From NCBI GenBank assembly GCA_041393445.1, contig JAWKKC010000006.1, positions 29,876 to 93,875 of the forward strand: a DNA stretch of 64,000 nucleotides. Direction: 5' to 3'. Below are positions 1 through 64,000 of this stretch, piece after piece. The DNA is from Solirubrobacterales bacterium (GTDB taxonomy: Bacteria; Actinomycetota; Thermoleophilia; Solirubrobacterales; 70-9). The notes under the pieces were generated by a model. The model was not told where the DNA came from, did no database searches, and worked only from the letters and a program-made list of their open reading frames with translations. A program made the position numbers and the translations under genes. Positions within the stretch are counted from its first letter, which is position 1. Each line of letters opens with the position of its first letter.

Positions 1-1
1 G

Positions 2-703
2 GCCCGGGAGCGGATCGGGCTGCCCTGTTTCGTCAAGCCGATCTCGCTCGGCTCCTCGATCGGCGTCTCGCGCTGCGGCGACGAAGCCGAGCTGGAGGAG
101 GCCTTCGAGCTCGGCTTCGAGCTCGACCGCGGGATCCTGGTCGAGCCGGCGCTCGACGAGGCGATCGAGATCAACTGCGCCGTCCTCGGCCGGCCCGACG
201 GCGAGCTGCGCGCTTCGGTCTGCGAGCAGCCGGTCAAGGGCGAGGAGATGCTCGGCTTCGAGGAGAAGTACATGTCTGGCGGCGGCTCGAAGGGGAGCGG
301 CGCCAAGGGCGCCGAGAGCGGTGGCGGCGCCAAGGGCGAGGGAGGCGGCATGGCCTCCCAGGACCGCCTGATCCCGGCTCCGATCCCCGAGTCGTTGACG
401 GTCGCCATCCAGGAGACCGCGGTGCGGGCCCAGCGGGCGCTCGGCTTCGCCGGGGTCAGCCGCTACGACTTCCTCGTCACCGACCCCGAGGGCGAGGCCC
501 GGGTGGTGCTCAACGAGGCCAACACCGTGCCCGGCTCGTTCTCCTTCTACCTGTTCGAGCCCGACGGCCTCGGCTTCCCCGAGCTGGCCGAGGCGCTGAT
601 CGACATCGCCCTCGTCGAGGCCGCCGAGCGCCGCGGCACCACCCGCACCTTCGACTCGATCCTGCTCGCGACGTACCTCGCCGGACAGGGAGGCCCGAAG
701 TGA
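2..703 (+). CDS. ddl: D-alanine--D-alanine ligase family protein (ATP-grasp); N-terminus lies outside the window
   Basis: The frame is open from the window edge. The translation has Ddl hallmarks (LPCFVKPISLGSSIGVS, EINCAVLG, FEEKY...LIPAPI, NEANTVPG) and high GC3. It carries an unusual Gly/Ser/Lys-rich insert at nt 272-364. Confidence 0.8.
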   Translation, partial: ARERIGLPCFVKPISLGSSIGVSRCGDEAELEEAFELGFELDRGILVEPALDEAIEINCAVLGRPDGELRASVCEQPVKGEEMLGFEEKYMSGGGSKGSGAKGAESGGGAKGEGGGMASQDRLIPAPIPESLTVAIQETAVRAQRALGFAGVSRYDFLVTDPEGEARVVLNEANTVPGSFSFYLFEPDGLGFPELAEALIDIALVEAAERRGTTRTFDSILLATYLAGQGGPK

Positions 704-764
704 CCGCGGAGCGACCAAGCATGCGTCTCTGGTTCTTTGCGCCGAGCGTAAGGCGGGAGGTGGG

Positions 765-1709
765 GTGGTGAGCGGAGAGAAGGTCCTGGTCGCCAACGGC
801 GGCCGCTCGATGGAGCGGGAGATCAGCCTGCGCTCCGGCCGCCGCGCCGCTCAGGCGCTCGAGCAGCTCGGCTTCGAGGTCGAGACCGTCGACCCCGACC
901 AGCGCTTCGTCCGCTACGCGATGGAGAACCGGCCGGACTTCGTTTTCGTCGCGATGCACGGACGCGGAGGGGAGGACGGCACCCTCCAGGACCTGCTGGA
1001 GATCCTCGAGATCCCCTACACCGGCTCCGACGTCCACGCCAGCGCCCGCTGTCTCGACAAGCACGCCTTCAAGGAGATGCTCCGCAACGAGGGCCTGCTC
1101 ACCTCGCCCTGGCACTCCTTCAACCGCGATGCCTTCACCCAGTTCGGGGCGGGGGAGACGCTGCCGGCGCTGACCAGCCAGCTCGGCTTCCCGCTGGTCG
1201 TCAAGCCGGCCCGCGAGGGCTCTTCGCTGGGGATCAAGGTCGTGCGCAGCTCCGACGAGTTCGTCACCGCGGTGCTCGGCGCCTTCAACTACGACGACCG
1301 GGTGGTGATCGAGCGCTTCATCGCCGGCCGCGAGCTGGCCGTCACCGTGCTCGGCCCGGCGGAGGCGCCGCGCGCCCTGCCGGTGGTCGAAATCAGCACC
1401 GACGAGCCCTACTACACCTTCACCGCCCACTACGAGACCGGCGCCGCCACCCTGCGCGTCGCCGAGCTCGGCGAGGCCGAGCGCGAGCAGGTCGAGACCG
1501 CCGCCTGCACCGCCTACGCCCTCGCCGGTTGCCGCGACCTCGCCCGGGTGGACATCATCCTCGACTCCCACGGCCCCCAGATCCTCGAGATCAACACGAT
1601 CCCCGGCCTGGTGGAGACCGGACCGACCCCGTTCGCGGCCGACGCGGCCGGGATGAGCTTCGAGGACCTCGTCGCGGCGATGGTCGAGCGGGTCTGCGGC
1701 GGCCGCTGA
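765..1709 (+). CDS. ddl: D-alanine--D-alanine ligase (second paralogue, canonical length)
   Basis: 314 aa with GGRSMEREISLRSG near the N-terminus, FPLVVKPAREGSSLGI and ILEINTIPG. GGGAGG lies about 5 nt upstream of the GTG start. Confidence 0.85.
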   Translation: MVSGEKVLVANGGRSMEREISLRSGRRAAQALEQLGFEVETVDPDQRFVRYAMENRPDFVFVAMHGRGGEDGTLQDLLEILEIPYTGSDVHASARCLDKHAFKEMLRNEGLLTSPWHSFNRDAFTQFGAGETLPALTSQLGFPLVVKPAREGSSLGIKVVRSSDEFVTAVLGAFNYDDRVVIERFIAGRELAVTVLGPAEAPRALPVVEISTDEPYYTFTAHYETGAATLRVAELGEAEREQVETAACTAYALAGCRDLARVDIILDSHGPQILEINTIPGLVETGPTPFAADAAGMSFEDLVAAMVERVCGGR

Positions 1710-1834
1710 GCGCCTCTTCCGGCGCGTCCCGATCGATCGGGACCCATCCGACCGGATGAGATCCCCATACGTCTAAAGGCCGGCGCGGTCGCGGCCGATC
1801 TAGGCCTGGTAAACACGGATCGGCGGTCGCAGGC

Positions 1835-3274
1835 GTGTCCGAGGGCCTAGAGACCGAAATCAGGGACGAGCCGCCCGTCATCGCCGAAGAGCCCCAGGGG
1901 TCGCCCCTGTCGCCGGTCCTCGACGAGCGCGGCAGGTTCGGGCTGCGCGACCTCGAGCGCACCCCGGCCGAACGGCGCCGTCTCTACGTCGGCCTCCATC
2001 TCAAACTGGCGCTGGTGGTGGGGATCGCCCTCGCCTGGGCCGGCCTCTCGCTGTGGCTGGCGATGCCCTGGATCGAGGCGCTCGGCGAATCGATCACGCT
2101 GCCGCTGGCCGTCGCCGTGGTCTTCGGGATCGCGATCATCCCCGGCTACCTGAACGCCAACCTGGTCGCCTCGCTGCTGATCGACCGGCCGCCGCCGTTG
2201 CGACTCGACCTCGAGTTCCCGGAGCTGACCGTGGTGGTCGCCTGCTTCAACGAGGAGGCGACGATCGAGGAGACCCTCGACTACGTCTGCCGTCAGGAGT
2301 ACCGGGGGGGCCTGCGCATCCTCGTCGCCGACGACGGCTCGACCGACCGCACCGCGGAGCTGGCCCGTTCGCGGGCGCGGAGCGACCCGCGGATCGGGGT
2401 CCTCACCCTGCCGCACGGCGGCAAGGCGAGGACCCTGACCCGGGCGATGGATCAGGTCCGGACGCCCCTGGTCTGCACGATCGACGCCGACACGCTGCCG
2501 ATGCGCGAAGCGCTGGAGCGGATCGTCGCCCGCCTGTTGATCTCACCGTCGGACACGGTCGCCGTCGCCGGCGCGGTCTTCGTCCGCAACTCGCGCAGCA
2601 ACTTCCTCACCCGGGCCCAGGAGTGGGACTACTTCCTCGGCATCGCCTCGGTGAAGCGCCAGCAGGGGCTGTTCCAGGGCACGATGGTCGCCCAGGGGGC
2701 GTTCAGCGTCTACCGCACCGACGCGGTCCGCGCGGTCGGCGGCTGGCCGGACCGGATCGGCGAGGACATCGTCCTCACCTGGGCGATGATGCGGGACGGC
2801 GGCCGGGTCGGCTACGAGCGCACCGCGATCGCCTTCACCGGCACCCCGGAGGACCTGCGCCACTTCGCCCGCCAGCGGCGCCGCTGGGCGCGGGGGATGA
2901 TCGAGGGGCTGCGCGAGCACGGCACCGCCCTGGTCGCGGGGCACCGCTCCAACGCCCACGCGGTGCTGGTCAACTTCATCTTCCCCTTCGTCGACACCGT
3001 CTACTCGATCGCCTTCCCGATCGGGATCGTCCTCGCCCTGTTCGGCAACTTCGCGATCGTCGGCCCGATGACCCTGGCGGTCCTGCCGCTCAACGTCCTG
3101 CTCTCGCTGATCATGTTCCGCCTCAGCCGTCAGGCCTTCGAGGCGGTGGGGTTGAAGGTGCGCAGGAACTGGCTCGGCTACCTCGGCTACCTGCTCACCT
3201 ACCAGCTGATCATGTCGCCGATCTCGGTGGCGGGCTACGTGCAGGAGCTGTTCGGGGCGCGCCGCCGCTGGTAG
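1835..3274 (+). CDS. Processive family-2 glycosyltransferase (PgaC/IcaA/cellulose-synthase-like membrane synthase)
   Basis: 479 aa with ADDGSTD, IDADT, GEDIVLTW and QRRRW, which together form the D,D,D,QxxRW signature. Hydrophobic segments lie before and after the catalytic domain. Confidence 0.8.
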   Translation: MSEGLETEIRDEPPVIAEEPQGSPLSPVLDERGRFGLRDLERTPAERRRLYVGLHLKLALVVGIALAWAGLSLWLAMPWIEALGESITLPLAVAVVFGIAIIPGYLNANLVASLLIDRPPPLRLDLEFPELTVVVACFNEEATIEETLDYVCRQEYRGGLRILVADDGSTDRTAELARSRARSDPRIGVLTLPHGGKARTLTRAMDQVRTPLVCTIDADTLPMREALERIVARLLISPSDTVAVAGAVFVRNSRSNFLTRAQEWDYFLGIASVKRQQGLFQGTMVAQGAFSVYRTDAVRAVGGWPDRIGEDIVLTWAMMRDGGRVGYERTAIAFTGTPEDLRHFARQRRRWARGMIEGLREHGTALVAGHRSNAHAVLVNFIFPFVDTVYSIAFPIGIVLALFGNFAIVGPMTLAVLPLNVLLSLIMFRLSRQAFEAVGLKVRRNWLGYLGYLLTYQLIMSPISVAGYVQELFGARRRW

Positions 3275-3327
3275 CGCCCGGTCCCGACCGCCGCCCCCCC
3301 TGCTAGCTTCGGAATCTCCCAAATAGC

Positions 3328-3362
3328 GGCGACCCGCTGCGGGGCATCGCAAGCGGGTCGCC
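3328..3362 (+). terminator. Stem-loop downstream of the GT2 gene (about 13-bp GC stem with one bulge)
   Basis: GCGACCCGCTGCG (3329-3341) pairs with CGCA(A)GCGGGTCGC (3348-3361). There is no U-tract, so it is only a candidate terminator. Confidence 0.4.
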
Positions 3363-3387
3363 TGACCACAAGGAGAGTGCGCTCCCA

Positions 3388-3750
3388 ATGGCTGTCGAGA
3401 ACCCTACGTGTGACAGTTGTGTCGTCACCCTCGAGATTCCCGCAGGCAACGAGGCATTTCTGCGGCGGGTGATCGTCGCCGCCCGCGAAGGCCTCGGCGA
3501 GGACCTCGACGACCACGCCGACCGGCTGCGCCGCCCGGTCACCGAGCTGCTGCGCGAGGAGATCGCTCTGCTATCCCTGCAGGAGGGGCTCGACCAGGGC
3601 GAGGTCGTCCCCGGCCCGGTCCTCCGCGAGGTCGTCGCTCGGGTCGCCGCCGCGGTCGACCGCGACAACGAATACGAGCGCGTGGTCGCCGAGCACGAGG
3701 CGATCGCGGCCCTGCGCGAGCAGCTTGGAGCCCAGCCTTTGAAGCAGTAG
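3388..3750 (+). CDS. Hypothetical protein (120 aa, acidic)
   Basis: High GC3 in this frame and AGGAGAG upstream. I recognise no family motif. Confidence 0.5.
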   Translation: MAVENPTCDSCVVTLEIPAGNEAFLRRVIVAAREGLGEDLDDHADRLRRPVTELLREEIALLSLQEGLDQGEVVPGPVLREVVARVAAAVDRDNEYERVVAEHEAIAALREQLGAQPLKQ

Positions 3751-3760
3751 CGTTGAAAGC

Positions 3761-4642
3761 GTGAGTCCCACCAAGGTCGCGGTTCTCGGGCTCGGGAGGA
3801 TGGGGTCGCGGTTGGCCGAGGCCCTCCTCGCCACCGGACAGGAGGTCAGCGTCTGGAACCGGGACCCGGTGCGGTGCGAGCCGTTCGAGGGCCGGGCATC
3901 GGTCGGCGGCTCCGCGGCCGAGGCGGTCTCGGCATCCGAGCTGGTCGTGGTCTGCGTCGCCGACTACGCGGCGACCCGGGCGATCCTCGCCGCCGCGGAC
4001 ACCGCGGCGGCGCTGCCCGGCCGGACCGTGGCGCAGCTCTCGAGCGGGGGCCCCGAGGACGCCCGGGAGCTGAGCGCCTGGGTGACCGGGGCGGGTGCCG
4101 ATTACCTCGACGGGGCGATCCTCACCTACCCGGACGGGATCGGGCCCGACCACCCGGACACGGTGATCTTCTACTCGGGGTCGCGCCCCGCCTTCGACCG
4201 CCACAACGGGGCCCTGCGCTCCCTGGGCGGCCGCCCGACCTTCGTCGGCGAGGCGGTCGGCGGCGCCGCCGCAGCCGACCTGGCTTGGCTCAGCTTCGAG
4301 TACGGGGCGACCGCCGGCCTCCTGCAGGGTGCGGCCTTCTGCGAGGCCGAGGATGTCGATCCCGGTCACTTCTTCGACGCGGTGAAGGCACTGCTCGGCG
4401 AGCTCGCCGCCGCCGCCGACCGCAGTCGCGAGATGATCGAGCGCGGCGAGTACCGGGGCGATCTCGCCACCCTCGACGTCCACGTCGCCGCGATCGAGCA
4501 CATCGTCGCCGCGGCCAAGGCGGGGGGGATCAACCCGGTGCTGCCCGCAGCGCTGCTCGACGTCTTCGGCAGGGCGGCCCGGACTGGCCACGGCGACGAG
4601 GAGATCGCCGCGGCGATCGAGGTCTTCCGCGCAGGTCATTGA
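3761..4642 (+). CDS. NAD(P)-dependent oxidoreductase (beta-hydroxyacid dehydrogenase / imine-reductase-like fold)
   Basis: N-terminal Rossmann motif VAVLGLGRMGSRLAEALL. 293 aa, typical of the 6-phosphogluconate-dehydrogenase NAD-binding family. Confidence 0.7.
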   Translation: MSPTKVAVLGLGRMGSRLAEALLATGQEVSVWNRDPVRCEPFEGRASVGGSAAEAVSASELVVVCVADYAATRAILAAADTAAALPGRTVAQLSSGGPEDARELSAWVTGAGADYLDGAILTYPDGIGPDHPDTVIFYSGSRPAFDRHNGALRSLGGRPTFVGEAVGGAAAADLAWLSFEYGATAGLLQGAAFCEAEDVDPGHFFDAVKALLGELAAAADRSREMIERGEYRGDLATLDVHVAAIEHIVAAAKAGGINPVLPAALLDVFGRAARTGHGDEEIAAAIEVFRAGH

Positions 4643-4996
4643 CCGCTCCGCGGACGATCCCGCCGCCGACTCCGCGGCGGGCAGCAGCTCCTCGCGGATC
4701 GAGAGCCAGTGGCGGCAGCACCGCGATCGCCGGCTCGTGCTTGTCCTGCTCGAAGGACATCCCCCGCAGGACCTGGGCCCGCTCGCGGGGTCGTCGGGCA
4801 GGTAGGGGCCCTGCCGGCGAGGCAGCAGAGAATGGCGTTGATCTCGGCCAGCGTCCGCCCGTCCCCGCGGCAGTTGCCCGAGACCGGGTTTGTCGTCGAG
4901 CAGCATCGAACGCCTCCCGCTCGAGGCCCTCGAGGTCTGACTGGCGCACCAACTGGCGCACCGTTGATCCAGTGGTCCCGCGCATTCCCGCCCCGC

Positions 4997-5028
4997 CCAA
5001 AGAAAAACGCCCTGCTTGCAGGGCGTTT
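4997..5028 (-). terminator. Intrinsic terminator following tRNA-Leu
   Basis: On the minus strand the sequence reads AAACGCCCT-GCAAGC-AGGGCGTTTTTCTTT. That is a 9-bp stem, a 6-nt loop and a T-run. Confidence 0.75.
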
Positions 5029-5032
5029 CCCA

Positions 5033-5118
<86 letters not shown>

Positions 5119-5185
5119 GGGGCAGGGGATTCTAGATGTTCGGGGGAGGGGGGGAGAGTTTGAGCGTCCCGGGACTTGAGGGAGC

Positions 5186-5491
5186 ATGGAAACGGCAGAG
5201 GCACGAGAGGAAGCGGCGCGAGGGCTGGTCGAGGAGCTGCTGCGGACCGGGCTGGCGCTGGTCGAGACGGTCGGCGCCCTGATCGAGGAGGTTTCGGGGG
5301 ATGCCTTTCCCGGCGAGGACGCCGGGGTGGTGCTGATCGAGATGGTGGTGGGGAGCTGCCGGCCGGCGCTGGAGGCGGCCGGAGAGGCCGATTGCCAGAC
5401 CGCGACCGCCCTGGTCGCGGCGATCGGCGAGAGCGTTCACCGGGACCTGCGGGCCGCCGCCACCCTCGCGGCGCCGTCGGAGGCGGCTTGA
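5186..5491 (+). CDS. Hypothetical small acidic protein (101 aa)
   Basis: High GC3 and GAGGGAG 3 nt upstream of the ATG. No recognisable motif. Confidence 0.45.
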   Translation: METAEAREEAARGLVEELLRTGLALVETVGALIEEVSGDAFPGEDAGVVLIEMVVGSCRPALEAAGEADCQTATALVAAIGESVHRDLRAAATLAAPSEAA

Positions 5492-5545
5492 GGAGATGCA
5501 GGATCTCTTCGCGGCCTGCGCGCATCCGCTGGAGCCGTTAACCTA

Positions 5546-5559
5546 CGAACAGGTGTTCG
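5546..5559 (+). promoter_or_regulatory. LexA operator (SOS/Cheo box)
   Basis: CGAACAGGTGTTCG is a perfect GAAC-N4-GTTC palindrome about 58 nt upstream of the lexA ATG. It matches the Gram-positive/mycobacterial consensus (T)CGAAC-N4-GTTCG(A). Confidence 0.85.
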
Positions 5560-5616
5560 AACTGATTCGCACACGCCCTGCGTGTGCCTGTCAAATGGAG
5601 AACGACGAGAGAAGCG

Positions 5617-6231
5617 ATGGTTGACCTTGATCTGACCAAGCGGCAGAAGGAAATCTTCGACTTCATCCGCAAGTACGCCGACAAGACCGGATACCCGCCG
5701 ACCGTGCGGGAGATCGGCAAGGCGGTGGGCCTGCATTCGTCCTCGACCGTGCACGCGCATCTCGCCAACTTGGAGAAGATCGGGCTGCTGAAGCGTGACC
5801 CCTCCAAACCGCGGGCGATCGAGCTGCTGTTCGACAAGGCGAAGAAGACGATCCGGTCCGAAAGCGGCCTGCCGCTGGTCGGCCAGGTCGCCGCCGGCGA
5901 GCCGATCCTCGCCGAGGAGAACATCGACGAGTACCTCGAGATCCCCGACGTGATCGGGGGCGAAGAGGGGGACTACATCCTCCGGGTGCGCGGCGAAAGC
6001 ATGAAGAACGCCGGCATCCTCGAAGGCGACTACGTGGTGGTCCGCCCGGCCGACGACGCCAACAACGGCGAAATCGTCGTCGCTTTGATCGGTGAGGAGG
6101 CGACCGTGAAGCGGATCTTCCGCGAAGCCGACCACGTTCGGCTGCAGCCCGAGAACGAGGAGATGGAGCCGATCCTCTCCACCGAGGCGCGGGTGCTGGG
6201 CCGGGTCGTCGGAGTCTTTAGAAAAGTCTGA
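5617..6231 (+). CDS. lexA: LexA repressor
   Basis: LTKRQKEIFDFIRKY...GYPPTVREIG winged-helix N-terminus and a C-terminal S24 peptidase domain (VAAGEP, RVRGESMKNAGI, VALIGEEATVKR). ATG 5617 is preferred over the in-frame GTG at 5584. Confidence 0.93.
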   Translation: MVDLDLTKRQKEIFDFIRKYADKTGYPPTVREIGKAVGLHSSSTVHAHLANLEKIGLLKRDPSKPRAIELLFDKAKKTIRSESGLPLVGQVAAGEPILAEENIDEYLEIPDVIGGEEGDYILRVRGESMKNAGILEGDYVVVRPADDANNGEIVVALIGEEATVKRIFREADHVRLQPENEEMEPILSTEARVLGRVVGVFRKV

Positions 6232-6325
6232 CGAGGCCGACGGGGTCGTCAGGCAAGGCCCCAGGCCGTCGGAGTAGCAGCGCCGTGTCGACGACTGAGG
6301 ACGCCGTGCGACGGCCCCCGAGCCG

Positions 6326-7149
6326 TCAGGGCCAGCGGCCCGCCTCGATCAGCCGCTTGTAGCGTCGCTGGCGTCGCCGTGCGTCCCACAACACCAGCGG
6401 CAGCAGGCGCAGCGCCAGGCGTGGGAAGAGATCGAATATCCGCAACATCGGGCCGCGCCAGCGGGGGATGACCGTGAGCGGGCGGGGGCGCTCGGTCAGC
6501 GCCCCGACCGCACGGCCGACCGCGTCAGGGGTGAGCAGGTGACCGGAGAAGGATCCGGCCGCGTCGGGGTCGTCGAGCCGCCCCTCCAGCATCGGCGTCC
6601 AGACCCCGTCCGGGCAGACCGCGCAGACCTCGACGCCGCGGTGGCCGGCCCGGCGCAGGTCGAAGAGGGCGCCGAGGGTGAAGGCCATCGCCGCGTGCTT
6701 GCTCGCCGCGTAGGCGACCTCGCCCGGCGCTGCGACGATCCCGGCCAGGGAGACGACGTTGACCACCTGACCCCGCCCGGCGGCGACCATCTCCCCGAGC
6801 GCCGCGACCGTGCCGTTGATCGTCCCCGTGGCGTTGACCGCCAGCATCGTCTCCCGGGTCGCCTCGTCGTGCTCCCAGGCGAGGCCGGTGGCGAGCAGGC
6901 CGGCATTGTTGACCCAGAGGTCGAGCCCGCCGGTCTCGGCGGCGACCGTGGCGGCCAGCTCCCGGCAGGTGGCCTCGTCGCGGACGTCGAGCCGCGCCGC
7001 GCGGTCGAGGGCGCCGAGCTCGGCGGCCGTCCGCTGCGCCGCTTCGAGGTCGAGATCGGTCGCCCAGACCGTGAAGCCGCGCGCCGCCAGCTCGGCCGAG
7101 ATCGCCCGGCCCAGTCCGCCGCCCGCCCCGGTGACAACTGCACTGCGCA
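6326..7149 (-). CDS. SDR-family oxidoreductase
   Basis: VVTGAGGGLGRA glycine-rich motif right after GTG 7149, NNAG and YAASKHA motifs. The ORF-track extension to 7366 runs into rnpB and is rejected. Confidence 0.8.
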
Positions 7150-7254
7150 CCAGCCCACGATAGCCCGCCGCAGCGAATGAGCGGTTGTGTGGGCCCGAGC
7201 CGCCAAAAGCGCGCATTCGTCGCGGTCTCGGCACCTTGGGGGTACCATCTGCCC

Positions 7255-7584
7255 TGCGGGCCGAGCGGACCGCGGAGGGAGAGAAAACCCTTCGAGGAAA
7301 GTCCGGACACCACAGGGCAGGGCGGTGGGTAACGCCCACCCGGGGAAACCCGCGGGAAAGTGCCACAGAAATGACACGGCCGATGGCGCGGCCTCAGCTG
7401 AGCCGCGTACAGGCAAAGGTGAAATGGTGCGGTAAGAGCGCACCGGCGTCGCGGTGACGCGGCGGCCAGGCAAACCCCGCCCGGTGCAAGGCCAAGCAGG
7501 ACCGTCGACCCGGCTCGGCGAGGTCCAGGTAGGCCGCATAGATAGATGGCCGCTCGAGACAGGATCCGGCTTACAGGCCCGCTA
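7255..7584 (+). ncRNA. rnpB: RNase P RNA, bacterial type A
   Basis: Universally conserved blocks are present: GAGGAAAGTCCGGAC, ACAGGGCAG, GGTAACGCC, GGGAAAGTGCCACAGAAA, GGTGAAATGGTGCGGTAAGAGCGCACC and ACAGGATCCGGCTTACAGGCCCGC. P1 pairing is GCGGGCC (7256-7262) with GGCCCGC (7576-7582). Ends are accurate to about 5 nt. Confidence 0.92.
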
Positions 7585-7587
7585 ACG

Positions 7588-7612
7588 GAAAGGCCCCTAT
7601 TTGGGGCCTTTC
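7588..7612 (+). terminator. Hairpin immediately after rnpB
   Basis: GAAAGGCCCC-TATTT-GGGGCCTTTC, a 10-bp stem. Confidence 0.6.
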
Positions 7613-7682
7613 CCATGAGATCGCAGCGCCGATTCCTGCCTCTGCAAGATTCTTCTCTTAGCGTTTGCTAACCTGCCGCCAA

Positions 7683-7812
7683 CTTCCGCTGAATCTCCCT
7701 CACATACCGGGGAGAGCGGGGGACCCAATCAGTTGGGGCGAATCGCGGTCTCTGCCGCGTAGCGCAGCTCTTTCAGCGCGAGCCCGTCAGCTAACCCCGC
7801 AAGCGTCCGGAA
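7683..7812 (+). promoter_or_regulatory. Cyclic-di-AMP riboswitch (ydaO/yuaA motif)
   Basis: Contains CGCTGAATC, GAGCGGGGGACCCA, GGGGCGAATC and GAGCCCGTCAGCTAACCCCGCAAGCGT in the order and spacing I remember for the ydaO consensus (CGCUUAAUC...GAGCGGGGGACCCA...GGGGUGAAUC...CCCGUCAGCUAACCUCGUAAGCGU). It ends at the GGAAAGAGA ribosome-binding site of the downstream gene. Confidence 0.85.
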
Positions 7813-7817
7813 AGAGA

Positions 7818-8303
7818 ATGGGACAGAACAAGAACCGAATCCGCTGGGCTGCGGCCCTCGCCGCCGCGATTGCCTCCGTCGCACTGATCCCCGTGGCCTC
7901 CCAGGCGGCCACCGGCGGCGCCTCCGCCTTCGGCGGCGTCGGCAGCGGTGCCCAGAACGGCAGCGGCGGAGTGTTCACCGGCTGGAAGCGAGCCGGTGCG
8001 ACCTGGTACGGCCCGGGCCTCTACGGTCGCCATACCGCCTGCGGCCAAACCCTCCGCCCGAAGACGATCGGGGTCGCGCACAAGAGTCTCCCCTGCGGCA
8101 CCCGGGTCAAGTTCCGCTACCGGGGCCACGTCGTCGTCGCCCGGGTGATCGACCGCGGCCCCTACGTCCGGGGCGTCTCCTGGGACCTCACCGAGGCGGC
8201 CAGCGAACGACTCGACTTCGAGTCGGTGGGCAGGGACAAGGTCGCCTACGCGGTGCCCAAGAAGGTCGCCCACAAGATGCAGCGCGCCGAGCGCAGCCGC
8301 TAA
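7818..8303 (+). CDS. Secreted RlpA-like double-psi beta-barrel (DPBB) protein (putative cell-wall lytic transglycosylase type)
   Basis: Signal peptide MGQNKNRIRWAAALAAAIASVALIPVASQA, then ATWYGPGLYGRHTACGQTL...GVAHKSLPCGTRVKF...VVARVIDRGPY. ATG 7818 is chosen because the upstream part of the ORF is occupied by the riboswitch. Confidence 0.8.
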   Translation: MGQNKNRIRWAAALAAAIASVALIPVASQAATGGASAFGGVGSGAQNGSGGVFTGWKRAGATWYGPGLYGRHTACGQTLRPKTIGVAHKSLPCGTRVKFRYRGHVVVARVIDRGPYVRGVSWDLTEAASERLDFESVGRDKVAYAVPKKVAHKMQRAERSR

Positions 8304-8409
8304 CCCGTCCGACCCGCACCCTCCCCGCCCTGCCCGGCCGCTCCGATGGCTACTCTGCCGTGTTTAGGCAGCGTTTGGGCAGTTTCAATTCCCCAGAGAG
8401 GAGCAGTGG

Positions 8410-9135
8410 ATGTCGAGGTTTTCGGACGGAGTTCCTGCGGTGACCCAGCGCAGGTGGCGCCTCGCGGCGACCCTCGCGGCGGCCTGCTCCCTCGCGGTCC
8501 TGATCCCGCTCACGGCCGGTTCCAGCGCCGCCAAGGTGGCGAAGACGACGGTGATCCTCGGCCAGACCTCGCAGGTCCCTGATCCCTCCTGCCCCGAGAA
8601 TCCGTGCCAGGCGATCGGCAGCGTCACCGGCTTCCAGGTCAGCAACGGCCAGACCAAGCTGCCCTTCCGAGTGCCCCACGACGGCACGATCAAGGCCTGG
8701 ACCCTGACCCTGGCCCAGCCGACCAACAAGGAGCGCGCCTTCTTCAACGGCTTCTTCGGCACCCCGCCGGAGGCCCGCCTGGCGATCCTGCGCCGCGTCC
8801 CGGGCACCAACCCGCCCCGCTACAACCTGCGCCGCCAGGGCTCGATCAAGGTTCTCTCGCCCTACCTGGGCCAAACCGTCCGCTTCGGCGCCAATCTGAA
8901 GGTTGCGAAGGGCGACATCGTCGGCCTCAGCGTGCCGACCTGGGCCCCGGCCTTCGCCCAGGACCTCTCGGCAAAGAACGTCTGGCGCGCCAGTCGCGAG
9001 CCGGGCAAGTGCACCAACGCGACCGATCTGCGCCAGGGCGAACCGCAGGAACGGGTCAACAAGCGCCGGACCTACGGCTGTCGCTACCGCACCGCGCGGC
9101 TGCTCTACACGGCCACCCTGGTCGAGAGCCGCTAG
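8410..9135 (+). CDS. Hypothetical secreted protein
   Basis: 241 aa with N-terminal RRWRLAATLAAACSLAVLIPLTAGSSAA signal (Tat-like RR), several Cys residues and good GC3. No family recognised. Confidence 0.6.
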   Translation: MSRFSDGVPAVTQRRWRLAATLAAACSLAVLIPLTAGSSAAKVAKTTVILGQTSQVPDPSCPENPCQAIGSVTGFQVSNGQTKLPFRVPHDGTIKAWTLTLAQPTNKERAFFNGFFGTPPEARLAILRRVPGTNPPRYNLRRQGSIKVLSPYLGQTVRFGANLKVAKGDIVGLSVPTWAPAFAQDLSAKNVWRASREPGKCTNATDLRQGEPQERVNKRRTYGCRYRTARLLYTATLVESR

Positions 9136-9150
9136 GCAAAGGGCTGCCGG

Positions 9151-9178
9151 GGCGCGGCGGGGATGCTCCCGCCGCGCC
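9151..9178 (+). terminator. GC-rich hairpin after the secreted-protein gene
   Basis: GGCGCGGCGGG-GATGCT-CCCGCCGCGCC, an 11-bp perfect stem with no U-tract. Confidence 0.45.
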
Positions 9179-9290
9179 GTAGCGCCTATTAGCAGTGCCC
9201 CGAGTCGTCAATTCGCGGCCGCCTTGCCGCATCTGGACGCGTTTGGACCCACCAGCCCGGCGCCGCCGAGGACGCCGAGCTGCGACGAGG

Positions 9291-9326
9291 ACGCAGTCGT
9301 CCCCGGACACCGGGGACGACTGCGTT
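9291..9326 (-). terminator. 16-bp perfect hairpin downstream of the CMD-family gene
   Basis: ACGCAGTCGTCCCCGG-ACAC-CCGGGGACGACTGCGT, located 48 nt past the minus-strand stop at 9374. Confidence 0.55.
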
Positions 9327-9373
9327 CGAGCCGGTCGCGTCATCCGGGCGTGCCCGGTCGCGGAAGCGACCGT

Positions 9374-9943
9374 CTAGGCTGCAGCCGCGGGCAGGACCCG
9401 CGGGGTGGCCTGGTCCTTGGGCAGCGCCGCGGCGCTGGCGATCAGGCTCTGGAACTCGTTGAGGGCGAGGTGGCCGACCGCCTCGAGGATCTCCTCGTCG
9501 GTCCAGCCCGTCTCGCGCGCCTCCTCGTGGAGGTGGAGCGGGGGCGGGCCCTCGGGGTCGATTGCCTCCTTCAGGTACCGCAGCAGCGCCGCCTCCTTCT
9601 CGTCGGCCGAGTCGAAGCTACGGGCGCGGGAGACCTCGTCGAGGCCGAGCCCGACCCGGCGCGCCGTTTTGGCGTGCTGGGCGATGCTGTAGTTGTCCTC
9701 GCGGTACTCGGCGACCGCCAGGGCGATTCGCTCACGGGTCGCCTGGGGGAGGACGCCGCTGCGCAGCTCCGAGCGCATCCTGGTGTATGCCCGCAGGACG
9801 GCGGGGGAGCCGGCGAGGACGCCGACGAACTTGCTGACCGCGCCACCCGCGGCCTGGATCGACTTGATCAAGGGAGCGCTCTCGTCGGGAGCGGTCAACT
9901 CGTCGTGGATCTGAAATCTGCTCACTGCCGTTTTTACCGTCAC
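9374..9943 (-). CDS. Carboxymuconolactone decarboxylase (AhpD-like) family protein
   Basis: 189 aa and all-helical. The segment RERIALAVAEYREDNYSIAQHAKTARRVGL resembles the CMD core, but the CxxC is absent. Confidence 0.55.
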   Translation of the reverse strand: MTVKTAVSRFQIHDELTAPDESAPLIKSIQAAGGAVSKFVGVLAGSPAVLRAYTRMRSELRSGVLPQATRERIALAVAEYREDNYSIAQHAKTARRVGLGLDEVSRARSFDSADEKEAALLRYLKEAIDPEGPPPLHLHEEARETGWTDEEILEAVGHLALNEFQSLIASAAALPKDQATPRVLPAAAA

Positions 9944-10181
9944 GTCGCTTCTCGTCTCTGCCCTGGTTGAGGCGAAACTAGGGATATTCCGCTTTACAGA
10001 GCCTTTAGGTGGCCTTTACTTTACTTTGAGCCGCTTACTTACGAGGAGTAAGTTATAGCTGTTTTCCCGCCCCCTCGCAAGCCACCGGGACTTCACTCCG
10101 ACTGCCCGATATACGTCGCCCCGCACCGCTTCGGTTCATTGGCCTATCGTTGCCACCTTCCCGCAGAGCAAGGAGGCAGGA

Positions 10182-11531
10182 ATGGAGCAACCGAAGAGCG
10201 CCGCAGACGTGATCGCATTCGTCGAGGAGCGCGACGTCCGCTTCGTCCGCCTCTGGTTCACCGACGTTCTCGGCCAGCTCAAGAGCTTCTCGATCAATCC
10301 CTCCGAGCTGGAGAGCGCCTTCGACCACGGGATGGGCTTCGACGGCTCCTCGATCACCGGCTTCAACCCGATCGAGGAGTCCGACATGATCGCCGTGCCC
10401 GACCCTTCGACCTTTGCGCTGATCCCCTGGCGTCCGGAGGAGGAGAACGCGGTGGCCCGGATGTTCTGCGACGTCCAGGTGCCCGGCGGCGGGCCCTACG
10501 AGGGCGATCCGCGCTGGATCATGCGGCGGGCCCTGAAGCGGGCCGAGGAGATGGGCTTCGACGCCTACAACATCGGCCCCGAGCTCGAGTTCTTCTACTT
10601 TCGCTCGGCAAAACCGGAGGGGGGCGTCCCCGAGGTCCTCGACGAGGGCGGCTACTTCGACCTGACTACGCTCGACGCCGGCTCCGACCTGCGCCGCGAG
10701 ACCGTCCTGGCGCTGGAAAAGATGGGGATCCACGTCGAGTACACCCACCACGAGGTCGGCCCCTCCCAGCACGAGGTCGACATGCGCTACAAGAACGCGC
10801 TCGACATGGCCGACGACTGCATGACGTACCGGATCGTGGTCAAGGAGTACGCGATGAAGTACGGCTACCACGCGACCTTCATGCCGAAGCCGCTGTTCGG
10901 CGAGAACGGGTCCGGGATGCACGTCCACCAATCGCTCTCGCGGGGCGGGCAGAACGCCTTCCACGACTCCGACGACCCCTACTACCTCTCGCCGGTGGCG
11001 AAGTCGTTCATCGCCGGCCAGCTCAAGCACGCGCGGGAGATCTCGCCGCTCTTCGCCCAGTGGGTCAACTCCTACAAGCGGCTCGTCCCCGGCTACGAGG
11101 CGCCGGTCTACCTGGCCTGGTCGCGCCGCAACCGCTCGGCCCTGATCCGGGTGCCGCTCTACCACCCCGGCAAGGAGGGGGCGACCCGGGCCGAGCTGCG
11201 CTGCCCCGACCCCGCCTGCAACCCCTACCTCTGCTTCGCCGGCATGCTGCAGGCCGGCCTGGAAGGGGTCGAGAAGGGCTATGAGCTGCCCGAGCCGATG
11301 GAGCAGAACCTCTACCACCTCTCCCAGGAGGAGCTCGCACACCAGGGGATCGAGCAGCTGCCGGCGACGCTCGGCGAGGCGATCGAGATCGCCGCCGACT
11401 CGGAGCTGGTCCTGCGCACCCTCGGCGAGCACACCTTCCGCCGCTTCGTCGAGATCAAGCGGCAGGAATGGGACGAGTACCGGGTCCAGGTCACGCCCTT
11501 CGAGATCGAGAACTTCCTGCCGATCCTCTGA
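10182..11531 (+). CDS. glnA: Glutamine synthetase, type I
   Basis: 449 aa with VRFVRLWFTDVLGQLKSF, GFDGSSI, ELEFF, GSGMHVHQSL and NSYKRLVPGYEAP. AAGGAGG SD upstream. Confidence 0.93.
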   Translation: MEQPKSAADVIAFVEERDVRFVRLWFTDVLGQLKSFSINPSELESAFDHGMGFDGSSITGFNPIEESDMIAVPDPSTFALIPWRPEEENAVARMFCDVQVPGGGPYEGDPRWIMRRALKRAEEMGFDAYNIGPELEFFYFRSAKPEGGVPEVLDEGGYFDLTTLDAGSDLRRETVLALEKMGIHVEYTHHEVGPSQHEVDMRYKNALDMADDCMTYRIVVKEYAMKYGYHATFMPKPLFGENGSGMHVHQSLSRGGQNAFHDSDDPYYLSPVAKSFIAGQLKHAREISPLFAQWVNSYKRLVPGYEAPVYLAWSRRNRSALIRVPLYHPGKEGATRAELRCPDPACNPYLCFAGMLQAGLEGVEKGYELPEPMEQNLYHLSQEELAHQGIEQLPATLGEAIEIAADSELVLRTLGEHTFRRFVEIKRQEWDEYRVQVTPFEIENFLPIL

Positions 11532-11542
11532 TCGGGACCGCG

Positions 11543-12217
11543 GTGGCGCAGCTCCACGTCCTTCGCGTCTTCACCGACGAGAGCGGCCGGCACGGCAACC
11601 CGCTCGGCGTCTTCCTCGACGGGGCGGAGATCCCCGAGGACGAGGAGCGCCAGGATGTCGCCGCCGACCTCGGCTTCTCCGAGACCGTCTTCGTCGACGA
11701 CCCCGGCACCGGCGCCTGCCGGATCTTCACCCCGGGGCTGGAGCTCGGCTTCGCCGGGCATCCCACGGTCGGCACCGCCTGGCTGCTGGCCCGCGAAGGG
11801 CAGCCGCTGTCGACTCTGCGCCCGCCGGCCGGCGAGGTCGCGGTCCGCCATCGGGGCGACCTGACCTTCGTCTCGGCAGCCGCCGAGTGGTCGCCGCCCT
11901 GGGAACTCGAGCAGCTGCCCGACCCGGCCGAGGTCGAGGCCGTCACCGAACCGCCTCCGGGACGGATGCTGCCCTGCTACTGGGCCTGGCAGGACGAGGA
12001 GGCGGGGATGGTCCGCTCACGCTGCTTCTCGGTCGAGGACATCGGCGAGGACGAGGCGACCGGATCGGCGGCGATCGTGCTGGCCGCGGAGTTGAGCCGG
12101 GACCTGACCATCCACCAGGGGCGCGGCTCGCTGCTGCACGCCGGCGCACTGGGACCGGGCTGGGCCGAGGTCGGCGGCCGGGTCAGCCTCGACGAGGTCC
12201 GCGACTACGGTGCCTGA
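11543..12217 (+). CDS. PhzF-family isomerase-like protein (short form)
   Basis: LRVFTDESGRHGNPLGVF, ETVFV and GHPTVGTAWLL motifs. GTG 11543 is chosen to avoid overlap with glnA, so the start is uncertain. Confidence 0.6.
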   Translation: MAQLHVLRVFTDESGRHGNPLGVFLDGAEIPEDEERQDVAADLGFSETVFVDDPGTGACRIFTPGLELGFAGHPTVGTAWLLAREGQPLSTLRPPAGEVAVRHRGDLTFVSAAAEWSPPWELEQLPDPAEVEAVTEPPPGRMLPCYWAWQDEEAGMVRSRCFSVEDIGEDEATGSAAIVLAAELSRDLTIHQGRGSLLHAGALGPGWAEVGGRVSLDEVRDYGA

Positions 12218-12252
12218 ACACTTTTTCGGCCGCGGAGCCGAAAAAGTGTTCA
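12215..12252. terminator. Bidirectional hairpin between convergent genes; both stop codons lie inside the stem
   Basis: TGAACACTTTTTCGGC-CGCGGA-GCCGAAAAAGTGTTCA is a 16-bp perfect stem containing A5/T5 runs. TGA (12215-12217) ends the PhzF-like gene. TCA (12250-12252) is the complement of the MMPL stop. Confidence 0.7.
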
Positions 12253-14709
12253 GGGTTGCCGGCGCGACAGCGCCGAGGGCCACCAGAAGCGATTGCCCAT
12301 GGTCAGCGCGATCGAGGGGACCAGGACGCTGCGGACCAGAAAGGTGTCGAGCAGGACGCCGAAGGCGACCACGAAGCCCAGCTCGGTGAGGAAGACCAGG
12401 GGCAGCACCGCCAGCACCGAGAAGGTGCCGGCGAGGACGATCCCGGCGCTGGTGATCACCCCGCCGGTGACCGCGAGGGCGCGCAGGATCCCCTGTTTGG
12501 AGCCATGCTTCTCGGCCTCCTCGCGCGCCCGGGCGATCAGGAAGATGTTGTAGTCGACGCCGAGCGCGACCAGGAAGACGAAGGCGGCCAGGGGCAGCGA
12601 CGGGTCTGAGCCCGGGAAGCCGAAGACGAGGTCGAAGACCAGGTACCCGAAGCCGAGGGCGGCGAGGAAGCTGAGGATCACGGTTCCGATCAGGACCAGC
12701 GGCGCGGCCAGGGCGCGCAGCAGCCCGATCAGGATCAGGAAGACGACGATCAGGATCAGCGGCGGGATCACCAGCGAGTCGCGGCTGGCCGCGACTCGCA
12801 GGTCGTGTTGGACCGCGGTCGGGCCACCGACCAGCGAGTCCGGTTCGGCCCGATGCACGGCCTCGCGGAGCGGGTCGACCAGATCGATCGCGGCGGTCGA
12901 ATACGGTTCCGGCTCGAGCGTCGCTTCGAACAGCACCCCGGGGACGCCCTGGGCGACCGGCTCGGCGACGGCCTCGACCCCCGGAACCGCGGCGACCGCC
13001 TCGCGCACCGCTTCGACTCGGGCCGGATCGGCGACGACCACGTTGGTTGGCGCGGTGGCGCCCGAGGGGAAGCTCTCGTTGACCAGGTCCTGGCCTTCGA
13101 CCGACTCGACGGCGCCGCGGAAGGAGTCGTTTTCGGTCAGGTCGGTGGAGAAGAAGGCGAACCCGGCGCAGAGCACGAGCAAGACCGCGAAGGCCCCGGC
13201 CATCACCCGCAGCGGCCGCGCCGCGACGCGGTCGCCGACTCGTTTCCAGACCCCGTGGGTAGCGTCGACCTGGCGCTCGGAGCGGTGGCGACGGAACTCG
13301 TACGGGGTGAAGATCCGGCGGTCGAGCGGCGATATCAGCGGCGGGATGTTGCCACCGCTCAGCCTGCGCAGCACCCAGTAGAGCAGCACCACGGGCAGGA
13401 AGACGATGCCGAGGACGAGCACCACCAGACAGGAGAGGACGACCTTGACGGTGACCGCGACGGCCGGGCCGTCGACGATCTTCTCGCGGGCTCGCGCCGA
13501 GATCGCGGCCGGGTCGGGGGCGGTCTCGGGAGTGTGGGGGACGAAGGGCCAGAAGGCGCGGCGGCCGACGATGGTCAGCAGCGCCGGCAGCAGGGTGAGC
13601 ATCGAGAGCGCCGCACAGAAGATCCCGATCGCGCCGATCGGTCCCAGTCCGGCGGTCCCGTTGACGTCGGCGAGCATCAGGCAGAGCAGGGCGGCGATCA
13701 CGGTCGCCGCCGAGGCGAAGATCGTCGGTCCGGCCGAGGCCAGGGCGGTCCGCATCGCCGCGTGGCGGTCGTCGCTGTGGTGCAACTCCTCGCGGTAGCG
13801 GGCGACCAGCAGCAGCGCGTAGTCGGTGCCGGCGCCGAGCACCAGCACCGACATGATCGAGCTGGACTGGCCGTTGACCGTGAACCCGAGCTCGGAGACG
13901 CCGTAACCGAGCGAGCGTGAGAGCGCCTCGGCGAATAGCACCGCAACCACCGGCAGGAGGAAGAACATCGGCGAGCGGTAGATCACGATCAGCAGGAAGA
14001 TCACCAGGCTGACCGCGGCCAGCAGCAACGTCCCGTTGATGTTTTCGAAGACCTTGACCGCGTCGGCGGAGAAGCCGGCGCCGCCGGTGATCTTCGCCTC
14101 GAGGCCGCCGCCGATCTCCCCGAGCACGTCTTGCCAGGCGTCGATCGGCTCGGTGATCTTCCTGCCGTCGCCTTCGGGTTTGATGTACGCGGAGATCAGC
14201 GCCGCCTTGCCGTCTTCGGAACAGACCGGGCCGACGAAGGGTTGGTAGCCGGGCGGCTGGCCGGGCACCGTGGTCGCCTGGCCGCCGCAGCCGGGCGGCA
14301 GGCTGCCGGGTGGAACTGCCGCCTCGGCCGGCTCGCCGCTCTCGCCACCGGATGCCGCCGTCGTCCCGTCGGCGATCACTCCGTCGAAGCGCTCCACGGT
14401 CATCGCCGCGACCGCCTCCTCGATCGTTTTGAAGTCCGCCGGGGTCAGGCCCTCGTCGCGGCGGAAGACGATCACCGCTGGGGCGAGCTCGCCGCCCTGC
14501 AGGACTTCGGTGGCTTCCAGCGCCGCCGTCGATTCGGCATCGCCGGGCAGGTAGGAGGTCGACTCGTTGTCTTCCGCCTCGTCGAACTTGGCGATCAGCT
14601 GTGCCGGACCGGCAGCGACGACGATCGCGGCCAGCCAGACGGCGACGACGATCCACTTGGCCCGACGACCGGCCGGGAAGGTGAAGGGAGAGCCGCGCAC
14701 CGGCGGCAA
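12250..14709 (-). CDS. MMPL-family (RND superfamily) membrane transporter
   Basis: 819 aa with two 6-TM bundles and the repeated MMPL signature (GAGTDYALLLVARYREEL and ALGVDYNIFLIARAREE). Confidence 0.88.
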   Translation of the reverse strand: MPPVRGSPFTFPAGRRAKWIVVAVWLAAIVVAAGPAQLIAKFDEAEDNESTSYLPGDAESTAALEATEVLQGGELAPAVIVFRRDEGLTPADFKTIEEAVAAMTVERFDGVIADGTTAASGGESGEPAEAAVPPGSLPPGCGGQATTVPGQPPGYQPFVGPVCSEDGKAALISAYIKPEGDGRKITEPIDAWQDVLGEIGGGLEAKITGGAGFSADAVKVFENINGTLLLAAVSLVIFLLIVIYRSPMFFLLPVVAVLFAEALSRSLGYGVSELGFTVNGQSSSIMSVLVLGAGTDYALLLVARYREELHHSDDRHAAMRTALASAGPTIFASAATVIAALLCLMLADVNGTAGLGPIGAIGIFCAALSMLTLLPALLTIVGRRAFWPFVPHTPETAPDPAAISARAREKIVDGPAVAVTVKVVLSCLVVLVLGIVFLPVVLLYWVLRRLSGGNIPPLISPLDRRIFTPYEFRRHRSERQVDATHGVWKRVGDRVAARPLRVMAGAFAVLLVLCAGFAFFSTDLTENDSFRGAVESVEGQDLVNESFPSGATAPTNVVVADPARVEAVREAVAAVPGVEAVAEPVAQGVPGVLFEATLEPEPYSTAAIDLVDPLREAVHRAEPDSLVGGPTAVQHDLRVAASRDSLVIPPLILIVVFLILIGLLRALAAPLVLIGTVILSFLAALGFGYLVFDLVFGFPGSDPSLPLAAFVFLVALGVDYNIFLIARAREEAEKHGSKQGILRALAVTGGVITSAGIVLAGTFSVLAVLPLVFLTELGFVVAFGVLLDTFLVRSVLVPSIALTMGNRFWWPSALSRRQP

Positions 14710-14744
14710 TCCTTACAAATACTCGAGCTGTACTCCGAGAAGAT

Positions 14745-16718
<1,974 letters not shown>

Positions 16719-16853
16719 CGCTCTCACCTTACCTTGGGGCGATCTCAAGATTTGGTTATTGGGGGTGTCGGGGTAGCCTAAATTCGGGTCCTGCAGCCGG
16801 ATTCGCGCATATCCGCGGCTGTGCCGCCGCCGCTTCTCTAACTTCAGAGTGCG

Positions 16854-18266
16854 GTGCTAGGACCAGAACGTTCCCAAAGGCACGATCCGGCCGTCGAGGT
16901 CGCTCTGAAGAAGCTCTCCGAGGCTGACCGGCAGGCGGTGCGCGACGCCCTGCAGCGGGCCCAGAAGACCGAGTCCGAGCTGCGCTTCCTGGCCGATCAC
17001 GATCCTCTCACCGGGTTGCTCAACCGGCGCCGCTTCCGCGCCGAGCTGGACCAGTGCGTCTCTTTCACCGAGCGCTACGGTGGCCGCGGCGCGGTGATGA
17101 TCATCGACATCGACGGGTTGAAGCAGGTCAACGACACCCATGGCCACCAGCCCGGCGACAACCTGATCCGCGGGATCGCCAACGTGCTGAAGGAACGGGT
17201 TCGGGCGACCGACATCGTCGCCCGCCTCTCCGGCGACGAGTTCGCGGTCCTGATGCCGCAGACCGACACCGCCGGCGCTCTGCAGCTCGGCGAGGACCTG
17301 CGAGCCGAGGTCGCCGAGGGGGTGGTCGACCTGGTCGAGCCGGAGGCGACCACGATCAGCGTCGGGATCACGATGTTCGGCGGCGACGGCCCGGTCAGCG
17401 CCGAGGCCGTCCTGGTCGCCGCCGACGAGGCGATGTACCGGGCCAAGGCGGAGGGGCGCAACCGGATCGCCCTCTTCCAGGGGCCGGACGAACGGGGCTC
17501 CGAGCCGCGGCGCAACCTGAGCACCGGGGCGCTGATCCGCGACGCGCTCACCCAGGGTCGCCTCGGCCTCGCCACGCAGCCGATCCGCAATCTCGCCGAC
17601 GGTGGGATCGAGCGCTACGAGCTGCTGCTGCGGATGACCGCGCGCGACGGCGAGGTGCTCCCGGCCGCCTCCTTCATCCACGCCGCCGAGCGCTCCGGGA
17701 TGGTCCAGGAGCTGGACCGCTGGGTGGTCGGGCAGGCGCTCGAGATCCTCGCCCAGCGCGAGCGCGAGGGCGATCCGATCTCCCTCCACGTCAACCTCGC
17801 CGGCTCCTCGCTCAGCGACGCCTCGATGTTCGAGTACATCGAGCGGCGGCTCGACGAGGGCGAGGCCGACCCCGCCCGCTGCACCTTCGAGATCACCCAC
17901 GGCATGCGGGTCGAGGACTACGACGCCGCGGCCGGGTTCGCCGACCGCCTCACCGAGTTCGGTTGCGAGGTCGCGATCGACCACTATGGAGCCGGCATCG
18001 GCCCCTTCCGCTACCTGCGCAGCTTCCCCTTCGACCTGATCAAGATCGACGGCTCATTCGTCCGCGAGATGTCGCACAACGACGCCGACCAGCTGACCGT
18101 GAAGGCGATCGTCCAGGTGGCGCGGGGGCTCGGCAAGACGACGATCGCCGAGTACGTCGAGGACGAGGAGACGACCCGGCTGCTGCGCGAGTACGGCGTC
18201 GACATGGCCCAGGGCTTCCACCTCGGCCGCCCCGAAGACGCCGAGCGGACGCTGAGGCTGTCCTAG
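16854..18266 (+). CDS. GGDEF-EAL dual-domain c-di-GMP turnover protein
   Basis: [12 protein letters not shown] and [11 protein letters not shown] (SGDEF variant) are followed by an EAL domain ([33 protein letters not shown]). No obvious sensor domain. Confidence 0.88.
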
Positions 18267-18280
18267 GCGGCTGGCGCCGC

Positions 18281-18790
18281 TCAGCCGCGGCCGAGCCGTT
18301 TGGCGAGCCGGGTCTTGAGGTTCATCAACCCCGTCGCCAGCTTCTCCGCGCCCGAGCCCTGGGGCGGCAGGGCGCCGAGCTGGCGGGCCATCTCGGCGCC
18401 GTTCATGTAGGCGTCGTTGCGCTGGATGCGGCCGTCGCGGACGGTCAGCACGTCGCAGCCCTGCACCTCGACCCGCTTGCCGTTCGGCAGCATCCCTTCG
18501 AAGCAGGCGGTGCCGCTGAAGGTGCCGGTCGCCTTCCAGCGCACCACCGCCTTGTCGCCCGCGGCGACCACGTCGAGGACCTCCATCGAGAAGTCGGGGA
18601 AGGCGCTGAACAGGTTGCCGAACCAGGACCGGTAGGTGTCGGGGACGCGGAGCGCGACGAGGCCGTGGATCTCGCCGATCCCGCCCGGCTCATAGAACGA
18701 CTCCATCCGGTCGAGGTCGCGCGCCGCGACAGCCTCGAAGTAGGCGGAGGCGACGGCCGCGGGGTCGGTCGGCTGTGACTCGGTAGCCAC
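18281..18790 (-). CDS. SnoaL/NTF2-like (ester-cyclase-like) protein
   Basis: ASAYFEAVAARDLDRMESFY...VVRWKATGTFSG...GCDVLTVRDGRIQRNDAY is typical of the SnoaL-like fold. GTG 18790 is chosen as start. Confidence 0.6.
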   Translation of the reverse strand: MATESQPTDPAAVASAYFEAVAARDLDRMESFYEPGGIGEIHGLVALRVPDTYRSWFGNLFSAFPDFSMEVLDVVAAGDKAVVRWKATGTFSGTACFEGMLPNGKRVEVQGCDVLTVRDGRIQRNDAYMNGAEMARQLGALPPQGSGAEKLATGLMNLKTRLAKRLGRG

Positions 18791-18827
18791 GATCCCACCA
18801 ACTATCCCACGCCGACGCCCGCGGCGC

Positions 18828-19400
18828 TCAGTGCGACAGCTTGCCGCCGATTCTCCCGCTGTCTTCACAGCTGCTGCTGCCGAGCACGTACTTCGTTTCG
18901 TGCTCGAGCGTGTAGCGCAGCGTCTTCGGGTCGATCTCCGCCGACCAGGCGACCGTGAGGGTTCCGCCGCCGACCACCTGGAAGGAGCCGTCGGCGACCA
19001 GAGAGCCCTTGCGCGAGTTCAGCGGCACCTGCTCCCCGCTACCCGCTTCCAGCGGGACGCAGAGCTCGCGCAGCTCGATCTTGTCGAGCTGGATCCTGCT
19101 GCCGCCACCGGTGACCTTGAAGGCGACGCCGCCCCGCGGGTCCTCGTAGAGGCCGTTGGCGAGCTTGCCCGAGCCGTTCTCCTGCCTGTGCTTGTTCTTC
19201 TGCTTCCGCTGGCACCTCTTCCTCGCCTTGCCCTTCTTGCCCTTGCAGGACTTCGTCTTCCCCTTGCCCTTCTTGCCCTTGCTCGGCGTGGCGATCGCCG
19301 ACGTCCCGTCTGCGGCGGTTGAGGCCGCGGCCGCGGCGCCGGGCGCGAGTGCCACGGCGAGGACGGCGAGCAGGCCAAGCAACGCATTTCTCCCGATCAT
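18828..19400 (-). CDS. Hypothetical secreted protein with a Lys-rich linker
   Basis: GGAGAGGA SD and ATG 19400. Signal peptide MIGRNALLGLLAVLAVALAPGAAAAA, then KGKKGKGKTKSCKGKKGKARKRCQRKQKNKHRQ and a beta-rich C-terminal domain. Confidence 0.65.
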   Translation of the reverse strand: MIGRNALLGLLAVLAVALAPGAAAAASTAADGTSAIATPSKGKKGKGKTKSCKGKKGKARKRCQRKQKNKHRQENGSGKLANGLYEDPRGGVAFKVTGGGSRIQLDKIELRELCVPLEAGSGEQVPLNSRKGSLVADGSFQVVGGGTLTVAWSAEIDPKTLRYTLEHETKYVLGSSSCEDSGRIGGKLSH

Positions 19401-19500
19401 CGATTCCTCTCCGGTTCTGGGTCCGAACCAAGTCAAGGTAGGGCGTCGGCGGCGGGCCCGCGCGAAGTTGGGCCGAACGGCCCAAAGCGGCGTGGAGCGC

Positions 19501-20964
19501 TCAGCGCAGGGCGGCGCGGCGCAGCTTGCCGGTGCTGGTCTTCGGCAGCTCGGCGGCGAACTCGACGATGCGGGGGAACTTGTAGGGGGCGGTCTCGCGC
19601 TTGCAGTGGTCCTGCAACTCCCGGGCCAGCCGCTCGCTGGGCTCACCCTCGCTCAGCACCACGATCGCCCGCACCACGGAGCCGCGCTCGGGGTCGGGGG
19701 CGGCGACCGCGGCCGCGTCGGCGACCGCCGGGTGGGAGAGCAGCGCGGCCTCGACCTCGGTCGGGCCGATCCGGTACCCGGCCGAGAGGATGATGTCGTC
19801 GCCGCGGCCCTCGAAGAACAGGTAGCCGTCCTCGTCGGCGCGAACCAGGTCGCCGGTCGGCCACCACTCGCCCTCGAAGCGCTCGCCGTCGAGATAGCGG
19901 GAGAAGAAGGTGGGGGAGGAGGAGACGCGCAGCTGCAGCTCGCCATGTCCGTCGCCCTCGCCCAATTCGTCGTGCGGGACGATGCGGACCTCGAACCCGG
20001 GGAGCGGCCGGCCCATCGAGCCGCGCCGCACCGGCTCGCCGCGGAGGTTGCCGCTGACGTGCCCGGTCTCGGTCTGGCCGTAGCCGTCGGCCGGCTCGAG
20101 CCCGGTCGCCGCCAGGAAGGCGCCGATCGTCTCCGGGTCCAGCGGCTCGCCGGCCGAGACCATGCGGTGCAGGGAGGGGAGGGGGCGGAGGCTGGCTCGG
20201 TGGGCCAGCATCCGGTACTCGGTCGGCGCCTGGCAGAGGACGTTGACGCCGAGCCGGTCGACCAGGGCGAGTCGCTCTCCGGCGTCGAAGCGGCCGTCGT
20301 GGATGACCGCCGCGGCGCCGGTGATCCAGGGGGCGAGGAAGACGTTGCGGGAGGACTTGGACCAGCCGGGCGCGGTCGTGCACCAGGCCAGGTCGCCGGG
20401 GCGGGAGCCAAACCAGTTGGTCGCCTGGGCCTCCTGGCCGAGCAGGTAGCGGTAGGCGTGGACGACCCCGCGCGGCTCGCCGGTGGTGCCCGAGGTAAAG
20501 ACGATCAGGGCCGGGTCCTCGGGGCCCATCGTCTCGACCGCGGCCGGGGTCTCCTGGGGGCGGTCCTCGTCGAGCACCGCGGCGACTTCGTCCATCGCCA
20601 TCGTCGGCACCCCGTCGGGCAGCTCGGCGAGCAGGCGGTCCTCGCCGACGCAGAGCTTGGGGTCGGCGGCGGCGACCCGGACCTCGAGGTCGTGGCGGCG
20701 CAGCTGCGTGCTGCAGGGCAGGGCCACCGCCCCCATCCGCCAGCAGGCGAGCAGGGCAAGCACCCACTCGACCCGGTTGCCGGCCAGGGTCATGACGACG
20801 TCGCCGCGCTGCACGCCGCGGGCCGCGAAGGCGCCGGAGAGCCCGGCCGAGCAGGCGATCAGTTCACCGAAGTGCCAGTCCCGCCGCCGGCCCGCGGAGT
20901 CGATCGCGACCAGCCCGAGCCGCGAGGCGGGCGAGCGCTCCAGGAGGTCGTCGATCAGGTTCAA
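19501..20964 (-). CDS. AMP-dependent acyl-CoA synthetase/ligase
   Basis: 487 aa with the FTSGTTGEPRGV AMP-binding motif, YGQTE and GDLVRADEDGYLFFEGRGDD. Confidence 0.88.
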   Translation of the reverse strand: MNLIDDLLERSPASRLGLVAIDSAGRRRDWHFGELIACSAGLSGAFAARGVQRGDVVMTLAGNRVEWVLALLACWRMGAVALPCSTQLRRHDLEVRVAAADPKLCVGEDRLLAELPDGVPTMAMDEVAAVLDEDRPQETPAAVETMGPEDPALIVFTSGTTGEPRGVVHAYRYLLGQEAQATNWFGSRPGDLAWCTTAPGWSKSSRNVFLAPWITGAAAVIHDGRFDAGERLALVDRLGVNVLCQAPTEYRMLAHRASLRPLPSLHRMVSAGEPLDPETIGAFLAATGLEPADGYGQTETGHVSGNLRGEPVRRGSMGRPLPGFEVRIVPHDELGEGDGHGELQLRVSSSPTFFSRYLDGERFEGEWWPTGDLVRADEDGYLFFEGRGDDIILSAGYRIGPTEVEAALLSHPAVADAAAVAAPDPERGSVVRAIVVLSEGEPSERLARELQDHCKRETAPYKFPRIVEFAAELPKTSTGKLRRAALR

Positions 20965-20979
20965 CGACCCGGCAGTTTG

Positions 20980-22191
20980 TCAGCGCAGTTCGGCCGACGA
21001 CTTGCCGAGCAGCTGGCGGGCGACGATCAGCAGCTGGATTTGCTGGGTGCCCTCGAAGATGTCGAGGATCTTTGCGTCGCGAGCCCACTTCTCGAGCAGC
21101 TCGCCCTCGCCGTAGCCGACCGCGCCGCAGAGCTCGACGCAGCCGAGGGTGACCTCGACGCAGGTGCGTCCCGCCTTCGCCTTCGCCATCGAGGCCTGCA
21201 GCGAGTTCGGCTTTGCGTTGTCGGCCATCCAGGCGGCGTGCAGGGTGAGCAGCCAGGCCGCCTCGTAGTCGGCCTCCATCTCGAGGAAGCGGGCGGCGGC
21301 GGCGGGCTGGCTGTTGGCCGGGACCGAGTAGTCGATCTCGACACCGGCCGCGGCGAGGCGGCGGCGGGTCTCCTCGAGCGCCGCCCGGGTCACCCCGACC
21401 GCCATCGCGGCGACCAGGGGCCGGGTGTTGTCGAAGGTTTCCATCACCCCGGCGAAGCCCTTCTCCTTCACCTCCGGGTCGCCGAGCAGCGCCGTTTTCG
21501 GCACCCGGCAGTCCCGCAGGGTGAAGTTGGCGGTGTCGGAGGCGCGGATCCCCAGCTTGTGCTCGAGCCGGTCGAGGTGCAGGCCCGGGTTGTCCCGCTC
21601 GACGATGAACGACTTGATCGCGGCCCGACCCTTGGCGCGGTCGAGCGTCGCCCAGACGACGACCAGGTCGGCGCGGTCGCCGGCGGTGACGAAGATCTTC
21701 TCGCCGTTCAGCACGTACTCGTCGCCGTCGGGCTCGGCGGTGGTGCGGATCGCAGCCGAGTCGGAGCCCGCTTCGGGCTCGGTGATCGCCATCGCCGCCC
21801 ACTTGCCGCCGTAGCGCTCCAGCTGCTCCTCGGTCGCGACCGAGGCGATCGCTGAGTTGCCGAGCCCCTGGCGCGGCATCGAGAGCAGCAGGCCGACGTC
21901 GCCCCAGCAGAGCTCGATGATCCCCAGCACGGTCGAGAGGTTGGAGCCGTTGCGGTTCTCGGCCGCCTCGTCGCCGCCCGCCTCGCGCCGCACCCCGGTG
22001 GCGCCGGCCCCGCCGATGTCGGAACCCTCGTTCATGCCGTCGATCAGCGAGGCCAGCATGTCGAGCTCCTTGGGATAGGTGTGCTCGGCCTCGTCGTACT
22101 TGCGCGAGATCGGCCGGAACACCTCGGTCGCTACCTGGTTTGCTTGCGCGGCCAGCGGCGCGAACTTCTTCGGAACCTCGAGGTTGATCAT
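20980..22191 (-). CDS. Acyl-CoA dehydrogenase (partner 2 of an adjacent pair)
   Basis: Starts at MINLEVPKKF (ATG 22191), overlapping the upstream stop in ATGA. ACAD motifs AMAITEPEAGSD, KIFVTAG and IFEGTQQIQ are present. The rest of the 602-aa ORF-track entry is read-through into the upstream gene. Confidence 0.88.
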   Translation of the reverse strand: MINLEVPKKFAPLAAQANQVATEVFRPISRKYDEAEHTYPKELDMLASLIDGMNEGSDIGGAGATGVRREAGGDEAAENRNGSNLSTVLGIIELCWGDVGLLLSMPRQGLGNSAIASVATEEQLERYGGKWAAMAITEPEAGSDSAAIRTTAEPDGDEYVLNGEKIFVTAGDRADLVVVWATLDRAKGRAAIKSFIVERDNPGLHLDRLEHKLGIRASDTANFTLRDCRVPKTALLGDPEVKEKGFAGVMETFDNTRPLVAAMAVGVTRAALEETRRRLAAAGVEIDYSVPANSQPAAAARFLEMEADYEAAWLLTLHAAWMADNAKPNSLQASMAKAKAGRTCVEVTLGCVELCGAVGYGEGELLEKWARDAKILDIFEGTQQIQLLIVARQLLGKSSAELR

Positions 22192-23528
22192 GCGAGCAGT
22201 CCTCCCTCCATCACGCCGGCGGCGCGTAGGTCTCTGTACCAGCGCTCGACCGGGTGCTCCTTGACGAAGCCGTGCCCGCCGAGCAGTTGCACGCCTTCGG
22301 AGCCGATCGCCATGCCGTGGGCGGCGCTGAGCCGGCGGGCGAGGGCCGCCTCGCGGCCGAACTCCTCGCCGCGGTCGGCGCGGCCGGCCGCCCGGTAGGT
22401 GGCGAGCCTCATGCCGCCGGTCTCGATCCCGATGTCCGCGACCCCGAAGGCGACCGCCTGGCGGTTGGAGATCGGTTCGCCGAACGCCTGGCGCTCGTTG
22501 ACGTAGGGGATCACGTAGTCGAGCACCGCCTGGGCGGCGCCGACCGAGAGCGCGCACCAGGCGATCCGGGAGCGGTCGACGCACTCCACATAGTCCGCGG
22601 GCCGGCCCTCGCCGAGCAGCGCCGCGGCCGGGACCCGGGCCCCCGCGATCACCAGGCGGCCGGTGGCGGCGGGGCGCAGGCCCATCGCCGGCTCCGGCTC
22701 GACCGCGAGCCCTTTGGTTCCGGACTCGACCACGAAGAGGGCCGGGCCGATGCCCTCCGCCTCGGCGGCAAGCGCGAACAGCTCGCACTCGCCGGCCCGG
22801 GCGAGCAGCGACTTGGTCCCGTCCAGCACCCAGTCGGAGCCGTCGCGGCGCGCCTTCGTCTCCAGCTGCAGCGGGTCGAAGAGCGGTCGCGGCTCGAGGA
22901 TCGCCAGTGCCGCGGCGGGGACGTTCTCGCCGGTGAAGGCGGGCAGGTAGGTCGCCTCCTGCTCGGCGCTGCCCCAGCGCCCGATCGCGGTGGCGACCGC
23001 GCCGGGGGCGAGGGCCGCGTAGGCGATCCCCACGTCGCCGTGGGCCAGCGCCTCGCCGACCAGCACGGCGGTTGCCGCTGACTGCTCGACCATCACGCCG
23101 CCCAGCTCCTCGGGGACGCCGAGCATGCCGACCCCGAGCTCGGCGGCCTGGTCGAGCAGCTCCGGCGGGGTCGCGCCGGCGCTGTCGGCGTCGAGCGCCG
23201 CGGGGCGGATTCGCTCGGCGGCGAAATCGCGGCAGGCCTCCTGGAACATCTGCTGCTCGTCGTCGGGCGTGACGTCGAACAGGCCTGATGATCTGCCCTG
23301 TCGCTGGCGGGCGGGCTTGCCCAGCCGCTGGGCGGCCTTGAAGGTGCGGCTCGCGGCGGTCGCGGTGCGGAAGCCGTTCTTGGTCCCCCGGAACAGCGCC
23401 CGCTCGACCGGCCCGCGTAGCCGCACCCGGTCGAGCAGCTCCGAGCCGGCGAGCCGGTTCAGGGCCCGCAGGCCGATCCCCATGCCGCGCTCGGCGACGC
23501 TGCGCCCGTCGTTGGTGGTGGTGCTCAC
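22188..23528 (-). CDS. Acyl-CoA dehydrogenase family protein with N-terminal extension (partner 1)
   Basis: GTG 23528 (VSTTTNDG) overlaps the MaoC stop in GTGA. About 75 aa of basic extension precede the ACAD fold (ERQAFGEPISNRQAV, GGHGFVKEHPVERWYRD). Confidence 0.82.
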   Translation of the reverse strand: MSTTTNDGRSVAERGMGIGLRALNRLAGSELLDRVRLRGPVERALFRGTKNGFRTATAASRTFKAAQRLGKPARQRQGRSSGLFDVTPDDEQQMFQEACRDFAAERIRPAALDADSAGATPPELLDQAAELGVGMLGVPEELGGVMVEQSAATAVLVGEALAHGDVGIAYAALAPGAVATAIGRWGSAEQEATYLPAFTGENVPAAALAILEPRPLFDPLQLETKARRDGSDWVLDGTKSLLARAGECELFALAAEAEGIGPALFVVESGTKGLAVEPEPAMGLRPAATGRLVIAGARVPAAALLGEGRPADYVECVDRSRIAWCALSVGAAQAVLDYVIPYVNERQAFGEPISNRQAVAFGVADIGIETGGMRLATYRAAGRADRGEEFGREAALARRLSAAHGMAIGSEGVQLLGGHGFVKEHPVERWYRDLRAAGVMEGGLLA

Positions 23529-24478
23529 TTCTGCCTCCCGCGTTTGGCTTTCGGTTTCTCGTCGGTCGGCCGGATCAGGCCGTCGAGATGGGGCGCGCCG
23601 CCCTGCGCGGCGCGCACCGTGAAGGCGGTCTGCCCGCCGCTGCGCTGCTGGCTGGCGAACTCGACCCGGGCCGGCAGCAGGATCGGCTTGCGGAACCGGG
23701 CCTCGACCGCGAAGGCGTCCGGGATCCTGTTCTCCAGCGCCGCCAGACAGCGCGCCTTGGTCCACATCCCGTGCGCGATCGCCGCCGGGAAGCCGAGCGG
23801 CTTCGCGGTCAGCGCGTGCATATGAATCGGGTTGCGGTCCCCCGAGACGCTCGCGTACCGGCGCCCCAAACCCTCCCCCAGGCGCCACCGTGCGCTCGCC
23901 GGGACGGTGGTCTCGACGGGCTCCCACTGGGCTGAGTTGGCGTTTTCCCCCGCCCCGACCGGGGTTTCCGCCAACTCGGCGGGGGTGGGCTTGCCGCGGT
24001 GGAGCATCGTGCTCCGGGCGGACCAGGCGAGCTCGCCGTCGACCCTGGCCTCGGTGAGGATCGAGAAGGTCTGGCCCTTCGGGTGGGGGCGGAGCGGGGT
24101 GGGGTGCACCGCGAGATCGAGCGGCTCGGAGATCCGCACTGGACGGCGCTGCTCGAGCTGGTTCTCGAGGTGGACCAGGCCAACTGCGCCGAAGGGGAAG
24201 GAGCCGTCGGCCAGCAACGCCATCTGCAGCGGGAAGGCAAGCACCTGCGGGTAGGTGGGCGGCAGGGTGTCGCGCAGCGCGAAGCCGCATGCCCTGGCGT
24301 AGGCGGCGAGCCGGTCGGCGTCGGCTCCGACGCCGCGCAGCTCCAGCTCCAGGGAGGGGATCTCGCCGCCCCCGCCCGGCACGAAGGGGAGCCGCGAGGT
24401 GCCCGGCAGCAGCGGCGCCGCCGCCCGCGCGTAGAGGGGCAGGACGCTGGGCGGGCCGTCGAGGGTGCGCCTCGCCAC
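23525..24478 (-). CDS. MaoC-family double hot-dog (R)-hydratase/dehydratase (HtdX-like)
   Basis: 317 aa with YASVSGDRNPIHMHALTAKPLGFPAAIAHGMW in the C-terminal hot-dog. Its position next to a long FabG mirrors mycobacterial htdX-fabG4. Confidence 0.8.
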   Translation of the reverse strand: MARRTLDGPPSVLPLYARAAAPLLPGTSRLPFVPGGGGEIPSLELELRGVGADADRLAAYARACGFALRDTLPPTYPQVLAFPLQMALLADGSFPFGAVGLVHLENQLEQRRPVRISEPLDLAVHPTPLRPHPKGQTFSILTEARVDGELAWSARSTMLHRGKPTPAELAETPVGAGENANSAQWEPVETTVPASARWRLGEGLGRRYASVSGDRNPIHMHALTAKPLGFPAAIAHGMWTKARCLAALENRIPDAFAVEARFRKPILLPARVEFASQQRSGGQTAFTVRAAQGGAPHLDGLIRPTDEKPKAKRGRQK

Positions 24479-24479
24479 C

Positions 24480-25805
24480 TCAGGCCCCCAGCAGGCTCTG
24501 GCCGCAGACGCGGACGGCGTTGCCGTTGACGCCGGTCGATCCGGGGCTGGCGAGCCAGGCGATCGTCTCGGCGACGTCGACTGGCAGGCCGCCCTGGGAG
24601 AGGCTGGAGAGGCGGCGGCCGGCTTCGCGCGGTCCGAGCGGCATCGCGGCGGTCATCTGGGTCTCGATGAAGCCGGGGGCGACGGCGTTGATCGTGGCGC
24701 CCCGCCGCGCCAGCGCGGGGGCCAGCGCTTCGACCATCCCGATCACCCCCGCCTTCGAGGTCGCGTAGTTGGTCTGGCCCGAGTTGCCGGCGATCCCCGA
24801 CATCGAGGAGACGCAGACGATCCGACCCCCGGCGCCGATCGCGCCGGCCTCGAGCAGGGCGTCGTTGATCCGCTCCTCGCTACTGAGGTTGATCTCCAAC
24901 AGCTGTGCCCAACGCTCCTCCGGCATCTTGGCGATCGTCCGGTCGCGGGTGACGCCGGCGTTGTGGACGAGCACGTCGAGGCCGCCGGCGAAGCGCTCGG
25001 CCAGCTGCGCGGGTGCCTCGGCGGCGGTGATGTCGAGCGCGATCACCTCGCCGCCGATCGACGCCGCGACGGCCTCCATCGCCTCCCTGGCCGGCGGCAC
25101 GTCGAGGCCGACCACGGTGGCGCCGTCGCGGGCCAGGGTCGAGGCGATCGCCGCGCCGATCCCGCGCGAGGCGCCGGTGACCAGGGCGGTGCGCTCGGCC
25201 AGCGGGCGCCCCCACTCGATCTGCGGCGCCGCCGCCACGCCTCGGCCGATCCGCACCACCTGGCCGGAGACGTAGGCGGAGCGGGGCGAGAGCAGGAAGC
25301 GCAGCGTCGACTCCAGCTGATCCTCGGCGCCGGGATCGACGTAGACCAGCTGCACGGTCGAGCCGCGGCCGCCGATCTCCTTGCCGAGCGAGCGGGTGAA
25401 GCCCTCCAGGGCGCGCTGGGCGGTATGGGTGCGCGGCGTGCCGGCCTGCTCGGGAGCGGTGCCGAGGACGATCGCGCGGCCGCTCGGCTGCAGGCGCGCC
25501 ACCGCCGGGTGGAAGAAGCGCTGCAGCTCGACCAGCTCGGCCGAGTCGGCGATCCCGGTGGCGTCGAAGACCAGCGCCTTCGCCGGCTCCTCGGCGCCGG
25601 CCCGTTCGGCCTTGATGCGGTCGAGGATCGCGGCGATCGGGCGGCCGAGCCGGCCGTCCGGAGCCGAGCCGGTCAGCACCGGCCCGGCGATCACGGGGTC
25701 ACCCGGCTGATGACGGTCGAGCGCGACCGGCTGCGGCAGCCCCAGCTGCCTGGCCAGGGTCGAGACGACCGGCGCGTTGACGACTCGCGAGTAACGATCG
25801 GCCAT
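24480..25805 (-). CDS. High-molecular-weight 3-oxoacyl reductase (FabG4-like SDR with extra N-terminal domain)
   Basis: 441 aa. The C-terminal SDR has VTGASRGIGAAIA, HNAGVTRD and YATSKAG, preceded by a flavodoxin-like extra domain of about 190 aa. Confidence 0.85.
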   Translation of the reverse strand: MADRYSRVVNAPVVSTLARQLGLPQPVALDRHQPGDPVIAGPVLTGSAPDGRLGRPIAAILDRIKAERAGAEEPAKALVFDATGIADSAELVELQRFFHPAVARLQPSGRAIVLGTAPEQAGTPRTHTAQRALEGFTRSLGKEIGGRGSTVQLVYVDPGAEDQLESTLRFLLSPRSAYVSGQVVRIGRGVAAAPQIEWGRPLAERTALVTGASRGIGAAIASTLARDGATVVGLDVPPAREAMEAVAASIGGEVIALDITAAEAPAQLAERFAGGLDVLVHNAGVTRDRTIAKMPEERWAQLLEINLSSEERINDALLEAGAIGAGGRIVCVSSMSGIAGNSGQTNYATSKAGVIGMVEALAPALARRGATINAVAPGFIETQMTAAMPLGPREAGRRLSSLSQGGLPVDVAETIAWLASPGSTGVNGNAVRVCGQSLLGA

Positions 25806-25807
25806 GG

Positions 25808-27100
25808 CTATTCGGCGCCTCCCGGACCTTCGAGGATGGCGACGACGCCCTGGCCGCCCGCCGCGCAGATGCTGATCGCGCCGCGGCCGCCGCCGTCTTC
25901 GTGCAGTTGCTTGGCGAGGCCGGCGACGATCCGGCCGCCGGTCGCGGCGAACGGGTGGGCGGCGGCCAGCGAGCCGCCGTTGACGTTGAGCCGGTCGCGG
26001 TCGATCGCCCCCAGGGGCTCGGGTCGGCCCAGCTTCTCCTGGCAGAACTCCGGGTCCTCCCAGGCTTTCAACGTGCATAGCACCTGGGCCGCGAAGGCCT
26101 CGTGGATCTCGTAGTAGTCGAAGTCCTGGAGCCGCAGGCCGGCGCGGTCGAGCATCGCCGGCATCGCGTAGGCCGGCGCCATCAGCAGGCCCTCGCGCTT
26201 GTGGACGTGGTCGACGGCGGCGGTCTGGGCCTCGGCGAGGTAGGCGAGGACGGGCAGGCCGTGCTCCTGCGCCCACTCCTCGCTGGCCAGCAGCACGGCG
26301 CTGGCTCCGTCGGAGAGCGGGGTCGAGTTGGCCGCGGTCATCGTCCCCTCCGGGCCGCCGAAGACCGGCTGCAGCGCCGCCAGCTTCTCGAGGCTCGAGT
26401 CGGGCCGCAGGTTCTGGTCGCGGTCGAGGCCGAGGTAGGGGGTGAGGAGGTCGTCGAGGAAGTCGCGCTCGTAGGCCGCCGCCAGCTTGCGGTGGCTGGC
26501 CAGCGCCAGCTCGTCCTGCTCCTCGCGGCCGATACCCCAGTCGGTCGCCATGATCGCGCAGTGCTCGCCCATCGAGAGGCCGGTGCGGGGCTCCTCGTTG
26601 CGGGGGATGTCGGGGACGACCTGGGTCGGCCGCACCCGGGTCAGCTGTTTCAGGGTGCCGACCGTCGAGCTCTCCCGGCTGGCGTCGAGAAGGATCTGGC
26701 GGAGGCCGTCGTTGAGCGCGATCGGGGCGTCGGACGTGGTGTCGGCGCCGCAGGCGATCCCGCACTCGATCTGGCCGAGGGCGATCTTGTTGGCGACCAG
26801 GATCGTCGTCTCCAGGCCGGTGCCGCAGGCCTGCTGCACGTCGTAGGCGGGAGTCTCGGCGGCGAGCCGGGTGCCGAGCACGCTCTCCCGGGTCAGGTCG
26901 CGGTCGTGGGCGTGCTTGAGCACGGCGCCGCCGGCCACCTCGCCGATCCGCTCGCCCGCGAGACCGAAGCGGTCGACCAGGCCGTCGAGCGCCGCGGTCA
27001 ACATGTCCTGGTTGGAGGCGTGGGCGTAGGCGCCTTGGGAGCGCGCAAAGGGGATCCGGTTGCCGCCGACCACTGCTACCCGTCGGGTCTTCTCGTTCAT
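25808..27100 (-). CDS. Acetyl-CoA C-acyltransferase (thiolase; FadA2-like)
   Basis: 430 aa with QACGTGLE (active-site Cys), NVNGGSLAAAHPFAATG and CAAGGQG near the C-terminus. Confidence 0.9.
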   Translation of the reverse strand: MNEKTRRVAVVGGNRIPFARSQGAYAHASNQDMLTAALDGLVDRFGLAGERIGEVAGGAVLKHAHDRDLTRESVLGTRLAAETPAYDVQQACGTGLETTILVANKIALGQIECGIACGADTTSDAPIALNDGLRQILLDASRESSTVGTLKQLTRVRPTQVVPDIPRNEEPRTGLSMGEHCAIMATDWGIGREEQDELALASHRKLAAAYERDFLDDLLTPYLGLDRDQNLRPDSSLEKLAALQPVFGGPEGTMTAANSTPLSDGASAVLLASEEWAQEHGLPVLAYLAEAQTAAVDHVHKREGLLMAPAYAMPAMLDRAGLRLQDFDYYEIHEAFAAQVLCTLKAWEDPEFCQEKLGRPEPLGAIDRDRLNVNGGSLAAAHPFAATGGRIVAGLAKQLHEDGGGRGAISICAAGGQGVVAILEGPGGAE

Positions 27101-27101
27101 C

Positions 27102-27752
27102 TCAGCTCTCTCCGTTCTCGGGGTGGGGCGGGTCAGCCGGCCGGGAGCGGGTCCGCAGGCCGGGCTCGATCGTCGCGATCAGCAGGTCGGCGGCCTCCTC
27201 GGCGCTCAGCGACTCGGTGCGCAGCCACCAGCGGGCCAGCGCCTCGGCGGCGCCGAGCAGGGCGGTGGAGAGGGCCTCGACTTCGACCCGGACTGCCTCG
27301 CGCCGCCGCTCGGGCAGTTGGCGCATCATCGCCGCCGAGACCAGGTCGGTGATCAGCTTGCGGTAGGAGGCGACCCGGTCGGCGAGCTCGCCGCTCTGCG
27401 GCAGGGTCTCGTCGAAGAGCACCGTCCAGGCCTCGCGGTCGGCGTCGAGGAAGGCAAAGAAGGCGCGGACGCCGGCGCCGAGCGCGTCGACCGGGCTCGA
27501 GGTCGAGCCGACCGCCGCCCCGATCGTCGCCGAGAGGGCGTCGCCGTCGCGTTCCATGCAGGCCGTGTAGAGCCGTTCCTTGTTGCCGAAGTAGGTGTAG
27601 AGGAGGGGCTTGGTGACGCCGACCGCCGCGGCGATCTCATCCATTTTCACCGCCGCGTAGCCGCGCTCGGCGAACAGCTCGTGCGCCGCCCGCAGGGTCT
27701 GCTCCATGCGGTCGTCGCGGGAAAGCCGGGTCCGAGAAACCGATGCATCCAT
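27102..27752 (-). CDS. TetR-family transcriptional regulator
   Basis: AHELFAERGYAAVKMDEIAAAVGVTKPLLYTYFGNKERLY HTH motif. Its stop is 1 nt from the thiolase start. It is the first gene of the operon. Confidence 0.88.
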   Translation of the reverse strand: MDASVSRTRLSRDDRMEQTLRAAHELFAERGYAAVKMDEIAAAVGVTKPLLYTYFGNKERLYTACMERDGDALSATIGAAVGSTSSPVDALGAGVRAFFAFLDADREAWTVLFDETLPQSGELADRVASYRKLITDLVSAAMMRQLPERRREAVRVEVEALSTALLGAAEALARWWLRTESLSAEEAADLLIATIEPGLRTRSRPADPPHPENGES

Positions 27753-27767
27753 CGGTGCATACGTTAC

Positions 27768-27783
27768 CCGAATATAAATTCGG
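27768..27783. promoter_or_regulatory. Candidate TetR operator (AT-rich palindrome in the promoter region)
   Basis: CCGAAT-ATAA-ATTCGG is a perfect 6-bp inverted repeat 16 nt upstream of the tetR ATG and contains a TATATT -10-like hexamer on the minus strand. A second palindrome, ACCGATG-CATC-CATCGGT (27739-27756), spans the start codon. Confidence 0.4.
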
Positions 27784-27852
27784 TGCAAGGCCGGTCGCGA
27801 TCCGACCCTGCGGCTGGATACCTACATACGGGTTCATAAAATACGGATTCGT

Positions 27853-28899
27853 ATGAACGACTACGCCTCCAACCCCTTCCCGTACGGCGACCTGGCGCTC
27901 GGCGACTCGTTCGCCGCCCGCCGGTCGGAGCGGGCGGCGCTGGCGGCCGCGATGCGCGACGGCGAGGACGTGGTGGTGATCGGCAGGCGCCGGCTGGGCA
28001 GGTCCTCGCTGATCTGGAATGCCGCCCAGGCGGTCGCCCCCGACGGGGTGCTGGTCGTCCACGTCAACCTGATGACAACGCCGAGCAAGGAGCGACTGGC
28101 GGCTGCCCTGGTCGATGCGATCGAGGAAATCGGCGGCGCCGCTCCGCTCGACCTCGGCTTCAATGCGCGGACCGCCGAGGTCGATGTCCTGCTGGAGCGG
28201 CTATTGCGCCTGCCGGGGGAGATGGGCGCCGAGCGGGGGCGACGCGTCGCCCTGATCGTCGACGAGTTTCAGCAGGTGGCCGAGATCGACCCCGGGCTGC
28301 CGGACCTGATGCGGTCGGTCTTCCAGCGGCAGGCCGAGGTGAGCCACGTCTATTCGGGGTGCAAGCCACTCGCGATGGAGCGGATCTTCGGCGACGGCGG
28401 TGAGCCGTTCTGGCGCAGCGCCAACCCGATCGAGCTGGGGCCGATCGAGCCCGCCGCCTTCGCCCCCTTCGTGGCCGAGCGCTTCGCCGCGACCGGCAAA
28501 CGGGTCGCCGCCGGGGCGATCGCCGCGCTGCTCGAGCTGACCGGCGGCCACCCCTATGCGACCCAGCAGCTCTGCTCCTTCCTCTGGCAGCGCACCGGGG
28601 CCGGAGAGGAGGCGACCACCGCCGAGCTCGAGCTGGCCCTGACCGACGTGCTGCGCTCCGAGCACACCCATTTCCTCCTGCTCTGGGAAGGGTGCAGCCC
28701 GAACCAGAGGCTGGTCATAGAGGCGCTGGCCCGCGAGCCGGGCCGTCCCTTTCGGGCCGAGTACCGGCGCCGCCACGACCTCGGCCCGGCGACCAACGTC
28801 CAGCGCGCCCTGAAGTCCCTCGAACAGCGCGAAATCGCGGTCGGCGAAGGCGGCGCCTACCGCCTCGCCGAACCCTTCCTCGCCGAGTGGCTCGTCTGA
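27853..28899 (+). CDS. ATP-binding protein (Arch_ATPase/DUF234-like AAA ATPase)
   Basis: Walker A-like GRRRLGRSSL and Walker B ALIVDEFQQV, with a C-terminal winged-helix-like tail. Confidence 0.65.
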   Translation: MNDYASNPFPYGDLALGDSFAARRSERAALAAAMRDGEDVVVIGRRRLGRSSLIWNAAQAVAPDGVLVVHVNLMTTPSKERLAAALVDAIEEIGGAAPLDLGFNARTAEVDVLLERLLRLPGEMGAERGRRVALIVDEFQQVAEIDPGLPDLMRSVFQRQAEVSHVYSGCKPLAMERIFGDGGEPFWRSANPIELGPIEPAAFAPFVAERFAATGKRVAAGAIAALLELTGGHPYATQQLCSFLWQRTGAGEEATTAELELALTDVLRSEHTHFLLLWEGCSPNQRLVIEALAREPGRPFRAEYRRRHDLGPATNVQRALKSLEQREIAVGEGGAYRLAEPFLAEWLV

Positions 28900-28918
28900 C
28901 AGCGCGGCGAATTCCGGT

Positions 28919-28975
28919 GGGTGGTAGTGGGTGGTAGTCATTTGGGACCGTATAGGTCCCAAATGACTACCACCC
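28919..28975. repeat. 10-bp tandem duplication plus 21-bp perfect palindrome between convergent genes (probable bidirectional terminator)
   Basis: GGGTGGTAGT occurs twice in tandem (28919-28938). GGGTGGTAGTCATTTGGGACC (28929-28949) and GGTCCCAAATGACTACCACCC (28955-28975) form a 21-bp stem with loop GTATA. The element is markedly less GC-rich than its surroundings. Confidence 0.7.
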
Positions 28976-28982
28976 AGGGGGA

Positions 28983-31112
28983 CTATGCCTCGGAGAGGCC
29001 GAGGCGGAGCTGGAGGCGGCGGAGCGGAGCGGGGGCCCACCAGTTCCAGGCGCCGAGCAGGCGCATCAGGGAGGGGACGAGGAGGGCGCGGACGACGGTG
29101 GCGTCGATCAGCACGCCGAACGCCATCCCGATCGCGATCTGCTTGACGAAGAAGACGCTGCTGACCCCAAAGGCGAGGAAGACGAGGGCGATCGCCAGGG
29201 CGGCGGCGGTGATCACCCGACCGGTGCGGGCGATCCCGCCCGCCACCGCCTCCTCGTTGCTCTCGCCGCGGTCGTGGCGCTCCTTGATCCGCGCCATCAC
29301 CAGCACCGCGTAATCGGTGGCGAGGCCGAACAGGACGGCGAAGAGGAAGACCATGCTGGTCGTCTCGATCGCCGCCGGGCCGGTGTAGTCGAGCGGCGCC
29401 TCCAGCCAGCCCTGCTGGAAGGCGAGGACGAGGACGCCGAGCGTCGCCCCGAGGGTGAGGGTGTTCATCAGCAGCGTCTTGATCGGCAGCAGCACCGAGC
29501 CGGTCAGCAGGAAGAGGAGGACGAGGGTGGTGACGGCGACGATCGCGACGACCAACGGGGCGTGCGCGAAGAGGCTCTGCTTCTGGTCAATGAACCCGGC
29601 GGTGTTGCCGGAGACCAGGGTCGCGGCGCCGGGCGGCGGGGCGAGGGCGCGGATCGCCCGCACCGAGTCCTGTGCGGCGCCGTCGAGAGCGGGCCGGTCG
29701 AGCGCGAAGTTGGCGTAGGCGAGGCCCTCGCCGGCCGCCGCGAAGGGGGCGCCGCCGCTCACCCCGGGGACCGTTTCGATCCGCTCGCGCAGCGCCGCCA
29801 ACTGGCCCGGGCCAGCGTCGCCGTCGACGCTCACCGTGACCGCCTCGGTCAGCCCGCGGCCGTAGTGGGAGTCGAGGTACCGGTAGGCGTCGTAGGAGGG
29901 CTGGCCCGGCGGCACCCCTTCGGCGCTGGGGCCGGTCAGGGTGGTCCAGAGCAACGGCGCTGCCGCGGCCAGCAGCAGGGCGCCGCTGGCCAAGGCGACC
30001 GCGACCGGCCGCCGCATCACCCCGCGGGCCAGCCGGTACCAGCCGTCGGAGCGGTCGGAGACGCTCGGCCCGCGGCGGATCGAGAGGGCGTCGATCCGCG
30101 GCCCGAGCACGGCGAGCAGCGAGGGGACGACGAGGATCGCCATCAGGGCCGAGAGGATCGCCACCGAGGCGCCGGCCACCGCCATCGAGTAGAGGAAGCG
30201 CTGCGGCATCACGATCAGTGCTGCCATCGCGGCGGCGACGGTGAGGCCGGAGAAGGCCGCGGTGCGGCCGGCGGTTTGCACGGTGCGCCGATGGGCGGCC
30301 CGCGGCACCGCGCCGCGAGCAAGCTCTTCCCGGTAGCGCGAGACCAGCAGCAGCGCGTAGTCGACGGCCAGGCCGAGGCTGAGCCCAGTGGCGATGTTGA
30401 GCGCGAACAGCGAGGTATCGGCGAAGCTCGACATCACCCGCAGAACCAGCAGGGTGCCGACGATCGAGATCACCCCGACCAGCAGCGGGATCGCCGCCGC
30501 GACGACGCCGCGGAAGACGAAGAGGAGCAGCAGGGCGAGCAGCGGGAAGGCGATCAGCTCGGCCTTGGTCAGGTCCTCGCGGGTCTGGTCGTTGGTCTCG
30601 TTGAAGCCGGCGGCGAAGCCGCCCTGGGCGACGTCGAGCCGGCTCGCCGCGGCCAGCTCGCCTGCCCCTTCGGCCGCCACCCCGCCGGCGTCCTCGAGGT
30701 CGGTGGTGGAGAGGTAGCCGGCGATCGTCGCCGACTCCCCGTCGCCCGCCACCAGGCCGGCGCCGGCCCGCGGCTCGCGCACCGGGTCGACCACGCGGCC
30801 GACGTGCTCGACCGCTTCCAGCCGGCGGCCGAGGCGGGCGACCTCGCGCCGCACCGGGGGCGCCGCGAGGTCGAGCCGGCCGCCGCCGGGCTGCCGCACG
30901 ACGAGGATGATCGCCGGGTTGGGGTTGTAGCCGAGCGAGTCGCGCAGCATCCGCGTCGCCCGCTCGCTCTCGGAGGCGCTGTCGGTGAACCCGGCCGCCT
31001 TCAGGTGGCTCTCGACGTCGCGCCCGAGCATCGCGGCGAGCAGGGCGAAGGCGGCGACGAGGACGAGAACGAGCTTGGGGCGCTGCCAGGTGAGGTCGGC
31101 GATCCGGTCCAT
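28983..31112 (-). CDS. MMPL-family (RND superfamily) membrane transporter, second copy
   Basis: 709 aa with GLAVDYALLLVSRYREEL and GLATDYAVLVMARIKE signatures and 12 predicted TM segments. Confidence 0.88.
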   Translation of the reverse strand: MDRIADLTWQRPKLVLVLVAAFALLAAMLGRDVESHLKAAGFTDSASESERATRMLRDSLGYNPNPAIILVVRQPGGGRLDLAAPPVRREVARLGRRLEAVEHVGRVVDPVREPRAGAGLVAGDGESATIAGYLSTTDLEDAGGVAAEGAGELAAASRLDVAQGGFAAGFNETNDQTREDLTKAELIAFPLLALLLLFVFRGVVAAAIPLLVGVISIVGTLLVLRVMSSFADTSLFALNIATGLSLGLAVDYALLLVSRYREELARGAVPRAAHRRTVQTAGRTAAFSGLTVAAAMAALIVMPQRFLYSMAVAGASVAILSALMAILVVPSLLAVLGPRIDALSIRRGPSVSDRSDGWYRLARGVMRRPVAVALASGALLLAAAAPLLWTTLTGPSAEGVPPGQPSYDAYRYLDSHYGRGLTEAVTVSVDGDAGPGQLAALRERIETVPGVSGGAPFAAAGEGLAYANFALDRPALDGAAQDSVRAIRALAPPPGAATLVSGNTAGFIDQKQSLFAHAPLVVAIVAVTTLVLLFLLTGSVLLPIKTLLMNTLTLGATLGVLVLAFQQGWLEAPLDYTGPAAIETTSMVFLFAVLFGLATDYAVLVMARIKERHDRGESNEEAVAGGIARTGRVITAAALAIALVFLAFGVSSVFFVKQIAIGMAFGVLIDATVVRALLVPSLMRLLGAWNWWAPAPLRRLQLRLGLSEA

Positions 31113-31135
31113 CTGAGCGGCATCCTACCAGATTA

Positions 31136-31178
31136 CAAAGTAAATACTTTGAAAAACAAAGTTAAGTTCCTGTAGAAT
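31136..31178 (+). promoter_or_regulatory. Sigma-70-like promoter with overlapping palindromic operator in the MMPL/HxlR divergent region
   Basis: TTGAAA (31149-31154), an 18-nt spacer, then TGTAGAAT (extended -10, 31171-31178). The palindrome CAAAGTA-AA-TACTTTG (31136-31151) overlaps the -35. The -10 ends 7 nt before GTG 31186, which implies a leaderless mRNA. Confidence 0.5.
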
Positions 31179-31185
31179 CGGTCCG

Positions 31186-31863
31186 GTGACGCGCCGACGC
31201 TACGACCAGGCCTGCAGCATCGCCGGCGCCCTCGACCGGGTGGGCGAGCGCTGGTCGATGCTGGTCGTCCGCGAGCTGCTGCTCGGGCCGCTGCGCTTCT
31301 CCGACCTGGCGCGGGCGGTCGGCGGCGCCCCGACCGACGTCCTCACCAAGCGGCTGCGCGACCTGGAAGCCGACCGGATCGTGCACCGGGTCGAGCTCGG
31401 CCCGCCGAGCGGCGTCACCGTCTATGAGCTGACCGAGCTCGGTCGGGGGCTGGAGGGACCGCTGTTGGCGCTGGGTCGCTGGGGGCTGAACTTCTACCGG
31501 CTCGAGGACATCGTCGGGATCGGGGCGTTCAGCCTGTCGGGGCCGCTCAAGGTAGTGCTCGACCCACCGCCGACCCTGACCGTCGCCCTGCAGATGCGCA
31601 GCGAGGGAGCTCCCACCTGGCTGCGAGTCGAGGCGGGGGAGGTCAGCGCCGGTCGCGGCGAGCTCGAGGATCCCGACTTGGTCCTCACCGGCCCGCCCGC
31701 CGCGATCCTGCTTGCCCTCGCCCCGGGCGGCGACGCGGCACCGGTCGAGATCGAGGGCGACCGCGAGCTGCTCGAGGCGCTGCGCAGCGCCGCCGACCTG
31801 CCGGAGCGGTTGGCGGAGGAAGTCGCCGCGGCGACGTCTCAGCTCAGCTCGGTGCCGTCGTAG
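31186..31863 (+). CDS. HxlR-family winged-helix regulator with C-terminal SCP2-like extension
   Basis: CSIAGALDRVGERWSMLVVRELLLGPLRFSDL is the HxlR signature. 225 aa, divergent from the MMPL gene. Confidence 0.82.
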   Translation: MTRRRYDQACSIAGALDRVGERWSMLVVRELLLGPLRFSDLARAVGGAPTDVLTKRLRDLEADRIVHRVELGPPSGVTVYELTELGRGLEGPLLALGRWGLNFYRLEDIVGIGAFSLSGPLKVVLDPPPTLTVALQMRSEGAPTWLRVEAGEVSAGRGELEDPDLVLTGPPAAILLALAPGGDAAPVEIEGDRELLEALRSAADLPERLAEEVAAATSQLSSVPS

Positions 31864-32084
31864 AGCTTCTTGACGTGCACGGTGCCCGCCGGCGCCGCTT
31901 CCAGGCAGAGCTTGCAGAGCACGCACTCGTCGAGGTTCTCGGCGACGATCTCGACCCCGGAGTCGGTGCCCTTGAAGATGCTCACCGGACAGACTTCCTC
32001 GAGCTTGGCGGCGAGGGCGGGGTCGCTGGCGGCCGGCTCGTCGACCTCGACCTCGATGAAGACCGCGTTCAGCTGCTCCGCCAT
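31839..32084 (-). CDS. Small ferredoxin-like protein (single putative 4Fe-4S site)
   Basis: 81 aa (MAEQLNAVFIEVEV...) with CPVSIF and CVLCKLC, four Cys in total. Its ATG overlaps the sucD-like stop in ATGA (32082-32086). High GC3. Confidence 0.6.
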   Translation of the reverse strand: MAEQLNAVFIEVEVDEPAASDPALAAKLEEVCPVSIFKGTDSGVEIVAENLDECVLCKLCLEAAPAGTVHVKKLYDGTELS

Positions 32085-33001
32085 CAGGCCGTCGCCCCCA
32101 GCTTCTCCTTGACCGCGTCGGGGATCTGGTCGATCCGCTCGACCACGCGGATCCCGGCCGCTTCGAGCCGGGCGATCTTCTCGGTCGCGGTGTCCTCCTT
32201 GCCCTCGACGATCGTGCCGGCGTGCCCGAAGCTCATCCCCTTCATCTCCTCGTCGTCCATGAATTTGCCGGCCATGAAGGCGACGATCGGCAGGCGGCTG
32301 TCGTTGTCCTTCACCCACTCGGCCAGCTGCGCCTCCATGCGGCCGCCGGGCTCGGTGTAGATGACGATCGCCTCGGTCTCCGGGTCGGCCTCGAAGTAGG
32401 GCATCAGCTCGGCGTAGGTCGAGCCGATGATCGCGTCGCCGCCGATCGAGACGGCGGTCGAGACGCCGAGCCCGGCCTGGGTCAGCGAGGAGGAGATCTC
32501 GGTGGTCATCCCGCCGGAGCGGCTCATCACCCCGACCGGGCCGGGCGCGTAGGCCTTGGCGGCGTCCTTGGCGGGGCCGCCGATCCCGCCCATCTTGCAG
32601 ACGTCGGGGACGATCAGGCCGAGGCAGTTGGGGCCGATGATGCGGGCGCCGCGCAGGTTGGCGAGCTCGACCATCTGGGCCACGTCGCCGCGCGGGATGC
32701 GCTCGGTGACGACGACGACGAGCTCGATCCCGTTCTCGATCGCCTCCAGCACCGCGTCCTTGGTGAAGGCGGGGGGGACGGTGACCACGGAGCCGTCGAT
32801 CGGGCCGTCGTGGTGCTCGACCGCCTGGGCGACGGTGTCGAAGACCGGGACCCCGTGCACCTCGCGGCCCTTGCGGCCGGGGGTGACGCCGCCCACCACC
32901 TTGGAGCCGTAGTCCAGGCACTCGCGAGTCAGGTTGACCGCCTCGCGTCCGGTGATCCCCTGGACGATGAAGGTGGTCTCTTTGGTGAGAAGAATCGACA
33001 T
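32084..33001 (-). CDS. sucD: Succinate--CoA ligase alpha subunit family (CoA-binding/ligase-CoA domains)
   Basis: 305 aa with VQGITGREA, MGHAG-like SFGHAGTIV (phosphohistidine loop) and IGPNCLG. Confidence 0.85.
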   Translation of the reverse strand: MSILLTKETTFIVQGITGREAVNLTRECLDYGSKVVGGVTPGRKGREVHGVPVFDTVAQAVEHHDGPIDGSVVTVPPAFTKDAVLEAIENGIELVVVVTERIPRGDVAQMVELANLRGARIIGPNCLGLIVPDVCKMGGIGGPAKDAAKAYAPGPVGVMSRSGGMTTEISSSLTQAGLGVSTAVSIGGDAIIGSTYAELMPYFEADPETEAIVIYTEPGGRMEAQLAEWVKDNDSRLPIVAFMAGKFMDDEEMKGMSFGHAGTIVEGKEDTATEKIARLEAAGIRVVERIDQIPDAVKEKLGATA

Positions 33002-33096
33002 GGGCTACGTCCTCGGCCCCCGGACGCGGGAGCAAATCCCTGTCCATACCTGGTTCTCCAGGGATTCGGGGGCGCAGGGGAGGTGGAAGCGGCGGC

Positions 33097-34311
33097 TCAT
33101 GATCCTCCCTGGATCTTGGCGACGGCGCGGCCGGCCGCCTCCCACATCGAGACCGAGCGGTCGCAGTACTCGACCCCGTAGCGCTCGAGGATCTTGAAGC
33201 CCTCCTCCTCCCAGGCGCCCGGGATGCGGAAGATCGCGATCGTCTCGCCGGGCTCCTTGCCGAGCTCCAGGCAGGCCTTGATCACGCCGCGGGCGACGAT
33301 GTCGACCCGGGTGTTGGAGACGATCGACATCATCACGGCGATCTTCTCGACCCCGTCCTTCTCCAGTACCTCCTTGGCCAGGCCGCAGGCCTTGGCGACC
33401 GACGGGTTGCCGCCGATCTCGGAGTAGTTGGCCGGCTTGCCGCCCTGGCTGCGGACCGCGTCGGTCAGGGTCAGCGAGCCGCCGCCGGCCCCGATCACCA
33501 GGCCGAGGTTGCCGGTGAAGCCGTGGTCCTTGCCCTGGATCACGCCGCGGTGGTCGGCGGCGTCGATCGCCGCCACGTGGCGCTCGAAGTCGGAGGGCTC
33601 GTAGGTCTCGCGGGTGTCCTCCTCGGCGATCTCCAGCTGCTTGCGGAGCAGGACCTTCTGGCGGCCGACCGCCTCGTTCTCCATCTCCATGTGGGCGTCG
33701 AGGGCGACGAAGCTGCCGTCGGCCAGCTCGGCCAGCGGGTTGATCTCCGCCAGGGTCATGTCGTTGTCGCGGAAGAGCCGGGCGAGGCGGGCGAGGATCG
33801 GCGTCGCCCGGTTCAGCTGCGAGCCGGTCACCCCGGTCGCGGCGACCGTCTGCTTGGCCTCGAAGTCGGAGATCGGGAGGAGGTTGGAGACGTGGCCGCG
33901 GCCGACGTGGTCGGGGTGGGTCTCGGCGACCTCCTCGATGTCGATCCCGCCCATGTCGCTGAACAGCATCAGCGGCTGCTTCGCGGTCCCGTCCCAGACT
34001 ACGCCGGCGTAGTACTCCTGCTTGACCTCGGCTTTCGGGTCGACCAGGACGCCGCGCGGCATGTGGCCGTTGATCTCCAGCTGCAGGATCGCCTCGGCGT
34101 GGGCGGCGGCCTCCTCGGGGCGGTCGGCGAACTTGACCCCGCCGGCCTTCATCCGGCCGCCGGTCAGCACCTGCGACTTGATCACGACGGGGCCGCCGAT
34201 CTCCTCGGTCGCCTGGCGCGCCTCATCTGGCGTGGTGCAGAACCCGTACGCGGTGACGGGGATCCCTGCCAGCTCGACGATCCTGCGTGCCTCGTACTCG
34301 TAGAACCTCAT
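33097..34311 (-). CDS. sucC: Succinate--CoA ligase beta subunit family (ATP-grasp), archaeal-like N-terminus
   Basis: 404 aa. MRFYEYEARRIVELAGIPV, VVIKSQVLTGGR and EINPL are present. Substrate is not proven and could be another acid-thiol ligase such as malate thiokinase. Confidence 0.78.
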   Translation of the reverse strand: MRFYEYEARRIVELAGIPVTAYGFCTTPDEARQATEEIGGPVVIKSQVLTGGRMKAGGVKFADRPEEAAAHAEAILQLEINGHMPRGVLVDPKAEVKQEYYAGVVWDGTAKQPLMLFSDMGGIDIEEVAETHPDHVGRGHVSNLLPISDFEAKQTVAATGVTGSQLNRATPILARLARLFRDNDMTLAEINPLAELADGSFVALDAHMEMENEAVGRQKVLLRKQLEIAEEDTRETYEPSDFERHVAAIDAADHRGVIQGKDHGFTGNLGLVIGAGGGSLTLTDAVRSQGGKPANYSEIGGNPSVAKACGLAKEVLEKDGVEKIAVMMSIVSNTRVDIVARGVIKACLELGKEPGETIAIFRIPGAWEEEGFKILERYGVEYCDRSVSMWEAAGRAVAKIQGGS

Positions 34312-34448
34312 GCGCGGCGCGGACCCTATCCGAAGGGCTGACGGGCGTGAGCTGCGGGCTTTCCGAACCGGGATCGGCGGTCGCCAAGCGCCGTCCTGTC
34401 GGCGGCATTGGAATACTCCCCTGGGTGACCCCCCCTGAAGGGCCCTAG

Positions 34449-34757
34449 ATGAGGTCCGCGTTCCGTGTCCTCCCGGTGTTTGCGTTCGCGACCGTAGCGC
34501 TGGTCGCGTCGGGGTGCGGCAAGACCGTCGTCGACCAGGCCAAGCTCGAGGACACGATTCGCGCCAGCCTGGAACAATCCCTCGAACGCGAACGGAAGAT
34601 CACGGCGGTCGACTGTCCCTCCGGCCAAGAGGTCGAACCAGAAGCCACCTTCACCTGCTCGGTGCGCTTCTCGAACGGCGACAAGGCGACCGCGACCATG
34701 GAGATTCGCAACACGGATGCCGACGTCAGCCTCGTCGGCCTGAAAGCAAACGAATAG
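34449..34757 (+). CDS. DUF4333-like lipoprotein
   Basis: Signal peptide plus lipobox LVASGC. 102 aa with conserved Cys pairs (DCPSG...FTC), as in actinobacterial DUF4333. Confidence 0.65.
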
Positions 34758-34767
34758 AGAGAGGCGA

Positions 34768-36576
34768 ATGAGCGACCTGACCACCGCCCCCGCGCTGACC
34801 ACACACGCAAAGCTGCTGGACTGGGTAGGTGAGATCGCAGCGCTGACCCAGCCCGACGCCGTCCACTGGTGCGACGGCTCGGCCGGTGAGTACGACTCCC
34901 TCGCTCAGACCCTGATCGACGCCGGCACCTTCGAGCGCCTCTCCGACGCCAAGCGTCCCAACTCCTACCTCGCCCTCTCCGACCCGGCCGACGTCGCCCG
35001 GGTCGAGGACCGCACCTTCATCTGCTCCGAGCGGGAGGCCGACGCCGGCCCCAACAACAACTGGCGCGCCCCGGCCGCGATGCGGGCGGAGCTGGACGAC
35101 CTCTTCAAGGGGTGCATGAAGGGCCGCACGATGTACGTGGTGCCGTTCTCGATGGGCCCGATCGGCTCCCACATCTCCGAAATCGGCGTGCAGCTGACCG
35201 ATTCCGCCTACGTCGCGGTCTCGATGCGGATCATGACCCGGATGGGCAAGGCCGCCCTCGACGCGCTCGGCGACGATGGCGAGTTCGTCCCCTGCGTGCA
35301 CTCGGTCGGGATGCCTCTCGGCGAGGGCGTCAAGGACGTCTCCTGGCCCTGCAACGAGGACAACAAGTACATCGTCCACTACCCCGAGACCCGCGAGATC
35401 TGGTCCTTCGGCTCCGGCTACGGCGGCAACGCCCTGCTCGGCAAGAAGTGCTTCGCGCTGCGGATCGCCTCGGCGATGGCGCGCGACGAGGGCTGGTTGG
35501 CCGAGCACATGCTGATCCTCAAGCTGACCTCGCCCGAGGGGGTTGTCAAGTACGTGACCGGCGCCTTCCCGTCGGCCTGCGGCAAGACCAACCTCTCGAT
35601 GATGATCCCGACCCTGCCCGATTGGAAGGTCGAGACGATCGGCGACGACATCGCCTGGATGAAGTTCCACGAGGACGGCCGCCTCTACGCGGTCAACCCC
35701 GAGGCGGGCTTCTTCGGCGTCGCCCCCGGCACCGGTCACAAGACCAACCCGAACGCGATGGAGACGGTCGAGCGGAACACGATCTTCACCAACTGCGCCA
35801 AGACCGACGACGGCGACATCTGGTGGGAGGGGATGACCGGCGAGCCGCCGGAGCACGCGATCGACTGGCATGGCAACGAGTGGTCGCCGGACGCCGAGGC
35901 GCCGGCCGCGCACCCCAACTCACGCTTCACCACGCCGGCCGCGCAGTGCCCCTCGATCGCCCCGGAGTGGGAGGACCCGGCCGGGGTGCCGATCGACGCC
36001 TTCCTGTTCGGCGGTCGCCGCGCCACCACGGTGCCGCTCGTCCACGAGGCCTTCGATTGGGAGCACGGCGTCTTCCTCGGCGCCACGATGTCCTCCGAGA
36101 AGACGGCGGCGGCGGCCGGCAACCTCGGCGAACTGCGCTTCGACCCGATGGCGATGCTGCCCTTCTGCGGCTACAACATGGGCGACTACTTCGGCCACTG
36201 GCTCGAGGTCGCCAAGCGCGAGGGGGCGGTGCTGCCGCGGGTCTTCTACGTCAACTGGTTCCGCAAGGACGCCGACGGCAACTTCCTCTGGCCCGGGTTC
36301 GGCGAGAACAGTCGCGTCCTGGAGTGGATCTTCCGCCGCTGCGAGGGCAAGGCCGAGGCGGTCGAGTCGCCGATCGGGCTGCTGCCCGCGCCCGGCGCGA
36401 TCAACACCGACGGCCTCGAGATCACCACGGAGGCGATGGACGAGCTGCTCTCGGTCGACGCCGAGCTGGTCAAGCAGCAGCTGCCGCAGGTGCGCGAGCA
36501 CCTCGAGCAGTACGGCGAACGGCTGCCCGCCGCGCTCTCCGCGCAGCTGGAGGCCCTCGACCGGCGGCTGGGGTAG
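34768..36576 (+). CDS. pckG: Phosphoenolpyruvate carboxykinase (GTP)
   Basis: 602 aa with FPSACGKTN (kinase-1a), [16 protein letters not shown] and NWFRKD motifs. Confidence 0.95.
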
Positions 36577-36587
36577 GGCGAGCGGCC

Positions 36588-37028
36588 TTGGCGACGGGAA
36601 TCGGGATCGGTATCGACTTGGTCGCGGTCGAGGGGGTCGCCGCCAGCCTCGCGGGGTCCCACCGCGATCACTATCTCGAGCGGATCTACACCGAGCGGGA
36701 GGTCGACGACTGTCGCGGCCCTTCGGGGCGGATCGAGCCGGAGCGCCTGGCGGCCCGCTTCGCCGCCAAGGAGGCGACGATCAAGGCGCTGCCGGGCGCC
36801 GGGGAAGGGGTGAGGCTGACCGGGATCGAAGTCGTCGTGCGGCAGTCCGGGCAGGTCGCGATCGAGCTTTCGGGACGCGCGGCGGAGCTGGCCGCTGAGG
36901 CGGGGATCGAGGACCTGGCGCTGAGCCTGACCCACGAGGGGGGTTTCGCCGCCGCCGTCGTGGTCGGGCTGGGAGATCCCGCCCCGACGGTAATGCCGCG
37001 CCCGAATCTGCCGATCAGTAGACAATGA
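36588..37028 (+). CDS. acpS: Holo-[acyl-carrier-protein] synthase (AcpS-type 4'-phosphopantetheinyl transferase)
   Basis: GIGIDLVAV..., RFAAKEATIKAL and LSLTHEGGFAAAVVV motifs. TTG 36588 is provisional. The stop overlaps the carrier-protein ATG (ATGA at 37025-37028). Confidence 0.75.
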   Translation: MATGIGIGIDLVAVEGVAASLAGSHRDHYLERIYTEREVDDCRGPSGRIEPERLAARFAAKEATIKALPGAGEGVRLTGIEVVVRQSGQVAIELSGRAAELAAEAGIEDLALSLTHEGGFAAAVVVGLGDPAPTVMPRPNLPISRQ

Positions 37029-37267
37029 ACGAGAAGATCCGCCAAGTCATCCAGGACCACGCCCAGCTCTCGGTCGACGTCGGGAGCCTCGGCGACGACG
37101 ACGACCTCTATCAGGCGGGTATGACCTCGCATGCCAGCGTCAACGTGATGATTGCCCTCGAGGACACCTTCGACGTCGAGTTCCTCGACTCGATGCTGAA
37201 GCGCAGCGTCTTCGAGAGCGTGGCCTCGATCTCCGCGGCCCTGGAGGAGATAGGGGTGGCGGCATGA
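37025..37267 (+). CDS. Stand-alone acyl/aminoacyl carrier protein
   Basis: 80 aa with a four-helix pattern. LYQAGMTSHASVNVMIALE occupies the position of the DSL phosphopantetheine-attachment motif, and Ser in MTSH is the candidate site. Confidence 0.8.
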   Translation: MNEKIRQVIQDHAQLSVDVGSLGDDDDLYQAGMTSHASVNVMIALEDTFDVEFLDSMLKRSVFESVASISAALEEIGVAA

Positions 37268-38442
37268 CTGGTTCGCTCGCCACCGAGGCCGACCGTTCCC
37301 TGCTGGACGCGATCTGCCGTATCGGCGAGGAGGTCGCGGCGCCCAACGCCGACGACGTCGATCGCGATGCCCGCTTTCCGGTCGAGGCGGTCGGCGCCCT
37401 GCGCGAGGCCGGCGCCCTCTCGGCGTTCGTGCCCGTCGAGCTCGGTGGAGGGGGCGCTTCGATCGCCGCGATCGCCCAGTCTTGCTTCGAGCTTGGCCGG
37501 CGGTGCGGAGCCACCGCGATGGTCTTCGCGATGCACCAGATCCAGGTCGCTTGCATCGCCCGCCACCTCGAGGGATCGCCCTGGTTCGAGGAATACCTGC
37601 GCGAGGTAGCCGAGACGCAGCGGTTGATCGCCTCAATCACCTCCGAGGTCGGGACCGGCGGCGACATGGGAAGGTCGGTCGCTGCCGTCTCGGAGGCACT
37701 CGACGGCATCGCCGAGTTCGAGAAGCAGGCACCCACCGTCTCCTATGGGGGGCACGCCGACGACTTCTTGACCACCTTGCGCCGGGCTCCCGACGCAGAG
37801 CCCGGTGATCAGGTCCTGGTCCTGACCAGAGCCGACCAGACGCGGCTGGAGCCGCAGGGAACCTGGGACCCGCTCGGGATGCGCGGCACCTGTTCGCCGG
37901 GGTTCCTCGTCAAAGCGAGCTTCTCCGTCGAGCAGACGTTGGCGACTCCGTTCGCGGCGATCTCGACCGAGTCGATGACCCCGATCTCCCACATCCTCTG
38001 GTCCCACGTCTGGCTCGGCATCGCAACCGATGCCTTCGATCGGGCCAGGGCCTTCGTGCGGGCGGCGGCCAAGCGCAAGCCGGGTGAGCCGCTGCCGGCT
38101 GCGAGTCGCCTCTCCCATCTGATGAGCGAGCTCTCGCTGCTGCGGGCGGAGGTCTCGCTGGCCTTGCGCGAGTACTGCGACCTCGCTGACCAGGACCGGC
38201 CGCGACTTTCCGAGATGGCGACGATCCTCCGCTTCAACAACCTCAAGATCGCCGCCTCCGACCAGGCGCCACGGGTTTGTCAGAGCGCCCTCGCCGTCTG
38301 TGGGATCGTCGGCTACAAGAACGACACCCCGTTCAGCGTGGGCCGTCACCTGCGCGACACGATGTCGGCCTGCCTGATGGTCGCCAACGAGCGCATCCAC
38401 GCGACTGACGCCAGCCTGCTGCTGATCGCCAAGGAGGTCTGA
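37264..38442 (+). CDS. Acyl-CoA dehydrogenase-family flavoprotein (probably acting on a carrier-protein-tethered substrate)
   Basis: 392 aa. ACAD-type N-terminal helical, middle beta (ITSEVGTGGD) and C-terminal helical domains. ATGA overlap with the carrier-protein gene. Confidence 0.8.
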   Translation: MTGSLATEADRSLLDAICRIGEEVAAPNADDVDRDARFPVEAVGALREAGALSAFVPVELGGGGASIAAIAQSCFELGRRCGATAMVFAMHQIQVACIARHLEGSPWFEEYLREVAETQRLIASITSEVGTGGDMGRSVAAVSEALDGIAEFEKQAPTVSYGGHADDFLTTLRRAPDAEPGDQVLVLTRADQTRLEPQGTWDPLGMRGTCSPGFLVKASFSVEQTLATPFAAISTESMTPISHILWSHVWLGIATDAFDRARAFVRAAAKRKPGEPLPAASRLSHLMSELSLLRAEVSLALREYCDLADQDRPRLSEMATILRFNNLKIAASDQAPRVCQSALAVCGIVGYKNDTPFSVGRHLRDTMSACLMVANERIHATDASLLLIAKEV

Positions 38443-38444
38443 CC

Positions 38445-39380
38445 GTGGCCGAGTTCCGCCCGGGAACTCGCGAGCAGGACGAGTTCTTGCGTGAGCTCGT
38501 CGAAGCCGGCCTGCTGGTCGAGAGCGGCGTCCCCGGCGTCTACGGTCGCGGCACCGCTTTCGAGCGTGTCCGGGCCGGCTTCGATGCCCTGGTCAGCGAC
38601 GCCGCCGCCGCCGAATCGGCGGAGCGCCTCGCCTTCCCACCCCTGCTGCCCCGTGATCAGCTCGAGCGGATCGGGTACCTGAAGTCATTCCCGCACCTGG
38701 TCGGATCCGTCTTCGCCTTCGAGGGCGATGAGGGTGATGCCGCCGCCCAGGAGGAGCTCGCGTCCCGGCACGAGGACTGGAGCGGATTCCAGGAGATGAC
38801 CGATCTCGTGCTCACGCCGGCTGCCTGCTACCCGGTTTACCCGGCGGTCGCCGCCCGCGGTCCGTTGGCGGCGGGCGGAGTCACGGTCGACGCCGGGGGC
38901 TCCTACGTGTTCCGCCACGAGCCCTCCGGCGATCCAGCCCGGCTGCAGATGTTCCACCAGCGCGAGATCGTCCGCATCGCCGAGCCCGAGACGGTTGCCG
39001 TCTGGCGCGAGAGCTGGCGCGACCGCTCGGTCGAGCTGTTGCGCTCGGTCGGGCTCGAGGCGCGGTTCGACGTCGCATCCGACCCGTTCTTCGGGCGCAG
39101 CGGCCGGCTCCTTGCCCGCAGCCAGCGCTCGCAGGAGCTGAAGTTCGAGGTCCTGGTCCCGATCGCCGGCCCCGAGCCGACCGCCGTCGCCTCCTTCAAC
39201 TACCACCAGGACCATTTCACCGAGACCTACGGAATCGAGATCGACGCGCCCGATCCGACCGCCCACACCGCCTGCCTGGGCTTCGGCTTGGAGCGGATCG
39301 CGCTGGCCCTGCTGCGCGAGCACGGGCTCGAGCCCGGTGAGTGGCCCGAGGACGTCCGTGAGAAGTTGGGGCTCCGGTGA
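38445..39380 (+). CDS. Amino acid--[carrier-protein] ligase (truncated class II aaRS / SerRS-like catalytic core)
   Basis: 311 aa with AAGGAGGT SD 7 nt upstream of the GTG. Class II motif-2-like YVFRHEPSGDPARLQMFHQREIV and motif-3-like CLGFGLERIALALL are present. No tRNA-binding or anticodon-binding domain is present. Confidence 0.8.
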   Translation: MAEFRPGTREQDEFLRELVEAGLLVESGVPGVYGRGTAFERVRAGFDALVSDAAAAESAERLAFPPLLPRDQLERIGYLKSFPHLVGSVFAFEGDEGDAAAQEELASRHEDWSGFQEMTDLVLTPAACYPVYPAVAARGPLAAGGVTVDAGGSYVFRHEPSGDPARLQMFHQREIVRIAEPETVAVWRESWRDRSVELLRSVGLEARFDVASDPFFGRSGRLLARSQRSQELKFEVLVPIAGPEPTAVASFNYHQDHFTETYGIEIDAPDPTAHTACLGFGLERIALALLREHGLEPGEWPEDVREKLGLR

Positions 39381-40357
39381 GCGCGGCCGCGGACGCCGGG
39401 TTGGTGAGCCTCATCGGGCTGGACCCGCAGAGCTATGCGCCGCACTCGCTGCACGGTCCTGAGCGAACCTACCTCGAAACCAATTGCTACACGGACATCC
39501 TGATCGAGTTCGTCCACGCGCGGGGCGACGAGCCGCTGGCGATGATGGGCTGCACCCTGGGCATCGACTTCGAGGGCGATCAGTGGACGTTCTTCAAGCC
39601 GCGGCCGGAGGACCTGCTCCGGCTCTACGGCATCGACGTCCACGAGATGCAGCCCTACCGGCCGCTGCCCGACCAGATCGCCGAGCAGATCGAGGTTGGC
39701 CGGACCCTGATCGTGGAGCTCGACTCCTGGTACCTGCCGGACACCGCCGCGACCAGCTATCGCGCCGAGCACGTCAAGAGCTCGGTGGTCGCCGAGGCCA
39801 TCGACCGGGACTCCGAACGTCTGCGTTACTTCCACGGGGCCGGCTATCACGAGCTCGAGGGGGAGGACTACCGGGGGATCTTCCGGATCGGCCTCGACCT
39901 GCCAGGCGACGTGCTGCCCCCTTACACGGAGCTGGCGCGGCTCGATGCCGGCCCGAGGCTGTCGGGGGCGGAGCTGCGGACCGCGACGCTCGAGCTGCTG
40001 GCCGAGAACGTTGCGCGGCGCCCTGGCGACAACCCGTTCGAGCGCTTCGGATTCCAGCTCCGCGAGGATCTGCCGCGGCTGCTCGACGGGGATGTCCAGG
40101 ACTACCACGACTACGCGTTCGCGACGGTCAGGATGGCGGGCTCGGCCTTCGAGGCGGCCGGCTCCCACCTCCGCTGGCTGCTGGAGCCCGGCGAGGCGGC
40201 GGACGCGGTGGCCGCCTTCGAGGAGATCGTCGAGGGCTGCAAGACGCTCTCGTTCAAGCTGGCGCGGCGGCGCAGTTTCGATCCCGGGCCGGCGATCGAG
40301 TCGCTCGCGAGCTCTTGGGACGCAGGTTTCGCGGGACTGACCCGTGTCGCCGGCTGA
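39377..40357 (+). CDS. DUF1839-like protein (possible BtrH-like Cys acyltransferase)
   Basis: 326 aa with GTGA overlap to the ligase. N-terminal ETNCYTDILIEFVHARG resembles the catalytic-Cys helix of papain-fold/BtrH_N proteins. The family assignment is from memory. Confidence 0.6.
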   Translation: MSAAADAGLVSLIGLDPQSYAPHSLHGPERTYLETNCYTDILIEFVHARGDEPLAMMGCTLGIDFEGDQWTFFKPRPEDLLRLYGIDVHEMQPYRPLPDQIAEQIEVGRTLIVELDSWYLPDTAATSYRAEHVKSSVVAEAIDRDSERLRYFHGAGYHELEGEDYRGIFRIGLDLPGDVLPPYTELARLDAGPRLSGAELRTATLELLAENVARRPGDNPFERFGFQLREDLPRLLDGDVQDYHDYAFATVRMAGSAFEAAGSHLRWLLEPGEAADAVAAFEEIVEGCKTLSFKLARRRSFDPGPAIESLASSWDAGFAGLTRVAG

Positions 40358-42911
40358 GTCGATCGAGGTAGGGAACGGCTGGGAAGCGGCTCGCTGCGAG
40401 CCCGACTCGTGCCCGGATCCCGGCGCCGCGGCGGCGCTGGACTGGATGCCCGCCCGCGTGCCGGGCACCGCGGCAGCGGCGCTCGCCGCTCGCGACGGAG
40501 CCGGGCCGGATCAGGGCGACGAGGACCTCGACGCGGAGGACTGGTGGTTTCGGACCGTGCTGAGGGCACCGCCGCCGCGCCCCGGCGAGGAGCTGGTACT
40601 GCGGATCGGCGGCATCGCCACCGTCTCGGAGACCTACCTCGGCGGCCGGCTCGTCGCCGAGTGCGAATCGATGTTCCTCGCCCAGGAGATCGACGTCGGC
40701 GACCAGCTTGACGAGGAGGGCGTCGAGCTGGCGATCCGGTGCAGGGCCCTGGGCCCGCTGCTCGGGTCGCGGCGCAAGCCGCGCGCCCGCTGGCGCACGC
40801 GGCTCGTCGACGGCCGGCTGCGGTTCTTCCGCACCATGCTGCTCGGCCGCGCACCGGGTTTCGCGCCCGCGCCCGCGGCGGTCGGGCCGTGGCGCCCGGT
40901 CACCCTCGAGCGGCGCGGCGGCATCCTCGCCGACGGGGTGCGGCTCCGCACCCGGCTCGACGGCGAGGTGGGGGTGCTCGCGGCGAGCGGTGCGCTGAGC
41001 TGCCTCGGGGTCGAGTGCCCGGGCCGCGTCGAGTTGGAGCTCGAAGGCCCCTCGGGCCGTCACCGGGCCGAGCTCACCGTCGCCTCCGACCCGGCCGGGG
41101 CCACCCTGAGCGGTGAGCTGCGGGTCGCCGAAGTCGCCCGCTGGTGGCCCCATACCCACGGCGATCCCACTCTCCACGCGGTGCGCCTCCACGTCGATTG
41201 CGGCGAGGGCCCCGTCGTCTGCGACCTGGGCAAGGTCGGCTTCCGCGAGCTCTCGGGCTCCCGCGCCGGGGGCCAGGACCCGGCGGTGGAGGGTCTCGCG
41301 CTGGCCGTCAACGGCGTCCCGGTGTTCGCCCGCGGGGCGGTTTGGACGTCGCCCGACCCAGTTGGCCTGGCCCCCGGCGAGGAGGAGCTGCGAACGCAGC
41401 TCGAGCAGGTTCGGCGGGCGGGCATGAACATCGTCCGGGTGGTCGGGACCGGCGCCTACGAGAGCCCGCGCTTCCACGAGCTCTGCGACGAGCTCGGAAT
41501 CCTCGTCTGGCAGGACTTCATGTTCGCCAACCTCGACTACCCCGTCGCGGACGAGGCCTTCGGGGCGTTGGTCCGGGCCGAGCTGGAGGCCGTGCTGGCG
41601 AGGGTCGGCGGGCGGCCCAGTCTCGCCGTTCTCTGCGGCAACAGCGAGGTCGAGCAGCAGGCGGCGATGATGGGCCTCGACCCCGACCTGGGCCGGGGGG
41701 AGCTCTTCGGCGAGCTGCTTCCCGGGTTGATCGAGGAAGCCGAGGTCGACGCCGTCTACCTGCCCTCGGCGCCATGTGGCGGCGACCTTCCTTTCCGGGC
41801 CGACCGCGGCGTCGCCAACTACTTCGGGGTCGGCGGGTACCGCCGGCCGCTCGAGGACGCCCGCCTCGCCGACGTTCGCTTCGCCTCCGAGTGCCTCGCC
41901 TTCGCCAACGTCCCCGAGGACGAGGCGCTGAAACGGATCGCCGCCCCGGAGGCGGGTGCCGCGGTCGTCCACCACCCGCGCTGGAAGGCCGGCGTTCCCC
42001 GCGACGTCGGCGCCGGCTGGGACTTCGACGACGTTCGCGACCACTACCTCGCGCTGCTCTTCGGCGTCGACCCCGTCGAGTTGCGCAGGTTCGACCCGGA
42101 GCGTTATCTGGAGCTCTCCCGCGCGGTTGGCGGCGAGGCGATGGCCGCGGTGTTCGGCGAGTGGCGCCGCGCCGCGTCCCTCTGTGCGGGCGGCATCGTG
42201 CTCTGGTTGCGCGATCTCGCTCCCGGTGCCGGCTGGGGGCTGCTCGACGACGCCGGGGTCCCCAAGGAGGCCTTCCACCGGTTGCGCCGGGTGCTGGCGC
42301 CGCGAGCCGTGTGGCTGACCGACGAGGGCCTCAACGGGGTCGGAGTGCACATCGCCAACGATCGGTCGGAGCCGCTCGAGGGGACTCTGCGGGTGCGCCT
42401 CTACCGCGACCTGGAAAGGCTGGTCGGCGAGACGGAGCAGACGATCGCGGTCCCCGGCCACGGACAGCTGAGTCGCGATCTCGAGGGCCTGCTGGGCCAC
42501 TTCGCCGACGCCTCCTGGGCCTACCGGTTCGGCCCGCCCGCCCAGGACCTGATCGTGGCCAGCGTCGAGGACGAGTCGACCGGCACGACCCCGATCTCCG
42601 AGGCGATGCATTTTCCAGTCGGGCTTCCCGCCGTGTCCGAGCCCGTCGATCGGCTCGGGATCGAGGCCCGGGCCGAGCTCGTCGCCGCGGGCACCGTCGC
42701 TCTCACGCTGCTGGCGCGGCGGCTTCTGGTCGGCGTTCGGCTCGACGCTCCGGGGCTCGAGGCCGAGGATCGGTGCTTCGCCGTGCCGCCTGCGAGCGAG
42801 CGGGTGTTTATGCTGCGGGCTACGAGCAGGGGGGAGATCGGCAACGCGGTGAGGGTGCGCGCCCTCAACGCGGCGGGAAGCGTCACGGTCCCAATCGTCC
42901 CGCAAAGCTGA
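40344..42911 (+). CDS. Glycoside hydrolase family 2-like protein (beta-mannosidase-like architecture)
   Basis: 855 aa with N-terminal sugar-binding-like WEAA...WMPARVPGTAAAAL...EDWWFRT. The TIM-barrel region has MNIVRVVGTGAYE and ILVWQDFMFAN. Candidate acid/base is in CGNSEVEQ and candidate nucleophile in FASECLAFANVP. Confidence 0.7.
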   Translation: MSPAESIEVGNGWEAARCEPDSCPDPGAAAALDWMPARVPGTAAAALAARDGAGPDQGDEDLDAEDWWFRTVLRAPPPRPGEELVLRIGGIATVSETYLGGRLVAECESMFLAQEIDVGDQLDEEGVELAIRCRALGPLLGSRRKPRARWRTRLVDGRLRFFRTMLLGRAPGFAPAPAAVGPWRPVTLERRGGILADGVRLRTRLDGEVGVLAASGALSCLGVECPGRVELELEGPSGRHRAELTVASDPAGATLSGELRVAEVARWWPHTHGDPTLHAVRLHVDCGEGPVVCDLGKVGFRELSGSRAGGQDPAVEGLALAVNGVPVFARGAVWTSPDPVGLAPGEEELRTQLEQVRRAGMNIVRVVGTGAYESPRFHELCDELGILVWQDFMFANLDYPVADEAFGALVRAELEAVLARVGGRPSLAVLCGNSEVEQQAAMMGLDPDLGRGELFGELLPGLIEEAEVDAVYLPSAPCGGDLPFRADRGVANYFGVGGYRRPLEDARLADVRFASECLAFANVPEDEALKRIAAPEAGAAVVHHPRWKAGVPRDVGAGWDFDDVRDHYLALLFGVDPVELRRFDPERYLELSRAVGGEAMAAVFGEWRRAASLCAGGIVLWLRDLAPGAGWGLLDDAGVPKEAFHRLRRVLAPRAVWLTDEGLNGVGVHIANDRSEPLEGTLRVRLYRDLERLVGETEQTIAVPGHGQLSRDLEGLLGHFADASWAYRFGPPAQDLIVASVEDESTGTTPISEAMHFPVGLPAVSEPVDRLGIEARAELVAAGTVALTLLARRLLVGVRLDAPGLEAEDRCFAVPPASERVFMLRATSRGEIGNAVRVRALNAAGSVTVPIVPQS

Positions 42912-44665
42912 TGCCCTGTTCAGAGCCGCTTTACCTCGACACCGCGGTCGGCCCCGCCTTCGCGCTGGTCGACGCCCCCGCCGACCGGGTCGGCACCGCC
43001 GGATCGGCGGTGGTCGTCTCGCCCCCGTGGGGCTGGGAGGAGGTCGCTTCCTACCGGGTCCGTCGCTCCTGGGCACGGGCGCTTGCCGAGGCGGGACATC
43101 CGACCCTGCGACTGACTCCCCCCGGGACTGGCGACAGCGCTGGCTCGCCGGGCAGCCCAGGCCTCGTGGCCGCTTGGGTCGAGGCGATCGCGGCAGCCGC
43201 CGGGTGGCTGCGCCGCTCGACCGGGGTTGGCCGGGTGGCGCTGCTTGGCCTCGGGCTCGGCGGGCTGGTCGGGCTCGAGGCGGTCGCCGCCGGCGCGGCG
43301 ATCGACGACGTCGTGCTCTGGGCAATCCCGCTGAGCGGCAGGCGATTCGCCCGCGAGACCAACGCCTTCGCCGCGATGCAGGAGTGGACCGCTGACGGCG
43401 ACGCCGTTCTGCAGGCCGGCCTGCCCGAGGGCTGGATCGAGGCGGGCGGGTTCGCGATGAGCGCGGCGACGATGGCGGAACTGGAGGACCTGAAACCCCG
43501 CCTCGGGCCCGAGGCGGCGGCCGACCGCGCTCTTCTGCTCGGCCGGGACGGGGTCGCCGCGCCCGACGGCCTGGTCGGGATGCTCGGCGAGGCCGGGGTG
43601 GAGACCGAGACCGCTGCGGGGACGGGATGGGCGAGGATGGTCTCCCATCCCGAGCGTGCCGAGCTGCCGGCAACGGTGGTCGACGAGGTCCACGCCTGGC
43701 TGGCATCCGGGTCTGCGACCGGGGCGGAGCCCATGCCTGCCGGAGCGGCCCGGTCGGCACTCGAGGAGAACGGCGTCAGGGAGTCCGGCGCGATCCTGCC
43801 CCAGCCTTGGGGCGATGCTTTCGGGGTCGAAGCCAGGCCGCTCGGGCCCCCCGACCCCTACCTGCACGCGGTCTTCCTCAACGCCGGCGCAGTGCGCCAC
43901 GTCGGCCCCAACCGGATGTGGGTGGAGACGGCGCGGGCCTGGGCCCGGCGTGGCGTGACGTCGTCGCGGGTCGACCTCGAGGGGATCGGCGAGGCCGACG
44001 GCGAGCCCAGCGGCGTGCTCCAGGTCGGCGACTTCTACGACGACCGCTACGTCGCGCAGGTGCGGGCCCTGCTCGATTCGCTCGCCGCGAAGAACCCGGA
44101 GCGGCGATTCGTTCTCGTCGGTCTCTGTGCCGGGGCGTACTGGGCGTTTCGCGCGGCGGTCGAGGACGAGCGGGTCCTCGGTGCGTTCCTGGTCAACGCC
44201 GGGGCGCTGCGATGGCACCCCGACCTGTTGCTGGTCCGCGAGGCGCGCAAGGGGAAGCAGGCGCTCAGGGGAAGGTCGTGGAAGAAGGTCCTGCAGGGCA
44301 AAGTCGGCCCGGCCCGGGTGGCCTCCTTTGCCCGGTCCTCGCTTGCGAGTGGCTTGCAGCACCTCGGCGGCTCCAACTGGCAGGAGTCGCTGAGCGAGGA
44401 GATCGAAGCCGACCTCGATGGCCTGCGCGAGTCGGAGACCTCGGTTTGGATGGCGTTCAGCGGGTCCGAGCCGCTTGGCCAGGAGGTCCTGCAGATGGGG
44501 CTCGCCGACCGCCTGGACCGGTGGCCGAACCTGCAGCTCGAGGCGCTTCCGGGCGAAGACCACACCCTGCGGCCAATCGCGGCTCAGCGTGCCGCGCGAG
44601 ACCTCCTGGATCGTGAGCTGGAAGGCTTGATCGCCCGCGCTCGCGGACGATCCAAGACGGCCTAG
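42911..44665 (+). CDS. Two-domain alpha/beta-hydrolase-fold protein (first elbow GLGLGG, second elbow GLCAG)
   Basis: 584 aa. The ATG shares one nt with the GH2 stop (TGATG). Each half has a PGTGDSAG / EGIGEADG loop followed by a nucleophile-elbow-like strand-turn. Cys406 codon TGT is at 44126-44128. A C-terminal His lies in [10 protein letters not shown]. Confidence 0.7.
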
Positions 44666-45714
44666 AGCTCATAGGCGTCGGCCAGCTCGGGATCCTTCTC
44701 GGCCAGCATTTCGGCCAGGCCGACCATCACCTTGCACTGCTTCCAAGTCGCGTCGTCCTGCATCTTGCCGTCGATCATGTGGACGCCACGACCGTCGGGG
44801 ATCGCCTCCAGCACCTTCTTGGCGAACTTGACCTCGTCCGGCGGCGGGCTGAACACCTTCTTGGCGATCTCGATCTGCACCGGGTGCAGCGACCAGGCGC
44901 CGACGCAGCCGAGCAGGAAGGCGGCACGGAACTGGGTCTCGCAGCCGGCGGTGTCCTTGATGTCGCCGAACGGCCCGTAGAAGGGGAGGATCCCGGTCGA
45001 GGCACAGGCATCGACCATGCGCGCGATCGAGTAGTGCCAGGGGTCCTGCTGGGCGGTGATCCGGTCGGCCTCGGGGTTCTCCGGGTCGGCCGGGTCCTCC
45101 ATCGAGCGGTAGCCCGGGTGGCCGCCGCCGACCCGGGTCGTCTTCATCCGCCGCGAGGCGGCGAGGTCGGCCGGGCCGAAGCTCATCCCCTGCATGCGGG
45201 GGCTGGCGGCGGCGATCTCCTCGACGTTGACGACGCCCTGGGCGGTCTCGAGGATCGCGTGGATCAGCAGCGGGCGGTCGAGCTTCGCCTTCGCCTCCAG
45301 CTGGGCAAGCAGGCGGTCGGCGTAATGGATGTCCCAGGCACCCTCGACCTTCGGCACCATGATCACCTCGAGCTGGTCGCCGATCTCGGCGACCAGGGTG
45401 GTGAGGTCGTCCAGCACCCAGGGGCTCTCCAGCGAGTTGACCCGGGTCCAGAGCGAGGTCTGGCCGAAGTCGGTCTCCTTGGCGGCTTTGATCAGGCCCT
45501 GCCGCGCCGCCTCCTTGCGGTCGAAGGGGATCGCGTCCTCCAGGTTGCCGAGCAGGATGTCGGTCTTGGCGGCGATCGCGCCCGCCTTGGCGACCATTTT
45601 CTCGTTCGAGAAATCGAGGAAGTGGATCATCCGGGAGGGCTTGACCGGGATCTCGTGCAGCGGCCCCGGCGCGCCCATCGCCAGTGGTTGGAAGAAGTCT
45701 CTCGGGTTTCTCAA
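44662..45714 (-). CDS. HpcH/CitE-family acyl-CoA lyase, L-malyl-CoA/beta-methylmalyl-CoA lyase-like
   Basis: 350 aa. Long stretches match my memory of Mcl proteins ([68 protein letters not shown]). Confidence 0.75.
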
Positions 45715-45792
45715 AGTGCTCCTCGGTCGGTGAGTCGGGTTCGGTGCAATCTATTGGCCGGCGAGCTTTGCCGCCTGCGGTGACCCTAGATT

Positions 45793-46206
45793 TTGGCCGA
45801 GATGGAGGGCACCCAACGCGACAGCACCGAGGAGTGGCTGCTGCCCGAGGGGCGGCGGCCGCTCAGCGTCGCCGAGCTCGAGCAGCGGGTCGACCAGGCC
45901 CTGGCCGTCGCCCGCTCGGCCGAAAGCGCGGCGCTGGAGATCGGCGCGGCGGCGTTGGAAAGCGCCGAGCAGGCGAAGCGGGCCGCTGACCTGGCCGAGA
46001 GCGCCAGCGTGGTCGCCCTGGAGGCGAGCCGGGGTGTCGCCGGGGGGCGGTCGGACGGCGCCCTGTCGGCTGGCGCCTCGCGCCGCCCCGGGCGCGGGGC
46101 CAGTCCGGAACCGGCCACCCACGCTGGGCCGGCCCCCGACCCCCTGACTGCGTTCGTCGAGCGGGCCGACCGCGTCGCAGCGCGGTTTCGGGCTGTCGGC
46201 GGCTAG
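45793..46206 (+). CDS. Hypothetical protein (Ala/Glu-rich)
   Basis: 137 aa with high GC3 in frame. No motif recognised. Confidence 0.45.
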   Translation: MAEMEGTQRDSTEEWLLPEGRRPLSVAELEQRVDQALAVARSAESAALEIGAAALESAEQAKRAADLAESASVVALEASRGVAGGRSDGALSAGASRRPGRGASPEPATHAGPAPDPLTAFVERADRVAARFRAVGG

Positions 46207-46253
46207 ACGGTTGATCCCACGACCGGGTCGCGCCCCACCGTGGGGCCGACCGT

Positions 46254-47018
46254 CTAGCGGCAGGCGCCGTCGAGCCAGCGGCGGCGCAGCTCGGCGGCGA
46301 GCGGGCGGGCCGCCGTTTCCGGGCAGGGGATCGGGTCGGCGTCGATCGCCCGGACCGGCTCGACGCCGCGCACTGAGCCGGTCAGAAAGACCTCGTCGGC
46401 GCCGACGAGGTCGTCTCGGTAGATCGGCTGTTCGCGCACCTCGACCCCCTCGCTCCGCGCCAGCTCGATCGCGGCGGCGCGGGTGATGCCCGGTAGGACA
46501 CCTGCTGCCAGCGGCGGTGTGAGCAGGACGCCCTCGCGGGCGAGGAAGACGTTTGCGCGCGAGGCCTCGAGCACCGTCCCGTCCTCGCGGACGAGGAGCG
46601 GCACGGTCCCGGTCGGTCCCAGCGCCTCGGCGCGCTCCAGCATTGCCCGGTCGGCCCACTTGTGGCCACCGAGGCCGCGGTCGACGACGATCGTGCTCAG
46701 CGCTGCGGCGGACTCGCCGCGAGGGAAAACGTCTCCCGGGTAGACGCCGGCGACGATCGCGGAGGCGCGCAGCTCGTCGCCGTGCGGGGCGACGGTTGCG
46801 CGCACCCGCCCGAGCTCGACGCCCGCGGATTCGCGCAGGACCAGCTCGCGAGCCCGGTCCGGCGGGTCTTGGCCGAACAGCGCGCGGGTGCTGGCAGTGA
46901 GCCGATCGAGGTGGGCGTCGAGCTCGACCGGGGCGCCGGCGACCACGAGGGTGGTCTCGAACACCCCCTGACGGGGGTCTGGCCGAGGGCGCTTCGCTGC
47001 GCCTGGCTCGTGTGCCAT
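46254..47018 (-). CDS. pabC: Class IV aminotransferase-fold protein, aminodeoxychorismate lyase-like
   Basis: GVFETTLV, EASRANVF, LPGITR and EVFLTGSVRGVEPV motifs. It is divergent from pabA/pabB. ATG 47018 (MAHEPG) is preferred. Confidence 0.75.
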   Translation of the reverse strand: MAHEPGAAKRPRPDPRQGVFETTLVVAGAPVELDAHLDRLTASTRALFGQDPPDRARELVLRESAGVELGRVRATVAPHGDELRASAIVAGVYPGDVFPRGESAAALSTIVVDRGLGGHKWADRAMLERAEALGPTGTVPLLVREDGTVLEASRANVFLAREGVLLTPPLAAGVLPGITRAAAIELARSEGVEVREQPIYRDDLVGADEVFLTGSVRGVEPVRAIDADPIPCPETAARPLAAELRRRWLDGACR

Positions 47019-47061
47019 CGTGGCGATGATAGTGCCGCCCCGGAGCCGAGCGGGACAGTCG

Positions 47062-47643
47062 GTGAAGACACTGTTGGTCGACAATTACGATTCGTTCACC
47101 TACAACCTCTTCCAGTTGCTCTGGGAGGTGAACGGGGCCGAGCCGACCGTGGTGCGCAACGACGAGGCGACCTGGGAGGAGCTGGCGGCGCGGGAAGTCG
47201 ACGCGGTGGTGATCTCGCCCGGGCCGGGCCGCCCCGACCGTCGCCGCGACTTCGGCCTCTGCGCCGAGGCGATCCGCCGCTGCGAGCTGCCGCTGCTGGG
47301 AGTCTGCCTCGGCCACCAGGGGATCGGTTGGGTTCACGGTGGCGAGGTGACGGCTGCGCCCGAGCCGATGCACGGCCGCATCGACCCGATCGTCCATCGC
47401 GGCGCGCCGCTCTTCGCCGGGATCCCAAGCGGCTTCGGCGCGGTCCGCTACCACTCGCTCTGCCTGGCCCGGCCCCTGCCCGCCTGCCTCGAGGAGATCG
47501 CCTCCAGCGGCGACGGCGTGCCGATGGCGCTCGCCCACCGCAGCCGCCCCCAGTGGGGCGTCCAGTTCCACCCCGAGTCGGTCGCCACCGAGCACGGCCG
47601 CCGCCTGCTCGAGAACTTCCGCGACCTCACCCTCCGGCCATGA
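47062..47643 (+). CDS. pabA: Glutamine amidotransferase component (PabA/TrpG type)
   Basis: LLVDNYDSFTYNL, GVCLGHQ (Cys nucleophile) and VQFHPES. GTG 47062 or ATG 47020 is the start. ATGA overlap with the next gene. Confidence 0.85.
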   Translation: MKTLLVDNYDSFTYNLFQLLWEVNGAEPTVVRNDEATWEELAAREVDAVVISPGPGRPDRRRDFGLCAEAIRRCELPLLGVCLGHQGIGWVHGGEVTAAPEPMHGRIDPIVHRGAPLFAGIPSGFGAVRYHSLCLARPLPACLEEIASSGDGVPMALAHRSRPQWGVQFHPESVATEHGRRLLENFRDLTLRP

Positions 47644-49112
47644 AGCTGCAGGTGCGCAGGCTGGAGGCGCTGCCCGATCCCGAGCAGGCGTTCGCGGCGC
47701 TCTACGGGGAAAGCGAGGATGCCTTCTGGCTCGATAGCGCCCGGTCGGGCGAAGGGGTGCGGTTCTCCTTCATGGGCGATGCCTCCGGGCCCCTGGCCTC
47801 GGTGATCGCCTACGACGTCACCGCCGGGGAGGCGAGGATCGCGCGCCGCAGCGGCACCGAGACGACCTCGGGCCCGCTGCTGGACCTGCTCGGGCGCGAG
47901 CGGAGCCGGCTGGTGCCGGCCGAGCCGGCCGAGCTGCCGTTCGGGTTCGACTGCGGTCCGGTCGGCTACCTCGGCTACGAGCTGAAGGCCGAGCTGGGCG
48001 GCGATGCCGTCCACCGCTCGACCCACCCGGACGCCGCCTTCGTGGTTGCCGACCGGATGCTCGCCTTCGACCACGAGGCAGGTCGCACCTACCTGCTCTG
48101 CCTGGTCGCCGGCGATGGCGAAGCCGAGGCCGGGGAGTGGCTGCGGGACACCGCCGCCGGGCTCGAGGCCCTTGCCGCGGACGGCGCCGGCGCCGGCCGC
48201 CGCATCGGCGCCCCGGTGGGGGCCGAAATCGGCCGCCGGGCGAGCCCGCGGCTGGCCCGGGACCGCGCGCGCTACCTGGCGGACATCGCGGCCTGCCGGG
48301 AGGCGCTGCTGGAGGGGGAGAGCTACGAGATCTGCCTGACCAACCAGGTCGAGTTGGAGGTCGAGGCGGACCCGCTCGACCTCTACCGGCGCCTGCGGCG
48401 TGCCAACCCGGCCCCCTTCGCCGCCTACCTGCGGTTCGGCGAGCTGGCCGTGCTCAGCTCCTCGCCGGAGCGCTTCCTCGCCGTCGGTCGGGATGGCCGG
48501 GTCGAGGCGAAGCCGATCAAGGGCACCAGCCGCCGGGACCCCGAGCCGGCGATCGACGCGATGCTGGCCGCCCGGCTCGCCGCCGACGAGAAGAGCCGGG
48601 CCGAGAACCTGATGATCGCCGACCTGCTGCGCAACGACCTCGGCGTCGTCTGCGAGCCCGGCAGCGTCGAGGTGCCGGCGCTGAGCGCGGTCGAGAGCTA
48701 CGAGACCGTCCACCAGCTGGTCACCACGGTGCGCGGCCGGCTGCGCCGGGGGCTGGGGGCGACCGACGCGGTCGCCGCCTGCTTTCCCCCCGGTTCGATG
48801 ACCGGGGCCCCGAAGCGGCGGACGATGGAGATCATCGACAGGCTCGAGGAAGCACCCCGCGGCGTCTACTCGGGCGCGATCGGGTATCTCGGGCTCGGCG
48901 GCGGTTGCGACCTCGCGGTGGCGATCCGCACCATCGTCCTCGCCGGGGGTCGTGCCACGATCGGCACAGGCGGCGCGATCGTGCTCCAGTCCGACCCCGA
49001 AGCCGAGTACGAGGAGATGCTGCTGAAGGCCGCGGCACCGCTCCGGGCGCTTGATCTCGAAGCCGCTTGCCGGCTCGAGCTCGAGACGATGCCGTTGCGC
49101 CTGGAGGGTTAA
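47640..49112 (+). CDS. pabB: Aminodeoxychorismate synthase component I (chorismate-binding enzyme)
   Basis: 490 aa with SSPERFL, KPIKGT, ENLMIADLLRND, PPGSMTGAPK and GVYSGAIGY. The Pab (rather than Trp) assignment rests on the neighbouring ADC-lyase-like gene. Confidence 0.82.
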   Translation: MKLQVRRLEALPDPEQAFAALYGESEDAFWLDSARSGEGVRFSFMGDASGPLASVIAYDVTAGEARIARRSGTETTSGPLLDLLGRERSRLVPAEPAELPFGFDCGPVGYLGYELKAELGGDAVHRSTHPDAAFVVADRMLAFDHEAGRTYLLCLVAGDGEAEAGEWLRDTAAGLEALAADGAGAGRRIGAPVGAEIGRRASPRLARDRARYLADIAACREALLEGESYEICLTNQVELEVEADPLDLYRRLRRANPAPFAAYLRFGELAVLSSSPERFLAVGRDGRVEAKPIKGTSRRDPEPAIDAMLAARLAADEKSRAENLMIADLLRNDLGVVCEPGSVEVPALSAVESYETVHQLVTTVRGRLRRGLGATDAVAACFPPGSMTGAPKRRTMEIIDRLEEAPRGVYSGAIGYLGLGGGCDLAVAIRTIVLAGGRATIGTGGAIVLQSDPEAEYEEMLLKAAAPLRALDLEAACRLELETMPLRLEG

Positions 49113-49149
49113 CCTTGGAACCCGTCGCAAACCTGACCAGGCAGGAGAA

Positions 49150-50361
49150 ATGGCCGTAGACACCGCCGCATACCGCGAACAGACCGAGGACCAGCAGGCG
49201 ATCACCGAGATGGTCCGGCAGTTCGCGGACGAGCAGATCATCCCCAACGCCGAGCACTACGACCACGAGGACAGCTTCCCGGAGCCGATCGTCGAGCAGA
49301 TGAAGGAGCTCGGCCTGTTCGGGGTGACGATCCCCGAAGAGTACGGCGGCATGGGGCTCGACCTGACCACCTACGCGATGATCGTCGAAGAGCTCTCGCG
49401 CGGCTGGATCTCGATCTCCGGCGTCGTCAACACCCACTTCATCGGCTCCTACCTGCTGATGAAGTTCGGCACCGAGGAGCAGAAGCAGTACTTCCTGCCG
49501 AAGATGGCGACCGGCGAGATCCGCGCCGCCTTCTCGCTGTCGGAGCCCGAGGTCGGCTCCGACGTGCAGGGGATCAAGGCGACCGCCAAGCGGGACGGGG
49601 ACGGCGACTGGGAGCTGAACGGCCAGAAGATGTGGGTGACCAACGGGCTCGGCTCGGGCGTCGTCTTCGTGCTGATGAAGACGGACCCGAGCGCCGAGCC
49701 GGCCTACAAGGGGATGACCTGCTTCATCACCGAGAAGGAGCCCTGGAAGGAAGTCAACGAGGGCGACTTCGCCGGGCTGACGATCCCGCCGAAGATCAAG
49801 AAGATGGGCTACAAGGGGGTCGAGTCGACCGAGCTCGTCTACGACGGCTACAAGTGCCCGCCGGAGCGCGTGCTGGGCGGCGAGGCGGGGGTCGGCGAGG
49901 GTTTCGTGCAGATGATGGACGCGCTCGAGGTGGGTCGCGTCAACGTCGCCGCCCGCGGCGTCGGGATCGCCCAGCGCGCCCTCGAGCTCGCCCTCCGCTA
50001 CAGCCAGGAGCGCAAGACCTTCGGCAAGCCGATCGCCAAGCACCAGGCGATCCAGTTCAAGCTCGCCGACATGGCGACCAAGGTCGAGGCGGCCCGCCTC
50101 GTCACCCGCAAAGCGGCGCGGATGAAGGACGCCGGCGAGCGCTCCGACCTGGAGGCCGGGATGGCCAAGCTGCTCGCCTCGGAGACCGGCAAGGAGTGCG
50201 TCGAGGAGTGCTTCCGGATCCACGGCGGCTACGGCTACTCGAAGGAGTACGAGATCGAGCGCCTCTACCGCGACGCGCCGCTGCTGCTGATCGGCGAGGG
50301 GACCTCCGAGATCCAGCGCATGGTGATCGGCAAAAAGCTGCTGCAGAGGCACAAGATCTAG
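49150..50361 (+). CDS. Acyl-CoA dehydrogenase
   Basis: AGGAGAAA SD. 403 aa with AFSLSEPEVGSD, KMWVTNG, QERKTFGKPIAKHQAIQFKLADM and LIGEGTSEIQ. Confidence 0.9.
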   Translation: MAVDTAAYREQTEDQQAITEMVRQFADEQIIPNAEHYDHEDSFPEPIVEQMKELGLFGVTIPEEYGGMGLDLTTYAMIVEELSRGWISISGVVNTHFIGSYLLMKFGTEEQKQYFLPKMATGEIRAAFSLSEPEVGSDVQGIKATAKRDGDGDWELNGQKMWVTNGLGSGVVFVLMKTDPSAEPAYKGMTCFITEKEPWKEVNEGDFAGLTIPPKIKKMGYKGVESTELVYDGYKCPPERVLGGEAGVGEGFVQMMDALEVGRVNVAARGVGIAQRALELALRYSQERKTFGKPIAKHQAIQFKLADMATKVEAARLVTRKAARMKDAGERSDLEAGMAKLLASETGKECVEECFRIHGGYGYSKEYEIERLYRDAPLLLIGEGTSEIQRMVIGKKLLQRHKI

Positions 50362-50380
50362 ATGGGGCGCGGCTAGCCGC

Positions 50381-50743
50381 ATGGCGTCCACCACGGCCCT
50401 GATCGAGACCGCGGTCGAGCGGTTCCAGGCCGAAGTCCCCGCCCTGCAGAAACTGAAGCTGGTCTTCGGCCTGGAGCTGCGCGCCAAGCACGACGTCCAG
50501 CTCTACCGGGTCGAGCTGCCCGGCCCGAAGATCAGCAAGGACCTGCGCCAGGACGAGCGGGTGCTGGTCGAAATCGACCGCGCTCACTTCAACCAGCTGG
50601 CCGAGAAGGGGACGCTGAAGAGCTACCGCAAGGCGGTCGAGACCGGGCACATCAAGGCCTCCGGCGACTCGAACGTGGCCAAGCTGATCGTCCAGGTGGT
50701 CGAGAAGCAGGAGGAACGCGCCAAGCTGCGCAAGGTGCACTAG
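50381..50743 (+). CDS. SCP2-like small protein
   Basis: 120 aa. The pattern VLVEIDRAHFNQLAEKGTLKSYRKAVETGHIKASGDSNVAKLI resembles the SCP2 C-terminal helix-strand signature. Confidence 0.5.
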   Translation: MASTTALIETAVERFQAEVPALQKLKLVFGLELRAKHDVQLYRVELPGPKISKDLRQDERVLVEIDRAHFNQLAEKGTLKSYRKAVETGHIKASGDSNVAKLIVQVVEKQEERAKLRKVH

Positions 50744-50768
50744 CGTCTCGAGGCGTGGGCTCGGGCCG

Positions 50769-51848
50769 CTAGTCGACGTCGCGCAGGATCACGTCGGCGA
50801 TCCGCTCGGCCGCATGGCCATCCCAAAGGGGTGGCGGCTCGCCCCGCCCCGCCGGGGCCGACTCGAGCGCCGTCGGTATGCCGGCGATCGCCTCCGGATC
50901 GAGCCCCAGCAGGGTGTTGGTCCCGAGGCTCATGGTCACCGGTCGCTCCGTGTTGTCGCGCAGCGTGAAGCAGGGGACGCCGAGGAAGGTCGTCTCCTCC
51001 TGGATCCCCCCGGAGTCGGTCAGCACGCCGCGGGCGTCGGCGACCAGCGAGAGGAAGTCCAGATAGCCCTGCGGCTCGGTGAGGACGAGGCCCGGGTGCT
51101 CTGACTCGACGCTCTCCATCATCTTGCGAGTTCGGGGGTGGACCGGGAAGACGACCGGGATCTCGGCCGCCAAGCCGGCCAGCCGGCGGACGGTCTCGGG
51201 CAGAAGGGGTCCGTCGACCAGCGCCGGCCGGTGCAGGGTGACGAGAACGTAGTTCCCGGGGTCGACGCCGAGGCGGCTTGCCGTCCCGGCGGCCCTGAAC
51301 CTGTCTTCGAGGGCAACCAGCGAATCGATCATCGTGTTGCCGACCATGTGCATCCGGGACTCCGGGATGCCTTCGGCGCGGAGGTTCTCGATCGCCTCCT
51401 CGCTATGGATGAAGAGCCACTCCGCGAAGCGGTCGGAGACGATTCGGTTGACCTCCTCGGGCATCGTCATGTCGAAGCTGCGCAGCCCCGACTCGATGTG
51501 GCCGACCGGGATTCCCAGCTTCACCGCGGTCAGGGAGGCGGCGAGCGTCGAGTTGACGTCGCCGGGCGCGATCACCAGGTCCGGCTGCTCCTCCAGCAGG
51601 ACCGGCTCCAGCCGCTCCATCGTGCGCGCGGTCTGCACCGCGTGGGTGCCGGAGCCGACCCGCAGCATGTGATCGGGCGCCGGCACGCCGAGCTCCTCGA
51701 GGAAGATCTCCGACATCAACTTGTCGTAGTGCTGGCCGGTGTGGACGATCGCGTGCCTTCCCTCCGGGAGCCGTTCCCGCAGGGCCGCGAACACCGGTGC
51801 CGTCTTGACGAAGTTCGGCCGGGTCCCGACCACGTAGAGGATTCGCAT
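50769..51848 (-). CDS. wecB: UDP-N-acetylglucosamine 2-epimerase (non-hydrolysing)
   Basis: 359 aa with VGTRPNFVKTAPV, HTGQHYD, VLTDSGGIQEE and GTN motifs. Confidence 0.9.
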   Translation of the reverse strand: MRILYVVGTRPNFVKTAPVFAALRERLPEGRHAIVHTGQHYDKLMSEIFLEELGVPAPDHMLRVGSGTHAVQTARTMERLEPVLLEEQPDLVIAPGDVNSTLAASLTAVKLGIPVGHIESGLRSFDMTMPEEVNRIVSDRFAEWLFIHSEEAIENLRAEGIPESRMHMVGNTMIDSLVALEDRFRAAGTASRLGVDPGNYVLVTLHRPALVDGPLLPETVRRLAGLAAEIPVVFPVHPRTRKMMESVESEHPGLVLTEPQGYLDFLSLVADARGVLTDSGGIQEETTFLGVPCFTLRDNTERPVTMSLGTNTLLGLDPEAIAGIPTALESAPAGRGEPPPLWDGHAAERIADVILRDVD

Positions 51849-51853
51849 CGGCC

Positions 51854-53101
51854 TCAGAGGCGCTCGACGTTCTCTGCCTCGATGCCGCGGGTGACCCCGC
51901 GTAAGTCGAGCACCTGGCTGGCTTCGAGAGCGACCTGCCCGTAGTCGATCCCGGGGTGGGCGGTGACGATCACCACGATGTCGGCGGCGGGGACCGCGGA
52001 CGCGAGCTCCACCGAGGCGAGCCCCTCCTTCGTCAGCTCCGGGACGAACGGGTCGTGGTAGGAGATATCGGCCTCGAGGACGTCGAGCAGGCGGATCATC
52101 TTCAGCGCCGGCGACTCGCGGATATCGCCGCTGCCGGCCTTGTAGCTCGCTCCGAGGACGAGGACCTTCGACCCCTTGACCGCCTTGCCGGCGGCGTTGA
52201 GGGAGCGCTCGATCCGCTCCACGCAGAAGGCTGGCTGGGCCTGGTTGACTTTGCCCGCCAACTCGATGAACTCCGGATAGAAGTCGTGCTCGCGGGCCTT
52301 GAAGGCGAGGTAGAAGGGATCGACCGGCAGGCAGTGGCCGCCCATGCCGGGGCCGGGCTCGAACCGCATGAAGCCGAACGGCTTGGTCGAGGCGGCGTCG
52401 ATCACCTCCCAGACGTCGATCTCGAGGCGGTGGCAGAGCTGTGCGAGCTCGTTGACGAGGGCGATGTTCACCGAGCGGAAGATGTTCTCGAGCAGCTTCG
52501 AGAGCTCGGCTGCCTCCGGTGAAGAGAGGACGACGACGGTGTCGCAGATCTCCGCGTACAGCTGCCGAGCCCGCTCGGCGCAGGAGGCGGTCATGCCGCC
52601 GACCAGCTTCGGCGTGGTGCGCACGGTGAAGTCGGTGCGGCCGGGGTCGATCCGCTCCGGGGAGAAGGCGAGGTGGAAGTCCTCGCCGGCCTTCATGCCC
52701 GACGCCTCGAGGATCGGCGCCACCCGCTCCCGGGTCGTGCCCGGATAGGTGGTCGACTCCAGGACGACCAGCTGGCCGGGTTGCAGGACCTGGGCCACCG
52801 ACTCGGCGGAATCGACCAGGTAGTTGAGGTCAGGTGCCCGGGCGCTGGTCAGCGGGGTCGGCACGCAGATGACCACCGCCTCGCAGGAGGCCAGGTCGGC
52901 GTGCCTGGAAGTCGGGTGGAGGCGGTCCTCGATCGCCGCCAGGGTCGCGTCGTCGATGTCGTCGATGTAGCTGGAGCTGCGCTTCAGCGCCTCGACCTTG
53001 GACCCGTCGACGTCGAAGCAGACGACGTCGTGAGACGCTTCGCCGAAGGCCACCGCGAGGGGCAGCCCGACGTATCCGAGGCCGACGATTCCGATCTTCA
53101 T
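51854..53101 (-). CDS. Nucleotide-sugar 6-dehydrogenase (UDP-ManNAc/UDP-GlcNAc dehydrogenase-like)
   Basis: MKIGIVGLGYVGLPLA Rossmann start, GGHCLPVDP catalytic Cys and 415 aa. It lies 5 nt downstream of wecB, which suggests a WecC-like role. Confidence 0.85.
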   Translation of the reverse strand: MKIGIVGLGYVGLPLAVAFGEASHDVVCFDVDGSKVEALKRSSSYIDDIDDATLAAIEDRLHPTSRHADLASCEAVVICVPTPLTSARAPDLNYLVDSAESVAQVLQPGQLVVLESTTYPGTTRERVAPILEASGMKAGEDFHLAFSPERIDPGRTDFTVRTTPKLVGGMTASCAERARQLYAEICDTVVVLSSPEAAELSKLLENIFRSVNIALVNELAQLCHRLEIDVWEVIDAASTKPFGFMRFEPGPGMGGHCLPVDPFYLAFKAREHDFYPEFIELAGKVNQAQPAFCVERIERSLNAAGKAVKGSKVLVLGASYKAGSGDIRESPALKMIRLLDVLEADISYHDPFVPELTKEGLASVELASAVPAADIVVIVTAHPGIDYGQVALEASQVLDLRGVTRGIEAENVERL

Positions 53102-53186
53102 CGGCCGAGAGTCTAGATATCAGCGCCGGACACCAGGCTGGGGATACGATCCGGCGCCGAAACGACAGGAGGGATCGATCGCCGAC

Positions 53187-53708
53187 ATGAGCGAGCAGAG
53201 AAACGAGTTCACCACCAACCAGGCCGAGCGAGAGGCAAGCGGCGCCCACAGCTACGGGCGCTACCTCGAGGAGTTCGAGGTCGGGGCGGTCTACCGGCAC
53301 TGGCCCGCGAAGACCGTGACCGAGGCCGACGATCACCTCTTCTGCCTGATCACGATGAACCACCACCCGCTGCACATCAACGACGTCTACGCGAGCGAGT
53401 CGCAGCAGGGGAGGAACGTCGTGGTCGGCCCCCTGGTCTACTCGCTGGCACTGGGCATGTCGGTCTCCGACGTCTCGGGCAAGGCGATCGCCAACCTCGC
53501 CACCGAGGAGCTCAGCCACCCCAACCCGGTCTTTCACGGCGACACCCTGTTCTGCGAGACCGAGGTGCTCGACGTGAAGCCGTCGAGCTCCAAGCCCGAC
53601 CGCGGGGTGGTCAAGGTCCACACCCGGGTGCTCAACCAGGACGGCGTCCTGGTCGCCGAGTTCAAGCGTCTCGTGCTGGTGCCGCGGCGGCCGGGCGGCT
53701 CAGAGTAG
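53187..53708 (+). CDS. MaoC-like single hot-dog hydratase
   Basis: 173 aa with FCLITMNHHPLHIND and PVFHGDTL motifs. Confidence 0.78.
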   Translation: MSEQRNEFTTNQAEREASGAHSYGRYLEEFEVGAVYRHWPAKTVTEADDHLFCLITMNHHPLHINDVYASESQQGRNVVVGPLVYSLALGMSVSDVSGKAIANLATEELSHPNPVFHGDTLFCETEVLDVKPSSSKPDRGVVKVHTRVLNQDGVLVAEFKRLVLVPRRPGGSE

Positions 53709-54770
53709 GCGGCGGGCCAGCAGTCGTCGCAGCGGCGCCACCCGCAGCGCCGCGCCGGCTCCGGCCGCCATCGCCGTGCCCAGCGGCCCCTTGCCGACCA
53801 GACGGGTCTCGAGGCCGTCGTCGGCATCGGCGAAGCGCTCCTTGTAGGGCTCGTCGCCGCGCAGGAACGCGTAGGACTCCAGGCCGTCCTCGAAGGCGGC
53901 TTGGAGGGTCCTGGCGAGCATCAGGAACCCGACCGAGAGGCGGTCGTACGCCGGATCGCGGCCCGCCTGGTAGTACGCTTCGATCCGCTCGAACCGGAAG
54001 CCGTACCAGCACGCCGCCGGCTCGCCGTCCAGGGTCATCGTCCAGAGTCGCAGTCGCCCGGTCGCGAGGAAGGCTGCCGCCAGGTCCCGGTGAAAGGCGA
54101 CGTTGGCGGGCGCCCCGAAGCTGGTTCCCGCGCCCCAACGGGCCCGGTGCAGGCGAAACAGGGTGTCGAGGTCGGGCTCGAGCTCCTCCGGGCTCTCGCA
54201 GAGCCGGTACTCGACCCGGTGCTCGCGGCCCGCTCGCCGCTCGCTGCGACGAAGCTTTTCGCGCAGGTTGCGGCTGCGGCTGGACACGAAGTCCTCCCAG
54301 CTGCGTCCGCCGACCGTCAGCCGCGGGTTGGCCTCGCTCAGCAGCAGCCGCCCGCCCAGGCCGGCGGCGACCGCTCCGCCCGAGAGCCGCTCGCCGACCA
54401 GCAGCGACGCCGACCCGGGGCGCCCGAGCGCGCCGCGCAATGCCGCCGCCGCGGCGGCGGCATCGGCGGGGTCGCAGACCGGGCCGAGGACGTCGGCGGG
54501 CCCGTGGCCGAGCAGGCGGAGGATGCGGAGCGGGCCGCGGCGCACGGTGTGGAGAGGGAGGATCGCGAAAGGCTCGCCACCGGGCCGCCGGCACTCCGCG
54601 AAGGCGGGTTCGGTGCCGCCGCCGAAATGCCGCCACCAGACCTGCGCCCACTCCCAGGTGGCGAAGACGTTCCGTGACCGCCTGGCGAGGCGCTGCCAGA
54701 GCTCGCGGCGGCTCTCGAGGTCGGTGAACCAGGCCAGCTCGACCGCATCCGGGCTCGGCGCGGCGGTCAT
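53700..54770 (-). CDS. GNAT-fold acyltransferase of the CelD/BcsL (Acetyltransf_6) type
   Basis: 356 aa with NVFATWEWAQVWWRHF near the N-terminus and AYYQAGRDPAYDRLSVGFLML...FLRGDEPYKERF in the C-terminal GNAT domain. Confidence 0.7.
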   Translation of the reverse strand: MTAAPSPDAVELAWFTDLESRRELWQRLARRSRNVFATWEWAQVWWRHFGGGTEPAFAECRRPGGEPFAILPLHTVRRGPLRILRLLGHGPADVLGPVCDPADAAAAAAALRGALGRPGSASLLVGERLSGGAVAAGLGGRLLLSEANPRLTVGGRSWEDFVSSRSRNLREKLRRSERRAGREHRVEYRLCESPEELEPDLDTLFRLHRARWGAGTSFGAPANVAFHRDLAAAFLATGRLRLWTMTLDGEPAACWYGFRFERIEAYYQAGRDPAYDRLSVGFLMLARTLQAAFEDGLESYAFLRGDEPYKERFADADDGLETRLVGKGPLGTAMAAGAGAALRVAPLRRLLARRLL

Positions 54771-56044
54771 CGCGTGGCCGCGGCGACGGCGTCGTTGCGG
54801 GCGAGTCGGGAGGCGACGGCGGCAACGGTGCCGGCCTCGATCGTGCCGACCCCCGAGGCGACCGCGGCGACGGCGACCACGCCGGCGAAGGTCGCGACCC
54901 CGCCCGCCAGGATCAGTTGCAGGACGAGGGCGATCGCGAAGATCAACGCAAGCAGCCGGTAGCGCTTCTGGGTCATCAGAAGGCTTGGCCCCGGCACGGT
55001 GAGATAGTTAACCAGAGCGGGGACCAGCATGACCTGGAAAACGGGTACGGAATCGGGGTAGCGGCCGCCGTCGAGGACCGGGATCAACAGGGGCGCGAGG
55101 ATCGCCGCCGCGCCGACGATCAGCGTCACCGGCAACGCCGCTCGCTTGACCCAGCTGCCCAGCAGGTTGGCCTGGGCGTGGCCGGAGTCGACCAGGTCAT
55201 GCTGGGCGGTCCGCACCCGCATCACCGCGATCAGGGCGGGCATCGGGCCGAGCACGATCGCGAGGTAGCGCAGGGCCGCGCCGTAGCTGGAGACCGCGGC
55301 GTCGTCGAGGAAGGCGGCGACGATGAAGATGTCCGCGTACGCGAAGCCGGCCGAGGCGAGGTAGTAGAGAGTCAGCCAGGCGGACTCGCGGCCGAACTCG
55401 CCGCTCAGGGTCGCTGCGGTCGGGATCGTGAAGGCTTCCCGAACGAGCGGCGCGCAGACCACGGCGGCGACCACGAAGATCGTCGCGCTCACCGCGGCGG
55501 CGGTGAGCGGACCGCTCTCGACCAACCCAGTGAGCGCCGCGATCGCGACGACGATGACGGCGGCGCTGCGAGCGATTCCGATCATCCCGGCCCGGACGAA
55601 CTTGAGATGCGCCTGGTTGTGGTAGATCCCGAGTTCGATCGAGGCGTTGCCCGCCGTGTAGGCCGCGGTGAGGGCGACGAACAGCCAGCGGTCGGCCGTC
55701 GATCCGCCGCTGTCGACGAGCGTCACCCCCGCCAGCACCAGGGTTGAGACGCCAAGGACGAGCAGGAGGCTGGTGGTGAGCGCGAGGCCGAACCCGGTCT
55801 CTTCGGCGCGGCCGCGTGAGATTCGCTCCGCCTCGGTCCGCATGTAGCGCATGCGGATCCCGCCGGTCAGGGCGCTGCCCGCGAACTGGCCGACGTTGAG
55901 GAAGAGGACGAGGTAGGCGAAGCTGCTCACCCCGAGGGCGCGAATGAAGACGATCGTCGCCACGGCGCTGAGGCCGCGGCCGACCACGTCCAGCGTGAAG
56001 GTGGAGAGGAAGCCGCGGCGGAAGGTGGAGAGGCGTCGGTTCAC
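54767..56044 (-). CDS. Polysaccharide flippase-like MOP/Wzx-family membrane protein
   Basis: 425 aa with about 12 hydrophobic segments. 4-nt overlap with the downstream GNAT gene. Confidence 0.65.
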   Translation of the reverse strand: MNRRLSTFRRGFLSTFTLDVVGRGLSAVATIVFIRALGVSSFAYLVLFLNVGQFAGSALTGGIRMRYMRTEAERISRGRAEETGFGLALTTSLLLVLGVSTLVLAGVTLVDSGGSTADRWLFVALTAAYTAGNASIELGIYHNQAHLKFVRAGMIGIARSAAVIVVAIAALTGLVESGPLTAAAVSATIFVVAAVVCAPLVREAFTIPTAATLSGEFGRESAWLTLYYLASAGFAYADIFIVAAFLDDAAVSSYGAALRYLAIVLGPMPALIAVMRVRTAQHDLVDSGHAQANLLGSWVKRAALPVTLIVGAAAILAPLLIPVLDGGRYPDSVPVFQVMLVPALVNYLTVPGPSLLMTQKRYRLLALIFAIALVLQLILAGGVATFAGVVAVAAVASGVGTIEAGTVAAVASRLARNDAVAAATR

Positions 56045-56144
56045 CGCCGCCTCCCCGGCTGCCGCAGGATTCGGTGAGGCCTGCGCGAAGTTGGGTTTCT
56101 GACCGGGCTCAATGGCGTCATGAGGCTATGGAATACGCCCGGGC

Positions 56145-57200
56145 ATGGTCCTTCTTGATCGGATGCAAATGAACATGGCTGCAACTCTGGAGCTCGATGT
56201 CCACGAGGGTCGTGCCCCGTCCGGATGGGACGAGGGGTTGCGCGCCGTCGGCGGGGTCGTCTTCCATTGCGAGGCATGGGCCGACTACAAGGTTCGGGAG
56301 GGCGGTGGCGAACCGTTGTTCTTCGTTTGGAAGGAGGGTGCTGAGGTCGCCGGACGGGCCTTGGCGATCCGGCGCCCGGGCCGCGCCTCGCGCCTCGGGC
56401 GCCTGGCCAGCAAGGTGTCTTTCGACTCCCCGCCGGCCACGCCCGGCCGGTCCGGCGACGACTACGTCGCGCCGCTGCGGCCGTGGAGCCGCCGCAGCCC
56501 GGGGCTGGTCGAGGTGAGCCTCGGTTCCTTCGACGCGCTCGGGCCCTGGTCGCCGGCGACGCCGCCCCATTCCCGGTCCCGCTCGGAGTTCCCGCTTCCG
56601 CCGGGAGACGCCGGTGCGGTCTGGGAGGGGATGCGCAAGCTCGCCCGTCGCAAGGTCCAGCGCGCTCGCAAGGCTGACCTCGGGATCGGGGTGGCCGGTA
56701 CGGAGCGGGATTTCGCCGACTTCGTCGAGGTCTTCGCGGTGACCCAGGAGCGGCTGCGCCGGAACAAGGACTACGTTCCCGGCCACGGCTTCGAAGACGA
56801 GGTCTTCCGCGACGCCGTCGCGGGGTTGAGCGCCTCGGGGGCCGGGCGCCTCTACCTCGCTCGCGACGGCGCGCGGCTCGAAGCCGCGGTCCTCTTCGCG
56901 ACCTTCGGCGAGCGGGCGTACCTGATCCATTCCGTCGCCACCGACGCCGGCCGCGACGCCGGCGCCCCGTTTCTCGTCGTCTTCGAGGCGCTGCGGGACC
57001 TGCGCGAGTCCGGGCTCGCGACGATCAACCTCGGCGGCGCCGGCGGCGCCGCCGAGGACCCTGCTTCTCCCGACCACGGCCTCTTTCAGTTCAAGACCCG
57101 TTTCGGGGCGGCTCCCGAGCCACGGACGAGCGGCTCCCTGGTGCCGCGCCCGGGGCGCCGGCGTCTGGTCGCGGCGACGCGTAGGCTGGTCGGCCGGTGA
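56145..57200 (+). CDS. FemAB-like / GNAT-fold peptidyl- or aminoacyl-transferase family protein
   Basis: 351 aa with CEAWADYK..., RKLARRKVQRARK and YLIHSVATDAGRDAGAPFLVVFEAL...GLFQFKTRFGA, typical of FemAB/Acetyltransf_6 proteins. The start could be one of the ATGs at 56163-56175. Confidence 0.65.
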   Translation: MVLLDRMQMNMAATLELDVHEGRAPSGWDEGLRAVGGVVFHCEAWADYKVREGGGEPLFFVWKEGAEVAGRALAIRRPGRASRLGRLASKVSFDSPPATPGRSGDDYVAPLRPWSRRSPGLVEVSLGSFDALGPWSPATPPHSRSRSEFPLPPGDAGAVWEGMRKLARRKVQRARKADLGIGVAGTERDFADFVEVFAVTQERLRRNKDYVPGHGFEDEVFRDAVAGLSASGAGRLYLARDGARLEAAVLFATFGERAYLIHSVATDAGRDAGAPFLVVFEALRDLRESGLATINLGGAGGAAEDPASPDHGLFQFKTRFGAAPEPRTSGSLVPRPGRRRLVAATRRLVGR

Positions 57201-58354
57201 GCGACCTCGACCGCATCGACGACCGATTGGGCGGGCTCGCCGAGCGCTCCCTCGACGCCCTGGCGGCGATGTTCGACGAGGGCACGGGGCTCTTCTCCCA
57301 GAAGACCGAGGTGGTTGACGGCGCCTACGCGAACCGGGGGGCCAACGTCCTCTATTCGGCGGTTTCCCTGGTCGGGATCCTGCGACAGCGGCGCCGCCCC
57401 GCGGACGGAGTGCTGCCGGTCGGGCGGGCTTTGGACGGGATCCACGCGGCGACCCTGCGGAGCCGGCGGCCCGGTGAGATCGCCAACCTGGTGTGGGCGA
57501 TGTCGATCGCCGAGGACCGGCGCGGTGCCGAGCTGCTCGACCTGCTCGTCGAGGTCGATCCCGCGGGCTGCTCGAGCGGCGAGCTCGGCCAGGTCCTCTA
57601 CGGGCTTTCGATCGGCGCCGAGACGCACGCCGCCGGCCGCGACCGTGCGATCGCGGCCGCGACGGCCGCGGCGGCCGAGCTGCTGGCCCGTTTCGTGCCG
57701 GGCCCGTCCGTATTTCGCGCCTCGCCGCGCCGCCGCCTGCCGCGGCGGGAGCTGCTGGAGGTCGGCCTGACGAGCTTCGCGGCCCAGGTCTACCCGCTGC
57801 ACGGCCTCACCGCCTTCCACCTCCTGAGCGGGGAGGGGCCGCCCGCCGCGATGGCGGCGGTGGCGGACCGGATCGTCGAGGCCCAGGGCCCGCTCGGGCA
57901 GTGGTGGTGGATCTACTCCAGCCGGCAGCGGGTCGTGATCGAGGGCTATCCGGTCTACTCGGTCCACCAGGACGGGATGGCGTTCCTCGGGCTGCTCGAG
58001 CTCGAGCGGCTGGGCCTCGGCGACTTCGCCGGGTCGCTGGCGCTCGGCCTCGACTGGGTCTTCGGCGAGAACGAGCTTGGCGCCGGCCTGGCACGCGGCG
58101 AGCCGTGGCTCGTGCACCGCTGTATCCAGCGCATCGGCAGCGATGCCGACGGGGCCTACGGCGTCTCCCGCGCCAACCTGCGGCAGGTGTTCTGGCGCTC
58201 GCTGGCGCCGCTGGCCGCCGGTGAGCGAACCGGGGCGGCGCCCGGGCGCCTGGAGATCCTCGAGGAGTGCCGCTCCTACCACCTCGGCTGGCTTCTGTAC
58301 GCCGACTCCCTGGTCCAGGACGCCCGGGCGAGGGCGGCCGATGGCGGCGCCTGA
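57197..58354 (+). CDS. Hypothetical protein (helical-repeat, possibly alpha/alpha-toroid)
   Basis: 385 aa with 4-nt overlap to the preceding gene and good GC3. The only feature I can point to is QWWWIYSS...YPVYSVHQDGMAF. Confidence 0.55.
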   Translation: MSDLDRIDDRLGGLAERSLDALAAMFDEGTGLFSQKTEVVDGAYANRGANVLYSAVSLVGILRQRRRPADGVLPVGRALDGIHAATLRSRRPGEIANLVWAMSIAEDRRGAELLDLLVEVDPAGCSSGELGQVLYGLSIGAETHAAGRDRAIAAATAAAAELLARFVPGPSVFRASPRRRLPRRELLEVGLTSFAAQVYPLHGLTAFHLLSGEGPPAAMAAVADRIVEAQGPLGQWWWIYSSRQRVVIEGYPVYSVHQDGMAFLGLLELERLGLGDFAGSLALGLDWVFGENELGAGLARGEPWLVHRCIQRIGSDADGAYGVSRANLRQVFWRSLAPLAAGERTGAAPGRLEILEECRSYHLGWLLYADSLVQDARARAADGGA

Positions 58355-59507
58355 CCCCGGTCGCCGCGGACGGCGGATCGCCGTCGTCTCGCTCCACGCC
58401 CACCGCGCCCTCGCGCCGCGTGGCGAGCGGACCCGGCACCTGGTCGCGAGGTTGCGGCGGGACTGGGAGGTCGAGCTGGTGGCGCCGCCGGCGGCGATGG
58501 CGACGGGCGGCGCCGCCGGGTCGGGGCGATCCAGCTTGCCGCGCCGCGCCGCGGCGCGGGCGGTCGCCGCGACCCTGCTCGACAAGTGGGAGCCTTGGAG
58601 CGCCAGGAACCTGGGCAGATGGCAGTCGCGGGTCGATGCGGCGCTGTTGATCGGCCACCCGTTCTCGCCGCTCGTCTACGCGGCGCGGCGGCTGCGGGCG
58701 GCCGGGATCCCCTACGCGGTCGACGTCGGCGACCCCTGGGTGCTGACCACCGCCGGGCACGGCATGAGGGGGGTCGCCCTGTGGCGCGCCCGCCGTGCCG
58801 AGCGGCGGCTCTGGCAGGGGGCCGCGGCAGCGGTGCTGACCACCGCCGGGCAGGCCGCGGGCGTGTCAGAGGTGAGCCCGGAGCTCGCTACGCTGGTGCG
58901 CCCCAACGGCTACGACGGCAGCTCGCCGCCGGGCGAGTGGGCGATCGCCCCGGTGACGGCAGGCTCGCCCCTGCGGATCGCCCATTTCGGGATGTTCAAC
59001 AACCAACGCCTCGATCCCCGGCCGCTGCTCGCCAGGCTGGCCGGCTCCGGTCTTTGGAGCCGCGTCTCGCTGGCCCAGTTCGGCGACGACTTCGCCGGGT
59101 TCCTCGATCGTCCCCCCGCGGGGGTGGAGGTCGAGCGACACCCCGCATATCCTTGGCAGCAAGTGCTCAACCGGGCAACCGATTTCGATCTCGCGGTCGT
59201 GGTCGGTAACGTCAACCCGAGCCAACTGCCGAGCAAGGCCGTGCAATACCTCACCCTGCCGATCCCTCGCCTCGCGATCAGTCGCGGCGATGACTCGCTT
59301 GCCGCCTACCTCGCCGACAAGCCCGGTTGGCTCGTTCTGGGAGCCGAGCGGGAAGACGCGCCGGCGGCCGTCCGGGCTCATCTCGACCGGAACTGGAGCG
59401 CTGCGCAGCTCGACGCCCCGCGGTCGGAGAGCTGGCCCGCGGTCGCCGACGCGATCGCCGACTTCCTCGAGCGCAGGCTCGGCGCCGAGCGGGCGGGTGC
59501 GCGGTGA
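58341..59507 (+). CDS. Hypothetical protein, possibly a GT-B-fold glycosyltransferase
   Basis: 388 aa from ATG 58341. N-terminal RRIAVVSLHAH...LVAPP is Rossmann-like. No EX7E motif was seen, so function is uncertain. Confidence 0.5.
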   Translation: MAAPDPGRRGRRIAVVSLHAHRALAPRGERTRHLVARLRRDWEVELVAPPAAMATGGAAGSGRSSLPRRAAARAVAATLLDKWEPWSARNLGRWQSRVDAALLIGHPFSPLVYAARRLRAAGIPYAVDVGDPWVLTTAGHGMRGVALWRARRAERRLWQGAAAAVLTTAGQAAGVSEVSPELATLVRPNGYDGSSPPGEWAIAPVTAGSPLRIAHFGMFNNQRLDPRPLLARLAGSGLWSRVSLAQFGDDFAGFLDRPPAGVEVERHPAYPWQQVLNRATDFDLAVVVGNVNPSQLPSKAVQYLTLPIPRLAISRGDDSLAAYLADKPGWLVLGAEREDAPAAVRAHLDRNWSAAQLDAPRSESWPAVADAIADFLERRLGAERAGAR

Positions 59508-60769
59508 GGCAAGCCCTCCCGATCCCCCGCGGCCCCTCGGCACTTGCGATCGCCTCGACCGCGGTAGCCGCGACCGTGCTCGGCCTGCTGATGGTCCGCT
59601 CGCCGGTTCTGGCCGGCCTCGGGCTCGGCGCCCTGGCGGTCGGGGTCGCGATGACGCGGTTCGGGCTCGTCGCGCTCGTCGTGTCGTGCTTCGGCCTGCT
59701 GCCCTGGCTGGTGATCCTCGAGGGCAAGCTGCCCGGCGAGGTCGGGACGTTCACGGCGGCGGTCGCCGCCGGCTCGCTGATCGTGGTCGCCTGGCCGCTG
59801 CGCTTCGAGTCGATGGCGATCCCGGTCGCTGCCTTTTTCTGGGTCGCGATCGTCCTCGGGCACGCGATTTTCGCCACCGACTTCGAGGCGTTGATCCAGG
59901 CCTGCAAGTACATGGTCTTCCCCGCGATGGCCCTGGCGGTGACCAGCGAGAGCGGGCGGCAGATCGCCGCCGAGCTGAAGTGGCCGGTGCTCGGCAGTGG
60001 CCTCGCGGCGATGGCCTTTCACCTCGGCATCGTCGCCGCCGGCCTCGGCGCCTCCTCGACCTACTACGGGGCCGGCGAGAAGCTCGGCTTCGCCGCCGAA
60101 GGGCCGCACGCGCTGGCACTGATGTCGATGATCGTCGCGACCGCCGGCCTCACCGCCCCGAGACTGCGCGAGCGGTTCGCGTTCTTCGGCCTCGGCGCGG
60201 TCGCAACGACCCTGAGCGGCGTTCGCTCGGCGCTGCTCGGGCTGGTCGTCGCGCTCGCCGTCTACTTGTGGCGGGCGCCCCGCAAAGCGCAGGCGGTTGC
60301 CGTGCTGGCCGTGGTCGCCGCGATCGCGGTGGCGACCGGCGCACTGGACGTCGTCGGCAGCCGCCTCGAGTCCCACAGCCAGGAATTCTCGTCCTTCTCG
60401 AGCGCCGGCTCCGGGCGCGGCGAAATCTGGACCGTCGCCTTCAACGCCTGGGACGCTGCCGGGCCGTCCGCCTGGGCGTTCGGCACCGGCCTCCGCTCGA
60501 TCCCCGATTTCGAGCTGAGGGCGCTGGGCAGCGAGCTGGTCGGGCACAGCGACATCGTCGAGGTCCTGGTCCAGATCGGCTTCTTCGCCTTCTGCGCCTG
60601 GATCGCGATCTGGGTCGGCCTGTTGCGCGCTCGCCTGCAGCCGCTCGTCCTCGTGCCGATCGCCGTCTTCGGAGTGGTCAACGGCTCCCTGGAATACGTC
60701 GCTCCGCTGACCGCGGGCATCTTCCTTGCCGCCGCCTGTGCCGACCGGCCTACGAGAGGCGGGACCTGA
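59504..60769 (+). CDS. O-antigen ligase/polymerase (Wzy_C) family membrane protein
   Basis: GTGA overlap at 59504-59507. About 10-12 TM segments with GVRSALLGLVVALAVYLW and a periplasmic loop ending in GHSDIVEVLVQIGFFAF. Confidence 0.7.
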   Translation: MRQALPIPRGPSALAIASTAVAATVLGLLMVRSPVLAGLGLGALAVGVAMTRFGLVALVVSCFGLLPWLVILEGKLPGEVGTFTAAVAAGSLIVVAWPLRFESMAIPVAAFFWVAIVLGHAIFATDFEALIQACKYMVFPAMALAVTSESGRQIAAELKWPVLGSGLAAMAFHLGIVAAGLGASSTYYGAGEKLGFAAEGPHALALMSMIVATAGLTAPRLRERFAFFGLGAVATTLSGVRSALLGLVVALAVYLWRAPRKAQAVAVLAVVAAIAVATGALDVVGSRLESHSQEFSSFSSAGSGRGEIWTVAFNAWDAAGPSAWAFGTGLRSIPDFELRALGSELVGHSDIVEVLVQIGFFAFCAWIAIWVGLLRARLQPLVLVPIAVFGVVNGSLEYVAPLTAGIFLAAACADRPTRGGT

Positions 60770-61754
60770 CGCCCCGGTAGAGCCGGAAGTAGGCCTTGTC
60801 CAGCGAGGCTCGGGCGACCCCCAGCTTGCTCAGCTGGTCCCGCCAGCGGGCGGCGTAGGCGGCCAGGTCGGGGGCGGGGTGGACCAGGTCGAGACCTTCG
60901 AGCAGCACCGGGTGAAGGCGCTGGTAGAACGGCTTGGCGAGGTCGGGCCTGCCGTGGTCGCCGAGGCTGTAGAGGGTCCACCAGCCGATGTCGTAGCGGG
61001 GCAGCAGCTCGATCAGGCCGGAGGCACTGGCCCGCAACAGCTCGCGAGCGCGCTGGTGGCCGCTCGCCACGGCCAGCTCGTGGACGCCGAAGAGGGCGAA
61101 GATCCAGCCGTTGAGGACGGCCTCGGGCGCCGGGGTTGGATACTCCTCGAGGACCGGGTGCCCGTCGAGCAGGTTCTGCGTACCCCCCTCGGAGACCGGA
61201 ACCAGCAGGGGCTCGAAGGCTTCGTGGGCGAGCTCGAGATAGCGGTCGGCGCCGGTCAGCTGGCCGGCACGGAGAAGCACGGAGATCGCCTGCCCCTGGC
61301 CCATCGCGGAGACCCAGCCGGGCCGCAGCCCGTACTTGGGCACCTCCAGCTGGGTTCGCCAAACCATGCCGTTTGCCCCGGGCTCGGCATTGTCGACCAG
61401 CCAATCGGCGAGGAAGGTGAACTCCCTCTCGACGTCCATGCCCTCGTAGCGCAGGTCCCAGAAGCCGAGCGCCGACTGGGCAATCGGGATCACCCAGGGA
61501 AAGTCCTGTTCGCCGAACCCGTTGGCCGGCATCCCGTCGATCGTGTTGGTCGCCTTGTGGCGGAGGTCGCAGTAGTACCCGGCGATTGCGGCCGGGTCGA
61601 CGTGGCTGCCGAGGGGCTGGGCGGCGAAGTCGACCGTCCGGCCCGCCACCGACGCGTACGCGAGCTTCAGCTCGCGCCAAGCTGTTCGGAGCTTTCCGGG
61701 GGCGGGCGACTTCACTTGCGAGGTCCTCGACCCTGGCGGAGACAAGGCGGGCAC
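60750..61754 (-). CDS. D-glucuronyl C5-epimerase C-terminal-domain-like protein
   Basis: 334 aa with GWVSAMGQGQAISVLLRAGQLTGADRYLELA, EEYPT and VLNGWIFALFGVHELA, matching my memory of the C5-epim_C family signature (W.SAM.QG.A.S.L.RAY...YL; EEYP; LNG). Confidence 0.65.
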   Translation of the reverse strand: MPALSPPGSRTSQVKSPAPGKLRTAWRELKLAYASVAGRTVDFAAQPLGSHVDPAAIAGYYCDLRHKATNTIDGMPANGFGEQDFPWVIPIAQSALGFWDLRYEGMDVEREFTFLADWLVDNAEPGANGMVWRTQLEVPKYGLRPGWVSAMGQGQAISVLLRAGQLTGADRYLELAHEAFEPLLVPVSEGGTQNLLDGHPVLEEYPTPAPEAVLNGWIFALFGVHELAVASGHQRARELLRASASGLIELLPRYDIGWWTLYSLGDHGRPDLAKPFYQRLHPVLLEGLDLVHPAPDLAAYAARWRDQLSKLGVARASLDKAYFRLYRGVRSRLS

Positions 61755-61843
61755 CGGGGCACCATGTTACCCATCGACACCTTCCTGCCCGCGACCGTCG
61801 GAGCCAATATGGTTTCGGCGGAGCCGTCGAGACGGGCCAATCA

Positions 61844-62941
61844 GTGACCGAAGCCGATCGAGCGAGAGCCAGTCGCCCCCGGGTTGCGCATCTGGGCCCC
61901 GATCCCACGGGCGGGGGCGGGATGGCGGCCGTCATCAGGGGCCTGCTCGAGTCGCCGCTCGCGCAGGCCTACGAGATGGAGGCGATCGTGACCTACCGCG
62001 GCGCCCGGCCCCTCGCGCGGGTCGCCACCTTTGCGCGATCGCTGGCCGCGTTGACCGCCTGGTCGCGGCGGGGCGGGCCGCGGCTGGCCCACGTGCACTC
62101 CGCGGCCCGGGGAAGCCTCTACCGCAAGGGCCTGGTCGTCGCGTTGGCGCGAGCGCTGCGGGTGCCGGTCGTCTTCCACGTCCACGCCGGCAGCGTCGAC
62201 ATCGAGGAGTTCGACGCTCGCATCGGGCGGTTCCGGCGCTGGGCGATCGGCCGGGCCCTGCAGGTCTCGACGCGGGTCCTCGCGGTCTCGGCGAAGACGG
62301 CGACGGCGATCGAGGCCTGCTTCGGGAGGCGCGGGATCGGCGTGGTGCCCAACTCGGCCCCGCCGCTGCCCCCCCAGGCGCGGCCGCTCGACCCGGGTGG
62401 AGAGGCCGAGAACCGCGTCCTCTACCTCGGTGGCTTCGCCAATCCCGTCAAGGGGGGCGAGCCGTTGCTCGAGGCGCTGAGCCGGGTCGCGGCCGAGCAT
62501 CCCGACACCAGCTTCGCGCTGGCCGGGCCCGGCGACCCACCGCCGCGGCTGCTCGAGCTGATCGGGGCGGCCGGGAACGTCGAGTGGCTCGGCTGGCTCG
62601 ACCCCGCTGCCAAGGCGGACGAGCTGGCCCGCAGCGCGATCTTCGTCCTGCCCTCGCTCTCGGAGGGGCTTCCCGTGGCGTTGCTGGAGGCGATGACCTG
62701 GGGTCGGGCGATCGTCGCCACCGGAGTCGGCGGCGTGCCTGACGTGGTCGCCGACGGCAGCGACGCGATCATCGTGCCCCCCGCCGACGTCGCGGCGCTG
62801 GCGGTGGCGATCGAGGCTCTCGCCGCCGACCCCGGGCGGCGCGGCGCGCTCGGCGCCGCCGCCAGGGAGCGGGCGGCCGCCCTCAACGAAGTCGAGGTCT
62901 GCGGTCGCCTCGACGCGATCTACCGGGAGGTATTGGCATGA
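61844..62941 (+). CDS. Family-4 (GT-B) glycosyltransferase
   Basis: RVAHLGPDPTGGGGMAAV N-terminus and C-terminal VLPSLSEGLPVALLEAMTWGRAIVATGVGGVPDVV (EX7E region). GTG 61844 is provisional. Confidence 0.8.
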   Translation: MTEADRARASRPRVAHLGPDPTGGGGMAAVIRGLLESPLAQAYEMEAIVTYRGARPLARVATFARSLAALTAWSRRGGPRLAHVHSAARGSLYRKGLVVALARALRVPVVFHVHAGSVDIEEFDARIGRFRRWAIGRALQVSTRVLAVSAKTATAIEACFGRRGIGVVPNSAPPLPPQARPLDPGGEAENRVLYLGGFANPVKGGEPLLEALSRVAAEHPDTSFALAGPGDPPPRLLELIGAAGNVEWLGWLDPAAKADELARSAIFVLPSLSEGLPVALLEAMTWGRAIVATGVGGVPDVVADGSDAIIVPPADVAALAVAIEALAADPGRRGALGAAARERAAALNEVEVCGRLDAIYREVLA

Positions 62942-63777
62942 GTGGCGACCCGCACCGGGCGGCGCTGGGGCGACGCTCGGCCCTGCGCGGGCGGGCGCGC
63001 CGGGCCGTCTTCCTCTGCTACCACTCGGTGACCGACGACGGCCCGCCCTACCTCTCGCTGAGCCCGGCGACGCTCGAGAGCCAGCTGCGGATCCTCGCCT
63101 CGGCGGGCTACTCGAGCGGCACCCGGTCCGATCTCGACGAGCTGGCGGCGGGCCGCGGGGTCGGCCGCCGTGCCTTCCTGACCTTCGACGACGGCTTCGC
63201 CGACACCGCCGACACGGCGATGCCGATCCTGCGCGAGGCGGGCTTCGCCGGGATGGCCTTCCTGCTCCCCGCCCACCTCGATGCCGGTGCGCCGCTGGAC
63301 TGGCCCGACGTCGCCGGTGAGGCGAAGCGGCGGCCGCAGCTGATGCGCTCGGTCGACTGGGCGATGGCCGAGCAGCTCGCCGGAGCCGGCTGGGCGATCG
63401 GCAGCCACGGGATCAGCCACCGCCGCATGCCGAACCTCTCCGACGAGGAGCTGACCGAGGAGCTGCTCGACTCGCGCCGGCGCCTGGCCGACCGCTTCGG
63501 CGCCTGCGACATGCTCGCCTACCCGTTCGGCGACTGGGACGAGCGGGTCGCCGCCGCGGCGGCGGCGGCAGGCTACGAGTTTGCCTTCTCGCTGCCGTTT
63601 GGCGAGCAGAAGGAGGCGACCCGCCTCTCGATCCCGCGGGTCATGGTCGACGATCGCGACGTCTCCTGGCGCTTTCGGGCGAAGCTGACCCGGTTCGGCC
63701 GCGAGGCGCTTTTCTCGCCGCTGCGCCCGGTGGTCAGGAAGATGCTGCGCCGCCGTCCGCACTCCCACGCCGAGTGA
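62938..63777 (+). CDS. Polysaccharide deacetylase (CE4/NodB homology domain)
   Basis: [20 protein letters not shown] and LAYPFGDWD motifs. ATGA overlap with the GT4 gene. Confidence 0.85.
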
Positions 63778-64000
63778 GCAGAGCGCGCAGCACCATCGCC
63801 GCGAAGCGGGCGTTGGTCTCGACGTAGCGGCGGGCCAGCCGGCGCGGCTCCTGCCACAGTCGGTACGCCCACTCCAGGCCGAGCCGCTGCAGGGCGACCG
63901 GGGCCCGCCGGGTGACGCCGGCGATCACGTCGACCGAGCCGCCGACCCCCATCGCGAAGGGAACGCCGAGGTTCTCCCCCTGCTCGCCCAGGAAGTACTC
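63734..64000 (-). CDS. WecB/TagA/CpsF (GT26) family glycosyltransferase, C-terminal part only (gene continues beyond the window)
   Basis: The frame is open to the window edge. ...[49 protein letters not shown] is the conserved GT26 C-terminus. Confidence 0.8.

Follow-up and report, generated by a model that had tools for sequence, protein, structure and literature searches.

A conserved seven-gene operon built on a seryl-tRNA synthetase-like amino acid:carrier-protein ligase and possibly making aminoacylated sugars

The genome of a Solirubrobacterales bacterium carries, within the 64,000-nt stretch of DNA that was analysed (the window), a seven-gene operon built around an amino acid:carrier-protein ligase. 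This gene set is common to Thermoleophilia, Chloroflexota, Acidobacteriota and alpha- and betaproteobacteria. We read the operon, with slightly less than even confidence, as a stand-alone cytoplasmic pathway, independent of nonribosomal peptide synthetases (NRPSs), that would carry an amino acid as a carrier-protein (CP) thioester towards an aminoacyl, possibly oxidised aminoacyl, sugar or glycoconjugate. The aminoacylated-sugar product is something that we only infer.

The operon belongs to an already known cluster, and the pathway idea is not new. The first-pass annotation of this DNA had offered the locus as the source of a novel downstream pathway, but such a pathway was predicted in 2010 and five of its genes were listed in 2023. 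Specifically, Aravind, de Souza and Iyer (2010; Biol Direct 5:48, PMC2922099) predicted that Atu2574, a DUF1839 protein, joins the amino acid to the amine of a sugar, that the aminoacyl group is modified by a redox enzyme, and that the target is a cell-surface sugar amine. Ozhelvaci and Steczkiewicz (2023; PMC10318531) named the genes ACP-ACAD-ligase-DUF1839-GH2 as neighbours that occur together consistently. Both the window and its relatives have these five side by side on one strand, in the order given. The features of the operon are as follows (positions within the window; basis of assignment in brackets).

36588-44665, + strand: seven-gene operon (six junctions, all abutting or overlapping)
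36588..37028, + strand: AcpS-type 4'-phosphopantetheinyl transferase (PPTase), 146 aa, TTG start (profile matches)
37025..37267, + strand: aminoacyl carrier protein (CP), 80 aa (profile match and phmmer)
37264..38442, + strand: ACAD-fold flavoenzyme, 392 aa (Pfam and PDB sequence matches)
38445..39380, + strand: amino acid:[carrier protein] ligase, 311 aa (NF005479 and Bll0957 structures)
39377..40357, + strand: DUF1839 protein, 326 aa (PF08893 and AF2 model)
40344..42911, + strand: GH2 beta-mannosidase-like protein, 855 aa (beta-mannosidase PDB matches)
42911..44665, + strand: tandem alpha/beta hydrolase, 584 aa (AF2 model, residue conservation)

All seven same-strand ORFs and all six junctions described in the first-pass annotation were found in the sequence, and the family it had given to each gene was upheld by profile, structure and PDB comparisons. 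The PPTase and CP genes meet in ATGA at 37025-37028, the CP and ACAD genes in ATGA at 37264-37267, and the ligase and DUF1839 genes in GTGA at 39377-39380. The ACAD and ligase genes are separated by 2 nt (TGA-CC-GTG, 38440-38447), the GH2 gene begins with GTG at 40344 and overlaps by 14 nt the DUF1839 gene, which ends with TGA at 40355-40357, and the GH2 and hydrolase genes share TGATG at 42909-42913. Shine-Dalgarno-like sequences lie 5' of the ACAD start (GGAGGAG) and of the ligase start (AAGGAGG). Furthermore, GC3 is 0.88-0.91 across the five ORFs from CP to GH2, which fits real genes in a genome of 70% GC. No second run of six such junctions occurs elsewhere in the window. Signal peptides and transmembrane segments are absent from all seven proteins.

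Tight junctions might reflect only the compact packing of a high-GC genome, with the genes juxtaposed by chance or forming independent transcription units. Four-nucleotide overlaps are indeed common in the window (e.g. 54767/54770 and 62938/62941), and promoter and terminator signals can be called neither way. Nevertheless, the order is shared by dozens of species-level genomes from several phyla, and the neighbourhood has been reported independently twice (PMC10318531, PMC2922099). Synteny across phyla effectively refutes chance juxtaposition, which we consider scarcely credible. Comparison of the neighbourhoods of ligase homologues, which had been proposed at the outset, revealed the exact order PPTase-CP-ACAD-ligase-DUF1839-GH2-hydrolase on one strand in 34 of 86 related loci; most of the others keep the same order but are contig-truncated or slightly rearranged. 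Such conservation is far beyond chance, and bears out the claim of a single operon. The cluster occurs in Solirubrobacterales, Gaiellales, Chloroflexia, Anaerolineaceae, Limnocylindrales, Acidobacteria and alphaproteobacterial MAGs, and in Azospirillum brasilense Sp7 and Mycetohabitans rhizoxinica the annotation shows a six-gene core, ACP-ACAD-ligase-DUF1839-GH2-hydrolase. The PPTase gene stands first in most Thermoleophilia loci and in a Priestia plasmid cluster, and is absent from proteobacterial clusters. The operon does start 11 nt after pckG, as had been noted (stop TAG at 36574-36576, TTG start at 36588), but this adjacency is incidental: pckG adjoins the cluster in only four loci, all from the closest relatives (L002, L003, L007 and L008).

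The first enzymes are those of CP priming and loading. The PPTase is a single ACPS domain of the ~120-aa type and passes PF01648 (45.4 bits, cut-off 25) and TIGR00556 (73.7 bits, cut-off 45.35), while housekeeping AcpS equivalog models fall below their cut-offs. The CP passes NF005480 (104 bits, cut-off 72) and PF00550 (27 bits, cut-off 20.8), and matches Atu2571, the 'aminoacyl carrier protein' (2jq4, 4h2w_C), with a phmmer E-value of 6e-14. Its predicted phosphopantetheine (Ppant) serine is Ser35 (codon 37127-37129), within an AG..SHASV motif kept in 80 orthologues. Given its family, the PPTase would with high confidence make holo-CP at this residue.

Two genes downstream of the CP gene lies that of the ligase. 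It exceeds the cut-off of NF005479 (391.2 bits versus 357) and matches the Bll0957 structures 3mey (E = 4e-74) and 4h2w (E = 6e-76) at 46% identity. Methanogen-type seryl-tRNA synthetases (SerRS; 3w3s, 2cim) align with it only through their catalytic core, residues ~307-509, and a domain search of the 311-aa protein revealed neither a tRNA-binding domain nor any further domain. By these sequence comparisons the protein is a truncated class II SerRS-like catalytic core, and the earlier assignment as an amino acid:CP ligase devoid of a tRNA-binding domain stands. Residues C128, E174 and C277, each at least 90% conserved in 86 orthologues, correspond to Zn ligands, which we take to be the counterparts of Cys131, Glu176 and Cys279 in Bll0957. 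The CP-binding helix is closer to the Atu-type variant (4h2w) than to wild-type Bll0957; recognition helix and CP alike are, as judged from sequence, of the Atu2573/Atu2571 type. Biochemical work on the homologues Bll0957 and Atu2573 has demonstrated amino acid activation and CP loading, and by analogy the ligase would use ATP to thioesterify a small amino acid, probably Gly or Ala, to the Ppant arm.

The absence of NRPS or PKS modules was confirmed. Condensation, adenylation (ANL) and ketosynthase domains were not found by domain search in the seven operon ORFs, and a scan of 33 further ORFs of the window revealed no condensation or ketosynthase domains either. The scan did reveal one AMP-binding enzyme, a stand-alone protein encoded at 19501-20964 beside ACAD and thiolase genes.

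The third protein is the presumed oxidiser of the CP-tethered aminoacyl group. It passes PF02771 (Acyl-CoA_dh_N; 51.6 bits, cut-off 22.9) and, narrowly, PF00441 (Acyl-CoA_dh_1; 23.1 bits, cut-off 22.4), with no match to the middle domain in the Pfam search of the 392-aa protein. Its top PDB matches are generic ACADs (1e-14), and it also matches DnmZ, KijD3, ORF36 and DszC (1e-11 to 1e-7), making its similarity to ACAD-fold N-oxygenases about as good as that to true dehydrogenases. All PDB alignments end directly after an RD motif (R364-D365, invariant). The position of the catalytic Glu376 of MCAD, eight residues beyond D365, is residue 373, which is Val or Ile in 76 of 77 orthologues; the canonical Glu is thus absent, and the IVD Glu254-type position does not align reliably. 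In the orthologue alignment N375, R377 and W250 are invariant, and E/D376 and H243 nearly so. We keep the earlier proposal that this enzyme would oxidise the tethered residue, but the simple dehydrogenation (-2 Da) envisaged there is doubtful. Because the canonical base is missing, C-N oxidation or N/C-oxygenation would be just as probable as alpha,beta-dehydrogenation for this third step.

The same observations bear on a function in fatty acid or lipid processing, in which ACP and ACAD would act on a fatty acyl chain and DUF1839 on lipid- or phospholipid-linked proteins, a function tabulated as a guess for DUF1839 (PMC10318531). Generic ACP, ACAD and alpha/beta-hydrolase annotations are compatible with this idea, but the CP is of the aminoacyl-CP type, its loader is a homologue of amino-acid-specific aminoacyl-tRNA synthetases (aaRSs), domain search found no KS, AT or acyl-CoA ligase genes within the operon, and the ACAD lacks the base required for acyl-thioester dehydrogenation. 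We consider lipid processing very unlikely.

Transfer of the acyl group is assigned here to the DUF1839 protein. PF08893 (E = 7e-97) is its sole Pfam match, BtrH_N being unmatched, and a search of its profile against PDB sequences returned no match at E<=10. The AF2 model (pLDDT 85.5) has a papain-like N-domain and a C-terminal helical bundle, and only two Foldseek PDB matches are significant: AziU3/U2 (7wuw, E = 3e-6) and CtaG (9qvk, E = 4e-5; TM = 0.57/0.60). The BtrH-like character proposed earlier is thus supported at the level of fold, with no link detected at the level of sequence. In the model Cys37 sits at a helix N-terminus. It belongs to a conserved E-T-N-C37-Y-x-D motif, in which Cys37 and Asp40 are invariant; H153, D143, D164 and H132 are also invariant among 50 close homologues (alignment A3). 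In the DUF1839 model already published, the proposed active site is a non-canonical C-(S/T)-H arrangement and not Cys-His-Asp (PMC10318531). The papain-like ligase CtaG moves the acyl group of a PCP thioester to its own Cys11, from which an amine then receives it (PMC12865890). The modelled connection of DUF1839 to papain-like enzymes acting on CP-bound substrates (CtaG, AziU3/U2) is new here, and marks the protein as a predicted CP-dependent transacylase. By its fold match to CtaG, it would take the acyl group onto Cys37 and deliver it by ping-pong transfer to a nucleophile, most likely a sugar amino or hydroxyl group.

CtaG also raises the prospect of a thiotemplated oligopeptide made without an NRPS: DUF1839 would act between two charged CPs to build Gly/Ala-derived peptides, the hydrolase would release or cyclise them, and GH2 would serve an unrelated or later glycosylation step. 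CtaG, one of the only two structural matches that are significant, couples two substrates bound to PCPs (PMC12865890), and the original authors of the ligase suggested that it is connected with non-ribosomal peptide synthesis (see the summaries in PMC9437257 and PMC2922099). Set against this, the operon has a single CP and a single ligase, the CtaG relatives BtrH and AsbE, which have its fold, use free acceptors (PMC12865890), and the invariant presence of GH2 is left unexplained. Peptide formation appears improbable to us, and sugar aminoacylation is retained as the preferred reading.

The glycosyl side of that reading would be served by the GH2 protein, which aligns with beta-mannosidases 5n6u and 2je8 (E~1e-44) over most or all of its length. 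E435 and E516 align with the catalytic Glu residues of BtMan2A and are conserved in 61 of 61 sequences. In contrast, the Asn that precedes the acid/base is Ser434 in 60 of 61 (the NE motif becomes SE), and the WDW motif of the -1 subsite aligns to P-G-F, with moderate alignment confidence there. A family-specific R.PRARWR motif is conserved, and the protein passes only the N-terminal-domain Pfam model, the TIM-barrel model being unmatched. Retention of both catalytic Glu with an apparently remodelled -1 subsite is a new observation. The protein would supply, bind or trim the glycosyl partner, one of the two most tentative assignments in the scheme; it may not act on a sugar bearing the amino acid.

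The other such assignment is that of the last gene product, whose AF2 model (pLDDT 90.2, pTM 0.91) comprises two alpha/beta-hydrolase domains. The N-domain has lost its nucleophile (Gly115), and the C-domain carries a Cys406-His551-Glu520 triad conserved at 100%, 96% and 91%, respectively. Foldseek returned generic esterases only. The top NCBIfam matches are hydr2_PEP for residues 6-193 (TIGR03101, 66.2 versus a cut-off of 202.75) and hydr1_PEP for residues 326-553 (TIGR03100, 61.9 versus 168.45); with scores so far under the curated cut-offs, we rejected exosortase A-associated hydrolases 1/2 as the identity of the two halves. The Cys-His-Glu C-domain might be a second thioester-accepting enzyme, for off-loading or proof-reading of the CP. 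DUF1839 and the hydrolase are two Cys-dependent candidates that compete for one transfer step. The hydrolase stays with CP and ligase even where ACAD, DUF1839 and GH2 are missing (L005, L009, L062, L073 and L075). This occurrence in minimal modules is new here, as is the pairing of a nucleophile-less N-domain with a Cys-His-Glu C-domain.

Such reduced loci invite a different explanation, in which CP, ligase, ACAD and hydrolase form a building-block factory. These four would tether Gly or Ala, oxidise it and release it through the Cys-hydrolase as an unstable or non-proteinogenic acid (keto, imino, N-oxy or dehydro), and DUF1839 plus GH2, or an ATP-grasp ligase elsewhere, would be interchangeable downstream tailoring modules. 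Minimal CP-ligase-hydrolase modules devoid of DUF1839 and GH2 (L005, L009, L075) agree with this. So do variant (type-II) clusters, L023, L062 and the Priestia plasmid, in which a CP-ligase-ACAD core is paired with an L-amino-acid-ligase (LAL)-like ATP-grasp enzyme in place of DUF1839 and GH2, a replacement that fits a released modified amino acid and not a sugar conjugate. The tandem hydrolase is present in L023 and L062; an unrelated alpha/beta hydrolase is found in Priestia, where the order is acpS-ACP-ACAD-ligase-DMT-ATP-grasp-hydrolase-AlaP-Alr. A Streptomyces NRPS/PKS cluster likewise holds a HADH-PCP-ACAD-loader-AT cassette with a more distant aaRS-like loader, an arrangement that presumably resembles aminomalonyl-ACP formation. 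However, type-II ACADs are only ~40% identical to the ACAD studied here, and a Cys nucleophile favours transfer over hydrolysis, as in PhaC and Cys-type thioesterase domains. Moreover, DUF1839 and GH2 are fixed between ligase and hydrolase with tight junctions in at least 60 loci, which argues for one integrated pathway. We judge release of a free building block to be rather unlikely, and continue with transfer to a sugar.

Glycan genes do occur near the cluster. A polysaccharide cluster lies 6 kb downstream of the operon in the window and directly adjoins it in L003, GT4 genes are found near 14 loci, and the B. gladioli cluster has Und-P-glucose phosphotransferase and Man-1-P guanylyltransferase genes nearby. 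This association is loose, and could be caused instead by lineage synteny. A more specific proposal, which we regard as doubtful, is that a cross-phylum, NRPS-independent thiotemplated pathway uses an oxidised Gly/Ala unit to N-acylate a 2-amino sugar, perhaps one of the beta-mannosamine or mannosaminuronate type. If this is true, the aminoacyl-sugar made by the operon, be it a cytoplasmic metabolite or a glycan decoration, would belong to a class not known before. Its ACAD-fold enzyme would oxidise an aminoacyl thioester with no use of the usual Glu base, its GH2 protein, whose -1 subsite has been rebuilt (Asn to Ser, WDW lost, Arg-rich motif), would serve an amino sugar, and its tandem pseudo-hydrolase/Cys-hydrolase would be a new kind of CP off-loading enzyme.

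The logic of this scheme (ligase plus ACP, redox step, amide formation by DUF1839, glycosidase) and the neighbourhood are essentially those of the 2010 and 2023 reports (PMC2922099, PMC10318531). Neither report included the PPTase or the tandem Cys-hydrolase in the gene set. In addition, the redox enzyme here has an ACAD fold whereas a Rossmann fold was written in the 2010 prediction, and all seven proteins look cytoplasmic, so that the cell-surface target predicted then is not implied. The ligase is of the same family as those of the Bll0957/Bsr0959 and Atu2573/Atu2571 systems (Mocibob et al., 2010, 2013; PDB 3mey, 4h2s-4h2y, 2jq4), with the same Zn-site residues, the same lack of a tRNA-binding domain and a CP of the Atu2571 type. 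The order CP-ACAD-ligase-DUF1839 is common to these systems, bll0958 beside bll0957 being annotated acd and Atu2574 being a neighbour; the version in this Thermoleophilia MAG differs from the proteobacterial ones by its in-cluster AcpS.

Other resemblances are more partial. BtMan2A (2je8) and DtMan (5n6u) are similar in length to the GH2 protein, align across most of it and share with it the acid/base and nucleophile Glu and the WWP..G and LVWQDFMFA motifs; the GH2 protein differs in having SE for NE, P-G-F for WDW, its own Arg-rich motif and no Pfam TIM-barrel match. The exosortase A (PEP-CTERM type 1)-associated hydrolases TIGR03100 and TIGR03101 are the top curated matches of the hydrolase halves, in the order hydr2 then hydr1. 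They are separate proteins, whereas the halves are fused here, and no exosortase or PEP-CTERM genes were seen. Going by the TIGRFAM descriptions, the pair in polysaccharide loci presumably also occurs together with an ACP and an adenylating ligase; the B. cenocepacia Bcam1330-1341 EPS cluster has a TIGR03100 protein. In mycothiol and bacillithiol synthesis (MshC/BshC) and in the Dlt system, an aaRS-like or adenylating enzyme places an amino acid on a sugar amine or glycopolymer, and Dlt D-alanylation uses a small dedicated carrier protein. MshC, however, is homologous to class I CysRS and works directly, with no CP, unlike the CP-based system here, and Dlt relies on an ANL-type ligase and the membrane proteins DltB and DltD, none of which is encoded in the operon. 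The MshC/BshC/Dlt analogy was also drawn in PMC2922099.

The CtaG/BtrH/AsbE enzymes (Gude et al., 2026; PMC12865890) and AziU3/U2 share with the DUF1839 model the bipartite fold of a papain-like N-domain and a helical C-domain. In the CtaG/BtrH/AsbE class, as in DUF1839, the Cys lies at a helix N-terminus and the genes stand beside those of a stand-alone CP and a stand-alone loader. Sequence similarity is not detectable and TM-scores are only 0.57-0.60, the site reported for DUF1839 is C-(S/T)-H (PMC10318531) as opposed to Cys-His-Asp, and the loader is an aaRS homologue in place of an adenylation-domain or ATP-grasp enzyme. Yet BtrH acylates the amine of an aminoglycoside from an ACP thioester, which is the type of reaction proposed here for DUF1839.

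Seven open reading frames on the forward strand fill window positions 36588-44665, and each junction between them described in the first-pass annotation is present base for base. In order, they encode a PPTase (ORF1), a carrier protein (CP; ORF2), an ACAD-fold protein (ORF3), an amino acid:[carrier protein] ligase (ORF4), a DUF1839 protein (ORF5), a GH2-like protein (ORF6) and a tandem alpha/beta hydrolase (ORF7). The junctions, as read from the sequence, are:

ORF1/ORF2, forward strand: ATGA at 37025
ORF2/ORF3, forward strand: ATGA at 37264
ORF3/ORF4, forward strand: TGA-CC-GTG, 38440-38447
ORF4/ORF5, forward strand: GTGA at 39377
ORF5/ORF6, forward strand: 14-nt overlap, 40344-40357
ORF6/ORF7, forward strand: TGATG at 42909

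ORF1 begins with a TTG codon at 36588, and the pckG stop codon lies 11 nt before it. The ligase, DUF1839 and hydrolase proteins match, at 100% identity, NCBI proteins from an uncultured Solirubrobacterales MAG (114.8-kb contig). The GC content of the window is ~70%, and GC3 is 0.88-0.91 across the five ORFs, CP to GH2, that were listed by script. None of the seven operon products carries a predicted signal peptide or membrane-spanning segment. A scan of 33.5-46.5 kb gave no sigma-70-like sites, the consensus being uninformative for this high-GC actinobacterium, and a single terminator-like hairpin within the GH2 gene, which is below the shuffled expectation. An Rfam scan of the entire window produced no match in or close to the operon. 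Elsewhere in the window are the following RNA features:

5033-5118, reverse strand: tRNA gene, 50.7 bits (Rfam)
7253-7589, forward strand: bacterial RNase P RNA, 204 bits (Rfam)
7677-7821, forward strand: c-di-AMP (ydaO-type) riboswitch, 97 bits

The riboswitch follows the RNase P RNA by less than 90 nt and overlaps the start of a mechanically listed ORF (7665-8303).

On both sides, the operon is flanked by blocks of central-metabolism genes:

Upstream block: sucCD (reverse strand), HxlR regulator, pckG
Downstream block: HpcH/HpaI aldolase (reverse strand), aminotransferase IV, GATase, second ACAD

Membership of pckG in the operon was considered and rejected, as this gene adjoins the cluster in just four of the closest relatives. 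A lipid-metabolism-like region at 12250-31112, encoding two MMPL transporters, an AMP-binding enzyme, a 602-aa ACAD, a thiolase, a GGDEF-EAL protein and a DUF255 thioredoxin-like protein, has no apparent relation to the operon.

The gene set recurs far beyond this contig. Pattern-scanning of GTDB, with a single genome for each species, returned at least 593 ligase relatives, and the best 80 of these loci (58-80% identity) were taken with 10-kb flanks and searched with all seven proteins by tblastn. When synteny was checked across the 86 related loci compared, the order PPTase-CP-ACAD-ligase-DUF1839-GH2-hydrolase was found to be exact in 34. It is intact up to GH2 in 12 further loci, several of which end at a contig edge, and complete except for the PPTase in another nine; the other loci show small rearrangements. 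These loci come from Solirubrobacterales, Gaiellales, Chloroflexia, Anaerolineaceae, Limnocylindrales, an Acidobacteria MAG and alphaproteobacterial MAGs. The annotated replicons of Azospirillum brasilense Sp7 and Mycetohabitans rhizoxinica carry a six-gene core without the PPTase, comprising ACP, ACAD, ligase, DUF1839, GH2 (annotated 'beta-mannosidase') and an alpha/beta hydrolase of ~600 aa. Chorismate-binding genes resembling menF lie downstream in eight loci, beside menD; they probably reflect lineage synteny and were rejected as members.

This neighborhood has been inspected before. Amino acid:[carrier protein] ligases, characterized in 2010 and 2013, load Gly or Ala onto a neighboring CP (secondary sources including PMC9437257), and their biological role has been open since 2010, with a 2022 review still describing it as unknown (PMC9437257). 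For the same neighborhood, Aravind, de Souza and Iyer named, in a note appended to their Biology Direct article of 2010, an ACP, a glycosidase, liposaccharide genes, a redox enzyme and Atu2574, a 'highly conserved uncharacterized protein' (PMC2922099). They read Atu2574 as an amide-forming ligase and assigned modification of the aminoacyl group to the redox enzyme, 'probably via monoxygenation' (PMC2922099). The first-pass annotation therefore overstated its novelty, its hypothesis being a rediscovery of this published prediction. In B. diazoefficiens, bll0958 (annotated acd) adjoins bll0957, a phaR mutant kept under microaerobic conditions shows about 3-fold higher expression of both genes, and PhaR-box motifs are predicted upstream of bll0957/bll0958 (PMC10888616). 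These are the sole expression data found for the cluster, and no literature identifying its product was found.

The first steps of the pathway can be assigned with the greatest assurance. ORF1 is an AcpS-type PPTase (PF01648; TIGR00556 above cut-off). The 80-aa ORF2 product scores 104 bits against NF005480 (cut-off 72), and the nearest protein of solved structure is the Agrobacterium 'aminoacyl carrier protein', Atu2571 (E=6e-14); Ser35 of the ORF2 product sits within a conserved AG..SHASV motif. The ORF4 ligase is 46% identical to the Bradyrhizobium enzyme Bll0957 (E about 1e-75), for which structures have been solved. Residues C128, E174 and C277, conserved in 86 orthologues, align with the Bll0957 zinc ligands. 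The ligase has no tRNA-binding domain: it aligns solely to the catalytic core of methanogen-type SerRS, with no room left for one. Gly is the reported substrate of Bll0957 and Ala that of its Agrobacterium counterpart Atu2573. Priming of the CP by the PPTase and its loading with an amino acid by the ligase are very likely.

ORF3 contains ACAD N- and C-domains, and its subfamily could not be assigned through NCBIfam or the PDB, the top match being Rv1679/FadE16 at 113 bits against a cut-off of 600. In 76 of 77 orthologues, Val or Ile stands where MCAD has its catalytic Glu, and all PDB alignments end directly after the invariant R364-D365. True ACADs in the PDB (1e-14 to 1e-11) are not much ahead of ACAD-fold oxygenases (DnmZ, KijD3, the ORF36 nitrososynthases and DszC; 1e-11 to 1e-7). 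On these features, we label ORF3 an ACAD-fold flavoenzyme rather than a 'dehydrogenase', simple dehydrogenase activity being improbable.

ORF5 belongs to DUF1839 (E=7e-97). An AlphaFold2 model built from a 50-sequence alignment (pLDDT 85.5, pTM 0.86) has an N-terminal alpha/beta domain, in which the invariant Cys37 opens a helix, and a C-terminal helical bundle. Among 350,000 PDB chains, this model gave only two significant matches, AziU3/U2 (7wuw; E=3e-6) and CtaG (9qvk; E=4e-5, TM 0.57-0.60). The DUF1839 profile had no match among PDB sequences, leaving the fold search alone as informative. CtaG is a papain-like ligase that passes an acyl group from a PCP thioester to Cys11 and then to an amine by a ping-pong mechanism, and its fold is shared by AsbE and by BtrH, which transfers from ACP to an aminoglycoside amine (Gude et al., 2026; PMC12865890). 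The label 'BtrH-like' given to ORF5 in the first-pass annotation is backed at the level of fold, through the CtaG match. Sequence methods found no such link. DUF1839 has been classed as papain-like, with GH2, ligase, ACAD and ACP as constant neighbors (Ozhelvaci and Steczkiewicz, 2023; PMC10318531); the published model proposes a C-(S/T)-H site in place of Cys-His-Asp. The comparison points to Cys37 as a candidate CtaG-like acyl-enzyme, and we somewhat favor a role for DUF1839 as a Cys-dependent transacylase that empties the CP.

A second candidate thioester acceptor, to which comparative work points, is Cys406 of ORF7. This single chain comprises two alpha/beta-hydrolase domains. Among curated families, aa 6-193 come closest to exosortase-A-associated hydrolase 2 and aa 326-553 to exosortase-A-associated hydrolase 1, with both scores well under cut-off. 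Both domains are canonical in a structure model built from 61 sequences (pLDDT 90.2, pTM 0.91), and residue conservation was placed on its strand-elbow-helix positions. In the N-domain, the nucleophile position is Gly115 (86-100%); within residues 113-118 (G-I/L-G-L-G-G), Gly replaces the nucleophile in nearly all homologues. Asp213 is retained there, and His246 is conserved in close relatives only. The C-domain keeps G-x-Cys406-x-G (100%), His551 (96%) and Glu520 (91%). In alpha/beta-fold acyltransferases of the Cys type, a Cys nucleophile that takes a thioester-bound acyl group goes with transfer over simple hydrolysis, and by this analogy Cys406 points to transfer as the putative chemistry of ORF7. 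Foldseek brought up no specific relative, the more than 1,000 matches being generic esterases and lipases (12-19% identity); a polymerase role was dropped, there being no PHA-synthase-like match in this search.

The alignment of ORF6 with GH2 beta-mannosidases spans most or all of the protein (E about 1e-44), and the catalytic glutamates E435 and E516 are retained in all 61 sequences. The family departs from beta-mannosidases elsewhere in the active site: Ser takes the place of the Asn before the acid/base in 60 of 61 sequences, and P-G-F occupies the alignment position of the -1 subsite WDW motif. Two motifs that are conserved across the GH2-like family are missing from characterized beta-mannosidases:

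ORF6 (40344-42911), residues 143-151: R.PRARWR
ORF6 (40344-42911), residues 168-172: GR.PG

A possible role for these motifs is the binding of an anionic partner, for example a uronate, a phosphate or the carrier protein.

Variant clusters indicate which genes belong together. Minimal modules of CP, ligase and tandem hydrolase, with or without the PPTase and lacking ACAD, DUF1839 and GH2, occur at L005, L009, L062, L073 and L075, and tie the hydrolase directly to the CP and ligase. In a second type of cluster, an ATP-grasp enzyme of L-amino-acid-ligase-like type replaces DUF1839 and GH2 and the CP-ligase-ACAD core is kept:

L062, 9337-16660
L023, 6194-12621
L083 (Priestia aryabhattai plasmid p-LAD4), 7133-15692

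L023 and L062 combine CP, ligase and hydrolase with a 40%-identical ACAD and an ATP-grasp enzyme that has an L-amino-acid-ligase C-domain. The Priestia order is acpS-ACP-ACAD-ligase-DMT transporter-ATP-grasp-hydrolase-alanine permease-alanine racemase, in which the permease and racemase genes hint at alanine as the substrate. Because these clusters carry an ATP-grasp enzyme instead, DUF1839 and GH2 are shown to be an exchangeable downstream module. This exchange fits the main alternative, in which a modified amino acid would be made and set free by the conserved core and DUF1839 with GH2 would be one of several downstream options; we judge this alternative unlikely.

A class I SAM-dependent methyltransferase of ~270 aa (LELGCGAGR motif, weak NodS match) abuts the cluster in 17 of the 86 loci, lying either ahead of the PPTase or behind the hydrolase; often it shares the strand of the cluster and overlaps the adjoining gene. 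Examples are:

L059, 7316-8182
L048, 7343-8179
L044, 6170-6994
L038, 16264-17082
L002, 16236-17042

It looks like an optional eighth member of the cluster, and no copy was found in the 64-kb window. Separately, a 34%-identical aaRS-like 'hypothetical protein' lies within an NRPS/PKS cluster on a plasmid of Streptomyces sp. NBC_00984 (L086, 6209-11078), in the order 3-hydroxyacyl-CoA dehydrogenase, PCP, ACAD, aaRS-like loader and acyltransferase (AT). We take this cassette to resemble the zwittermicin aminomalonyl-ACP cassette; it looks like an extender-unit cassette of that type with an aaRS-like loader replacing the A domain.

The reading in which the aminoacyl group is passed to a sugar draws on the surroundings of the operon, where a further gene cluster lies ~6 kb downstream:

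50769-63777: polysaccharide biosynthesis cluster

Its genes encode a UDP-GlcNAc 2-epimerase, a UDP-sugar dehydrogenase, two FemAB/Acetyltransf_6 proteins, a Wzy_C protein, a glucuronyl C5-epimerase-like protein, a GT4 and a polysaccharide deacetylase. The cluster is a possible source of a ManNAc(A)-type or deacetylated amino-sugar acceptor. Part of it adjoins the operon at L003, where the epimerase, a Fem-like gene, the methyltransferase and the dehydrogenase directly follow; outside this locus the association with polysaccharide genes is loose, and GT4 genes lie within a few kb of the operon in 14 loci. Such surroundings are weakly consistent with a sugar-related role, and we tentatively regard a sugar as the acceptor.

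Since at least 593 species-level genomes carry the cluster, plant-associated model bacteria (Bradyrhizobium, Agrobacterium, Azospirillum and Mycetohabitans) among them, the missing product is likely to be a common, unrecognized metabolite or envelope modification. The ligases of the cluster are cited as a living link that connects ribosomal peptide chemistry with the thioester-based kind. The operon is real and correctly read, and is the Thermoleophilia form, with its own AcpS gene, of a cluster already known, widespread and functionally unsolved. It brings no new kind of system; its interest lies in a long-standing question and in sharper, testable assignments for the members of that known cluster.

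Follow-up and report, generated by a model that had tools for sequence, protein, structure and literature searches.

A predicted amino acid:[carrier protein] ligase gene in a translationally coupled, widely conserved operon of a Solirubrobacterales genome

Gene content of the operon

We analysed a window of 64,000 nucleotides (the whole stretch of DNA presented here, to which all positions refer), in which seven plus-strand genes run from 36588 to 44665 with stops and starts that overlap or nearly abut. They are listed below in their order along the DNA, together with the Shine-Dalgarno sequence of the fourth gene, the ligase gene that is the subject of this report.

36588..37028, plus strand: AcpS-type 4'-phosphopantetheinyl transferase (PPTase), 146 aa, TTG start (PF01648 ACPS, E 8e-12; TIGR00556, 73.5 bits against a cutoff of 45)
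37025..37267, plus strand: dedicated aminoacyl carrier protein, 80 aa (NF005480, 104.4 bits against a cutoff of 72; PF00550; GenBank MEZ5079005.1)
37264..38442, plus strand: acyl-CoA-dehydrogenase-fold (ACAD-like) flavoprotein, 392 aa, presumed modifier of the aminoacyl-S-carrier protein (PF02771, PF00441)
38431..38438, plus strand: Shine-Dalgarno sequence AAGGAGGT, read from the DNA, 6 nt before the ligase GTG
38445..39380, plus strand: predicted amino acid:[carrier protein] ligase, GTG start, 311 aa, catalytic core of a methanogen-type SerRS-like class II enzyme
39377..40357, plus strand: DUF1839 protein, 326 aa, predicted papain-like Cys transacylase or amide synthase (PF08893, E 7e-97)
40344..42911, plus strand: GH2 beta-mannosidase-like protein, 855 aa (PDB beta-mannosidases 5N6U, E 7e-45, and 2VQU, 6.5e-44, over residues 33-707; PF22666; MEZ5079009.1)
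42911..44665, plus strand: double alpha/beta-hydrolase, 584 aa, in two halves (PF12146; GenBank MEZ5079010.1)

The ligase gene sits in a translationally coupled operon: the PPTase stop overlaps the carrier-protein start (ATGA), the TGA of the ACAD-like gene at 38440-38442 lies just ahead of the ligase GTG, and the GH2 stop shares bases with the double-hydrolase start (TGATG). From the carrier protein on, the gene calls agree exactly with those of NCBI, and the ligase product is GenBank MEZ5079007.1, the same 311 aa, from a Solirubrobacterales MAG (Thermoleophilia, Actinomycetota). The first-pass annotation had proposed a 311-aa ORF with a strong Shine-Dalgarno sequence at this position, as well as a carrier-protein ORF at 37025-37267, and both are real: NCBI calls the same ligase product and AAGGAGGT precedes it at the spacing given above, while the carrier protein is recognised by PF00550 and NF005480 and is an adjacent cognate carrier protein homologous to Atu2571. 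That the ligase sequence derives from a MAG is a point to be set against the reading given below.

A scan of positions 34300-45900 for promoters and terminators returned nothing exceeding the shuffled background. A transcript shared with the PEPCK gene, which lies 12 nt upstream, was considered and set aside, the adjacency being kept in just the three closest loci with enough flank and probably incidental. The long overlapping ORFs at 35112-37028, 41144-44665 and 40254-43760 were discarded as high-GC artefacts, as judged by codon-position GC and by their lack of domains.

The carrier protein matches the ‘aminoacyl carrier protein’ Atu2571 (4H2W_C, 2JQ4) with an E of 6e-14, and Ser35 within GMTSH (codon 37127-37129) is its predicted phosphopantetheine attachment site, from alignment to the GLSSF motif. 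Its neighbour, the ACAD-like protein, is about equidistant from true ACADs and from flavin monooxygenases of the DnmZ, nitrososynthase and DszC type. PDB alignments of this protein end at residues 367-369, before the catalytic-base position, and manual registration places Val373, with no Glu, at the position of the canonical YEG glutamate; across 69 orthologues the nearby Glu376 is not conserved. Because that glutamate is missing and Glu376 is not conserved, ordinary alpha,beta-dehydrogenation by this protein appears unlikely. Ser242-His243 is conserved in the same 69 orthologues. As a point of chemistry, alpha,beta-dehydrogenation is impossible on a glycyl thioester. At the far end of the operon, each half of the double hydrolase weakly resembles an ‘exosortase A system-associated hydrolase’: residues 6-193 match the hydrolase 2 model (TIGR03101) and residues 326-553 the hydrolase 1 model (TIGR03100), both below threshold.

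Distribution and synteny of the cassette

Relatives of the ligase are abundant. More than 7,600 proteins in a 90%-clustered collection match it at E <= 1e-10, and 251 clusters at 50% identity do so at E <= 1e-30. Scanning a single genome for each GTDB species, with a 12-sequence alignment as seed (a 60-sequence alignment was too divergent for this), gave at least 594 confirmed relatives, many of them in Actinomycetota and others in Chloroflexota and Myxococcota. The best 80 of these at least 594 include many Solirubrobacterales and other Thermoleophilia, a Frankiaceae MAG, Conexibacter sp. DBS9H8, Baekduia, Chloroflexia and Myxococcales, and also many Alphaproteobacteria (Rhizobium, Agrobacterium, Bosea, Methylosinus).

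The genes around the ligase travel with it. When the window's proteins were searched against 81 loci by tblastn, the carrier protein was found in 77, the ACAD-like protein and the DUF1839 protein in 74 each and the GH2 protein in 68. The double hydrolase and the PPTase were found less often, at 52 and 47 loci respectively. Order and strand were the same as in the window in nearly all of these loci. The order carrier protein, ACAD-like, ligase, DUF1839, GH2 is accordingly kept in 68-77 of the 81 loci, spanning Actinomycetota, Chloroflexota, Myxococcota and Alphaproteobacteria including Agrobacterium; in the Agrobacterium loci it is the Atu2571-2575 arrangement, making the operon core syntenic, and bll0958, which adjoins bll0957, is likewise an acyl-CoA dehydrogenase.

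This distribution bears on the suggestion, made in the first-pass annotation, that occurrence in an actinobacterial-type genome would extend the family beyond its rhizobial examples. It does not: the MEZ5079007.1 record is already named as an amino acid--[acyl-carrier-protein] ligase, relatives occur in at least 594 species genomes, and a Rhodococcus cassette was tabulated in 2019 as holo-ACP synthase, aminoacyl carrier protein, acyl-CoA dehydrogenase, amino acid-ACP ligase and three hypothetical proteins (PMC6328493). Given the wide distribution and the conserved synteny, the ligase gene is an orthologue in a known cassette. It is an already catalogued member of a family whose structure and biochemistry were described in 2010-2013 and whose presence in Actinomycetota is in both databases and print, and the cassette is common to hundreds of bacterial species. 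What value remains lies in the operon, a cassette found in hundreds of species and at least four phyla, where the fold likeness of the DUF1839 protein (see below) and an ACAD-like protein without its catalytic glutamate offer a way to test what amino acid:[carrier protein] ligases do biologically.

Identity and active site of the ligase

The Pfam search of the ligase returned no recognising model, and it was NCBIfam that placed the protein: NF005479, the model for amino acid--[acyl-carrier-protein] ligase, matches ligase residues 8-309 over model positions 16-316 of 318 with 391.2 bits (E 2.7e-117), above its curated cutoff of 357, and a match of that strength is not due to chance. Among solved structures the best match is Bradyrhizobium Bll0957 (3MEY, 4H2W; E 4e-74 to 6e-76, residues 25-310), at 46% identity in a MAFFT alignment, followed by the SerRS of M. 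kandleri (3W3S, 1e-15) and of M. barkeri (2CIM, 2.5e-10). The methanogen-type SerRS models NF002120 (65 bits, E 5e-18, against a cutoff of 611) and TIGR00415 (46.7 bits, E 1.5e-12, against a cutoff of 489.55) cover the C-terminal core alone, at model positions ~308-506, as do the PDB SerRS alignments (residues ~307-513). No other domain was found in the ligase by the Pfam and NCBIfam searches, the tRNA-binding N-terminal and anticodon-binding domains being absent, and full-length orthologues are uniformly 309-311 aa.

Four features within the ligase are relevant to its proposed activity.

38826..38828, plus strand: codon of Cys128, predicted first zinc ligand (PAACYP), kept in 60 of 60 relatives; aligns with C151 of the Bll0957 chain and with the Cys of LAPAQCEPFY in 3W3S
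38904..38972, plus strand: motif 2, residues 154-176, with invariant Arg157 (60 of 60) and predicted zinc ligand Glu174 (58 of 60)
39093..39134, plus strand: residues 217-230, GRSGRLLARSQRSQ, candidate carrier-protein-binding helix, from comparison of Bll0957 PDB sequences
39273..39314, plus strand: motif 3, residues 277-290, with predicted zinc ligand Cys277 and invariant Arg284 (both 60 of 60)

Conservation was scored in 60 sequences that represent clusters at 50% identity and whose identity to the ligase ranges from 33 to 74%. All 60 keep Cys128, Cys277, Arg157 and Arg284, and 58 keep Glu174. In HMMER alignments, Cys128, Glu174 and Cys277 pair with C151, E196 and C299 of the Bll0957 chain, or C131, E176 and C279 after correction for the tag (-20 residues); Glu174 and Cys277 pair with E375 and C481 of M. 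barkeri SerRS 2CIM, or E355 and C461 after the same correction; and all three positions pair with Cys, Glu and Cys of M. kandleri SerRS 3W3S. We take C131/E176/C279 and E355/C461 to be the published zinc-ligand numbers of Bll0957 and M. barkeri SerRS respectively. These numbers are said to come from Mocibob 2010 for the former and Bilokapic 2006 for the latter.

Much of this had been anticipated by the first-pass annotation from the letters of the sequence. Its motif-2-like YVFRHEPSGDPARLQMFHQREIV and motif-3-like CLGFGLERIALALL are residues 154-176 and 277-290 as claimed, and its numbering of Cys128, Glu174 and Cys277 is right (codons 38826-38828, 38964-38966 and 39273-39275). The Cys/Glu/Cys placement that it had offered agrees with the alignments to Bll0957 and methanogen-type SerRS and with retention of the triad in 58-60 of the 60 relatives. 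Its description of a class II catalytic core lacking tRNA-binding and anticodon-binding domains holds, since the SerRS alignments cover the C-terminal core alone, and so does its reading of the protein as an amino acid:[carrier protein] ligase, which passes NF005479 and has Bll0957 as its nearest solved relative, then methanogen-type SerRS.

Reviews describe amino acid:[carrier protein] ligases as dimers that depend on zinc. These enzymes attach Gly or Ala to the phosphopantetheine of a carrier protein whose gene shares the operon of the ligase, and they leave tRNA uncharged (PMC9437257, PMC5370406). The flanks of the third predicted ligand read TACLG in the window's ligase, TGCVA in the Gly-specific Bll0957 and TACVG in the Agrobacterium orthologue, and positions 276 and 278-279, beside Cys277, vary across the family. 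A call between Gly and Ala from these flanks was rejected as unsupported without ligand-bound coordinates.

A candidate site for carrier-protein binding emerges from the two Bll0957 PDB sequences, which differ in one stretch alone, corresponding to ligase residues 217-230. In the variant that was crystallised with Atu2571 this place is taken by GRAGKMLANNQRDQ, an Agrobacterium-type stretch that is also found in the Agrobacterium orthologue, and the basic stretch of the ligase, GRSGRLLARSQRSQ, is conserved and resembles the Atu2573-type stretch grafted into that variant. Since the co-crystallised variant differs at just this place and the ligase stretch is similar, residues 217-230 are probably the carrier-protein docking helix.

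We consider it very probable, on family membership, catalytic residues, partner genes and synteny, that the ORF encodes a genuine amino acid:[carrier protein] ligase, a truncated relative of seryl-tRNA synthetase that loads a small amino acid onto a carrier protein and not onto tRNA. The detectable similarity to methanogen-type SerRS in NF002120, TIGR00415, 3W3S and 2CIM, and the practice of JGI pipelines of naming homologues ‘seryl-tRNA synthetase’, might instead point to a true seryl-tRNA synthetase, or to a truncated or pseudogenised copy that still acts on tRNA. Against this, the scores of 65 and 47 bits compare with cutoffs of 611 and 490 and reflect the C-terminal core alone, the N-terminal tRNA-binding domain is missing, the uniform length of full-length orthologues shows that the protein is not a fragment, its gene is consistently syntenic with a carrier protein, and characterised amino acid:[carrier protein] ligases do not aminoacylate tRNA (PMC5370406); we give this explanation next to no credence. 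Equally hard to credit is a class II paralogue other than a ligase, of the AsnA, HisZ or PoxA kind, with an amidating, regulatory or protein-modifying role. No truncated paralogues of class II aaRS are better known, and the first-pass annotation had named a closest relationship to AsnA or HisZ as the outcome that would tell against its reading, but none of the three families is among the NCBIfam or PDB matches, where the sole matches are to amino acid:[carrier protein] ligase and methanogen-type SerRS, and an identity of the AsnA, HisZ or PoxA type is refuted at the level of sequence by these searches.

Somewhat more room, though still little, is left for an enzyme with the fold of an amino acid:[carrier protein] ligase that serves another acceptor, such as a free thiol (CoA or cysteine), or that uses a substrate other than Gly or Ala. 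In vitro, free CoA and cysteine are further acceptors for characterised ligases (PMC5370406), paralogues elsewhere adjoin a chorismate-binding enzyme, an ATP-grasp protein or an aminotransferase, which indicates that the family serves more than one pathway, and the variable positions near Cys277 would allow for differences in substrate. Set against these points are the carrier protein and dedicated PPTase translationally coupled in the same operon, a carrier protein that passes the equivalog model NF005480 and occurs together with the ligase in 77 of 81 loci, and the conservation of the candidate carrier-protein-binding stretch at 217-230. We regard such a departure as improbable, and continue with the protein as an amino acid:[carrier protein] ligase.

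A possible pathway and comparison with known systems

Where the loaded amino acid might go is suggested by the likeness of the DUF1839 protein to CcbD and CtaG. The AF2 model of this protein (pLDDT 87.4, pTM 0.87) places Cys37 (codon 39485-39487), which lies in an invariant ETNCY, as the first residue of a helix, and H132, H153 and H244 are also invariant. When the model was compared with the PDB by Foldseek, it matched AziU3/U2, CcbD and CtaG over its full length (TM 0.54-0.63, E 4e-7 to 2e-5, 321-359 aligned columns, probability 1.00), with ordinary papain-like proteases far behind. By sequence, no weak Pfam clan match appeared at E up to 10, comparison with PDB chains gave insignificant single matches (E 0.09 and 0.3), and there was no profile match to CcbD or CtaG. 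The model thus suggests a resemblance, at the level of fold only, to the carrier-protein-dependent amide synthases CcbD and CtaG. DUF1839 has independently been classed as papain-like, with a Cys-(Thr/Ser)-His triad from modelling (PMC10318531). CcbD and CtaG both move acyl groups from carrier-protein thioesters to amines by way of a catalytic Cys (PMC12945683, PMC12865890); in CcbD the tethered group is proline, and an amino sugar supplies the amine (PMC12945683). CtaG, BtrH and AsbE are thiotemplated protease-like ligases whose fold architecture has also been described (PMC12865890). A note added in proof in Biol Direct in 2010 predicted that Atu2574 ligates an amino acid to a cell-surface sugar amine (PMC2922099), a prediction that the modelled fold match and the invariant Cys and His residues of DUF1839 support.

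A sequence of steps can be proposed for the operon as a whole. The AcpS-type transferase at its head would prime the carrier protein from apo to holo. Zinc bound by Cys128, Glu174 and Cys277 would hold a small amino acid, glycine or alanine; we infer both the metal and the specificity by homology with Bll0957 and Atu2573. The amino acid and ATP would form an aminoacyl-adenylate with the participation of motif-2 Arg157 and motif-3 Arg284, after which the aminoacyl group would pass to the phosphopantetheine thiol on Ser35 of the carrier protein (80 aa), whose gene is the second one upstream of the ligase gene. The steps downstream of loading we infer with lower confidence: the ACAD-fold flavoprotein may alter the aminoacyl thioester, and DUF1839, acting as a CcbD/CtaG-like Cys transacylase, may hand the product to an amine or hydroxyl acceptor. 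That acceptor would probably be a sugar, given the linked GH2 beta-mannosidase-like gene.

Taken together, these steps would make the cassette a widespread NRPS-independent thiotemplated pathway in which DUF1839, as an enzyme of the CcbD/CtaG/BtrH type, moves a glycyl or alanyl group, once the flavoenzyme has modified it, from the carrier protein to an amino sugar or glycan. We put this forward tentatively, as a reading that falls somewhat short of likely. If true, it would give amino acid:[carrier protein] ligases a physiological role, a question open since 2010, and would confirm the prediction that Atu2574 is an amide-forming enzyme (PMC2922099).

The closest known enzymes are the amino acid:[carrier protein] ligases Bll0957 and Bll6282 of Bradyrhizobium japonicum and Atu2573 of Agrobacterium tumefaciens (PDB 3MEY, 3MF1, 3PZC, 4H2S-4H2Y). 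All three were reportedly studied by Mocibob et al. in 2010 and 2013. Like them, the window's ligase is of the same length class, is built on the class II core and has the Cys/Glu/Cys triad together with the arginines of motifs 2 and 3, and its locus shares with those of Agrobacterium and Bradyrhizobium the gene order carrier protein, ACAD-like, ligase, DUF1839, GH2, with a carrier protein homologous to Atu2571. It differs in its host, a MAG of the Thermoleophilia (Actinomycetota); in opening with its own AcpS-type PPTase, which is present in 47 of the 81 loci and in no alphaproteobacterial locus; and in its double hydrolase, which is same-strand and translationally coupled in the window but lies on the opposite strand in the compared loci of Bll0957 and Atu2573 type.

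With methanogen-type SerRS (M. barkeri 2CIM/2CJ9, M. kandleri 3W3S) the ligase has in common a homologous core, in which E174 corresponds to E355, C277 to C461 and C128 to the Cys of PAQCEP, whereas it lacks the N-terminal tRNA-binding domain, is ~200 residues shorter and scores 65 bits where the SerRS model demands 611. Its expected acceptor is likewise different, being a phosphopantetheine thiol, where that of methanogen-type SerRS is tRNA.

For the DUF1839 protein the relevant comparison is with the papain-like carrier-protein-dependent amide synthases, namely CcbD/LmbD (lincosamide synthetase), CtaG (closthioamide), BtrH (butirosin) and AsbE. Its model superposes full-length on CcbD, CtaG and AziU3/U2, with an invariant Cys at a helix N-terminus, and it is always encoded beside a carrier protein and the enzyme that loads it. 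It departs from the CcbD/CtaG group, which has a Cys-His-Asp/Glu triad, in its reported Cys-(Thr/Ser)-His triad and in having no detectable sequence similarity to them.

DltA and the adenylation domains of NRPS carry out the same chemistry as that expected of the ligase, adenylating an amino acid with ATP and then forming a thioester with a phosphopantetheinyl carrier protein. They belong to the ANL superfamily, with a fold unrelated to the class II aaRS core, and are functional analogues of the ligase rather than homologues. The resemblance of amino acid:[carrier protein] ligases to adenylation domains has been noted before (PMC9437257).

Operon boundaries and neighbouring genes

Upstream, the carrier-protein operon is preceded by a gene whose stop lies 12 nt before the start of the 4'-phosphopantetheinyl transferase (PPTase) gene, and downstream a chorismate-binding enzyme is encoded about 2 kb beyond its end.

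34768-36576, GTP-dependent PEP carboxykinase gene
46662-49112, chorismate-binding enzyme region

Adjacency of the PEP carboxykinase and PPTase genes is confined to the closest relatives among the loci compared (L003, L007 and L061, with L001 and L004 showing it partially, at contig ends). Chorismate-binding enzymes also occur directly after paralogous amino acid:[carrier protein] ligases in two other genomes.

L057 7628-10381, paralogous ligase region, Conexibacter sp. DBS9H8
L044 6243-11711, paralogous ligase region, Solirubrobacteraceae MAG

Near its paralogous ligase, the Conexibacter locus also encodes an acetolactate synthase and an alpha/beta-hydrolase; in the Solirubrobacteraceae locus the other neighbours are an ATP-grasp protein and a class III aminotransferase. 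Because a convergent CitE-like gene stands between the window's chorismate-binding enzyme and the operon, their nearness may be coincidental.

Three very long ORFs (35112-37028, 40254-43760 and 41144-44665) run across real genes, in a different frame or on the opposite strand, and were rejected as genes since domains are absent from them outside the embedded real genes; the first and third also failed the codon-position GC filter. All three are spurious, produced by the 71% GC content.

Structured RNAs elsewhere in the window

Three RNA features were identified, of which the riboswitch lies approximately 90 nt downstream of the RNase P RNA and on the same strand.

5033-5118, minus strand, tRNA-Leu (GAG) gene
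7253-7589, bacterial class A RNase P RNA (204 bits)
7677-7821, c-di-AMP (ydaO-type) riboswitch (97.5 bits)

Proteins encoded with the ligase

Three of the proteins encoded alongside the ligase were considered individually.

37264-38442, plus strand, acyl-CoA dehydrogenase (ACAD)-fold protein without the canonical catalytic Glu
39377-40357, plus strand, DUF1839 protein
42911-44665, plus strand, double alpha/beta-hydrolase (584 aa, two hydrolase halves)

The two halves of the double hydrolase show weak similarity to the models TIGR03101 and TIGR03100, named "exosortase A system-associated hydrolase 2 and 1". Loci L005 and L050 encode the ligase along with a carrier protein and the double hydrolase but have no ACAD, DUF1839 or GH2 gene, which suggests that the hydrolase acts directly with the loaded carrier protein.

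For the DUF1839 protein, the closest PDB folds to the AF2 model (pLDDT 87.4) are those of CcbD and CtaG, papain-like amide synthases that depend on a carrier protein, and of AziU3/U2 (TM 0.54-0.63). The likeness is at the fold level only, with no sequence-profile match. The model places Cys37, within the invariant ETNCY, at the N-terminus of a helix, and the invariant Arg297-Arg299 cluster where helix 275-297 of the C-terminal domain ends.

In the ACAD-fold protein, manual registration puts Val373 at the YEG position in place of the canonical catalytic Glu; across 69 orthologues, Ser242-His243 is conserved and Glu376 is not. The protein, whose presumed substrate is an aminoacyl thioester, is as near to monooxygenases of the DszC/nitrososynthase type as it is to dehydrogenases.
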